Of a DNA stretch of 32,000 nt, positions 1 to 32,000 are shown one piece after another (position 1 is the stretch's first letter; every line of letters begins with the position of its first letter). The stretch is from assembly GCF_000012545.1 (NCBI RefSeq), contig NC_007681.1, positions 810,001 through 842,000 on the forward strand, given 5' to 3'. A program made the position numbers and the translations under genes. The notes below the pieces were generated by a model. That model made no database searches and was not told the DNA's origin. It was given only the letters and a program-made list of their open reading frames with translations. Origin of the DNA: Methanosphaera stadtmanae DSM 3091. Its GTDB lineage: Archaea > Methanobacteriota > Methanobacteria > Methanobacteriales > Methanobacteriaceae.

Positions 1-252
1 AAATCAATTCCAACCGAGTCATTCTCATTAGTTAATATAAATACTGCAGGTGTAAATGAATTATCAAAACTTCCTGGAATAAATATGATACTTGCAAAAA
101 AATTAATTCAACTACGTCAAGATGGATATATTGTAACTTCTCTTAATGATCTAGGCCAAAAACTAAATTTAAAAGAGTTTGAATTAGAACAATTAGAACC
201 ATATATAACAATAGAACAAGATACTAGAAAAAGTAGAACATTAGATATATAA
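1..252 (+). CDS. 3' end of a helix-hairpin-helix (ComEA-like) DNA-binding protein; 5' end lies outside the window
   Basis: Frame 1 is open from base 1 to TAA at 250-252. It is missing from the ORF track because there is no Met in the window. The translation ...VNINTAGVNELSKLPGINMILAKKLIQLRQDGYIVTSLNDL... fits the HhH pattern (NTA..eL..LPGI....A..Ii..R). Confidence 0.6.
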   Translation, partial: KSIPTESFSLVNINTAGVNELSKLPGINMILAKKLIQLRQDGYIVTSLNDLGQKLNLKEFELEQLEPYITIEQDTRKSRTLDI

Positions 253-303
253 TCTAACTTTTATTTTATATATAAAAAAAATAATTAGGAGTACTTTTTA
301 AAA

Positions 304-912
304 ATGAAAAAATTTTTTATCTTTGACTTTGATGGAACACTAGTTAATACATTAGATGATTCAGTAATAGCATATAATGAATCCTTAAAAATACATGGAA
401 AATATGGAGAAAGTGTTAATAAGGATTGTGTGGATTTTGATAATTTTATTGAAAACATGGCAAAAGATAAGGAAGTTCTAAAAACATACAGGGAAATATA
501 TGACAAATGTAATAAGATACATACTCTTCCGTATCCTGGAATTAATTCAATGCTTGAAAAATTAGATAAATCTGATTCTGAAGTAGCAATATGTTCAAAT
601 AGAATACAGAACCTGCTGGATGATCTTACAGGAAAGTTTTTTTCCACAATAAATTTTAAGTATGTTATAGGACAAAAAATGGATGGATGTCGTAAACCTA
701 ATCCTTGTCTAATAAATGGTATTTTAAATAATGAAACTTATAAAAAAGATGAAATAGTCTATATAGGTGATAGAATGGTAGATATAGAAACAGCAAAAAA
801 TGTTGGAATTGATGTGGCAGTTGTAACATGGGGTCAGGGAAATAATAAAGCATATCATGATAAATATCCTATAAAAATAATAAGAAAATCAGAGGAAATA
901 TTATCATTATAA
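304..912 (+). CDS. HAD-superfamily hydrolase (phosphoglycolate phosphatase / PpaX-like)
   Basis: The N-terminus has HAD motif I, FDFDGTLVNT (DxDGT). A later SN motif and motif IV, YIGDRMVDIETAKNVGI, are present. An AGGAG ribosome-binding site sits upstream of the ATG. Confidence 0.85.
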   Translation: MKKFFIFDFDGTLVNTLDDSVIAYNESLKIHGKYGESVNKDCVDFDNFIENMAKDKEVLKTYREIYDKCNKIHTLPYPGINSMLEKLDKSDSEVAICSNRIQNLLDDLTGKFFSTINFKYVIGQKMDGCRKPNPCLINGILNNETYKKDEIVYIGDRMVDIETAKNVGIDVAVVTWGQGNNKAYHDKYPIKIIRKSEEILSL

Positions 913-935
913 TAAAAGTAAATTGGTTTGTATAT

Positions 936-1241
936 CTATTTATCTATTGCTTCAATAAGAAAACTAACTGGTCTAAAACCATCGTTACATGAAATCATAG
1001 CTGATTTCTTATTTTTCATCCATCCATCATAAATATCCTCACCACCACAGGATAGGGCTAGAACAAAGGGTGAAATAGTACTCCATGCACTTTCACAGAA
1101 ATTTTCTGGCCTATTCCATCCATTAGCTATGTATACTTTTCCTTCTTCTACATCACATGCATGTTCTATGGGATTTTCATATTTTGAAATTAAATCCTCA
1201 TAACATGCCTTACGCATAACTGTAATTTTTACTTTTTTCAT
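936..1241 (-). CDS. small conserved Cys-containing protein, TIGR04076-like
   Basis: The 101-aa ORF has MKKVKITV...CYEDL...ENFCESAW...ISCNDGFRPVSFLIE. This matches the family pattern as I remember it. I ran no HMM. Confidence 0.55.
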   Translation of the reverse strand: MKKVKITVMRKACYEDLISKYENPIEHACDVEEGKVYIANGWNRPENFCESAWSTISPFVLALSCGGEDIYDGWMKNKKSAMISCNDGFRPVSFLIEAIDK

Positions 1242-1494
1242 ATTTATTCAACTACCTATATTTTAAATAATATTATTATCTAAATTTCATACTATATATT
1301 AGATAGTATGATGATTATCTAAAAAACTACTTTAGACAACAAGTTTAAGATAATATATATTAAATCATTAGTTAATAATAAATCATTAGTTTTTTATTAA
1401 ATAGAAAAAAGAATACCTTTTTTTATTTTATAGAAATTATAATAAATGTTATTTTACAAAGAATATAACTAATGACTTTGGAGGTTTATTTACA

Positions 1495-2013
1495 ATGACT
1501 GAAATAACTAAATGTCTAAATGAGTGGAATGCTACTATTGAAGCATTAGGATGTGGAAAACAATCAATTCTTATTAGAAAGTACTCTACAACATTAAATG
1601 AATTCTTATTATATCCAACAGTAAGTTATGCTAATAAAGATAACTACTTGGATAGTTTTAAAAATGAGGATATTGATTTTGTTAAAGAAAATACTCTTCC
1701 AAAATCTGTTGATAAAAAATATGAAGTTAAATACTATGCAAAAGTAGAAGAAATTATTGAAAAATCAGCAAATAGGATAGGTTCATTAAATAAATATCAT
1801 ATATGGACACGAGATCATGTAAGTAGTTATTTAGATGGTAATAAAGCTAAAGTATGGCTACTTAGAGTATATAAATTAGATAAACCAATATTAACTAAAC
1901 GAAGTAATGGAATGGTATTTGCTAATACTAATAAGAAAATATCACTTAGTAATATGAAACCAGTAATTAGTGATGTTGAATTTAATAAAATTAAAGAAGA
2001 TATAATTGGATAA
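1495..2013 (+). CDS. DUF1802-like protein
   Basis: A GGAGGT ribosome-binding site lies 9 nt upstream. The N-terminus LNEWNATIEALGCGKQSILIRKY...FLLYPT resembles the DUF1802 consensus (LKEW...i.AL..G.qilLlRKGGI...F.LyPT). Confidence 0.5.
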   Translation: MTEITKCLNEWNATIEALGCGKQSILIRKYSTTLNEFLLYPTVSYANKDNYLDSFKNEDIDFVKENTLPKSVDKKYEVKYYAKVEEIIEKSANRIGSLNKYHIWTRDHVSSYLDGNKAKVWLLRVYKLDKPILTKRSNGMVFANTNKKISLSNMKPVISDVEFNKIKEDIIG

Positions 2014-2055
2014 TAATATATTATCCATTTTATTGTTGGATATTGTTTTTTTAAA

Positions 2056-2925
2056 TCATGAGTTTTTAGTTATATCTTTTAAAATAGTATTAATAACTTT
2101 ATTTTCCCCAATTCTATCCATAACATAGGATATACGTTCATTATCTTTCCCAAATTCCATATAATATTTTATAATAGAATCAACAACAGATAATATTTCT
2201 TCTTCTTTAAATATTCCAAGTGATATTCCATTTTTTATATTTCTACCAAGCATTCCTCCAATAAATATTTCAGCACCTTTTTCTTTAGTAGTTATAGCTT
2301 CAAATTTACATGTTCTTACACAATCACCACAACTTACACATAATGTCTTATTTTGAACTACTTTCTTATTGATAATTTCAAGTGCTTTAGGTTTACATAC
2401 ATCTACACATAAACCACACCCTACACATTTATTTCTATTAATTTGTGGTTCTGTTATACCAGTTATTCCAATATCACTCATGGTTGCCTTAGCACAGTTA
2501 TTTACACAGCCATTTACACCTATTTTACATTTATGTGGAGTTTTCATACCAAAATATTTATCTTCTAATTTTCTTGTTATTGATTGTGTATCAATATTCC
2601 CATGAATACAAATTGTTCCTTTACATGATACAAGTGGTCTTACCTTAGGGCCAGTTCCACCATGCTTTAATCCTAAAGTTTCTGCTTCTTTTAGAAATTC
2701 TTCAACATCCTCATCTTTTATCCATGGAATTTCTATTTGAAGTCTTGTGGTTTCTCCAACATATCCTTGACCATACTTTTTAGATAAATGGGCTATGTTT
2801 ATTATATCTTCAGCTGTGAAATTTCCTGCCCTACTTAATAATCGTACTGAAAAATGTTCTCTATCATTTTGTAACAATACTCCCAGTGGTTTTAATTCAT
2901 TTTGTCTTTTAGAATTCACTACCAT
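2056..2925 (-). CDS. small sulfite/nitrite-reductase-like siroheme/[4Fe-4S] protein with an inserted 2x[4Fe-4S] ferredoxin domain (Dsr-like protein of methanogens)
   Basis: Cys clusters are SCKGTICIHG and KCKIGVNGCVNNCAKA (CX3C). Two ferredoxin motifs follow, CVGCGLCVDVCKP and CVSCGDCVRTCKF. The N-terminal region resembles the NiR/SiR ferredoxin-like half-domain. Confidence 0.8.
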   Translation of the reverse strand: MVVNSKRQNELKPLGVLLQNDREHFSVRLLSRAGNFTAEDIINIAHLSKKYGQGYVGETTRLQIEIPWIKDEDVEEFLKEAETLGLKHGGTGPKVRPLVSCKGTICIHGNIDTQSITRKLEDKYFGMKTPHKCKIGVNGCVNNCAKATMSDIGITGITEPQINRNKCVGCGLCVDVCKPKALEIINKKVVQNKTLCVSCGDCVRTCKFEAITTKEKGAEIFIGGMLGRNIKNGISLGIFKEEEILSVVDSIIKYYMEFGKDNERISYVMDRIGENKVINTILKDITKNS

Positions 2926-3110
2926 AATATAACCTCTAATGCTATCTCTATTACTTATATTATAAATCTTTTTAGATGAATTTAGTTATTTAAAGTAGAT
3001 TAAACTTATAAATAACATTTACAATGTTATTTTTTTTAATAGTTATGTATATTTTTATTTATTTAAGCTAAAATAAGAAAGAAACATGGTTATTTTATAT
3101 TTTCATTATT

Positions 3111-3368
3111 TTGGAAACAAAAATAGAAAAACAATATAATAAAATATTAGATGAAATAAAAACACTTGACGAATTAATACAAACAACAGAATATACACAT
3201 AATACAACAAAAGAATTAAAACAAGCAATAATCAATACAATACAATCACTAGTAGACCAGGAAGCAGAATACACATACAATGAAATAAGATATAATGGTT
3301 ACTTTGACAAAATAAGAGATGCAAAAATAAAACTTGGATTAGCAAATGAAACAGAGAGGAAATCATGA
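3111..3368 (+). CDS. hypothetical helical protein (TTG start)
   Basis: An 85-aa ORF with A-rich coding-strand bias like neighbouring plus-strand genes. Its stop overlaps the ATG of the next small ORF (ATGA). I recognised no family. Confidence 0.4.
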   Translation: METKIEKQYNKILDEIKTLDELIQTTEYTHNTTKELKQAIINTIQSLVDQEAEYTYNEIRYNGYFDKIRDAKIKLGLANETERKS

Positions 3369-3472
3369 AAAAACGAAGAAAACATTTAACACGTGATGAT
3401 ATAGCATGTATAATGGCAGTTATTGGAGTGCTTGTTATTATTTTTTTAAAGAATGCTGGTTTCGTTTGTTAG
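3365..3472 (+). CDS. hypothetical 35-aa single-pass membrane peptide
   Basis: My own translation is MKKRRKHLTRDDIACIMAVIGVLVIIFLKNAGFVC*. It has a basic N-terminus followed by one hydrophobic helix. The ATGA overlap with the upstream ORF suggests coupling. It is below the ORF-track length cutoff. Confidence 0.3.
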   Translation: MKKRRKHLTRDDIACIMAVIGVLVIIFLKNAGFVC

Positions 3473-3810
3473 GGAAAAATAAGTAGTTAACTGATAAAAG
3501 AGGTGAACTAGGAAATATAAGATAAGGAATACTAGTTTATCGTTAGTAGGCTGTAAAATAGAGTAAATTAATATAATAAGATGAAAAATAAGTAAACAAT
3601 AATTTACATGTAATAACTAAACTATAAAGTAATATGAATCTCAAAAGATTAGGAGTATAGTTATATGGCCGTTCCACGACAAATCTTCTAATTTATATTA
3701 TCCGAATAGTCCCTATGAGTTTAGTGTACTTCCCCTTGAAATTAGGTCAAGTATATGAGAATTTTTTAGGAAAAACAACATTTAAAGTAGCAAAAATATA
3801 GAAAAAGAAA

Positions 3811-3845
3811 GGAGATAAATAGTATAACACAATACTATTTACTCC
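3811..3845. other. strong stem-loop (14-bp stem with one bulged A, 6-nt loop) in a stop-dense intergenic region
   Basis: GGAGATAAATAGTAT-aacaca-ATACTATTTACTCC. The right arm is the reverse complement of the left arm apart from one extra A. No ORF covers it on either strand. Confidence 0.5.
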
Positions 3846-4032
3846 TAAAACTAATTTTAAAAAATAATATTAAAAATTCACTCCCACAACGAAGTAAAAT
3901 AATTCTCGTGAGCCTGCTTCAAAAAAAATAATAAAAAAATAAAAAACAGACTATATCTAAACAATTGTCATTCACATCATATATATATAAAAAGGAATTA
4001 TATAAAAATTAAGAATTACATAAAACAATTAC

Positions 4033-4882
4033 ATGAGTAAAAATAACAAAAGTCTTTTTGATGATTATAAAAAATTTGAAAGAATACTAAAAATTAATCC
4101 AGATAATAACGTTTTAGACACAAGTACAGAAGATTTTTTAGCACCTACAACTTTAATTCCTCTTTTAATACACGCTATTAAAAAATGATATTCAAGAATT
4201 TCATACTCATAAAGATACACGAGATTATGTATTACATATATTAAAAAGAGAACAAATAGGTAATAACACACCATTTAGGATATTACCAAAAACTAAAGAA
4301 GCTTTTAATGATGAATCAATTTCAATGGAAGTTGGAAATTTAATTACAGAGGATTATGCGGGAAAACAATCAATTAACTTCGTTATCTCAGAATTGGTGA
4401 ACAATATATATGATCATACATCATTCGAAAAAAAATATGCAAGTCATGGTTATATCTATGCTCAACTATATCCTATCTGGAAAAAATTAGATATAACTGT
4501 ATATGATGATGGATTATCTATTCCTGGAAGATTTGATAAATCAAATGTAGACTATGAAAATGATTGTCATGCTATTGAAAAAGCATTAACCCAATTTACA
4601 ACTATCAAAAATAGACAATCTGAACGAGGAAATGGATTAGGGTCATGTATGAAATTAATCAAAGCTAATAAAGGTTCAGCTTTAATTGTTTCTAGAAAAG
4701 GATGTTTAGAAGTAGATGAAAAAAGAAAAAAATATCATTATCATAACCTAAACAATGAAAAATTATTCAAAGGAACATTAATAACATTAAGATTTAGGGA
4801 TAACCCCATAAATTTTTATGAAGCATTGGATGATGGATACATTCATGGAACACCCTACAAATACGTGGAGAATAATATATGA
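4033..4882 (+). pseudogene. GHKL/HATPase_c ATPase (RsbW/SpoIIAB-like), read in two frames with the switch at an A6 tract (4180-4185)
   Basis: Frame 1 runs from ATG 4033 to TGA 4186-4188 (MSKNNKSLFDDYKKFERILKINPDNNVLDTSTEDFLAPTTLIPLLIHAIKK*). Frame 2 is open from 4169 and runs without any ATG/GTG/TTG into the tracked ORF at 4325-4882. ATPase motifs are the N-box ELVNNIYDH, G1 YDDGLSIPG and G2 ERGNGLGSCMKL. Confidence 0.6.
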
Positions 4883-5139
4883 AAAAAATAATTTTAAACG
4901 AAATTTACTCTTCTCATTTAGAAATGAGTTTCACAGCAGAAGATTTATTTACCAATCAAATAAACAACAATGACTTTTCAGAGATAATAATAGATTTCAC
5001 AGGAATAACATTCATGAGCTTGTCATTCACACAAGAATATGTCTACCAAAAAACCCATACAAGTAAGAAAATAACAGAAATAAAAATGCATGAAGACATT
5101 AAACCAATGTTAGAACTAGTAGAAAAAAGAGAAAAATAA
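4879..5139 (+). CDS. STAS-like DUF4325 domain protein
   Basis: An 86-aa ORF whose ATG overlaps the stop of the ATPase (ATGA). The core IIIDFTGITFMSLSFTQEYV resembles the DUF4325 signature (lDF.gV..issSF.dE). Confidence 0.6.
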   Translation: MKKIILNEIYSSHLEMSFTAEDLFTNQINNNDFSEIIIDFTGITFMSLSFTQEYVYQKTHTSKKITEIKMHEDIKPMLELVEKREK

Positions 5140-5346
5140 ACCATTTAATGTATATGTACTGTATGATAATTACTAATTTTTAAACTCTTTTACTAAATAA
5201 AAAAAATCACGTCCATCTAATAAAAGGGGAATGATGTGATGGTGTACATAGAAAGAACAAAAATTGAACAGTATGTATATCAATAGTAAGTAAAAATATA
5301 ACGTAAACCTAATTAATAAAAAAATATTCAAAAAAAAAGAATAAAT

Positions 5347-5592
5347 TTATTGTTTATCTTTATGATAAACATCTAAAAATACTATAAAATCTTTTTGCTC
5401 TTCATAAACATAAGACAAACGAAATGGAGAAACATACACCTCAAGAGTACCCTTACGATTATGTCTCATAGGCTTACCAATCACTGGATTAGACACAATT
5501 TTCCGTATCTGCTTCTTAACACGAAGCTTATAAGTATTATCAAGATTGGATATAACTTTACAAAAATGGTCATCATAAGATACAGTTACCAT
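5347..5592 (-). CDS. relE: RelE/ParE-family type II toxin
   Basis: 81 aa. The sequence ...NPVIGKPMRHNRKGTLEVYVSPFRLSYVYEEQKDFIVFLDVYHKDK is the typical RelE C-terminal core. The start overlaps the upstream gene's stop by 7 nt (ATGGTAA). Confidence 0.8.
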   Translation of the reverse strand: MVTVSYDDHFCKVISNLDNTYKLRVKKQIRKIVSNPVIGKPMRHNRKGTLEVYVSPFRLSYVYEEQKDFIVFLDVYHKDKQ

Positions 5593-6128
5593 TTTTCCAA
5601 CTCACCCAGAAAATCAGATTCACCCATAGAAACAAGAGAACTTTCATCAATATCAGTAAGTAAATTTTTTACATGTTTTTCATGTTCAAAATCATCTTTA
5701 AGAATATGATGGTTAAAATATTGTTCATGTTCTATTAACTTGTCATGTATATATGGTAGTTTAGTTTCGTATTCTGTTTGACTAATCTTATCTTCCATGT
5801 AATATGAAACAATTAAATCTAATAGTTGTACGGATAGTTTTTGTAATTCAAGTCCAAAGGTTAAGTTAGTTAATGTATTATTTTCTTCAATAATATAGTT
5901 TACATTATCATTTGCTGTCTTGACTTCCATTAGTTCATCGTATAATTCATATAAGTGTTCTGTGGGTAATTTATTGTTTTTGATTCTGAGGGATATGTCG
6001 TTTATTTGGTAGTTCAGTTGGGAGTATGAATCAGAGTCAATCTCTTTGATTAGAGAGTAGGAGCCAAGGTTAGTGAAAAAGTGGGATATGGTATTATTGA
6101 AGGTTTGAAAAGCATTTATGTTCATCAT
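5586..6128 (-). CDS. putative cognate antitoxin, unusually large (about 180 aa), no recognised family
   Basis: It sits immediately upstream of relE and overlaps it. I trimmed the start to MMNINAF (ATG at 6128), which has a GGTGA ribosome-binding site 7 nt upstream. The tracked start at 6242 would add a hydrophobic low-complexity leader. Confidence 0.5.
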   Translation of the reverse strand: MMNINAFQTFNNTISHFFTNLGSYSLIKEIDSDSYSQLNYQINDISLRIKNNKLPTEHLYELYDELMEVKTANDNVNYIIEENNTLTNLTFGLELQKLSVQLLDLIVSYYMEDKISQTEYETKLPYIHDKLIEHEQYFNHHILKDDFEHEKHVKNLLTDIDESSLVSMGESDFLGELEKW

Positions 6129-6356
6129 ATTATTTTCACCTTCTGTATGTTTAATATTATTATAATTCTTTGTAGTATATACAATTATTGTACTAATAAA
6201 GTGAATTATAAAATACATAAGATGAACTAAAATAATATTCAATTTATTTTTTTGTATGTTTGGTAATATTTTTTAATATAATTAGTATGACTTAAATAAT
6301 AAATACTTCTTAAAAGATAACTATCAATAGAAAGAATTAATGGAGAAATTTTTATT

Positions 6357-7133
6357 ATGAAAAAAGGTGAAAGATATGAAAATCCTTATTTAACTGAAGT
6401 TATAGTAAGGATTAATTTTTCTACAATACTTGCATTATCAGGTAATAATGAAAGTGCTGCAGAAGATTTTCGTAAGAATATATTTGAACAATATCCAATA
6501 GCCTTACTGAAAAAAAATCATGAAGTGAATATTGGATTAAATATTCAATCAGATGGCTTTAATCAAATTAATCAAAGAGATAAAATAATATGGGAATTTA
6601 AAAATAAAGAAGATAATAAAAAAATAGAATTATCTGATTCATATGTTTTATTAACATACACTAAAGAAGCTTATACCAATTTCCGATATTTACTACAAGA
6701 CATCATATTAATATTAGATGCATTGAAAAAATATTCTCCTATAAACCCACATTTACTCCAGTTACGATATATTAATCAACTATCAGGTAAATCAATTGAA
6801 GAATTAACTAAATGCATTAACAAACCTTATTTCAATGAAGAGATAATAGATTTAAATGGTAAGGATACCTTTGTTCAAAATCTAAGTAGATTAACAATAA
6901 CTGAAGGAAAATATCTTTTAAATACCCAATATGGACTGTTTAATCCAGGTTATCCGAATCCAAATTTTGAAAAGAATTATATACTTGATTTTGACTGTAG
7001 TTTTTATAACATTGAATCAATGAATCAAATAAATGAAGAATTAAAAGAAATGAATTATTTTATATGGAAGCAATTCCAATTAGCTATAACAGATAAACTA
7101 AAAAAAGAAATGAAAGGTGAATTAGATGAATGA
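6357..7133 (+). CDS. TIGR04255-like uncharacterised protein
   Basis: 258 aa. The N-terminus ERYENPYLTEVIVRINF matches the remembered family signature (Y.nPPl.Ev..e.rF). A GGAG lies upstream of the ATG. Confidence 0.55.
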   Translation: MKKGERYENPYLTEVIVRINFSTILALSGNNESAAEDFRKNIFEQYPIALLKKNHEVNIGLNIQSDGFNQINQRDKIIWEFKNKEDNKKIELSDSYVLLTYTKEAYTNFRYLLQDIILILDALKKYSPINPHLLQLRYINQLSGKSIEELTKCINKPYFNEEIIDLNGKDTFVQNLSRLTITEGKYLLNTQYGLFNPGYPNPNFEKNYILDFDCSFYNIESMNQINEELKEMNYFIWKQFQLAITDKLKKEMKGELDE

Positions 7134-7584
7134 AACAATATCATATAATGAATTAGAAAAAACCAATTCAAATAATATTCACCCTTATTCTGAACATAGT
7201 AAAACAATAAGCACTGACGATTATTTTAAACAACTTTCAGAAAATAAATTCTATTCTGAATTCCAAGAATATTTATCAAACAATTATTCACTTATTAACA
7301 AAGAAGAAATAATTAATTTTATAAGTTATAAACCATTACTTACAGAGCTCATTAAAGAATTAACTGTAATAATTAGAAAAAGTTTTGAAAAAAATGAATT
7401 AAGTATGGAATTCATACAAGATCCAGAAATAACTGACTTAAAATATTTAAATATATATATCCATTCTAGTGAAGAATCATTTAATAAAGATTGGAATACT
7501 TTGAAAATAATAAACCAAGATATTAGACAATTAAAATTACTGGATAATTCAATCAAAAAATATATACTGGTGGATTTGTGGTAA
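7126..7584 (+). CDS. hypothetical protein, middle gene of the TIGR04255/HEPN operon
   Basis: A 152-aa ORF whose start overlaps the upstream stop (ATGAATGA). The next gene starts 3 nt after its stop. I recognised no motif and no nucleotidyltransferase GS/DxD signature. Confidence 0.55.
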   Translation: MNETISYNELEKTNSNNIHPYSEHSKTISTDDYFKQLSENKFYSEFQEYLSNNYSLINKEEIINFISYKPLLTELIKELTVIIRKSFEKNELSMEFIQDPEITDLKYLNIYIHSSEESFNKDWNTLKIINQDIRQLKLLDNSIKKYILVDLW

Positions 7585-7587
7585 AAT

Positions 7588-7944
7588 ATGGGGTTTGATT
7601 GGAAAAAATATCACGAGGTAGGGGAACATCTTAAAAACTATTCTGAAGATGAAGCATATCAACGTGCAGCTATCAGCAGATATTACTATGCTTATTTCAA
7701 TATAATTAGGAGATACTTTGAAAAAAAGCACTATGAAATTCATTCTAAATATGTACATCAAAAACTTATAGATGAATTAAAGAATTCCCTTGATGATAAT
7801 GAATATCAACTGAGTGATTATTTAAAAAGATTCCGTGGGTATAGGAATAATGCAGATTATGATGACAAGTTTAAAGCACGGAATATACAAAAAACACAGA
7901 AATTAATTAAAGATATGGATAAGATATTATCTAAACTTCAATAA
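7588..7944 (+). CDS. HEPN-domain protein
   Basis: 118 aa. It has AYQRAAISRYYYAYFNIIRRYF ... LKRFRGYRNNADYD, the four-helix HEPN pattern (a.sRaYYA.Fha ... lr..R..ADY). A GGTGG ribosome-binding site lies upstream. Confidence 0.7.
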   Translation: MGFDWKKYHEVGEHLKNYSEDEAYQRAAISRYYYAYFNIIRRYFEKKHYEIHSKYVHQKLIDELKNSLDDNEYQLSDYLKRFRGYRNNADYDDKFKARNIQKTQKLIKDMDKILSKLQ

Positions 7945-8032
7945 CATCATCACACTTTTTTTTTAATTATTTTATTATTATTAATATTATTATATATAAT
8001 TATAAATAATGTTTAGGATGTGAAATAACACT

Positions 8033-8338
8033 ATGCGAAATAAATTATTAATAACTTGTGGACTTATTGTAATTATAGTAGCAGTTGTATGTGTAGGTGT
8101 AATATATAATTTCAATGATACAAATACTACAAATTCATCTCTAAATTCCACTAATAATACAACAAATTCAAATCAAGAAACAAGTTCTAAAAATTTAAAA
8201 TCATCAACAAACACCAAATCAGACCCAGATAAGAAATATCGTTATTCAGAACAGTATGGAACATACATAACTGAATATACAGATTCAAATGGTGTACAAC
8301 ACATAGATTCAAATGATGGATCATATAAAGGATCTTAG
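8033..8338 (+). CDS. small N-terminally anchored Asn/Thr/Ser-rich secreted protein
   Basis: The N-terminus has a hydrophobic helix, LLITCGLIVIIVAVVCVGVIY, followed by NDTNTTNSS... The ORF ends at an in-frame TAG (8336-8338). The same frame then stays open for 27 more codons to TAG at 8420-8422. Confidence 0.6.
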   Translation: MRNKLLITCGLIVIIVAVVCVGVIYNFNDTNTTNSSLNSTNNTTNSNQETSSKNLKSSTNTKSDPDKKYRYSEQYGTYITEYTDSNGVQHIDSNDGSYKGS

Positions 8339-8811
8339 GATCCTGTAACTGGTGGATTTGAAGAATATTCAAAAGAATATGGTTATGAATCAAATGGACG
8401 TCCTATTCGAAGTGCAGTATAGTTATCATATGAATGATTTAATAAGTAATTATTTTTTAGATAGTTCTGAAACAAAATTAAAACATTTAAGACATTTGAA
8501 AGATAAATAATTAGTTGTAGAATAAATAGTTTCTTTAATTATGGTGCTATTTATTCTATTTTCTAATATTAATACCTATTTTACTATTTAATGGTAAAAT
8601 TTTTATATTAAGTATTATTTGTGTAAAATCTGATTTTAGAGTATAAATATTTTAAAAATTATTTTGTGAATATGACTTTTCTAGAAAACCATTATTTTAT
8701 AATAATTAATCATTAACTTTTATCATTTAAAATATTTATTATCCTTATAAATTTTAACTAAAATAAGATTTAACAGATTATAATATTATTAATCATAGAA
8801 TAAGTCCATTT

Positions 8812-8820
8812 CCCCCCCCC
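8812..8820. repeat. C9 homopolymer followed directly by T5
   Basis: The sequence reads tccatttCCCCCCCCCtttttatc, about 215 nt upstream of the giant gene's ATG. It stands out against the AT-rich background. Confidence 0.9.
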
Positions 8821-8911
8821 TTTTTATCTAAGAAAATATATTTATTTTCTAAAATTATTTAAAGTTAATTTAATTGAATTAAATTTAAATATAATATTTC
8901 TTAAATTAGTA

Positions 8912-8935
8912 ATAACTAAGGTATATCTTAGTTAT
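8912..8935. promoter_or_regulatory. inverted repeat (9-bp arms, 6-nt spacer) in the leader or promoter region of the giant surface-protein gene
   Basis: ATAACTAAG-gtatat-CTTAGTTAT has perfect arms and lies about 100 nt upstream of ATG 9035. The function is inferred only. Confidence 0.3.
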
Positions 8936-9034
8936 ATTTAAAATATATTTAATTTATTTTAAAAAAAGGAATAATGGGAAAAAACCATTGATTTCTATTA
9001 TTCTTTAAAAGAAATGGAGGAAAAGTGATTTAAA

Positions 9035-12000
9035 ATGAAGAATAAAATATTAATATCTTCTATATTTTTAATAGTATTATTATTTAGTCTTTCAACAATA
9101 ACGGCAGTAGACACTAATACAACAAATATGAATACAATAGAAAAACAAACAACAGACACGACAAAATCTACTCTAAACATAGTATCAAACAATGATAATA
9201 ATGAACTTAAATTTAATACAACAAAAAAAGAAATTATTCCAAAAAATAAGGAAATTAAAACAAAAACCAGTTCAATTAAAGAACATGGAATAGCTAACAC
9301 TAAAACTTTAAAGAAAAATAATGAAGTTAGTTATTATGTATCAACAACAGGATCAGATAATAATACAGGTTCAAAAGATAATCCATATAAAACAATACAA
9401 TATGCAATTGATAAAACAACAACAAATAATACATATAACATTTTCATTAAATCAGGAAATTATACCGGGGTAGGAAATACTAACTTAACAGTAAATGGTA
9501 ATCATAAAATTAACTTCATTGGTGAAGGTATCAATAAAACAATACTTGATGGAGAAGCAAATTATGTGATAGACCCTAATCCTGGTTATGTATGGGAAAG
9601 TTCAAAAATTTGGTGGCCATATATTAATGCTACAGGTAATTATGGAATGACTATAACAAAGGGTAATGGACATATTTCTATTTATAATTTATCAATAGCT
9701 CATATGTGGAGTCCTGGAGGAAGTAGTATCAGTGCATATCCTCATGCAACTATTGATAATTATGGAAATTTAAGCATAAACTCTGTAGAATTTCATGAAA
9801 ATTATGCAGGTGTAGGAGCAGGTGTTAGAAATAATTATGGTGCAACATTACTAGTTAATAATTCCCTATTTGAAGAAAATCGTAAAAGTAGTTCTACAGG
9901 AAATAATGGAATTATTTATAATAATGGTACAGCAACCATATTAAATTCATTATTTAATCATAATTATGCTCGTTGGGGAACAATATTAAATGATAACAAT
10001 ATCACTATGATAAATACAACATTATCTAATGGTATTGGTTATGATGGAAAGAGTGGTTATAAATATGGAAGTGGTTTTGCATGTAACTCTGGTGGGGCTG
10101 ACTTTTATTTACCAGGATTTTTCTTAACATACAATAATATAATCAATTGTACTTTTATTAAAAATGATCAAAGTGATATTTATGGTTATCAAGGAAACAT
10201 TTATGCTTATGGAAATAAATTTATTAATTCTACAGGTATTAGGTTAATTGATAGTCAAAATTCAAATATAACCTATAATATTATAAACAATTCAATGGAA
10301 GATATTGTAGAATCTACTATTAGTACTACTTTAACTACTGGTGCTAGAACATATGCTATTGATGCTCAAATTACTAGTAATAATTTGACTATAATAAATA
10401 ACACAATTTCAATGGATAGAGGTACTGCTATCAGTATAAAAAAAGGAAATATTATTAACAATACAATTATTATGTATGGTCCATCACATGTTATAAAAAA
10501 AGCTATAGAAGTTAGTGGATCTAATTCTACAATAACTAATAATATTATAAATGAATATATTGAACTTAAGGGAAATTCAAATATAATTACTAAAAACAAT
10601 ATAGAAACAACTTCAAACTATGCAATATCAGTATATAATTCTGCTATTAATAATACTATTGTAGAAAATAATTTAGTTTCTAAAGAATTAATTGGAGATT
10701 ATGCTGTATATGGAAATAATATAAAAAATACAATTATAAATAATACTCCAATGCCTAATAGTGATGATTTATATGTAAGTCCTATTGTTAATGAAGCAAG
10801 AAATGGAACTATGGATAATCCAACTTCTTTAACTGATGCACTAGAGAGAATAACAAGTACAGGTACAATATACTTATTTTCAAAAAATAAAAAATATGAC
10901 TTATTAAATTCAGTAATAATTAATGAAACAACTGTTAAAAATACAAAAACAGTACGTATCAAAGGAATTTTAAATAATACTCCTGTATCTGGAAATAACA
11001 AAACTCAACTATTTAATATAAAAGAAGGATTTACTGTAATACTGGATAATTTAAAATTTATCAATGGTACTTCATCGAATGGTGGGATAATATATTCAGA
11101 AGGAAATTTAACAGTAACTTCATCAATATTCCAAGATAGTTATGCAGACAATGGTGGGGCAGTATTTATAAATAAAAGTGGAAATCTTATATTAAAAAAT
11201 AACTCTTTTAAAAATATAAGTTCTCTAAATGAAACATTAATATTTAATTCAATAGGAAACAATCTATTAGAAAATAATACTTATGAAAATTGTGATATTA
11301 AATTAAAAAAATTTACAATAACAGCAAGTACTTCAAATCCAAATCCTATTCTAGTAAATAATACTATAACTGTTAATATAGATAATGTAATTCTAGAAAA
11401 TCCAACATATTATGATAGTAACATAACAAATAATATCAATTATAGTATTTATAGAAATGATATTTTATTAGATACAATTACTACAACTTCTTATACATTA
11501 AATTCAACAATACCTACTAATATTACAACATATATAATATCTAATTTTTCAAAAGAAAAATCAAATACATTAACATTTAATATAATTTACTTAAAAGCAA
11601 AAGCAATAACTTCAAACACTCCAACTACTATTGTGTTTATTAATGAGGATATACACATCACAACAACATTAATTGATGAATTTAATCAACCAGTAACTAG
11701 TGGAGTTATTAGTTATTATAATAATACAATCCTTATGGGTACAGTAGAAGTAATAAATGGAAGTGCAAGATTAACATTAAATAAAACATCTAATATTGGA
11801 ACAACAGAAATAACTATAAAGTATACTGATGCTAGTAATATCTATGAAAATCATACAAATAAAACATCACTTGTAATATTAGATAATGTATATGTAAGTT
11901 CAGAAGTTACACAACCAGCTTCAGGATCAATAGATAATCCAACAACACTTACTGATGCTTTATCTAAAATAAAAGATGAAAAAACAATATATTTACTTAA

Positions 12001-15000
12001 TGGGATTTATTATATAAATAATCAAATAACAATTAGTAAAAACACTACTAATGCAACGACATTTAATATTATTGGTCAAAAAGATGTAACATTTTTTGGA
12101 CAAAATAAATCATCCATGTTAAATATTACTAAAGATTTTACTATAAAAATTACTAATATTACTTTTAGAAATATAAATAAAGAAGGACTTTATGGTGCAA
12201 TAGTTAATATGGGAAAATTAACATTGATAAATACTACTTTTTTAAATAATTATAATGAATATGCTGAGGGTACTGCATTACATAACTATAATGGTACTGT
12301 TATAATAGAAAATTCATCATTTATTAATAACACTGGGAAAAATGGTGGAGTAATATTTTCAAAAGGTAATTTATCTATATCTAATACATTATTTACTAAT
12401 AATTCTGCAGAATATGGTGGAATAATTTATTCAGCAGGATATGTTCAAAGAATAATGTTATATCCAGGATTTTTCATATATAAAGTAATGTCTGGAAATC
12501 TTACAATATCTAACACTACATTTAATAATTCCATAGCAAAAGAGGATTATGGAGCAATATATTTCTTAGGAATAGATTTAGTATTAGAAAACAATACTTT
12601 TAGTAATATTCAATCAAAAAATGAAACAATAGTAATTAAAGAAATTACAAATAGAATTATGAAAAATAATGTGTATATTAACTGTTCTATAAACTCAACA
12701 ATTCAAATATCCTCTGATGCTACAAATCCATCACCTATGAAGGTAAATGATACTTTAAAATTCAATATAGATAATATAAAAATTAAGAATCCTAGAAATT
12801 ATGATGATAACATAACAAGTAGTATTAAATATAATATATATTTAAATAATATTAAAATTGACACAACAGATTATAATCCAAATTCATTTAATATAATACC
12901 TACAATACATGATACAGTAACATTATATGTCATACCTACATTTACTAAAACTAAATCAAACACACTTATTGATGTGGAAATATATGATCTTAAAAATACT
13001 ATTATTAAAGCAGAAAACACAGTAAGTTATAGTGATGAAAATACGACAATAAATATATCAGTAACTGATAAATTAGGAACATTAGTATCTGATGGTGGAA
13101 TAATAAGGATATATGAAAATAATATATTGTTAGGTGAAGCTCCAACTCACAATGGTGTAGCTATTATTAAAATAAATCCATTATCAACAGGAATACATAA
13201 TATAACTATAAAATATATTGGAACAGAAACGGGAATTTACAATAATCAAACAAACACATCATCTATATTCTCATTGGGAAAACATGTCTATGTAAGTCCA
13301 GATGTAACTGAAATACAAGAAGGTACATTATCTAATCCAACAACACTTAATGATGCTTTATCAAAAGTTGGAAACTATGGAACAATACATCTATTATATG
13401 GTACTAATGGAATATATTTCATTAATGAACCAATATATGTAGCTTATGGATATTTACATTCAACTACTAATAATATTAATATAATAGCTCAAAATAGAGT
13501 AATATTTGATGGTAGTGGTAATAATATGAGAATAATGAGTATAATTTATCGAAATGTATCTATGACTAATATCTCCTTTATCAATTCTAGATCAATAGTT
13601 AATAATGGAAATTTAACTTTAATAGATTGTATATTTGATAATAATACTGCAGAAATAAAAAATGGTGGAGCAATTGAGAATAATGGACATTTAATTATTA
13701 TAAATAGCACATTTATAAACAACAAAGCTATTAATGGTGGAGCAATTAGTAATGGGGGAACTATTGAAACAAAAGGAAAAATATTATTCAAAAACAATGT
13801 TGCAGAACAAGGTGGAGCAATTAGTAATAATAATTTTGGAAAAATAGATATGAATGGTGAAATTTTATTCATAAATAACACTGTTAAAGGAAATAATAAT
13901 GTCTATGCTGGAGCAATCTATAACTTAGGAAATATAACATTAACAGGTAACACTTTATTTATAAATAATACAGCAAGTGGTAATAGTATTATTTATGGTG
14001 GAGCAATTTACAACAAAGGAAATATAACTAGTATAGGAAATACTACCTTTAATAATAACAAAGTAATAGCAGTAACTGCAGGATCTGGAGGCTCAATATA
14101 TAGTTTAAGTGGTGTACTTATTTTTGAAGGAAACAACACCTTTAATAATAATGAAGCTACTACAAATGGAGGAGCAATACAATTACCAACTTCAAATACT
14201 AAATTAATATTAAATAACAATACTATATTTAGTAATAATAAGGCATATGAATCTGGAGGAGCTATGTCTATCTTGACAGCCCTATTTGAAATAAATGGAA
14301 ATATAACATTTAGAAATAATTCTGCAGATAAAGGTGGAGCATTATATTTAGTTGGAAGTAAATATATTCCACGTAAGTATAATATAGTAAATGCTATATT
14401 TTTAGATAATAAAGCATTTATTGAAGGTGGAGCAATTTACACAAATTACATAAATCTAACATTAGAAAATAATACTTTTACTAATATAATAAGTCCAAGT
14501 GAAACATTATTCCTAAATACTACAGGAACAAATATTTTATCTAATAATACATATATAAACTGTTCAATATTAACAACACCTATAATATTAAATTCAAACA
14601 AGTCCCCAAACTTTTTATTAAAAATAAATAGTACTATTATATTAATGCTTGAGCAATTTGAATTAATAAATCCTAGTTATTATGATAGTAACATATTAGA
14701 TAATGTTTCATATAATATATATAGAAATGATGAACTTATAAAAAATAGTGATTCAATGATATATAACTTAATAGTTGATACAGATAGACAGATAACTACA
14801 TATATTATTCCAAGTATTTTAAGTACTAAATCAAACATATTAACATTTAAAGTACAAAGTTATACTAATGTAATAATAGATCCAGTAATTGCACAAGTAG
14901 GCGATATAATTAATTTAAGAGCACAAGTAACAGATAGTGAAGGAAATCCAGTATCTAATGGACGTGTAATATTTAAAGTAAATGGTAAAACAATAAGAGA

Positions 15001-15490
15001 TAATAATGGAAATATAATTTATGTACAAGTAATTAATGGAATAGCTATACTTGAAAATTATAGAGTACCAACAACTTGGATAAAATCAAAACCAGTACTA
15101 AATGCAGTTTATGGTGGAAATAATCAATATATAACTGGAAGAACAAATAATACGATACCAATGAATATAACTAAGAAAGAAGTATCTATGACAATGACAA
15201 CAAACACTACAACAGTAAAACCAGGCCAAACAATAAAAATAACAGTGAAAATAACAGAAAAAGATACTAATGTAAATGAAGGACAGGTATTATTTAAGGT
15301 AAATGGTAAAACAATGAGAGATAATAAGGGATATATAGTCTACCATGAAGTTAAAGATGGACTAGTAACAATAACATACACAATACCAGAAAATGCCAGA
15401 GCACAAGACTATACATTCACATGTGTATATGGACACAAGTTATACAATAGAAACGATATAAACAGCACCATAACTGTTGTAAAAAACTAA
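9035..15490 (+). CDS. giant (2151 aa) secreted Asn/Thr-rich adhesin-like surface protein with four right-handed beta-helix/PMP-repeat modules and Ig-like domains
   Basis: A single uninterrupted ORF with a GGAGG ribosome-binding site. The signal/anchor is MKNKILISSIFLIVLLFSLSTITAVD. GGA[IVM] and FxNN motifs recur. The beta-helix cap motif YVS...NP(T/Y)..(L/I)..A(L/I) appears four times. Ig-like segments sit at the C-terminus. Confidence 0.9.
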   Translation: MKNKILISSIFLIVLLFSLSTITAVDTNTTNMNTIEKQTTDTTKSTLNIVSNNDNNELKFNTTKKEIIPKNKEIKTKTSSIKEHGIANTKTLKKNNEVSYYVSTTGSDNNTGSKDNPYKTIQYAIDKTTTNNTYNIFIKSGNYTGVGNTNLTVNGNHKINFIGEGINKTILDGEANYVIDPNPGYVWESSKIWWPYINATGNYGMTITKGNGHISIYNLSIAHMWSPGGSSISAYPHATIDNYGNLSINSVEFHENYAGVGAGVRNNYGATLLVNNSLFEENRKSSSTGNNGIIYNNGTATILNSLFNHNYARWGTILNDNNITMINTTLSNGIGYDGKSGYKYGSGFACNSGGADFYLPGFFLTYNNIINCTFIKNDQSDIYGYQGNIYAYGNKFINSTGIRLIDSQNSNITYNIINNSMEDIVESTISTTLTTGARTYAIDAQITSNNLTIINNTISMDRGTAISIKKGNIINNTIIMYGPSHVIKKAIEVSGSNSTITNNIINEYIELKGNSNIITKNNIETTSNYAISVYNSAINNTIVENNLVSKELIGDYAVYGNNIKNTIINNTPMPNSDDLYVSPIVNEARNGTMDNPTSLTDALERITSTGTIYLFSKNKKYDLLNSVIINETTVKNTKTVRIKGILNNTPVSGNNKTQLFNIKEGFTVILDNLKFINGTSSNGGIIYSEGNLTVTSSIFQDSYADNGGAVFINKSGNLILKNNSFKNISSLNETLIFNSIGNNLLENNTYENCDIKLKKFTITASTSNPNPILVNNTITVNIDNVILENPTYYDSNITNNINYSIYRNDILLDTITTTSYTLNSTIPTNITTYIISNFSKEKSNTLTFNIIYLKAKAITSNTPTTIVFINEDIHITTTLIDEFNQPVTSGVISYYNNTILMGTVEVINGSARLTLNKTSNIGTTEITIKYTDASNIYENHTNKTSLVILDNVYVSSEVTQPASGSIDNPTTLTDALSKIKDEKTIYLLNGIYYINNQITISKNTTNATTFNIIGQKDVTFFGQNKSSMLNITKDFTIKITNITFRNINKEGLYGAIVNMGKLTLINTTFLNNYNEYAEGTALHNYNGTVIIENSSFINNTGKNGGVIFSKGNLSISNTLFTNNSAEYGGIIYSAGYVQRIMLYPGFFIYKVMSGNLTISNTTFNNSIAKEDYGAIYFLGIDLVLENNTFSNIQSKNETIVIKEITNRIMKNNVYINCSINSTIQISSDATNPSPMKVNDTLKFNIDNIKIKNPRNYDDNITSSIKYNIYLNNIKIDTTDYNPNSFNIIPTIHDTVTLYVIPTFTKTKSNTLIDVEIYDLKNTIIKAENTVSYSDENTTINISVTDKLGTLVSDGGIIRIYENNILLGEAPTHNGVAIIKINPLSTGIHNITIKYIGTETGIYNNQTNTSSIFSLGKHVYVSPDVTEIQEGTLSNPTTLNDALSKVGNYGTIHLLYGTNGIYFINEPIYVAYGYLHSTTNNINIIAQNRVIFDGSGNNMRIMSIIYRNVSMTNISFINSRSIVNNGNLTLIDCIFDNNTAEIKNGGAIENNGHLIIINSTFINNKAINGGAISNGGTIETKGKILFKNNVAEQGGAISNNNFGKIDMNGEILFINNTVKGNNNVYAGAIYNLGNITLTGNTLFINNTASGNSIIYGGAIYNKGNITSIGNTTFNNNKVIAVTAGSGGSIYSLSGVLIFEGNNTFNNNEATTNGGAIQLPTSNTKLILNNNTIFSNNKAYESGGAMSILTALFEINGNITFRNNSADKGGALYLVGSKYIPRKYNIVNAIFLDNKAFIEGGAIYTNYINLTLENNTFTNIISPSETLFLNTTGTNILSNNTYINCSILTTPIILNSNKSPNFLLKINSTIILMLEQFELINPSYYDSNILDNVSYNIYRNDELIKNSDSMIYNLIVDTDRQITTYIIPSILSTKSNILTFKVQSYTNVIIDPVIAQVGDIINLRAQVTDSEGNPVSNGRVIFKVNGKTIRDNNGNIIYVQVINGIAILENYRVPTTWIKSKPVLNAVYGGNNQYITGRTNNTIPMNITKKEVSMTMTTNTTTVKPGQTIKITVKITEKDTNVNEGQVLFKVNGKTMRDNKGYIVYHEVKDGLVTITYTIPENARAQDYTFTCVYGHKLYNRNDINSTITVVKN
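9332..14869 (+). repeat. four tandem protein-level modules inside the giant gene, starting near 9332, 10772, 11891 and 13289
   Basis: Module heads are YYVSTTGSDNNTGSKDNPYKTIQYAIDK, LYVSPIVNEARNGTMDNPTSLTDALERI, VYVSSEVTQPASGSIDNPTTLTDALSKI and VYVSPDVTEIQEGTLSNPTTLNDALSKV. Modules 2-4 also share NNTY(E/I)NC...NP.(Y/N)YD.NI...Y(N/S)IY(R/L)N...SNTL/SNIL blocks. Confidence 0.7.
13600..14470 (+). other. densest run of polymorphic-membrane-protein-type repeats (GGAI ... FxNN) within module 4
   Basis: More than ten successive units, for example NGGAIENNGHLIIINSTFINNKAINGGAISNGGTI...AEQGGAISNNNFG...YAGAIYNLGNITLTGNTLFINNTA...YGGAIYNKGNITSIGNTTFNNN... Confidence 0.7.
14870..15487 (+). other. two C-terminal Ig-like (Big-type) domains
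   Basis: Paired segments VGDIINLRAQVTDSEGNPVSNGRVIFKVNGKTIRDNNGNIIY... and PGQTIKITVKITEKDTNVNEGQVLFKVNGKTMRDNKGYIVY... have a beta-sandwich-like pattern. Confidence 0.55.
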
Positions 15491-15508
15491 AAAAAAATTT
15501 TAATAAAT

Positions 15509-15528
15509 GAGAATTATATATAATTCTC
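15509..15528 (+). terminator. perfect 20-nt palindrome followed by a T-rich stretch, downstream of the giant gene
   Basis: GAGAATTATA|TATAATTCTC begins 19 nt after the stop at 15490. It is followed by gtctatttttcttttc. Confidence 0.45.
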
Positions 15529-15791
15529 GTCTATTTTTCTTTTCGGGTTTTCTAAAAAATATATTTCTATATTTAAAGAACTTAATTTTTAATAATATAT
15601 TCCTGCATCTATTTTGTAAAATATGAAATTTTAATTACTTCTCTATACTTTTTTTTCAATATATGGTGTGACAATTATTTTTATCCTATTACTTGTAAAT
15701 TTTTATTAGTTATATTATACAAAATATCGACAAATATTTAATAATTATAAACATATAACAACTAAATCATGTTGAAAAACACAAAAACTGA

Positions 15792-15831
15792 ATGTTGTAA
15801 ATTCACATTTTATGTTGCACATTCACATTTT
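15792..15831. repeat. tandem 20-nt direct repeat with 2 mismatches
   Basis: ATGTTGTAAATTCACATTTT and ATGTTGCACATTCACATTTT lie in the convergent intergenic region between the giant gene and the SDR gene. Confidence 0.7.
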
Positions 15832-15878
15832 CAAATAAAAAAAAGAAGGTGGGGATTTATAGATAATTTATCACATAT

Positions 15879-16640
15879 TCATGGTCTTAGACCAGATCCA
15901 CCTTGAAGTGTAATGGTTTCTCCGGAAATATAACTAGCAGCATCAGATGCTAAAAATAGACATGTTCCACCAATATCTTTTTCTGCATCACCAAATCTTT
16001 GTAATGGAATTCCTTGTATTGTTTTTTCAAAGAGTTCTGGATATTCTGCTTTCCATTGTTCTAATTGTTTTGTCATTACAAGAGGACAAACTACATTTAT
16101 ATTAATTCCATCTTTTCCCCATTCTGTAGCAGCAACTCTTGATAATCCTCTTATTCCTTCTTTTGCAGCAGCATATGATGATTGCCCATCTCTTCCAAAT
16201 AATCCTGCTCCTGATGCAAAGTTAATTACTGAACCTTTTGTTTCTTTAAGGTAGGGATAAGTGAATTTCATGAAGTTGAATACAGCATATATTCCAGATT
16301 TAATTGCTAAATCAAAGTCTTCTTGTGTATGTTCAACAAGTTGAAGACCAGATTTTGATGCTTGTGCATTGTTTATTAATACATCAATTCTTCCAAATTT
16401 TTCAATTATTTTATCTACTGCTTCTTTTACTTGTTCTTCATATCCACCATCAGCTGTTATAGGTAATACTTCTACACCATATTTTTCAAGTTTTTCTTTA
16501 GCACTTATTAATGTAGATTCTGTTCTACCAGTAATTACTATGTTTGATTTTGCTTTTGCAAATGCTGTTGCAATTCCAAATCCAATACCTTTTCCTCCAC
16601 CAGTTACTATTGTTACTTTTCCTTTCATATCATCAGTCAT
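15879..16640 (-). CDS. short-chain dehydrogenase/reductase (SDR) family oxidoreductase, FabG-like
   Basis: The cofactor-binding motif is TGGGKGIGFGIA (TGxxxGxG). NNAQ is in the NNAG position. The catalytic motif is SSYAAAKEG (YxxxK). Confidence 0.85.
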   Translation of the reverse strand: MTDDMKGKVTIVTGGGKGIGFGIATAFAKAKSNIVITGRTESTLISAKEKLEKYGVEVLPITADGGYEEQVKEAVDKIIEKFGRIDVLINNAQASKSGLQLVEHTQEDFDLAIKSGIYAVFNFMKFTYPYLKETKGSVINFASGAGLFGRDGQSSYAAAKEGIRGLSRVAATEWGKDGININVVCPLVMTKQLEQWKAEYPELFEKTIQGIPLQRFGDAEKDIGGTCLFLASDAASYISGETITLQGGSGLRP

Positions 16641-16985
16641 ATGATAGCCTCCATTATTTCTGATATTTCTTGTGGTAAATATAATTAGTGAAATTTATAT
16701 TTATCATGATTAATAATATACTAATTTTATTATATAAATTTTATTTATATATTCTAATTGAAAATTTCTAAAATAATCACTTTAAAATAGAAATTAGATA
16801 AAATACTTGCTTTTTTTTAAGTGTTAATATTTATAACTATTTTTAAGGAAATATTAGTAGATATATTGTTTTATCATGATTTTATTGTATAAGTTATATT
16901 AAAATATATAATAATTTTAAATAGTACATATAACTAAAGTAGTATTGTTTTTTAGAAAAAAAATTTTTAAGAAGGATTATGATAT

Positions 16986-18068
16986 ATGGGGGATAATAAA
17001 TCAAGAATTATATACATAGATCAATTACGTACAATAAGTATAATATGGCTTGTTTTAATAAATGTAGCCTTTATATTTAAGTGTCAAAACATGACAACAC
17101 TTGAGGAATATGTTTTATTTTCATCATTTGCATTTGGTGTACCAATATTTCTTATGTTACTTGGAGAATTAATGTTGGATAGGGATTATTCTAATCTGGA
17201 ATTTTTCTTTAAAAATTCATTCTTTAGAATTCTAGTACCATTTTTATTGTGGAATTCAATAATGGCAGTACTAGCAACATCATTAAATTATAGTAATTTT
17301 GGACTGAATATTGGAACACTAATAACATTTGCAAGTAATTTCATGACACAACATTGGTATGCATGGATGTTGTTGGGAATATATTTATCATTACCTATAT
17401 TAAGTGAATTTATAAGAAAATGGCAGTTAAAAGGAGCAGAATATTATTTGATACTTGCAATAATAGCTTCAATAATATATCAATGTCTTGCTTATGTTAA
17501 TTCACCTAGTTACTTTAATTTAACCTTCTTTATAGGACCATTAATCTATTTATTTTCAGGTTATTACTTGGAAAATAAGAAGATAAATTTAGATGATAAT
17601 AAACTTGTTATCATGGGACTTATATTAACTGTTATTTCAACAGCAATTATAATCTATGATATGATAGTTATAAATCATATGACTTTCACATTATTACTGC
17701 ATCATTATAATTTCTATACACATTCCTATCTTGATGTTAGTGTAATAGTACTAGTCCAAGCTACAGGTATATTTCTAGTATTTAAATATATCAATAAGGA
17801 TGTAAGTGGAATACTTCTTAAAATAAAAAATATATTACATAATAAATGGATTTTGGATTTTACAACATCTATAAGTAGATCCTGTTATGGAATTTACCTA
17901 ACACATCAGAGTATATTGATGTTATTAACTTTAATATTTAGTTTAGATCAAACAAATGAAATGTATGGAATACCCATAATTAGTATTGTAACATTAATAT
18001 CCAGCTGGCTTTTAATGTTATTACTTAAAAAAGTAGGAATTCCAACAAAATATATTGGTTATGATTAA
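16986..18068 (+). CDS. acyltransferase family 3 integral membrane protein (OatA/NolL-like)
   Basis: 360 aa and polytopic. The N-terminal signature RIIYIDQLRTISIIWLVLINV fits R..ylD.lRg.a...Vv..H-type family heads. About ten hydrophobic segments are visible. Confidence 0.7.
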   Translation: MGDNKSRIIYIDQLRTISIIWLVLINVAFIFKCQNMTTLEEYVLFSSFAFGVPIFLMLLGELMLDRDYSNLEFFFKNSFFRILVPFLLWNSIMAVLATSLNYSNFGLNIGTLITFASNFMTQHWYAWMLLGIYLSLPILSEFIRKWQLKGAEYYLILAIIASIIYQCLAYVNSPSYFNLTFFIGPLIYLFSGYYLENKKINLDDNKLVIMGLILTVISTAIIIYDMIVINHMTFTLLLHHYNFYTHSYLDVSVIVLVQATGIFLVFKYINKDVSGILLKIKNILHNKWILDFTTSISRSCYGIYLTHQSILMLLTLIFSLDQTNEMYGIPIISIVTLISSWLLMLLLKKVGIPTKYIGYD

Positions 18069-18194
18069 AATAAGTAGATTTTTTTCTCTATTTTTATTTT
18101 TTAGAGATTAATTATGTGTTTTATTTTCAAAAAAAAAATTTAAATTATGTCTTTATTAAAAGACGTATTTATATAAAACAATTCAGTGATTACT

Positions 18195-18416
18195 TTATTT
18201 TTCTGCTGCTTTTATAGCATTGTAACATCTTTGACATAATATTCTAGGTAAAGTTTCATCTAGTTTTTCAGCAGGGAATGGGTATCCTCCTGTCCATACT
18301 TCAAGTTCTTCATGTACAATATGATCTTCACATAAACCCATACCACAAACTATACAAATAGCTATTGCTTCTGTATCCTTACCTTCTTTAGCACAAACAT
18401 AACATTTCATTTTCAT
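18195..18416 (-). CDS. DUF2180-type archaeal zinc-ribbon protein
   Basis: 73 aa. It has MKCYVCAKEGKDTEAIAICIVCGMGLCEDH ... LCQRCY, four Cys pairs typical of this methanogen-associated family, from memory. Confidence 0.6.
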   Translation of the reverse strand: MKMKCYVCAKEGKDTEAIAICIVCGMGLCEDHIVHEELEVWTGGYPFPAEKLDETLPRILCQRCYNAIKAAEK

Positions 18417-18599
18417 TGCCTCCTTTGATTTCTTTTTTATTTAATCTAGTATTTATATTAATACTTAATGATTAACACCTTTTTAATAAAGAAGTAATAA
18501 ATATTCATATTTTGTAATGTTTTTTTAAAAAAATAGTGATTTTTTTTATTTATTTTTAGAAATATACCATAAATATATATTTTACTTAGTATATAATTA

Positions 18600-19223
18600 T
18601 TAATGATTCTTGTTTTCTTTGATGTAGTTCCATATATGTTTTAAATTCATATTAATTATCTCTTTTGAATTAAAATTCTTCTGAAAAATCCATAAAAAGA
18701 AAATTCCATTAATATTGGATTTAATAAACAATACCAATTCATTAGTATCTAAATTAGATTGAATTTCACCTTTATTTTTTCCATTTTCTATTATATTTCT
18801 AATAGATTGGGTGTATTTAAAATTAAAATCATTATATTTCTGATTTATTTCTTTATATTTTTGCATTCCTTCAAAAGAAATTACAAGAATTTTCTTAAAA
18901 TCATTTTCATTATTAAAAACATATTTTGGTTGATATTCATTATCTAGTCCTAGTATTCCCTTGTAAAAAACAGTTAATCTAGTAAAAGTATCTCCATTAC
19001 AATTATTTGCTTCATCTAAACAATCATAATAAACCTTTAGAACATATTTATTTAATACATTTTCAATAATTTCATCCTTATTTTTAAAATGATAATACAA
19101 TGTTCCCGGACTAATGTTTGATGCTCTACTTATATCTTCTGATGAAACATTGTAAAGTCCTTTTTTAAGAAATAATTTATAAGTATTTTCTAGTATTTTG
19201 TTATATGTATTCAAATTTAACAA
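18600..19223 (-). CDS. TetR/AcrR-family transcriptional regulator (TTG start)
   Basis: The N-terminal helix-turn-helix is VSSEDISRASNISPGTLYYHFKNKDEI. It lies 35 nt downstream of the dehydrogenase gene on the same strand. Confidence 0.85.
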   Translation of the reverse strand: MLNLNTYNKILENTYKLFLKKGLYNVSSEDISRASNISPGTLYYHFKNKDEIIENVLNKYVLKVYYDCLDEANNCNGDTFTRLTVFYKGILGLDNEYQPKYVFNNENDFKKILVISFEGMQKYKEINQKYNDFNFKYTQSIRNIIENGKNKGEIQSNLDTNELVLFIKSNINGIFFLWIFQKNFNSKEIINMNLKHIWNYIKENKNH

Positions 19224-19258
19224 ATCCTTAAATAAAAAAAGATAGATGAATATGTGTT

Positions 19259-20203
19259 TTATTCATCTGTATAATCATAGAATCCTTTTCCTGCATTCAC
19301 ACCTAATTCTCCAGCATCAATTTTCTTTTTTAATGCTGCAGATACTTTTCCTTGAATAGTATTTATATCAGATGATCTAGGATCCATAAGTCCAATATTG
19401 TATGCTGTTGTAAGTCCAACAATATCTAGTATTTGGAATGGGCCAAGAGGAGCACCTGTTGCAAGTCTCCATGTTAAATCAATTGTTTCAACATCTGCAA
19501 CATCGTCAGCCCATAGTCCTTGAGCAGCACTTAAAAATGGAACAAGTAATGAATTTAAAATATATGCTGGCTGTTCTTTTTTTAATTTAAGTGGAACCAT
19601 ACCAATAGCTTGTGCAAATTCAACAACTTGATTATAATACTCAGAACTTGTATTTGCATGACCCATTATTTCTGCAGTATTATTTCTATATATATCATTT
19701 GCAAAATGTAGTGCTAAGTATTTTTCAGGACGACCTGTATAATCTGCAAAAGTACTTGGAAGTAGTGTTGAAGAGTTAGTTACAATCACTGTTTTTTCTG
19801 GAAGATATTTTGCAAGTTCTGTGTAAAATGCTATTTTCTGTTTAGGATCTTCTGCAATTGCTTCAATAACTAAATCAGCATCTTTTGCAGCTTCTTCATA
19901 ACTGGTTGTTAATGTAAGATTATCATAACCTTTTATTAGATTATCTTTTAATTCATCTATTTTGTCATCTGTTAAGTCTTTTTTGTCACTTAATCCTCTG
20001 CAATATGCTTGTGGATTTGTTTTCATAGCTTCAAGAGTTTGAAGGTATATGTTTTTAAATCTTTCAAGTTTAGGTTTTGCTCTGTCAATTGAACCTTCAC
20101 TTCTTAACCATATTGTTACATCAAATCCTTTAAATGCAGTTTGTAGTGCGATTTGACTACCAAGTACTCCACTACCTGCAACAACTACTTTTTTAAAATC
20201 CAT
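19259..20203 (-). CDS. 3-hydroxyacyl-CoA dehydrogenase family protein (NAD-binding)
   Basis: The Rossmann motif is KKVVVAGSGVLGSQIA. It has NSS..LPS and a C-terminal GELGVNAGKGFYDY. An AAGGAGAC ribosome-binding site sits 8 nt upstream of the ATG. Confidence 0.8.
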   Translation of the reverse strand: MDFKKVVVAGSGVLGSQIALQTAFKGFDVTIWLRSEGSIDRAKPKLERFKNIYLQTLEAMKTNPQAYCRGLSDKKDLTDDKIDELKDNLIKGYDNLTLTTSYEEAAKDADLVIEAIAEDPKQKIAFYTELAKYLPEKTVIVTNSSTLLPSTFADYTGRPEKYLALHFANDIYRNNTAEIMGHANTSSEYYNQVVEFAQAIGMVPLKLKKEQPAYILNSLLVPFLSAAQGLWADDVADVETIDLTWRLATGAPLGPFQILDIVGLTTAYNIGLMDPRSSDINTIQGKVSAALKKKIDAGELGVNAGKGFYDYTDE

Positions 20204-20263
20204 AGTTTTTGTCTCCTTCTTGTTGTTATTTATATGTTATTTTTAATTTTATATTTAAACTTA

Positions 20264-20279
20264 TCGAGTATTTACTCGA
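20264..20279. promoter_or_regulatory. candidate TetR operator: palindrome TCGAGTA-tt-TACTCGA abutting a TATA-like element
   Basis: Perfect 7-bp arms lie 61-76 nt upstream of the dehydrogenase ATG (20203, minus strand). It sits directly next to TTTAAATAT, read on the minus strand (about 20250-20259). Confidence 0.45.
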
Positions 20280-20546
20280 ATAGTAATAATTAATAATTAT
20301 AATTTAATTATATTCTATAACTCTTATAACATAAACTTCCCATATTAGAAAAATCATAACTACTATTTTCAAAAATATGATAAAAGAAGAATTTTCAAAA
20401 ATAATACAGAAGAAAGAGTTAAAAAGTAGATAAAACTTGAAAAATAGAGGGTGTTATGATATTTTCATTTATAGATATTCCATATACAAGTATATAAAGA
20501 AATTAAAAATATTATCATGGCTGGTCTATACTAAAATTTAAAAGGA

Positions 20547-20572
20547 ATGATATTGAAATTAAACAATATCAT
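20547..20572 (-). terminator. hairpin (9-bp arms, 8-nt loop) downstream of the acidic repeat-protein gene
   Basis: ATGATATTG-aaattaaa-CAATATCAT lies about 40 nt past the stop at 20611. On the minus strand it is followed by tccttttaaatttt. Confidence 0.35.
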
Positions 20573-20610
20573 ATCTTTTTTTCATAATATAGTTTTAGGT
20601 AATTCATATA

Positions 20611-21561
20611 TTATTGTTCTATTGGAGGTAAGTGAAGATATGTAGCAATCATCATTAACATATCTAATATTTTTGTGAATATGTTCTTTTTTCTTGTTTT
20701 ATCATTTTCTATGATGTCTATGTTATTTTCTTCATTAGTGTTATCAGTTTCAAATAGTTTTTGACTACTTTTAATGAAATTGTTATTTATTTTTTTAAGT
20801 TCATTGTTTTTACTTGGTTGTAATGTATTTTTATTGTATTTTTGTGTGTTATCTGTGCTTATGGTGTTAGTGTTATATGTTGTTGTTTTAATGGTTTTTT
20901 TATTCTCTTCTAAATTAGATGATGAGTCTTTTAGAAATTCAGTGTCGTTTGTGTTTTCCATATCTTCTATTTCATTTTTTTCTATTTCATCACAGTTTAT
21001 GTTCTCTATGTTATCTTCATCTTCTGGGTATGGTATGTAGTCTGTTTTATCTTCATTTTCATAGTCTATTCCATCATCTTCATCTTGTGCATTGTTGTTT
21101 TCTTCTATTTCATCATCTATTGTGTAGTATGGTTTGTTATCTATGTTATCTTCATCTTCTGGGTATGGTATGTAGTCTGTTTTATCTTCATTTTCATAGT
21201 CTATTCCATCATCTTCATCTTGTGCATTGTTGTTTTCTTCTATTTCATCATCTATTGTGTAGTATGGTTTGTTATCTTCATCTTCTAGGTATGGTGTGTA
21301 GTCTGTTTTATCTTCATTTTCATAGTCTATTCCATCATCTTCATCTTGTGCATTGTTGTTTTCTTCTATTTCATCATCTATTGTGTAGTATGGTTTGTTG
21401 TCAGCGTTTATGTTTGTTTTTGTTGTTTCTGGATTGTTGTTCTTTTCTATATTTTGTTTTTCTTGTGTAATTTCTGTGTTTGTATCAGTTGCACTTATAG
21501 TTGTTAGTCCTATTAATAATATTATCAATGTTATAATAAATATTAATTTTTTATCTTTCAT
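20611..21561 (-). CDS. secreted, highly acidic tandem-repeat protein
   Basis: The signal/anchor is MKDKKLIFIITLIILLIGLTTISATD. Three copies follow of NKPYYTIDDEIEENNNAQDEDDGIDYENEDKTDY(T/I)PY(L/P)EDED(NID/NIE). The tail is Asn/Thr/Lys-rich. Confidence 0.8.
   Translation of the reverse strand: MKDKKLIFIITLIILLIGLTTISATDTNTEITQEKQNIEKNNNPETTKTNINADNKPYYTIDDEIEENNNAQDEDDGIDYENEDKTDYTPYLEDEDNKPYYTIDDEIEENNNAQDEDDGIDYENEDKTDYIPYPEDEDNIDNKPYYTIDDEIEENNNAQDEDDGIDYENEDKTDYIPYPEDEDNIENINCDEIEKNEIEDMENTNDTEFLKDSSSNLEENKKTIKTTTYNTNTISTDNTQKYNKNTLQPSKNNELKKINNNFIKSSQKLFETDNTNEENNIDIIENDKTRKKNIFTKILDMLMMIATYLHLPPIEQ
21004..21399 (-). repeat. three tandem coding repeats (135, 135 and 126 nt)
   Basis: The units starting at 21006 and 21141 look identical by eye over about 135 nt. 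The third unit, from about 21271, lacks 9 nt and carries a few substitutions. Confidence 0.85.
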
Positions 21562-21890
21562 GTTACCACTTTTATTTTAAAAATTCTAATTCAAATTAAG
21601 TTTATAAAAAACAATAATAATTTGAATTATTTCTTTTTTTGTAGTGCGTAGTTAATAAATCTATGGTTATTTATTAAAATATTATTGACTAGTTTTATAC
21701 AACGCTTTATTATTTTATTTAACACATGTTCTTGTATGGTTTTTATACTAATTATTAGTATTTTTTAATTCATTTACAAGCAATAATACATGTTATTCAA
21801 TAATTAGTTTAATTTACTTTTTTAAAATTAGAATTAGGACTTTGTAGAAATGATTTTTACAAAGACAAAAAAAGGAAGGGAATGAGTTCT

Positions 21891-24059
21891 CTAAAATAAT
21901 TGTTGAATATAATCAATAATTCTTCTGAAAATAGATTTATTTTCCTCATAAGTATTATATTCTTTGATTTCTTTTATTGCACGTTTTTGGAAGAAATCCT
22001 GTGAACTAAATTGTTTTTGCTCTTTAATATATTCATAATCACCTTTTTTATTGATTCTACGACCTTTAATATCATCTTTTAGCATGGCTTCTATATCTTC
22101 AAGAATTCTTTTTCTAATATCAAAATCTTCAATAGGACATGCAACTTCAACTCTTTTTGCCGTATTTCTGGTCATAATATCAGCACTGGAAATATAAATT
22201 TTTCTATCAGAACCCTTACCAAAAATATAAATTCTTGAATGTTCAAGATATCTGCCAACAATACTTCTAACTTCAATATTGTCTGTTTTACCTGGAAGTC
22301 CTGGTATTATACAACAAATACCTCTTATTATCATGGTTATTTTAACACCCTTCTGGGAAGCTTCAACTAACTTGTTAATAATCTTTCTATCAGTTAAGGA
22401 ATTCATCTTCATTATAATTCCATTTTCCATATTATTTTCTGACTTCTTTATTTCCTCATCAATATATTTAATTATATTATTTCTAAGACTAGTTGGAGCA
22501 ACAAGTAACTTATCATATGTTCCATTAAGATTAGATAATGCCATATTTTTAAAGAAACGTATAGCATCTTCTCCTATTGTTTGATTTGATGTAAGATATG
22601 CATAATCAGTATATAACTTTGCAGTTTTCTCATTATAATTTCCAGTACCAATCTGAGTATAATGAGTTATTTTATTTTTAGATTTTCTTGTTACAACACA
22701 AATCTTTGAATGAACCTTGTAATTTTCAAAACCATAAATTATTTGACATCCTGCTTCTTCAAGAAGTTCAGCATTATATATGTTGTTTTTCTCATCAAAA
22801 CGTGCACGTAATTCAATAAGAACAGTTACATCCTTTTCATTTTCAATAGCTTCAAGTAAATATTTAATTACATGGGATGATCTTGCAACACGATATAATG
22901 TAATTTTAATGGATGTTACATCATCATCATTTGCAGCTTCTTTTAAAAATCCAAGAAATGTGTTCATGGATTCATATGGATAGAAAAGTAGGACATCTTT
23001 TTTATCTAATTGTTTAAATACTGATTTTTTAGTATTAAGATTTGGTGATTTTTGAGACTTAAATTCTGGAAATGTTAATTCTTCCTTAATTTGTTGTGGC
23101 AGAGAATCAATTAAATCATAGGTATAATCCATATTAATAGGAGTATTTGTTACAAAGACTTGATTTTTATGTAAATCAAGTTTACGTCTTAAATTCTTGT
23201 TATATTTATGATTATAGTATTTATAAAACTCTAACCTTATAGGTGCAAGCCTATTTCTTTTTTTAAGAATATTTTTCATATAGTGTCTATAATCTTCATC
23301 CTCATCTATTGGAGAGTTTTGTAAGTTCACATCAGCATTTCTTGTTACTGCTGTAATTGTAGAATATTTAACAGTATAATTTGAAAATATTTTCTCTGCA
23401 AATGCATAGATTAATTCTTCCATAAGAATATATTCATGTGTACCTGGAAACATCACATATGCAGGTAACTGTTTTGGTATAGGTATTAATCCCATACAAC
23501 GAGTATTTTCATTCTCAAGTATGGAATAAATATACAACTTCTTATTAATCATATGTGGAAATGGATGTCTTAGATCTATAATTTGTGGAGAAAGTAGTGG
23601 TGAGACATTTTCATAGAAATATTGTGTTATGTATTTTCTTTTTAAACTATCTAGTTCATCAAAACTATGTCTAATAATACGATATTCACGTAACTTAGCC
23701 AATATCTTAGAATATATTTCATCTTTTTCTTTATAAAGAGGTGCTGTTTTTTCATATATTAAATTCAATTGTTCCTTTGCAGTAAGTCCTGTTTTATTAT
23801 CTCTAAGTTTTTTATCAACAAGACTTATATCATATAAACTTCCACATCTAATCATGTAAAATTCATCAAGATTACTTGTGAATATTGATATGAATTTTAC
23901 TTTTTCAAGAAGAGGAACTGTTTCATCAGCAGCTTCTCTAAGTACTCTTTGATTAAATTTAAGCCATGATAACTCCCTATTTTGTGTATATTTATATTTA
24001 GAAGGAGTTTCTTTTTTTCTTATTATATTATTGGTTTCATTCATTGTCATTTTTATCAT
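21891..24059 (-). CDS. ppk1: polyphosphate kinase 1
   Basis: 722 aa. The N-terminal signature is NRELSWLKFNQRVLREA. It has SNLDEFYMIR and two PLD-like HxK regions (KVHSKICVV, LEHSRIYIF). Confidence 0.9.
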   Translation of the reverse strand: MIKMTMNETNNIIRKKETPSKYKYTQNRELSWLKFNQRVLREAADETVPLLEKVKFISIFTSNLDEFYMIRCGSLYDISLVDKKLRDNKTGLTAKEQLNLIYEKTAPLYKEKDEIYSKILAKLREYRIIRHSFDELDSLKRKYITQYFYENVSPLLSPQIIDLRHPFPHMINKKLYIYSILENENTRCMGLIPIPKQLPAYVMFPGTHEYILMEELIYAFAEKIFSNYTVKYSTITAVTRNADVNLQNSPIDEDEDYRHYMKNILKKRNRLAPIRLEFYKYYNHKYNKNLRRKLDLHKNQVFVTNTPINMDYTYDLIDSLPQQIKEELTFPEFKSQKSPNLNTKKSVFKQLDKKDVLLFYPYESMNTFLGFLKEAANDDDVTSIKITLYRVARSSHVIKYLLEAIENEKDVTVLIELRARFDEKNNIYNAELLEEAGCQIIYGFENYKVHSKICVVTRKSKNKITHYTQIGTGNYNEKTAKLYTDYAYLTSNQTIGEDAIRFFKNMALSNLNGTYDKLLVAPTSLRNNIIKYIDEEIKKSENNMENGIIMKMNSLTDRKIINKLVEASQKGVKITMIIRGICCIIPGLPGKTDNIEVRSIVGRYLEHSRIYIFGKGSDRKIYISSADIMTRNTAKRVEVACPIEDFDIRKRILEDIEAMLKDDIKGRRINKKGDYEYIKEQKQFSSQDFFQKRAIKEIKEYNTYEENKSIFRRIIDYIQQLF

Positions 24060-24953
24060 TCTCTATAATGGAATATACTACTCCTTCTCGTACAGTTTTA
24101 TGACTTACATGGATTTGTTTTATATTAAAATATTCTGCAATTGTTGCTATTATGACAAGACCTGGTACAAGTGTATGTATACGTTCTGCTTTTACTTGAA
24201 GAATTTTAGTAAAATATTCTTTATTATTTTTATTTAATTCACTTTGTAATTTTTTAAGCATTGCTGGTGTTATAATAGATGTTTTGTCTTCTTTTATACA
24301 TATATGTTCCAATACCTTTTTAATAGCACGTATTGTACCACCAACAGCATATAAGTGGGTGACTGTATGTTTATTTACTTCTGATTTTTTAATTTTCTCT
24401 AATACATCATTTCTTATAGCTTCACATTCACTAGTTGATGGTAACATAACAGATACATATTTGTAGTAACTATTTAGTGAGCCAATATCTATACTTGTTA
24501 ATTCTTGTGGTGTTCTATTGTTAAAGTAAACAATTTCAGAACTTCCTCCACCAACATCACAGAGAATACCCTCATCAGATGTCATTTTTCCACTATTTTT
24601 AACAGCATTAAAACTCATCATAGCTTCAGTTTTACTCTCAAGTAAATATATATCAATATTAAGTTCTTCTTTTATAAGTTGAAGAATATCATCACTATTT
24701 TTGAGATTTCTTATACTAGCAGTTGCAAAGTAACAAACATTATCAACTTTTAATTGAATAAGATTCTTTTAAATGATTTTAATATGGATAATAATGTTTG
24801 AATTCCTTCATCATTTAATTTATTATTTTCTTTATATGAAATAAGACCAGCTGTTTTCTTTTTTGAAATTATTGTTTTAAGTTTTCCTTTTTTATACTGG
24901 TATAGTTGTAATCTTATTGTATTTGAACCTATATCTACTACTGAATATATCAT
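24037..24953 (-). pseudogene. ppx: Ppx/GppA-family exopolyphosphatase, split between two reading frames (switch within 24752-24770)
   Basis: The N-terminal ORF at 24953-24750 (MIYSVVDIGSNTIRL...) ends at TAA. A second frame is open from 24768 and reads KNLIQLKVDNVCYFATASIRNLKNS...LCDVGGGSSEIVYF..., which is the rest of the Ppx/GppA fold. Its 3' end overlaps the ppk1 start by 23 nt. Confidence 0.7.
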
Positions 24954-25345
24954 TCTATTAAACCTTTTATATTACTTTTCATTACTTGAATATTTTTCAT
25001 TTAGTTTATTTATAATTATTTATTCAGAGAATTATTTTTCATATAATGGGTATAATTGCTATAAAATGTAAACAATTTGTGAACAAGAAATTAAAGACTA
25101 AGTAGCAAAGTATGAATTTATTCTATATAATAATACACATTTTAGGAAAAATACTCCTCATGTAATCTATTTAATTTGATATTATGTATTTATTTTTAAT
25201 ACTCTAAAAATGATTAATATTCCATGAATATTTAGAATATTTCCATAAAATTTAAAAAAATAGAAATACATATATATAAATTGTATAAAAACAGAAAAAT
25301 ATTAATTTAGAATAAAAGATAATCTTTAAACTTGAGGAAGAAACA

Positions 25346-27292
25346 ATGGACTTATTTATATTACAAAATATAACAGTAATACTTCTAACAGCTGTTATTA
25401 TTTTATTAATATTCAATAAACTTAAACTCCCTTCAATGATTGGATTGTTTCTTACAGGTATAGTGCTGGGACAGTTTCTTCATTCAGCAGAAACAATAAA
25501 TACAATCTCAGAACTAGGTGTAATATTTTTACTATTTATTATAGGATTAGAATTTTCAATGGAAAAATTCTCATCAATAAAACACTATGCAATAATAGGT
25601 GGTATATTACAAGTTCTACTAACAACATTAATAGTAACGATATTATCAGTACTAGTGGGATTTCCAATAAATCAAGGAATATTCATGGGATTTCTAGTAT
25701 CATTCAGTAGTACAGCTATTGTAATGAAATTAATTCAAGAACGACAAATGAACAATAGTATACAGGGAAAAGTAGTTCTGGGTATACTGATATTTCAGGA
25801 TATAGCAGTTATACTGGTTTTACTTCTAACACCACTACTGGGTGGAAGTAAAATAGATATAACAACACTACCACAAACACTAATAACTGTAGTAACATTA
25901 GTAGTGGTACTAGCAGTATGTTCTAAATGGATAATTCCAAAAGTATTACACATAGCATCATATACAAAAAATAGGGATTTATTCATACTATTAACACTAG
26001 TTATATGTCTTGGTACAACATATGCAACATCCCTTGCAGGAATATCTCCAGAACTTGGAGCATTTATTGCAGGACTTATGATTTCAAAAACAGAATTCAG
26101 TCACCAAACACTAGGATATGTAGAACCATTTCAGGACGTGTTTATGAGCCTGTTTTTAATATCAATAGGTTTAATGTTAGATGTAAACTACTTCATTAGT
26201 AACATAGTATTAATAATTGCCCTTGCAATAGTTGTATTAGTAGTTAAAATATTAGCAACAGGAACAACAATTGCAGTACTAAAATTACCAATGAGAATTA
26301 TAGTAATAGTATCAGTATTACTATCACAAATAGGAGAATTTTCATTTATATTGGCAGCAGAAGGACTAAAATATAATCTAATAACAAATGATTTATTCAC
26401 CTTATTTTTAGCAACAACAGTAATTACAATGTCATTAACACCATTTTTACAAAAACTAACACCAAAAATAATTGAAAAAATAGGAAATAGAGGTATGCGT
26501 CTTCCAGAAAATGATGAAGCACTACCAACACAAATAGATGAAAATGATGAAAACATATCAGACCATGTGATACTAGCAGGATTTGGTGTAAATGGAAGAA
26601 ACATAGCAAAAGCATGTAAAAACCAAAACATACCATACATAGCAATAGATCTAAATCCTATAATTGTTAAAAGACAAAAAGCATTAGGAGAACATATTAT
26701 TTATGGTGATGCTTCAAAAGAAAATATACTAGAAGAAGTTAATATTTCAAAGGCAAAAATGATAATTATAGCAACAACAGATTATAGGGGAAGTCTTAAA
26801 GCAACAGATACTGCACGTAGATTAAATCCGAATATACACATAGAAGTAAGAACTAAATACATAAAAAATGTTGATGAATTATATGAAGCAGGAGCAGATG
26901 AAGTAATACCTGAAGAATTTGAAACAGGACTTGTGATCTTCTCACGTATAATGGACTTCTATAACAAAGATCCTGATGAAATAACAGAGACAATAAATGA
27001 GCTTAGATCAGACCATTACAATGAATTAAGATTGATTTCAACTGATGATTTATCATTAGATCTTAATGAAGCAGACACAGACTTAATAGCAGATTCAATA
27101 TACATAGATGAAAATAAATCACTGGATGATTATGACTTTAATAAATATGATCTAACAATAACATCTATAATACGAGGAAATGATACAATAACTGAATTTA
27201 GTGATAAATTCCAATTACTTGAAAATGATATAGTGTTATTTACAGGTAATGAATCAGATATTAACAGATTCATGAATGTATATAAATACTAA
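25346..27292 (+). CDS. CPA2-family monovalent cation:proton antiporter (Kef-type) with C-terminal TrkA-N and TrkA-C (RCK) domains
   Basis: About 12 transmembrane helices are followed by HVILAGFGVNGRNIAKA (GxGxxG Rossmann) and a TrkA-C-like tail, ITSIIRGNDTI...ENDIVLFTG. A GAGGAAG ribosome-binding site is present. Confidence 0.85.
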   Translation: MDLFILQNITVILLTAVIILLIFNKLKLPSMIGLFLTGIVLGQFLHSAETINTISELGVIFLLFIIGLEFSMEKFSSIKHYAIIGGILQVLLTTLIVTILSVLVGFPINQGIFMGFLVSFSSTAIVMKLIQERQMNNSIQGKVVLGILIFQDIAVILVLLLTPLLGGSKIDITTLPQTLITVVTLVVVLAVCSKWIIPKVLHIASYTKNRDLFILLTLVICLGTTYATSLAGISPELGAFIAGLMISKTEFSHQTLGYVEPFQDVFMSLFLISIGLMLDVNYFISNIVLIIALAIVVLVVKILATGTTIAVLKLPMRIIVIVSVLLSQIGEFSFILAAEGLKYNLITNDLFTLFLATTVITMSLTPFLQKLTPKIIEKIGNRGMRLPENDEALPTQIDENDENISDHVILAGFGVNGRNIAKACKNQNIPYIAIDLNPIIVKRQKALGEHIIYGDASKENILEEVNISKAKMIIIATTDYRGSLKATDTARRLNPNIHIEVRTKYIKNVDELYEAGADEVIPEEFETGLVIFSRIMDFYNKDPDEITETINELRSDHYNELRLISTDDLSLDLNEADTDLIADSIYIDENKSLDDYDFNKYDLTITSIIRGNDTITEFSDKFQLLENDIVLFTGNESDINRFMNVYKY

Positions 27293-27420
27293 AAAATTTT
27301 CTTTTTTAACCTCCCCTTTAATAAAAAACCTACTTTTTATAGAAATATATGCAATATTAAATACTATAGAGAACTTAGCTTTTTTATAATATAAAATTAT
27401 CTAATGTAAAAAAATCATTA

Positions 27421-27729
27421 GCTCATCTTAGTTTAAAAATAAACACTCAGAAGAAACACATCTTAACTCAAATATGGATTAAAAATAATAATGAATTATT
27501 TGAATACTTATTTACCAATAAAGAAACGATAGAAGAAGAGTTAGGCTTTGAATTATTTTGGAGGAATAAAGAAAACAATAAATCATCAACAATAGGTATT
27601 AGACGTAATATAGATTCAATAAAGAAAGATAACTGGGATGAATATATTAAATGGCACATAGATATGGGCGAAAAATTCAATAAGGTATTTGCTCCTATAA
27701 TTAAAGAATTTGAAAATGAACACTGCTAA
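27421..27729 (+). pseudogene. 5'-truncated remnant of a DUF4268-like gene
   Basis: Frame 1 is open from 27421 to TAA at 27727-27729 with no start codon. Three stops lie just upstream. The translation is ...ELFEYLFTNKETIEEELGFELFWRNKENNKSSTIGIRRNIDSIKKDNWDEYIKWHIDMGEKFNKVFAPIIKEF, which fits the DUF4268 C-terminal pattern (IE.elG..L.W.r...k.srI......d...W.e...W......l..vf.P.i). Confidence 0.5.
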
Positions 27730-27864
27730 TTGCAAGATACTTAACATGATTAGGTAGAAACCTGTTTATTAATTAATAAAACATGTTTACAAATAAATTA
27801 GATAATATCATATAAATAACATATTTTTTTTTAAAAAAGAGAAGAAGTAATGAAATACTATCGA

Positions 27865-28713
27865 TTACATCATTTTTTTGATTTTGGTGACAATATTTGT
27901 GACAGGTTTTTTTAGAAACATGTTTGATAAAAATGCTACAACTACACCTAAGATTATCAGAGTAATTAGATGGGTTCCAACGTAGTATTCATATAACTCT
28001 ACAGCAAATGAACCATATACAACTCCAAAGAGTGGACTTTCTAGAATACCTAAGAATAATCCGACAATGAATCCGGATATTGTTGCATTAATTTCATTAT
28101 CAATAGGTGCTGCACAGAATCCTACAGATAGTATAATAGCTATTATATATGCATACCATGATAGTTCCAACCATACTCCTATTATAGATAATACTATTGA
28201 CATTATTAAAGCTATAACAGCGGGTATTATTATGCTTACTAAATTAATTTTTTTTCCAATACTTGGATTTGATTCTTCTCTAGTTTTTATATTATCGTTT
28301 ATATGGGTTGAGTATTCTCGAGAATATCCTGTACTATTTTGATTATTTACTTTTGTTCCGCATGTTGGACAAAAGAGAGTGTTTTCTGGGATTGGTGTTC
28401 CACATTTTTCACATTTTAGTTCTTCTTCCTCTTCATATTCTTCGTCGAGTCTATTGCCACATAATGGACAAAGTATATTGTCTGAATATATTCTGGCACC
28501 ACAGTTTTTACAGGTCCGGGTAAGGGTTTGTTCTGATGAATTCTGTTCTTCTTCAGTTTTAAACTCTTGACTTTCATCAGATTCAGCCTTTTGGTTTTTA
28601 TCAGATTTGAATTCTTGATCTTCACCTGTTTTAATAGTGGCTAGTTTTCCGCAATTTGGACAACTTTCCATACCTTCTGGAATAGTTATTCCACAATTAT
28701 CACATTTAACCAT
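27865..28713 (-). CDS. membrane protein with three N-terminal zinc-ribbons, acidic linkers and about four C-terminal transmembrane helices
   Basis: Zinc-ribbons are MVKCDNCG...CPNCG, CKNCG...CPLCG and CEKCG...CPTCG. Hydrophobic segments run from about residue 160 to the C-terminus. Confidence 0.75.
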   Translation of the reverse strand: MVKCDNCGITIPEGMESCPNCGKLATIKTGEDQEFKSDKNQKAESDESQEFKTEEEQNSSEQTLTRTCKNCGARIYSDNILCPLCGNRLDEEYEEEEELKCEKCGTPIPENTLFCPTCGTKVNNQNSTGYSREYSTHINDNIKTREESNPSIGKKINLVSIIIPAVIALIMSIVLSIIGVWLELSWYAYIIAIILSVGFCAAPIDNEINATISGFIVGLFLGILESPLFGVVYGSFAVELYEYYVGTHLITLIILGVVVAFLSNMFLKKPVTNIVTKIKKMM

Positions 28714-28725
28714 AATGTTTCACCC

Positions 28726-29634
28726 CTATTCGAATAGTATTTTTTCTTTTATTTTATCAAATTCTTCTTGTGTAATAGAACCCATTTCTAGTAATTCCTG
28801 GTATTCCTTTATTTGCTGTGCTTTACTAGGTCCTGCGTCCTGGTTCTGGACAATGACTTGCTGTGGTCTGTCTCTTAATGATTCATATAATGCCACCAGG
28901 TCTTGACCGAATTCATAGCTTGGAAGTCTGATTTCATATGATGTGTTATCTACTAGTTTGATCATTAATCTGTCAAACATGTCTGCACTATCATTGTTTG
29001 CTATCATATCCTTGAATCTTGTTGCTTTAAGTGATTGGATTTTATTTTGAATGTTTCTTTTAATATCATGAGGGGATGTGAACATTCTTTTAGTGATATC
29101 TTCATATCTACTTTCATCACCGAGTCTTTTAGTTACCCTCATGGATACTATCTTGTCAAAGTAGAAGTTATTAATACCAGCATTTACTTTTTCCCAGTCA
29201 CGGTTGTCTATTTCCATGAAAACAAATTTATTATCCTTAATTAGGAAGAAACCATCATATCTGTTAGTATAATCAGGTCTAAGGTATATATTAAATGTTT
29301 TATGTTTAGCACGTATATCTTCTAATGCATTGAAACGTTTCATACTGGTAAGGAAGTAGTCTTCATCTTTGATTCCGAAGTCCTCTGCAAGTTTATCATA
29401 ACGTGCAAGAACTTCATTACGTTTAGCATTCCATTCTCTTTGTTTAGCAGAAATGGATGCACCATTTTCCAGTTTATAGCCACATTCACGACAGAAGTTT
29501 GTGTTTTTATCATTTTTTGCCCCGCATTTTGGACAAATATCTGATGGGGTCTCCGTTTTATCTACTTTTTCTCCACAATTGAAACAGAAATCTGACCCAA
29601 CGACTTCCGCTCCACAGTTAGGACACTTTACCAT
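28726..29634 (-). CDS. double zinc-ribbon protein with an uncharacterised central domain and a C-terminal SHOCT domain
   Basis: Zinc-ribbons are MVKCPNCG...CFNCG and CPKCG...CRECG. The C-terminus QQIKEYQELLEMGSITQEEFDKIKEKILFE fits the SHOCT consensus (L..L..G.It.eEF...K.klL). Confidence 0.7.
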   Translation of the reverse strand: MVKCPNCGAEVVGSDFCFNCGEKVDKTETPSDICPKCGAKNDKNTNFCRECGYKLENGASISAKQREWNAKRNEVLARYDKLAEDFGIKDEDYFLTSMKRFNALEDIRAKHKTFNIYLRPDYTNRYDGFFLIKDNKFVFMEIDNRDWEKVNAGINNFYFDKIVSMRVTKRLGDESRYEDITKRMFTSPHDIKRNIQNKIQSLKATRFKDMIANNDSADMFDRLMIKLVDNTSYEIRLPSYEFGQDLVALYESLRDRPQQVIVQNQDAGPSKAQQIKEYQELLEMGSITQEEFDKIKEKILFE

Positions 29635-29643
29635 AGTGAATCA

Positions 29644-30207
29644 CTAGTTACCTTCAAAATCTTTCAATGTCTTTTTAATTCTGTTTTCCCAGGATTTTTC
29701 TTCCATATCTTTAACAGTAGAATCCAGGTTACTTGAAACATTAGAAATAGAACTATTCAATGCATTAATCTTATTATCCATAATATCTAATTCTAATTTC
29801 ATGAATCCTTTTTCAATGTCCTTATATATTTGAGAATTATCCTCATTAATCATTTCAACATCTGACTGCTCATTAAGCATGTCCATTAATCTTAAAAATA
29901 CATGCTCCTGATGTTGTTTTTCATACTCCTTTATATCTGCACCACTATAGATCTTGTCTAATAACATCTTTATAACATTAATAAAATCCTGTCTATCAGA
30001 GTGGTCGTTAACATTATTTGGAAGAATATCTGTTTTAAGTAAAAATACAGAATCAATTTCTTCATTATTTTTTAAAACTAATGAGTATCCCTTTTGTTGA
30101 ATATAAACTAGAGTAATAAATTTATTATCATATATATCAAGTTCTACTTTACTAAATTCTTTTGGGATTGATAAATAATCCAAATTACGTACTAGCATTT
30201 TTATCAT
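29644..30207 (-). CDS. hypothetical protein with a coiled-coil-like C-terminal half, first gene of the zinc-ribbon operon
   Basis: A 187-aa ORF, 9 nt upstream of the next gene on the same strand. I recognised no family. Confidence 0.55.
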   Translation of the reverse strand: MIKMLVRNLDYLSIPKEFSKVELDIYDNKFITLVYIQQKGYSLVLKNNEEIDSVFLLKTDILPNNVNDHSDRQDFINVIKMLLDKIYSGADIKEYEKQHQEHVFLRLMDMLNEQSDVEMINEDNSQIYKDIEKGFMKLELDIMDNKINALNSSISNVSSNLDSTVKDMEEKSWENRIKKTLKDFEGN

Positions 30208-30590
30208 CTCTTTAACATAAACTTATAAAATCACTACTGTTATGATTAAAATAATGATTTTAATTTAATTCTTTTAGAATCAAAAACATTTTACTAAAAA
30301 TCATACATTTGTAGCTTCTATTTTTATTTTTATTACACACAAGATATAAACATTACCCTAAAACAGTTAATATCCACCATATAATTATATACTAGTCAAA
30401 ATTCAAATCCTCAAACAAAAAACAAGAAAGATAACCTTAACATAATTTCTTTACTAGTACATTCAAAAATAAAGGATTAAAATTTAGAAAATCATTAGTC
30501 TATCTATTATTATTTTTTATATTATAAACTTTCAATATTAAATAGAAGTGGTAAATATAAAATAAAACATATGACATATAATTTATATAT

Positions 30591-30923
30591 ATGAAAATAA
30601 TCAACTTAATTTGCCATAGAAATCCTAATAGAAGTTTTTTCATAAAAGGACATCAATTTCCAGTATGTATTCGCTGTACTGGATGTTACTTAGCAATATC
30701 ATTATATTTAATATACACATACTATTTTTACGTTGATTACACTATTTACTTGATAATAACAGCAATACTACTATTAATACCAATGGCTATAGATGGAACA
30801 ACACAATTACTAACAAATAGAATAAGTAATAATACACTACGATTCATCACAGGATTTTTAGGTGGATTAGGTTTATGTATAATTTTTAAAGCAACTAAAT
30901 ATTATATATACTTAACTATATAA
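30591..30923 (+). CDS. DUF2085-family membrane protein
   Basis: CHRNPNRSFFIKGHQFPVCIRCTGCYLA matches the DUF2085 signature (CHq.p.RSf...g..fPvCaRCtGiy). Transmembrane helices follow. Confidence 0.7.
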   Translation: MKIINLICHRNPNRSFFIKGHQFPVCIRCTGCYLAISLYLIYTYYFYVDYTIYLIITAILLLIPMAIDGTTQLLTNRISNNTLRFITGFLGGLGLCIIFKATKYYIYLTI

Positions 30924-30944
30924 TATAGGAGAAAATGAATAAAT

Positions 30945-31357
30945 ATGAGATTGAACACGAAAGATTGGGGTAAAGGTAAAAAAATAGCTCAACTCTAACA
31001 GTAATTTGTGTTTGTGTGTTTATCATTGCATTAATAGGTAGTGCATTATCACCAGATGCAAACACTAGTTCTAATACTGATACATTAAAACCATCACAAT
31101 ATATTAGCATGAATGATGTTGACATGGTTAATGGTAACGATAACCCAAACAACCAGGAAACAGAAGAAGGTACACGTACTGAAAATGTTATAACAACATT
31201 ATCCGATAGAAATATATATGCAACATGTTATGATGGTAATCATGATGGTCCTTATGCATTTAATAAGGAACAAGTACAAATGTTAGCATATTATAGTAAT
31301 AATACATTTAACTATTCAAAAATAGGTGTTATAACTCATGATGAATATGAAATATAA
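30945..31357 (+). pseudogene. small secreted or anchored protein, apparently frame-disrupted at an A7 tract (30978-30984); the tracked ORF is 31016-31357
   Basis: ATG 30945 gives MRLNTKDWGKGKKIAQL* (stop at 30996-30998). The frame of the tracked ORF is open from 30980 and reads KNSSTLTVICVCVFIIALIGSALSPDANT... Joined, the two form a normal basic n-region plus hydrophobic signal. The GTG at 31016 has no ribosome-binding site and would start inside the helix. Confidence 0.4.
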
Positions 31358-31535
31358 AGTTGTAGACCATGTATTTTTTGAAAATGGTACTGAAATGTCT
31401 GCTCCAACTGATGAAAATATGACTCATATATCTGGAATTATTGAAAAAGGTATTAAATACAGAGGTAATGGTCATATTAGTCAAACATTTGGTATGTCAG
31501 AACAAGAAGGTAATGACTACGTTGCCTCACATTAA
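31338..31535 (+). CDS. hypothetical 65-aa protein
   Basis: An ORF with an AGGTG ribosome-binding site 9 nt upstream of the ATG. It overlaps the previous gene by 20 nt. I recognised no family. Confidence 0.45.
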   Translation: MMNMKYKVVDHVFFENGTEMSAPTDENMTHISGIIEKGIKYRGNGHISQTFGMSEQEGNDYVASH

Positions 31536-31678
31536 ACTTCCTCTCCATTCTTCTTTTTTTTAATTCATGTTTCTTTTTAATAAATATACTTAATTTAATT
31601 ACTATATGTTTATACGTTAATTTATTTAAAGTTTGATTTTTTAATTTCTCACATCAATAAACATGTAGCTTTATTTGA

Positions 31679-32000
31679 TTATTCCTGTATTAAAGTGATT
31701 TCTTTAATTCTTTTAAACTCTTCATCGAAACTTACAAGAGTATCAATATTAAATGCTTTCATAGTTAGTATTATACTAGAATCAGTGAAACTTAATTTAG
31801 TTTTATTTGAATTGACTCCAATATATGTTTCAAAGATTTTAAATGTTTCTGATGTATAATTTACTATTTCATATTCATTTAAGACATTGAACGTATCAAT
31901 TAAGCTATAGTAGACTTCTCTAGCAGAATCAATATTTAAGTTTCTTCCAGTTAATGTTAATACTTCATTTAATACATTATTGTTGATATAACATTCTTCA
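31679..32000 (-). CDS. PIN-domain (VapC-like) ribonuclease; 5' end lies outside the window
   Basis: The minus strand is open from the window edge to TAA (31681-31679). It is not in the ORF track because there is no Met in the window. The translation is ...NNNVLNEVLTLTGRNL...KLSFTDSSIILTMKAFNIDTLVSFDEEFKRIKEITLIQE*, carrying the conserved E, (s/t)D and sFD.dF acidic positions of PIN domains. Confidence 0.7.
   Translation of the reverse strand, partial: EECYINNNVLNEVLTLTGRNLNIDSAREVYYSLIDTFNVLNEYEIVNYTSETFKIFETYIGVNSNKTKLSFTDSSIILTMKAFNIDTLVSFDEEFKRIKEITLIQE

What the first reader, a model, noticed from the sequence alone, without database searches (positions are those of the whole stretch)
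4033..5139. RsbW/RsbV-like pair (GHKL ATPase plus STAS-like DUF4325) in an archaeon, interrupted at an A6 tract
Two translationally coupled genes (ATGA overlap at 4879-4882) encode a HATPase_c protein and an 86-aa STAS-like DUF4325 protein (IIIDFTGITFMSLSFTQEY). The ATPase has the N-box ELVNNIYDH, DDGLSIPG and GNGLGSCMKL. In bacteria this kinase/STAS pairing is the logic of partner-switching modules that control sigma factors. Archaea have no sigma factors, so the output here is unknown. The pair sits among toxin-type modules (RelE, HEPN), which would fit a conflict or defence role.

The ATPase is read in two frames. A 51-codon N-terminal ORF (4033-4188) ends just after AAAAAA. The ATPase frame is open from 4169 but has no start codon before 4325. 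A TATA-like TATATAAA (3999-4006) about 30 nt upstream of ATG 4033 would fit a short-leader transcript of the full-length gene.
Basis: partly seen in the sequence, partly recalled or inferred. Interest (0 to 1): 0.7.

Follow-up and report, generated by a model that had tools for sequence, protein, structure and literature searches.

The report
Broken archaeal VapK/VapS-like kinase–STAS pair
This is a real two-gene kinase/substrate switch of a kind described in bacteria in 2026 (CapK/CapS, VapK/VapS), found here in the human gut methanogen Methanosphaera stadtmanae. In this strain the kinase gene is knocked out by one extra A, and intact copies still circulate in other strains.

Summary
**Observation.** Confirmed. 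ORF 4033-4188 ends AAA AAA TGA, and the GHKL frame runs on to 4882. It overlaps (ATGA) an 86-aa DUF4325 gene at 4879-5139. The window is Methanosphaera stadtmanae.

**The lesion.**
- Deleting one A gives a 282-aa protein. That protein is identical to an allele found intact on 21 metagenome contigs.
- It is colinear with about 270-290-aa homologues, so 4033-4188 belongs to the gene.
- The A6 lesion is not an assembly error. Five independent assemblies carry it.
- Other strains carry different lesions: +A at 4428 (very common), -A at 4481 plus a 37-bp deletion, and -A at 4726.
- The alleles are linked to a synonymous SNP. This is ordinary pseudogenisation that is polymorphic in the species, not recoding.

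**Identity.**
- The kinase profile aligns over both domains with Escherichia VapK (hhalign E 3e-8). This includes VapK's ssDNA-sensing Phe (F35 here).
- The partner is a STAS fold with an invariant Ser47 at the start of helix α2, like VapS, which is itself a DUF4325 protein.
- SpoIIAB is the nearest solved fold.

**Differences and context.**
- There is no VapC toxin, no VapS C-terminal tail and no HTH, so the output is unknown.
- The pair is co-conserved in Methanobacteriales. It sits on proviruses and in toxin-antitoxin (TA) and defence islands.

**Verdict.** A new variant of a known kind, of moderate interest.

The parts
4033..4882 (+). Whole kinase gene (VapK-like: N-terminal STAS-like domain plus GHKL domain). 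It is a frameshifted pseudogene in this strain. The intact form is 282 aa.
   Evidence: Deleting one A of 4180-4185 gives a protein identical to P0110, which is encoded intact on 21 metagenome contigs at the same locus. Homologues are 270-290 aa and colinear. hhalign against VapK gives E 2.9e-8 over both domains.
4033..4188 (+). 5' fragment: 51 codons holding the first half of the STAS-like sensor domain, ending at TGA 4186-4188.
   Evidence: The sequences LFDDYKKFERI and FLAPTTLIPLL are conserved in all full-length homologues.
4135..4146 (+). F35-L-A-P motif. It aligns with VapK F54-L-R-P, whose Phe is required for VapK function and is the predicted ssDNA contact.
   Evidence: hhalign alignment. 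F is present in 54/66 and W in 2/66 family members, and P38 in 63/66. The role of F54 is taken from PMC13373217.
4180..4185 (+). A6 tract, the site of the inactivating 1-nt insertion. The ancestral and intact state is A5, reading I-K-N-D-I.
   Evidence: Homologues read K-N-[ND]-I here. Intact alleles L022-L031 have A5, while the window and L001-L005 have A6.
4325..4882 (+). The 185-aa ORF as annotated in public records (WP_011406304.1, 'ATP-binding protein'). It is the GHKL domain only.
   Evidence: Exact look-up. No Shine-Dalgarno-like sequence lies before ATG 4325.
4391..4417 (+). N-box ELVNNIYDH (E120, N124 and H128 are invariant).
4505..4528 (+). G1 box DDGLSIPG (D158 and G160 are invariant).
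4625..4642 (+). G2 box RGNGLG (G199 and G201 are invariant).
4428..4435 (+). A8 tract. It is A9 in the commonest alternative null allele of the species (products P0107 plus P0105).
   Evidence: L032-L040 carry the extra A. An in-silico edit reproduces P0105 and P0107 exactly. P0105 is indexed in 372 blocks of the collection.
4481..4486 (+). A6 tract. It is A5 in a third null allele (P0112). In contig L053 that allele also carries a 37-bp deletion of 4577-4613.
4726..4732 (+). A7 tract. It is A6 in a fourth null allele (P0114, 238 aa).
4867..4870 (+). GGAG ribosome-binding site for the partner gene, lying inside the end of the kinase gene.
   Evidence: Read from the sequence. This is inference only.
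4879..5139 (+). Partner gene: an 86-aa single-domain STAS-like (DUF4325, VapS-like) protein. It is intact here.
   Evidence: AF2 model pLDDT 96 with a β-α-β-α-β-α topology. Foldseek top hits are STAS domains, including SpoIIAA, RsbV and TM1442. hhalign against VapS gives E 8e-6. VapS itself is Pfam DUF4325 at E 3e-17. The exact sequence was seen on 652 contigs.
5017..5025 (+). S47-L48-S49, the predicted phospho-acceptor at the N-cap of helix α2.
   Evidence: S47 is invariant in 78/78 partners, and position 49 is only S or T. Helix α2 starts at residue 48. VapS S48 aligns within ±1 residue.
4882..4888 (+). A7 tract at the partner's start. It is A6 in rare alleles that fuse the partner to an upstream frame (P0122, P0123).
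3999..4006 (+). TATA-like TATATAAA, 27 nt before ATG 4033. This is a possible promoter for a near-leaderless mRNA.
   Evidence: The motif is present, but it is no more frequent than chance in this AT-rich window (16 seen against 20 expected). It is unverified.

Best explanation
Window 4033-5139 of Methanosphaera stadtmanae holds a two-gene kinase/substrate switch of the CapK/CapS-VapK/VapS family.

**Gene 1.** When intact it encodes a 282-aa protein with an N-terminal STAS-like sensor domain and a C-terminal GHKL Ser/Thr-kinase domain. SpoIIAB is the nearest solved fold.

**Gene 2.** It encodes an 86-aa single-domain STAS protein (DUF4325).

**Inferred mechanism, by homology with VapK/CapK.**
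- The kinase is switched on by a stress signal, most likely single-stranded DNA bound in the groove between its STAS and GHKL domains, with F35 as a contact.
- It then phosphorylates the partner on the invariant Ser47 (or S/T49) at the start of helix α2.
- Phosphorylation changes what the partner binds.

**The output is different here.** This Methanobacteriales form has no VapC toxin gene. The partner has no C-terminal inhibitory tail and no DNA-binding domain. The thing controlled must therefore be encoded elsewhere, or be the kinase itself. The cassette travels on proviruses and in toxin-antitoxin and defence islands, so a conflict or stress role is likely.

**State in this strain.** The kinase gene is dead. 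One extra A (A5 to A6 at 4180-4185) stops translation after codon 51. This is a heritable lesion. It is one of at least four independent kinase-inactivating alleles in the species, and an intact allele persists at low frequency. The partner gene is still intact.
For: **SHOWN: the gene and its lesion.**
- Homologues are full length and colinear with the repaired ORF.
- The exact repaired protein, P0110, is encoded intact at the syntenic locus on 21 contigs.
- A6 is identical in 5 independent assemblies.
- Other strains carry +A at 4428 (L032-L040), -A at 4481 plus a 37-bp deletion (L053), and -A at 4726.
- The alleles are in linkage disequilibrium with the synonymous SNP 4408. Fisher p = 4.7e-4 for A6 with 4408A, and p = 0.008 for A9 with 4408C.
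- Neighbouring genes with similar A-run content stay intact. TIGR04255 has an A8 tract, yet its exact sequence is on 441 contigs.
- Related species show independent decay: L006 has a frameshifted kinase and a multiply frameshifted partner, L013-L015 are 5'-truncated, and L056 is split.

**SHOWN: family identity.**
- The AF2 model has pLDDT 86.5 and pTM 0.88.
- The best PDB folds are SpoIIAB chains 1tid_C, 1til_E, 1l0o_A and 1th8_A, with TM 0.65-0.69 normalised on the target.
- E120, N124, H128, D158, G160, G199 and G201 are invariant.
- hhalign of the family against VapK gives 95% probability, E 2.9e-8 and 216 columns across both domains. FLAP aligns with FLRP.
- A deeper HMM scores VapK at 44.7 bits. 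The same kind of profile finds no PDB chain at E <= 1, SpoIIAB and RsbW included.
- The partner model has pLDDT 96 and STAS top hits.
- The partner profile's best PDB sequence hit is 'Escherichia VapS', and hhalign gives E 8e-6.
- VapS is Pfam DUF4325 at E 2.7e-17. The L043 partner passes the DUF4325 cut-off at 29.6 bits.

**SHOWN: co-conservation.**
- The partner lies directly downstream in 9 of 10 genome loci and 13 of 16 metagenome loci.

**SHOWN: context.**
- Next to a provirus integrase (L011; L045, an IMG/VR viral contig).
- At a provirus end after tail and lysis genes (L041).
- In an AbiE/HepT-MNT island (L043).
- Between an MmeI-like RM system and an SNF2-PLD protein (L016).
- With ImmA plus DUF4411 (L017, L009).
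- Here beside a ParE-like gene and a HEPN gene.

**INFERRED from PMC13373217.**
- Activation by ssDNA.
- Phosphorylation of the conserved Ser.
- A switch in what the partner binds.
Against: - No biochemical step was tested here.
- The window proteins' own Pfam scores are below the gathering cut-offs.
- In the ungapped alignment VapS S48 falls between S47 and S49 of the partner, so the acceptor residue is assigned only to within ±1.
- The STAS nature of the kinase's N-domain rests on the alignment to VapK and on secondary structure. A direct profile comparison of the N-domain with the partner family was not significant (probability 1%). No fold search of the isolated N-domain could be run.
- Two defining parts of VapKSC are absent: the VapC gene and the VapS C-terminal tail. 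Both HTH domains of CapKS are also absent. The output is unknown, and the mechanism may differ more than assumed.
- Stable inheritance of the alleles rests on 25 contigs that were picked by protein identity.
Confidence: 0.72

Rival explanations
1. Phase variation. The A tracts act as a contingency switch, and slipped-strand changes turn the kinase on and off reversibly within populations.
For: - All single-base lesions sit in A runs of 5-8, at 4180, 4428, 4481 and 4726. There is also one at the partner's start, 4882.
- On and off alleles coexist in the species.
- Defence genes are classic phase-variable loci in bacteria (established knowledge).
Against: - The tract states are tied to a synonymous SNP haplotype. 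A6 occurs only with 4408A, and A9 only with 4408C. That fits single, inherited events.
- One lineage has added a 37-bp deletion, which is irreversible.
- The A-run density of the gene (8.2 per kb) is matched by neighbours that stay intact.
- A5 to A8 tracts are short for efficient switching.
- Relatives decay by other routes, such as 5' truncations.
Confidence: 0.12
2. Programmed recoding. The full-length kinase is still made from the A6 allele, either by +1 ribosomal frameshifting at AAA-AAA-UGA or by transcriptional slippage. This would give low, regulated expression of a dangerous protein.
For: - The shift site is a homopolymer directly followed by a stop codon, which is a favourable layout in known +1 sites.
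- Apart from the single lesion, both reading frames are clean.
- The A9 allele has a tract length at which bacterial RNA polymerases slip appreciably (established knowledge).
Against: - The site is not conserved. All 60-odd homologues and the intact M. stadtmanae allele are single ORFs with A5 or other codons here.
- Different strains are broken at different places.
- No stimulatory element was sought or seen.
- The simplest reading is a 1-nt insertion.
Confidence: 0.04
3. The annotated 185-aa ORF (4325-4882) is a functional stand-alone GHKL kinase. It has lost its sensor domain and works with the partner in a constitutive or differently regulated way.
For: - The ORF holds the complete GHKL domain with all catalytic motifs.
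- RefSeq annotates it as a normal gene.
- The partner gene is intact and has its own GGAG.
- SpoIIAB and RsbW are themselves single-domain kinases.
Against: - No ribosome-binding sequence lies before ATG 4325, and no homologue starts there except other broken copies such as P0020 = L006.
- The other common allele breaks the GHKL domain itself at residue 134. Loss of kinase function is therefore tolerated or favoured.
- The missing part carries the residue that VapK needs for function.
Confidence: 0.06
4. A housekeeping RsbW/RsbV-type stress-signalling pair of the cell. Under this reading it is a general partner-switching regulator rather than a mobile conflict module.
For: - SpoIIAB is the best solved fold match.
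- JGI labels relatives 'anti-sigma regulatory factor' and 'anti-anti-sigma factor'.
- Two-gene kinase-plus-STAS modules whose targets are encoded elsewhere exist in bacteria, for example SypE/SypA (PMC10120452, from the listing).
Against: - The pair sits at different genomic places in different genomes. It lies on viral contigs and next to integrases, TA and RM genes.
- It is repeatedly lost or broken.
- No PP2C phosphatase or other recurrent third gene is nearby.
- At the sequence level VapK is far closer than SpoIIAB or RsbW.
- Archaea have no sigma factors (established knowledge).
Confidence: 0.07
5. Sequencing or assembly artefact. The extra A is a homopolymer error in the source genome.
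For: Homopolymer miscounts are a common error type (established knowledge).
Against: - The same A6 is present in five assemblies from five different sequencing projects. The window-identical 185-aa product is on 233 contigs.
- A6 is linked to specific SNPs.
Confidence: 0.01

Closest known systems
VapKSC toxin-antitoxin/anti-phage system (VapK kinase, VapS STAS antitoxin, VapC PIN toxin); Chambers et al., EMBO J 2026, PMC13373217
   Same: - The kinase has the same two-domain build (STAS plus GHKL, about 280-300 aa) and aligns with VapK over both domains, including F35 = VapK F54.
- The partner is a small DUF4325 STAS protein, like VapS, with a conserved Ser/Thr at the start of helix α2.
- The gene order is kinase then STAS, tightly coupled.
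- It sits in defence and TA neighbourhoods.
   Different: - No VapC/PIN gene was found in any of 12 distinct loci examined.
- The partner stops right after the STAS domain (86 aa against 116). It lacks the C-terminal helix with which VapS blocks VapC.
- The lineage is different. Methanobacteriales are absent from the paper's list, which does hold Methanosarcina and Methanococcoides.
- It is often provirus-borne.
- One relative has a Fic/DOC gene in the third position instead (L060).
CapK/CapS regulators of immune operons (same paper)
   Same: The pair is a GHKL kinase with an internal STAS domain plus a STAS-domain substrate. The inferred logic is the same: ssDNA activates the kinase, the kinase phosphorylates the substrate Ser, and the substrate lets go of its target.
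   Different: - CapK has an extra N-terminal HTH. Here only one helix (residues 8-21) precedes the STAS strand.
- CapS carries a winged-helix DNA-binding domain. The 86-aa partner has none.
- In the window no downstream operon lies on the same strand. The next gene is convergent.
SpoIIAB/SpoIIAA and RsbW/RsbV partner-switching modules of Bacillus
   Same: - SpoIIAB is the best solved-structure match for the kinase domain.
- SpoIIAA, RsbV and TM1442 are among the best matches for the partner.
- The N-box is of the E-x3-N-x3-H type.
   Different: - No sequence-level match was found. The family profile finds nothing in the PDB at E <= 1.
- The kinase has an added STAS-like domain.
- There is no sigma factor in archaea and no phosphatase gene nearby.
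- The distribution is mobile and patchy.
PIN.4 / DUF4325 gene coupling noted by Matelska et al., NAR 2017 (PMC5499597)
   Same: It is the same DUF4325 family. [quoted passage not shown]
   Different: There is no PIN partner here. The paper does not mention the kinase.

Membership tests
GHKL (Bergerat-fold) ATPase/kinase superfamily | N-box with the catalytic Asn (E-x3-N), a G1 box D-x-G-x-G and a G2 box G-x-G | tested here: met
   E120, N124, H128, D158, G160, G199 and G201 are invariant in 66 family members. The second G of G1 is S in 55/66 and G in 9/66.
GHKL (Bergerat-fold) ATPase/kinase superfamily | Bergerat fold | tested here: met
   The AF2 model has pLDDT 86.5. All top Foldseek PDB hits are GHKL proteins: SpoIIAB, GyrB/ParE and Hsp90.
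GHKL (Bergerat-fold) ATPase/kinase superfamily | Pfam HATPase_c score above the gathering threshold | tested here: inconclusive
   The window protein scores 22.1 bits against a cut-off of 26.4. At E <= 0.1, 32 of 66 relatives hit, the best at 1.7e-6. VapK itself scores only 23.4 bits.
DUF4325 (PF14213), STAS-like | Pfam score above the gathering threshold | tested here: inconclusive
   The window partner scores 20.8 bits against a cut-off of 23. Of 14 relatives, 11 hit. The L043 partner passes at 29.6 bits, and VapS scores 62.7 bits.
DUF4325 (PF14213), STAS-like | STAS fold (alternating β-α units) | tested here: met
   The AF2 model has pLDDT 96. Foldseek top hits are the STAS domains of SLC26 transporters, SpoIIAA (1thn_B), TM1442 (1vc1_A) and RsbV (6m36_D). 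TM is up to 0.67, but E-values are weak (>= 0.02), as is usual for an 86-aa domain.
VapKSC | Kinase homologous to VapK over both the STAS and GHKL domains | tested here: met
   hhalign gives probability 95%, E 2.9e-8 and 216 columns (query 27-257 against VapK 46-291). An HMM of 187 family members scores 44.7 bits.
VapKSC | Conserved aromatic residue in the kinase STAS domain (VapK F54 / CapK W68), needed for function | tested here: met
   F35 aligns with F54. F is present in 54/66 and W in 2/66 members.
VapKSC | STAS partner with an absolutely conserved Ser/Thr at the start of helix α2 | tested here: met
   S47 is invariant (78/78) and is the N-cap of helix 48-59. Position 49 is S (56) or T (22). 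The register against VapS S48 is uncertain by ±1.
VapKSC | Partner has a C-terminal region (VapS residues 94-116) that inhibits the toxin | tested here: not met
   The partner ends at residue 86, with the last STAS helix at 74-85. Most relatives are 85-97 aa.
VapKSC | Third gene encoding a VapC-like PIN toxin | tested here: not met
   In the window the next gene is convergent. No recurrent third gene and no PIN were found in 12 distinct loci. DUF4411 (PIN-like) lies upstream in L017 and L009, but as part of an ImmA-type module.
VapKSC | ssDNA-dependent phosphorylation of the partner; phage protection | not testable with these tools
   This needs biochemistry and genetics.
CapK/CapS | CapK N-terminal HTH domain | tested here: not met
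   Only one helix (residues 8-21) precedes the first STAS strand in the model. No HTH family appeared in the Pfam scans.
CapK/CapS | Substrate carries a winged-helix DNA-binding domain | tested here: not met
   The 86-aa partner is a single STAS domain.
CapK/CapS | Pair sits directly upstream of an immune operon on the same strand | tested here: not met
   The downstream gene (5347-5592) is on the opposite strand. Downstream genes differ between loci.
RsbW/RsbV (SpoIIAB/SpoIIAA) partner switching | Kinase and STAS antagonist with SpoIIAB-like and SpoIIAA-like folds | tested here: met
RsbW/RsbV (SpoIIAB/SpoIIAA) partner switching | Kinase sequesters a sigma factor | not testable with these tools
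   Archaea have no sigma factors (established knowledge). No alternative target could be identified.
RsbW/RsbV (SpoIIAB/SpoIIAA) partner switching | Cognate PP2C phosphatase encoded with the pair | tested here: not met
   No recurrent neighbouring gene was found across loci. The rest of the genome was not searched.
Programmed frameshift / recoding site | Shift site and two-frame layout conserved among orthologues | tested here: not met
   Orthologues and the intact conspecific allele are single ORFs. Other strains are broken elsewhere.
Phase-variable contingency locus | Tract length varies independently of the surrounding haplotype | tested here: not met
   A6 occurs only on 4408A (6 of 9 such contigs, 0 of 16 with 4408C). 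A9 occurs only on 4408C (9 of 16, 0 of 9). Fisher p = 4.7e-4 and p = 0.008 on a small, non-random sample. Within-clone heterogeneity could not be tested.

The most novel reading that the evidence does not exclude
In Methanobacteriales the two-gene cassette is a complete partner-switching device in which the kinase is both sensor and effector. ssDNA from DNA damage or viral replication activates it. It phosphorylates and releases the small STAS protein. One of the two proteins then binds a host or viral factor that is not encoded in the cassette, for instance a basal transcription factor, which would be the archaeal counterpart of an anti-sigma factor. The cassette sits next to the integrase in Methanobrevibacter proviruses, so it could be the long-sought DNA-damage sensor for provirus induction or superinfection exclusion in archaea, which lack LexA-type SOS control. 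The repeated knock-out of the kinase, with the STAS gene retained, in M. stadtmanae would then reflect selection against a growth-arresting effector.
Probability: 0.12. Interest if true: 0.75.

Novelty: new variant of a known kind. Interest (0 to 1): 0.4.

Why it matters
- It fixes an annotation. The 185-aa 'ATP-binding protein' of M. stadtmanae (WP_011406304.1) is the 3' part of a frameshifted 282-aa gene.
- It places a large family of unannotated proteins next to the newly characterised CapK/VapK kinases. The exhaustive search returned 3,858 cluster representatives. The closest 150 are mostly 255-285 aa and match over nearly full length.
- It links Pfam DUF4325 to VapS-type kinase substrates.
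- It shows that a toxin-less, HTH-less two-gene form is common on proviruses and islands of gut and rumen methanogens. That raises a concrete question: what does the STAS protein or the kinase act on?
- M. stadtmanae offers natural intact and null alleles at one locus. These are ready-made material for testing function in a human-associated archaeon.

Tried and rejected
- **Profile search of the PDB with the kinase family.** No hit at E <= 1, so there is no sequence-level link to SpoIIAB or RsbW.
- **hhalign of the kinase N-domain against the partner family.** Not significant (probability 1%, E 0.04 for one comparison). It did pair IDTS..FLAPTT with IDFT..FMSLSF. I left this as a hint only.
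- **PADLOC.** No model exists for the partner. The kinase matches only the N-terminal part of one DrmA model.
- **NCBIfam.** Nothing for either protein.
- **tblastn of a VapS fragment against plasmids.** No match.
- **Naming the wider family.** None of the 10 representatives tried carries a source name, so the taxonomic reach beyond Methanobacteriales is unknown. Two loci with 39-42% GC (L058, L059) hint at other hosts.
- **Search for a recurrent third gene by all-against-all BLAST of neighbours.** None was found.
- **tRNA or integrase near the pair in the window.** None.
- **Promoter claim.** The octamer is not over-represented.
- **Literature on DUF4325.** Three papers mention it, and only one is informative.
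- **Complex prediction.** The tools return no coordinates, so a linker-fused kinase-partner complex prediction would not have been interpretable. I did not run it.
Full report
**1. What is in the sequence**

The description is accurate.
- A 51-codon ORF (4033-4188) ends ...GCT ATT AAA AAA TGA, with the A6 run at 4180-4185.
- The next frame is open from 4169, has its first ATG at 4325 and stops at 4880-4882.
- The 86-codon partner ORF starts at 4879 (ATGA overlap) and ends at 5139. A GGAG lies 8 nt upstream of its ATG (4867-4870).
- Removing one A joins the two pieces into 282 codons.
- The quoted motifs are present: ELVNNIYDH, DDGLSIPG, RGNGLG, and IIIDFTGITFMSLSF in the partner.
- The window is 25.5% G+C.
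- The proposed TATA box TATATAAA (3999-4006) exists. The octamer occurs 16 times in the window against 20 expected by chance, so it carries no weight on its own.

**2. Source organism**

Six window proteins are identical to proteins of Methanosphaera stadtmanae, the 1,767,403-bp genome.
- The 185-aa ORF is ABC57104.1 / WP_011406304.1, annotated 'ATP-binding protein'.
- The partner is ABC57105.1, 'DUF4325 domain-containing protein'.

The 'archaeon' part of the claim is right.

**3. The 51-codon ORF is the true 5' end of the gene**

- The repaired protein finds 68 relatives. Nearly all are 270-290 aa and cover 96-98% of it.
- The N-terminal blocks LFDDYKKFERI and FLAPTTLIPLL are conserved.
- At the junction the relatives read K-N-[ND]-I. 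That is exactly what the window reads after dropping one A (A-I-K-N-D-I-Q). The ancestral state was therefore ATT AAA AAT GAT, and the lesion is a 1-nt insertion (A5 to A6).

**4. The lesion is real, heritable, and one of several**

*A6 is not an assembly error.* Five contigs from five unrelated sequencing projects carry the identical A6 and stop codon.

*The protein's 90% cluster holds several alleles.*
- Intact 282-aa alleles, P0110 and P0111. It is encoded at the syntenic locus on 21 contigs, and loci L022-L031 were read.
- A very common allele with A5 at 4180 but A9 in place of A8 at 4428. Its products are P0107 and P0105. L032-L040 were read, and P0105 is indexed in 372 blocks of the collection.
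- An allele with one A fewer at 4481 (P0112). In contig L053 it also carries a 37-bp deletion of 4577-4613 between short A-rich repeats.
- An allele with one A fewer at 4726 (P0114).
- Rare alleles with one A fewer at 4882, which detach the partner from its start codon (P0122, P0123).

In-silico single-A edits reproduce each of these proteins exactly.

*Rough frequencies.* Counts of contigs carrying exact sequences suggest:
- A6 on about 240 contigs.
- A9 on at least about 250.
- The intact allele on about 30.

*Controls.*
- The partner's exact sequence is on 652 contigs.
- Neighbouring genes are overwhelmingly full length. TIGR04255 has an A8 run of its own, yet its exact sequence is on 441 contigs.
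- The gene's density of A/T runs of six or more (8.2 per kb) is not unusual for this locus: HAD has 9.9 and HEPN 8.4.
- The mutational opportunity is therefore general, but only the kinase is found broken at high frequency.

*Stable lesions or fast switching?*
- A synonymous SNP at 4408 is tightly associated with the alleles. A6 occurs only with 4408A, on 6 of 9 such contigs and on 0 of 16 with 4408C (Fisher p = 4.7e-4).
- A9 occurs only with 4408C (p = 0.008).
- Intact alleles occur on both backgrounds.
- Each frameshift therefore arose on a different intact haplotype and has been inherited since.
- Flanking SNPs show recombination, and the sample is small and was chosen by protein identity. 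This is good but not final evidence.
- The 37-bp deletion added to the -A allele is irreversible decay.

*Relatives decay too.*
- L006 (Methanosphaera sp. rholeuAM74) has an independent frameshift at another A run and a multiply frameshifted partner.
- L013-L015 have 5'-truncated kinases with intact partners.
- L056 is split.

*Conclusion.* The window's gene is an ordinary pseudogene allele that is polymorphic in the species. It is not an error, not a recoding site, and probably not a phase-variable switch.

**5. What the two proteins are**

*Pfam alone is marginal.* The window kinase scores 22.1 bits on HATPase_c (cut-off 26.4). The partner scores 20.8 bits on DUF4325 (cut-off 23).

*Family-level evidence is firm for the kinase.*
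- 32 of 66 kinases hit HATPase_c.
- The kinase model is confident (pLDDT 86.5, pTM 0.88).
- Its best solved-structure matches are four SpoIIAB chains, with TM 0.65-0.69 on the target, followed by GyrB/ParE and Hsp90.
- E120, N124, H128, D158, G160, G199 and G201 are invariant.

*It is firm for the partner too.*
- 11 of 14 partners hit DUF4325, and one relative's partner passes the cut-off at 29.6 bits.
- The model has pLDDT 96, with strands at 2-5, 35-39 and 64-68 and helices at 17-28, 48-59 and 74-85.
- Its top fold matches are STAS domains: SLC26 transporters, SpoIIAA, TM1442 and RsbV.

**6. A closer relative than RsbW/RsbV**

*What the literature describes.* A search found Chambers et al., EMBO J 2026 (PMC13373217).
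- CapK has HTH, STAS and GHKL domains. It is an ssDNA-activated kinase.
- CapK phosphorylates Ser54 of CapS (STAS plus winged helix), which releases CapS from DNA.
- VapK (STAS plus GHKL) is proposed to phosphorylate Ser48 of VapS (STAS plus a C-terminal tail), releasing the PIN toxin VapC. The paper supports this with mutants and an AF3 model but could not assay VapK directly.
- vapKSC protects E. coli against a phage.

*Comparison with this family.* I took the VapK and VapS sequences from the paper's AlphaFold files.
- The kinase family profile aligns with VapK at 95% probability and E 2.9e-8, over 216 columns spanning both domains. F35-L-A-P falls on VapK F54-L-R-P.
- A deeper HMM scores VapK at 44.7 bits.
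- F54 is the residue whose mutation abolishes VapK-dependent protection. It is equivalent to CapK W68, the predicted ssDNA contact. In this family the position is F in 54 of 66 and W in 2 of 66 members.
- The kinase-family profile finds nothing in the PDB at E <= 1, although SpoIIAB and RsbW are there.
- The partner profile's best PDB sequence hit is 'Escherichia VapS' (9z7o_A, E 0.12). hhalign gives E 8e-6.
- VapS itself is a strong DUF4325 member (E 2.7e-17).
- In the partner, Ser47 is invariant (78/78) and caps helix α2. Position 49 is only Ser or Thr. VapS S48 aligns between them, so the acceptor is assigned to within one residue.

**7. Co-conservation and setting**

*Co-conservation.*
- The partner lies directly downstream in 9 of 10 genome loci, all Methanosphaera, Methanobrevibacter or Ca. 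Methanovirga.
- It does so in 13 of 16 metagenome loci. Of the three exceptions, one is a contig end, one a broken copy and one a distant 360-aa protein.
- A profile search finds 678 partner-like proteins. The best 120 listed are 81-108 aa, and all named ones are Methanobrevibacter.
- The exhaustive search finds 3,858 kinase representatives, 155 of them below 1e-30. The closest 150 are mostly 255-285 aa and match over nearly full length.

*Neighbourhoods differ from genome to genome and are typical of mobile conflict genes.*
- Directly after a provirus integrase: L011, and L045, a 41-kb IMG/VR viral contig.
- At a provirus end, after tail genes and a cell-wall-lysis-type gene (PG_binding_1 plus Peptidase_C39 domains): L041.
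- Between two AbiE and two HepT/MNT pairs: L043.
- Between an MmeI-like RM enzyme and an SNF2-PLD protein: L016.
- Behind ImmA-M78 plus DUF4411: L017 and L009.
- In the window, beside a ParE-like toxin pair and a TIGR04255/HEPN operon.
- The window itself has no integrase or tRNA.

**8. What is missing**

- None of 12 distinct loci has a PIN gene or any recurrent third gene.
- The partner ends with the STAS domain (86 aa). It lacks VapS's inhibitory tail.
- Neither protein has an HTH.
- One relative (L060) has a Fic/DOC gene in the third position. This shows that the effector slot can be filled differently.
- The Methanobacteriales cassette is therefore a two-gene variant whose output is not encoded with it.

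**9. How it most likely works**

*Shown.*
- The domain builds, the catalytic and acceptor residues, homology to VapK and VapS, co-conservation, mobile and defence settings, and the inactivating lesion.

*Inferred from the characterised relatives.*
- A stress signal, probably ssDNA, switches on the kinase through the STAS/GHKL groove.
- The kinase phosphorylates Ser47 (or S/T49) of the partner.
- Phosphorylation changes the partner's binding.

*Speculative.*
- The target. It could be a protein encoded elsewhere that the unphosphorylated partner holds in check. Or it could be the kinase itself, acting on a host factor once freed from its partner, which is classical partner switching.
- In five lineages the kinase is broken while the partner is intact (M. 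stadtmanae A6, A9 and -A at 4481; L013; L014/15). The reverse was never seen. This would fit the kinase being the costly component.
- However, the kinase is also a 3.3-fold larger target, so chance alone gives about 0.26. This is only suggestive.

*In this strain.* The switch is off. The 51-codon fragment holds half of the sensor domain, no ribosome-binding site precedes ATG 4325, and the other common allele breaks the catalytic domain itself.

**10. Novelty and score**

- The kind of system has been known since 2026, and vapKSC is already listed in Methanosarcina and Methanococcoides.
- New here:
  - the toxin-less, tail-less two-gene form that dominates in Methanobacteriales and rides on their proviruses;
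  - the assignment of a large unannotated protein family to the VapK type;
  - the population picture in a human gut archaeon.
- The copy in the window is a pseudogene.
- I rate it a new variant of a known kind, with interest 0.4.

Noticed in passing
window 24037-24953 (- strand): The exopolyphosphatase gene (Ppx/GppA) next to ppk is also split. An N-terminal piece runs 24953 to 24750 and stops after ...KRILFN. The 194-aa ORF 24621-24037 matches only positions 101-283 of the Pfam model. This is a second frameshifted gene in the same window.
   Followed up: partly
window 3976-3990: The (TA)n/A-run just upstream of the kinase gene's putative promoter varies in length among M. stadtmanae contigs (0 to 5 extra TA units). 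A T/A SNP at 3988 tracks the A6 allele.
   Followed up: no
L017:2370-6124 versus window 3112-3581: A related contig shares only the 85-aa plus 35-aa gene pair with the window (97% identity). It then carries ImmA-M78, DUF4411 (PIN-like), an MmeI_C fragment and a 34%-identical kinase/partner pair. The spot looks like a cassette-exchange hotspot. The 35-aa product is a small hydrophobic peptide of unknown role.
   Followed up: partly
L060:184-2228: A three-gene arrangement: kinase (207 aa, lacking the N-domain), partner (104 aa), and a Fic/DOC protein (331 aa, Pfam Fic E 1.6e-21). A different toxin family sits where VapC sits in vapKSC.
   Followed up: partly
L050:5832-6395 (also L051, L054); L019:4551-4808: Some loci carry two partner genes. 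In L050, L051 and L054 two DUF4325 paralogues lie in tandem downstream. In L019-L021 an orphan paralogue lies about 200 nt upstream of the kinase and lacks the conserved Ser pattern (ITMNF).
   Followed up: no
PADLOC model PDLC02567 (DrmA), positions about 140-290 of 1750: The GHKL domain of this family and of VapK both match the N-terminal part of one DISARM DrmA model (E 2e-9 for the window protein, 3e-4 for VapK). A DrmA subtype may carry a fused VapK-like kinase domain.
   Followed up: partly
L027 (M. stadtmanae contig), equivalent to window 5140-6350: One strain with the intact kinase allele lacks the ParE-like toxin and its 210-aa upstream partner. It also has an 84-aa form of the STAS protein.
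   Followed up: no
window 6357-7944: An overlapping three-gene operon: a TIGR04255-family protein (E 9e-37), a 152-aa protein of unknown function, and a HEPN protein (PADLOC HEPN_IX, E 8e-6). It is possibly another conflict module.
   Followed up: no
L009:1764-3674: A 636-aa HATPase_c_3 (MORC-like GHKL) protein lies just upstream of the kinase/partner pair in a goat-gut Methanobrevibacter. ImmA-M78 and DUF4411 lie further upstream.
   Followed up: no
window 9035-15490: A 2,151-aa Asn/Thr-rich repetitive surface protein with a signal-peptide-like start. It is typical of the adhesin-like proteins of gut methanogens.
   Followed up: no
window 4850-4864 (kinase residues 273-277): A C-terminal P-Y-K-Y motif (Y275 and Y277 are in at least 90% of family members) lies beyond the GHKL fold and has no counterpart in VapK. 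Its role is unknown.
   Followed up: no

Follow-up and report, generated by a model that had tools for sequence, protein, structure and literature searches.

The window, a stretch of 32,000 nucleotides from Methanosphaera stadtmanae, contains three closely packed genes on the forward strand. The first, g1 (6357-7133), encodes a TIGR04255-family protein of 258 aa with a predicted duplicated beta-alpha-beta4-alpha (TBP-like) fold. The second, g2 (7126-7584), encodes a 152-aa member of a small unannotated family, here proposed as the cognate antitoxin or partner of the HEPN. The third, g3 (7588-7944), encodes a 118-aa protein with a HEPN domain of the HEPN-T/PF05168 type, the proposed RNase toxin. 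At the g1-g2 junction (7126-7133, forward strand), the ATG of g2 overlaps the TGA stop of g1 within the sequence ATGAATGA, an 8-nt overlap that is a signature of translational coupling. The TAA stop of g2 ends at 7584 and the ATG of g3 begins at 7588, a gap of 3 nt. An earlier note had described the three same-strand ORFs, overlap and gap alike, and its coordinates proved exact; the peptides that it quoted (YENPYLTEVIVRINF, SRYYYAYFNIIRRYF and FRGYRNNADYD) are all found in window proteins.

Shine-Dalgarno-like motifs precede each gene: GGAG at 6342-6345 before g1; AGGTGA at 7115-7120 before g2; and GGTG-type motifs at ~7569-7582 before g3. An AT-rich intergenic region of 114 nt (6243-6356), which presumably holds promoters, is common to the operon and to a divergent ParE-type gene pair. 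Shortly beyond g3, a stretch of 9 T (7956-7964, forward strand) is likely an archaeal oligo-T terminator that marks the end of the island described below. An Rfam scan of 3000-9000 found no RNA family match in the operon or its leader, and the window contains no tRNAs.

These are real genes and not chance ORFs, as judged from the TIGR04255 score of g1, the homologues of all three, and the dN/dS values. Relative to two diverged copies, dN/dS is 0.12-0.33 for g1, ~0.5 for g2, and 0.15-0.21 for g3, so g2 evolves faster than its neighbours (~0.5 vs 0.12-0.33). Junctions were tabulated in homologous loci L009, L010, L012, L015, L017, L020, L027, L030, L034, and L062: g1 and g2 overlap by 1-14 nt, and the g2-g3 junction ranges from an 8-nt overlap to a 5-nt gap. 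(The start of g3 in L026 and L028 is uncertain, since the first start codon from the ORF tool lies far upstream.) The coupling overlap between g1 and g2 is kept even where g1 identity falls to 28%. The earlier suggestion that tight packing implies co-translation is supported, as is the rest of that interpretation.

Membership of g1 in the TIGR04255 family, proposed earlier from its N-terminal residues, is secure. The match to the NCBIfam model (E 9.1e-37; 127.2 bits, curated cutoff 30 bits) is full-length, aligning g1 residues 6-253 with model positions 1-252 of 252. TIGR04255 is a curated family whose name refers only to its "sporadic" distribution, and a literature search on it found nothing. 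The g1 protein has no Pfam match and no relation by sequence to any enzyme family; neither it nor the g2 protein matches the PADLOC defence models. The AF2 model of g1 (pLDDT 84.7, pTM 0.84) suggests a duplicated beta-alpha-beta4-alpha arrangement with TBP-like topology; at the sequence level, no internal repeat is detectable. Foldseek searches with this model matched TBPs, AdoMetDC, and guanidino kinases, with TM-scores of only ~0.3-0.46; ATP-using guanidino and protein-arginine kinases are among the matches at TM ~0.3. Residues invariant in the family include W79, R137, Y138, Q141, G193, N196, K206, D211, and D213. A SecB-like identity was ruled out: there is no SecB or other Pfam match, and the fold search points elsewhere.

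The HEPN domain of g3 is detectable only at the profile level. Window g3 alone has no Pfam match at E<=1; the PADLOC model HEPN_IX matches it at E 7.7e-6. At the family level, PF05168 matches 6 of 10 g3 members (best E 2.2e-5), and the g3 family profile finds two HEPN structures in the PDB: 9xbd (E 3.7e-6) and the Retron-Kva2 HEPN (1.7e-5). The g3 protein is a HEPN of the HEPN-T type, and the earlier HEPN assignment survives profile search, at family level only. The PADLOC candidate system PDC-M05 is not complete here: g3 gives weak matches to the B component only (E 7.2e-4 and 9.1e-3), and neither g1 nor g2 matches the A component.

The g3 motif departs from the canonical Rx4-6H, there being no His 4-6 residues after the Arg. 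Its counterpart is an invariant R86-N87-x-x-D90-Y91 (R86-x3-D90), with H57 invariant upstream. Altogether R31, H57, R83, R86, N87, D90, and Y91 are invariant across members that are 28-86% identical. A HEPN-T variant has been described in which "D replaces conserved H" and a conserved H lies elsewhere (PMC3710099). Because the g3 motif fits this variant, RNase activity is plausible but non-canonical; without the His of Rx4-6H, the case for activity rests on an alternative-site argument. The 9xbd HEPN shows the same RNxxDY, and a deposited Y-to-F variant is available as 9xbc; a literature search on these two entries found nothing relevant.

The g2 family is small, with 61 cluster representatives among 1.84e9 (1.84 billion) proteins. 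Profile searches identified no Pfam or PDB relatives, and no DNA-binding domain can be recognised in g2. The first ~55 residues vary and are poorly predicted. The conserved core includes an invariant D99-P100-E101 loop, in which D99 and E101 are the sole invariant residues of the family, and a C-terminal VDLW. The AF2 model is poor (pLDDT 59), with a low-confidence predicted order of alpha-beta-beta-alpha-beta, and a fold search with it gave no match at E <0.2. A sub-threshold match to DUF6058 was taken to be noise (E 1.3e-3; 19.4 bits vs the 25-bit cutoff; 1 of 52 members).

The earlier note had seen no nucleotidyltransferase motif in g2 and had raised the alternative that it is a divergent MNT. 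That identity is rejected: none of 52 family members matches a nucleotidyltransferase family at E<=0.1, the family has no conserved G-[GS] (Gly-Ser) motif, and no relatives emerged from the PDB by profile. The g2 gene always adjoins a g3-type HEPN, with or without g1. The pair occurs in either gene order. It lies without g1 beside an OLD-family nuclease in L001-L008, and likewise without g1 in the high-GC loci L065 and L066; the L065 HEPN is a full 124 aa and matches the g3 family profile (A1) at E 6.6e-23. (In one database protein, P0053, the gene call reads through from g2 into the HEPN. This protein was rejected as a natural fusion, since the junction ...VDLW-W-I-M... looks like a stop called Trp, and was used solely as adjacency evidence.) The existence of such pairs elsewhere indicates that g1 is dispensable for basic pairing. 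By these comparisons, g2 would be a previously undescribed, non-MNT partner family for HEPN-T toxins.

The operon occupies one end of a strain-variable island of 4.86 kb (3113-7969), delimited by comparison with near-identical strains. In contigs of the L068 type the flanks are 99.6-99.7% identical, and 3113-7969 is replaced by ~1 kb; the right boundary (7970) falls 26 nt beyond the stop codon of g3. The replacement in L070 is confined to 3559-5309. Comparison of close relatives, which the earlier note had proposed, thus reveals variable presence: strains whose flanks are 99.7% identical lack the island. A search for att sites gave no convincing direct repeats on either side of it. Other island content comprises an 85-aa ORF, a HATPase_c-like/DUF4325 pair, and a ParE-type toxin-antitoxin pair. 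The last of these (5347-6242, reverse strand) is divergent from the operon and outside it. It consists of an 81-aa ParE/RelE-type toxin (5347-5592, reverse strand; ParE Pfam matches, and PHROG RelE-like toxin at 8.3e-7) and its upstream partner (5586-6128 or 5586-6242, reverse strand). The toxin is 54% identical to the ParE toxin encoded behind TIGR04255 in L032, and the antitoxins of the two pairs have a C-terminal DFLxELExW in common. Judged by these similarities, the divergent pair is of the same toxin-antitoxin family as that found behind TIGR04255 in other Methanobrevibacter loci.

The trio itself is found with the same tight coupling in ~20 other Methanobrevibacter-type loci, with g1 identity down to 28%, and the neighbourhood check suggested earlier therefore finds the three genes co-localised. 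These loci include two proviruses and one deposited Methanobacteriales virus genome (vir080). The trio comes after a prophage integrase in L012, and lies between Mu_F and capsid genes in L017. TIGR04255 genes are also present on plasmids; an Abi-family gene adjoins in L063, and an integrase in L064. Sequence of the host, a gut methanogen, is very widespread in human gut metagenomes; the exact sulfite-reductase protein is indexed in 695 data blocks.

Gene pairs of other kinds also lie behind TIGR04255. The g1 proteins of L017 and L034, which are followed by the HEPN pair, share 65-68% identity with their counterparts in L032 and L033, which are followed by a ParE pair; with window g1 they share only ~40%. 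ParE_toxin is the third gene in L032 and L035, and the second gene of L064 encodes an Xre-HTH antitoxin-like protein. At 24 of the 36 genome loci, the gene after TIGR04255 is an ORF of 47-89 aa, and the next encodes a conserved protein of ~200 aa with the signature "QGD...QDCDL...IDFK...LSRIGLP", which has no Pfam, NCBIfam, or PADLOC match. These canonical cassettes, themselves undescribed, involve distant TIGR04255 genes from bacteria and archaea. They resemble the window operon in their first gene, tight coupling (4- or 8-nt overlaps), and mobile contexts (plasmids, or proximity to integrase or Abi genes), but the two genes that come after the first have no relation to g2 and g3. The g1 gene is thus constant, and the antitoxin-toxin pair behind it is swappable.

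Two candidate features shared by second genes were examined and rejected. A motif common to the C-termini of the canonical middle ORFs ("sTdkYxKSxhKh...") and the N-terminal part of g2 (ISTDDYFKQ) was not sustained: the middle-ORF motif HMM scored -4.0 to 0.3 on g2 proteins, within the shuffled null (95th percentile 1.4). An "MTPP" N-terminus of second genes in the L017/L032 clade is not supported as a g1-binding tag. In DNA alignments the homology ends a few codons into gene 2, just past the overlap, so the shared residues are better explained by overlap with the conserved 3' end of g1.

No described system was found that combines all three parts, in agreement with the earlier note. The nearest is the ORF2-ORF4 module of the provirus MSTV1 (Methanobrevibacter smithii tailed virus 1, PP537965), in which the first gene is different. 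MSTV1 ORF2-ORF4 are co-transcribed after the integrase gene, the last of them encoding a HEPN (PMC11375127). They are expressed in lysogens, ORF2 and ORF4 highly so, and have been proposed as a HEPN-centred toxin-antitoxin addiction module (PMC11375127). There are several parallels: both are sets of three small genes ending in a HEPN, the L012 trio sits at the equivalent post-integrase position, and ORF4 has the R..YY.A and R..ADYD motifs of g3 (family profile E 1.1e-6). However, ORF2 (91 aa) and ORF3 (119 aa) have no detectable homology to g1 or g2, a TIGR04255 protein is lacking, integrase identity is only 35%, and the window trio resides in a chromosomal island rather than a provirus.

HEPN toxins of the PF05168 lineage are the textbook partners of MNT nucleotidyltransferases. 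The type VII system HepT/MntA resembles the trio in having a small HEPN toxin of the nucleotidyltransferase-associated HEPN-T/PF05168 lineage, with a conserved Tyr beside the R-N motif. Yet the trio has an additional TIGR04255 gene and no MNT. Neither g2 nor its 51 aligned relatives contain the G-S...DxD signature, and no MNT or other nucleotidyltransferase was found among those other window ORFs that were scanned.

The analysis establishes how the genes are arranged, which families they belong to, that they stay linked and are mobile, that modules are swapped, and that selection on them is purifying. The balance of this sequence evidence tips slightly toward reading the trio as one operon for a tripartite module of the toxin-antitoxin or abortive-infection type. 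Put more generally, a conflict system of toxin, partner, and accessory is modestly favoured. The trio shares several features with type II toxin-antitoxin systems: adjacent and conserved g2-then-g3 order, a variable island, virus and provirus contexts, and a known toxin superfamily, whose toxicity here is putative.

The proposed mechanism can be outlined as follows. The module travels with archaeal viruses and in strain-variable islands. The effector would be g3, a minimal HEPN-T ribonuclease, presumably a dimer, that would cut RNA through a site formed by R86, N87, and D90 together with H57, leading to growth arrest. We infer both the RNase activity and toxicity of g3 and its neutralisation by g2. 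The latter would be a dedicated inhibitor, probably binding directly to block the Arg-rich HEPN cleft, with the invariant acidic D-P-E loop as the candidate plug; given the poor g2 model (pLDDT 59), this binding mode is a guess. As the constant accessory encoded before interchangeable antitoxin-toxin pairs, g1 may act on the gene-2 product, stabilising or gating the antitoxin; a contact between g1 and either g2 or g3, be it physical or functional, is likewise putative. The toxin could then be freed when the element is lost or when g1 senses an infection cue.

This role for g1 draws on the toxin-antitoxin-chaperone (TAC) systems, in which toxin-antitoxin pairs from different families are accompanied by one constant third protein. 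The HEPN, ParE, and QGD pairs behind one g1 family parallel this swapping. The differences are that g1 is not SecB-like and is encoded first, not last. No chaperone-addiction segment is identifiable in g2, and no short motif was shown to be common to gene-2 products. By this analogy, a specific chaperone or sensor function for g1 is possible though rather doubtful.

The foremost alternative, itself unlikely, is a split version of the RnlA RNase. RnlA is built as TBP1-TBP2-HEPN, RnlAB is an anti-phage toxin-antitoxin on a cryptic prophage, and TBP-like fusions to RNase LS HEPN domains have been noted (PMC3710099). The RnlA-RnlB and LsoA-LsoB systems combine ingredients that the trio may have as well: a HEPN RNase, a pair of TBP-like domains, and a small antitoxin protein of the alpha/beta kind. 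They differ in that the TBP-like domains are fused to the HEPN, and would in the trio form a separate, first-encoded protein; and RnlA has the canonical Rx4-6H, unlike g3. In a split arrangement g1 would supply its nucleic-acid-binding domains in trans, positioning RNA or an RNA-DNA hybrid for g3, and g2 would block the HEPN dimer in the manner of RnlB. The apparent duplicated TBP-like topology of the g1 model, its matches to TBPs, and the predicted alpha/beta character of g2 all fit. Homology does not: hhalign detected no similarity of g1 (A4) or g3 (A1) to RnlA, or of g2 (A5) to RnlB (probability ~0.1), and RnlA is not among the top 50 Foldseek matches of g1, where TM-scores are low. Moreover, close relatives of g1 are encoded with toxins of the ParE/RelE type, for which an RNA-binding subunit is unnecessary, and g2-HEPN pairs exist without g1.

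Quite unlikely, too, is an arrangement like that of omega-epsilon-zeta, with g1 as the DNA-binding autoregulator of the operon and g2 and g3 as an ordinary type II pair. The order of genes (regulator, antitoxin, toxin) agrees, the TBP-like fold binds DNA in TBP, a single 114-nt divergent promoter region lies upstream, and an antitoxin that lacks a recognisable DNA-binding domain, as g2 does, could leave regulation to g1. But the second gene in L064 already has an Xre-type HTH, making a separate regulator redundant there; the most conserved g1 residues (R137, Y138, Q141, N196, K206, D211, and D213) include acidic ones on strands, an unusual feature in a saddle that binds DNA; and no operator-like repeats were found around the promoter region.

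It is improbable that the trio is no toxin system at all, with g3 a catalytically inactive HEPN limited to binding nucleic acid or nucleotide in some other virus-host or regulatory role, or with g1 merely a conserved neighbour. The canonical His of Rx4-6H is indeed absent from g3, and some HEPN domains are non-catalytic (PMC3710099). Nevertheless, the seven invariant residues of g3 speak for an active site; what is swapped in belongs to bona fide toxin families (ParE); the genes lie where toxin-antitoxin or defence cargo is found; and the translational coupling of g1 to g2 persists at 28% g1 identity.

Least probable of all is that g1 works as an enzyme, modifying the toxin covalently so as to neutralise or activate it, as a functional analogue of the MNT in HepT/MntA with g2 as adaptor: invariant Tyr91 of g3 beside R-N-x-x-D (we take it, from HepT/MntA work, to be a possible AMPylation site), the RNxxDY of 9xbd with its Y-to-F variant 9xbc, the invariant strand residues D211-x-D213 along with R137 and K206 of g1, and the Foldseek matches to ATP-using kinases would suit such an enzyme, but those matches are weak (TM ~0.3), no enzyme family is related by sequence, and a toxin-specific modifier is ill-suited to serving HEPN, ParE, and QGD-type partners alike.

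The analysis went beyond the earlier note in three respects: autonomous g2-HEPN pairs; other toxin pairs behind TIGR04255; and a HEPN without the canonical His. A broader proposal, offered tentatively, is that three-gene conflict systems defined by TIGR04255 proteins form a widespread, modular, and as yet undescribed class, present in bacteria and archaea as well as in the viruses and plasmids of both. The protein with the predicted TBP-like fold would be the common sensor or controller of interchangeable pairs, each an adaptor or antitoxin plus an effector: HEPN-T RNase, ParE/RelE-type toxin, or the "QGD...QDCDL...IDFK" putative nuclease or peptidase. The window cassette would be the HEPN-armed archaeal version.

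Together, these results place the TIGR04255 family in a functional context that can be tested, with its members as a possible accessory, sensor, or chaperone in toxin modules. TIGR04255 is the fixed first gene of tightly coupled cassettes, carried by viruses, plasmids, and variable islands, in which the toxin type of the last gene varies; the cassettes also point to an unannotated effector family, the QGD protein. The consistent pairing of a PF05168-lineage HEPN with an unrelated small protein family would represent a different means of HEPN RNase control. Finally, strain-variable carriage of such a module in a gut methanogen bears on provirus maintenance and virus resistance, in an organism for which there are almost no genetic tools.

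The three genes of the operon lie on the plus strand of a window of about 25% G+C: g1 (6357-7133; a 258 aa ORF), for a TIGR04255 protein; g2 (7126-7584; 152 aa), for its partner; and g3 (7588-7944; 118 aa), for a candidate HEPN protein. These same-strand ORFs are exactly where the earlier note had located them. The g1 stop is overlapped by the g2 start at 7126-7133 (ATGAATGA), g2 ends with its stop codon at 7584, and g3 begins with an ATG at 7588. Shine-Dalgarno-like motifs (GGAG, AGGTGA, and GGTG, respectively) lie 5' of the three starts, and a nine-T run lies 3' of g3. Judged from the sequence, all three demonstrably are genes, because of their lengths, beyond chance in an AT-rich genome; the TIGR04255 match to g1 (full length, 127 bits); the homologues found for each; and dN/dS against diverged copies (g1, 0.12-0.33; g2, about 0.5; g3, 0.15-0.21). 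In one homologous locus, the operon is mosaic: between L010:3502-3858 and window 7588-7944 the g3 dS is 0.66, against 0.11 for g1 and g2, which implies that recombination swapped the toxin allele while g1 and g2 were kept.

Profile comparisons place g3 in the HEPN superfamily. Although g3 alone has no Pfam match, the PADLOC HEPN_IX model matches it (7.7e-6), PF05168 is matched by six of ten g3-family members, and the family profile matches solved HEPN proteins (9xbd, 3.7e-6; Retron-Kva2 HEPN, 1.7e-5). The alignment with these solved proteins spans the R..YYA.F helix, the His, and the RNxxDY motif, and the family invariants are R31, Y33, Y34, H57, R83, R86, N87, D90, and Y91. The canonical Rx4-6H motif is absent, as D90 occupies the expected His position; an alternative to toxicity is a non-toxic role of this non-canonical HEPN protein.

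The g2 family is small: HMMER, run exhaustively against 1.84 billion cluster representatives, finds 61 members, none with a meaningful Pfam or PDB relative. The conserved core of the family reads ...KYFP...L.LEF..DPE...L.IYI....FD.DW..L..L..EI......VDLW, in which D99 and E101 are the sole invariant residues and P100 is nearly invariant. The Gly-Ser/DxD nucleotidyltransferase signature is absent from the family. The predicted model, a poor one (pLDDT 59), has an alpha-beta-beta-alpha-beta arrangement following a variable, unstructured N-terminal third.

No match to g1 was found in Pfam, PDB sequences, or PADLOC. Its AlphaFold model (30 homologues) is good (pLDDT 84.7, pTM 0.84), and predicts two successive beta-alpha-beta4-alpha units, between which sequence similarity is undetectable. 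In Foldseek comparisons with PDB and viral models, TATA-binding proteins (TBP) recur among the matches, along with pseudo-duplicated alpha+beta sandwiches (AdoMetDC, guanidino kinases). Since TM-scores are just 0.25-0.46, we call the predicted fold TBP-like by topology alone, and not a TBP homologue. Invariant residues sit on strands of the second half: R137-Y138-x-x-Q141 ("GLRYINQ"); G193, F195, and N196; K206; and D211-x-D213. This suggests that the sheet surface of the second half is functional.

The trio (L009-L023, L026-L031, and L034) is present in all inspected Methanobrevibacter-type loci with g1 at least 39% identical, except L032, L033, and L035, in which a ParE pair replaces g2 and g3. 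Trio junctions range from a 14-nt overlap to a 5-nt gap. Two trio contigs with g1 about 50% identical to that of the window, L026 and L030, were binned as Bacteroidaceae and Anaeroplasmataceae MAGs; these probably are mis-binned archaeal or viral contigs, rather than cases of cross-domain transfer. Methanobacteriales virus vir080 also carries the trio in its deposited circular genome (251, 160, and 137 aa; g1 28% identical). In L012 the trio comes after a prophage integrase where a tail/baseplate module ends, and in L017 the trio is flanked by Mu_F-type head and capsid genes. The window trio makes up the right-hand end of an island of 4.86 kb (3113-7969). In contigs whose flanks are 99.7% identical, about 1 kb of different sequence takes the place of the island; in a third strain type, the left part of the island alone is exchanged.

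The g1 gene is separable from the g2-g3 pair, because g2- and g3-type genes co-occur in some loci without any TIGR04255 gene, and g1 occurs with other partners. In L001-L008, an HEPN protein 44% identical to g3 lies between two g2 paralogues and adjoins an OLD-family nuclease. (At L001:3456-7508, for example, the HEPN protein has 121 aa and the paralogues 139 and 134 aa; the OLD-family ATPase/TOPRIM nuclease is upstream, and a 216-aa protein of no assigned family downstream. The arrangement resembles a small defence island, in another Methanobrevibacter-type genome.) On a high-GC contig, a tandem-duplicated g2 protein overlaps a 124-aa HEPN protein (family profile E 6.6e-23), and another contig lacking TIGR04255 has g2 with a truncated HEPN gene. 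Conversely, in L032 and L033 the genes after g1 encode a protein of 79-86 aa and a toxin of the ParE family, and g1 is 65-68% identical to g1 of the HEPN-type loci L017 and L034; between the two types, DNA homology does not extend beyond the first few codons of the second gene.

More distant TIGR04255 genes (19-34% identity) occur in bacteria, DPANN and other archaea, and CPR. In 24 of 36 genome loci, a sample from a pattern search rather than an exhaustive count, such a gene precedes a low-complexity ORF of 47-89 aa, often overlapping it by 4 or 8 nt, and then a conserved protein of about 190-230 aa. The middle ORFs (L040-L063; e.g., L054:3123-3302) share a C-terminal pattern, (D/N)F.I(S/P)T(D/E)(K/H)Y.KS.hKh..h.h, possibly a beta-strand docking motif. 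The downstream protein (L036, L038, L040-L058, L060, L061, and L063; e.g., L050:3155-3766), here the QGD protein, carries the motifs QGD, (T/S)Q(D/E/A)CD, RYH, IDFK, and LSRIGLP. Searches of Pfam, NCBIfam, and PADLOC gave no match to it, and its match to phrog_4575 is weak; L064 encodes a relative of 305 aa, similar at the N-terminus. The D...D-x-K-like pattern and conserved Cys and His residues suggest a nuclease or peptidase. Plasmid copies of TIGR04255 adjoin an abortive-infection gene and a recombinase, or an integrase, and in one the second gene encodes an Xre-type HTH protein.

Divergent from the window trio is a ParE-type pair (5347-6242, minus strand). Its 81-aa ParE/RelE-type toxin is 54% identical to the one located 3' of TIGR04255 in L032, and at both loci the antitoxin ends in DFLxELExW; the upstream partner in the window is unusually long (180 or 218 aa by start choice). 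Elsewhere in the island, two plus-strand genes overlapping by 4 nt (4325-5139) encode proteins that resemble HATPase_c (185 aa; E 7.7e-5, below cutoff) and the STAS-like DUF4325 (86 aa; E 3.2e-4); they look like an anti-sigma-kinase/anti-anti-sigma-like pair used as mobile cargo. In the L070 strain type, four other small genes replace segment 3559-5309. Also within the island, about 650 nt (3370-4030) with locally less AT-rich stretches (e.g., 3660-3720) contain no ORF of at least 40 aa and no Rfam match; a decayed gene is one possibility, an unrecognised RNA another. On its right, the island has a conserved flank formed by a plus-strand gene (9035-15490), which encodes an Asn/Thr-rich adhesin-like protein of 2151 aa with a signal-like segment at the N-terminus; in related contigs, the counterpart of this protein matches Pel9A-like beta-helix and Big_3_5 domains. 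Farther along, on the minus strand, are a polyphosphate kinase (722 aa, all four PPK domains) and a 194-aa Ppx/GppA fragment (21891-24621; 23-nt overlap), the latter spanning profile positions 101-283 only and possibly a truncated or split exopolyphosphatase; and two adjoining double-zinc-ribbon proteins (27865-29634; one of 282 aa, then one of 302 aa that ends in a SHOCT domain), where G+C rises to 32-34% against about 25% elsewhere.

Because g1 tolerates toxins of unrelated folds and targets, we favour a role in controlling the gene-2 product, as a chaperone, gate, or sensor, by analogy to the third component of toxin-antitoxin-chaperone systems. Alternatively, g1 may act in trans as a TBP-like subunit that binds the substrate, as in RnlA (PMC8266594), but a search for sequence similarity to RnlA or RnlB found none. 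Other alternatives are an omega-like transcriptional regulator or a modifying enzyme.

The closest published statement to our reading of the trio concerns the M. smithii provirus MSTV1, in which three co-transcribed genes 3' of the integrase, the last encoding an HEPN protein, are expressed in lysogens and were proposed to form an addiction module (PMC11375127). The first two MSTV1 genes have no homology to g1 or g2, and the MSTV1 HEPN protein is no more than a distant relative of g3. TIGR04255 was not mentioned in the literature searched, and models for g1, g2, and the QGD protein are absent from PADLOC v2. The components are of known kinds (HEPN toxin, tripartite toxin-antitoxin, mobile defence or addiction cargo), and represent no new category. 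In the simplest reading, g2 and g3 would form a toxin-antitoxin-like pair, a putative HEPN-T RNase with a new protein partner that is not a minimal nucleotidyltransferase (MNT); TIGR04255 would be a constant accessory component 5' of interchangeable antitoxin-toxin pairs; and archaeal viruses and variable islands would carry the whole module as mobile cargo.
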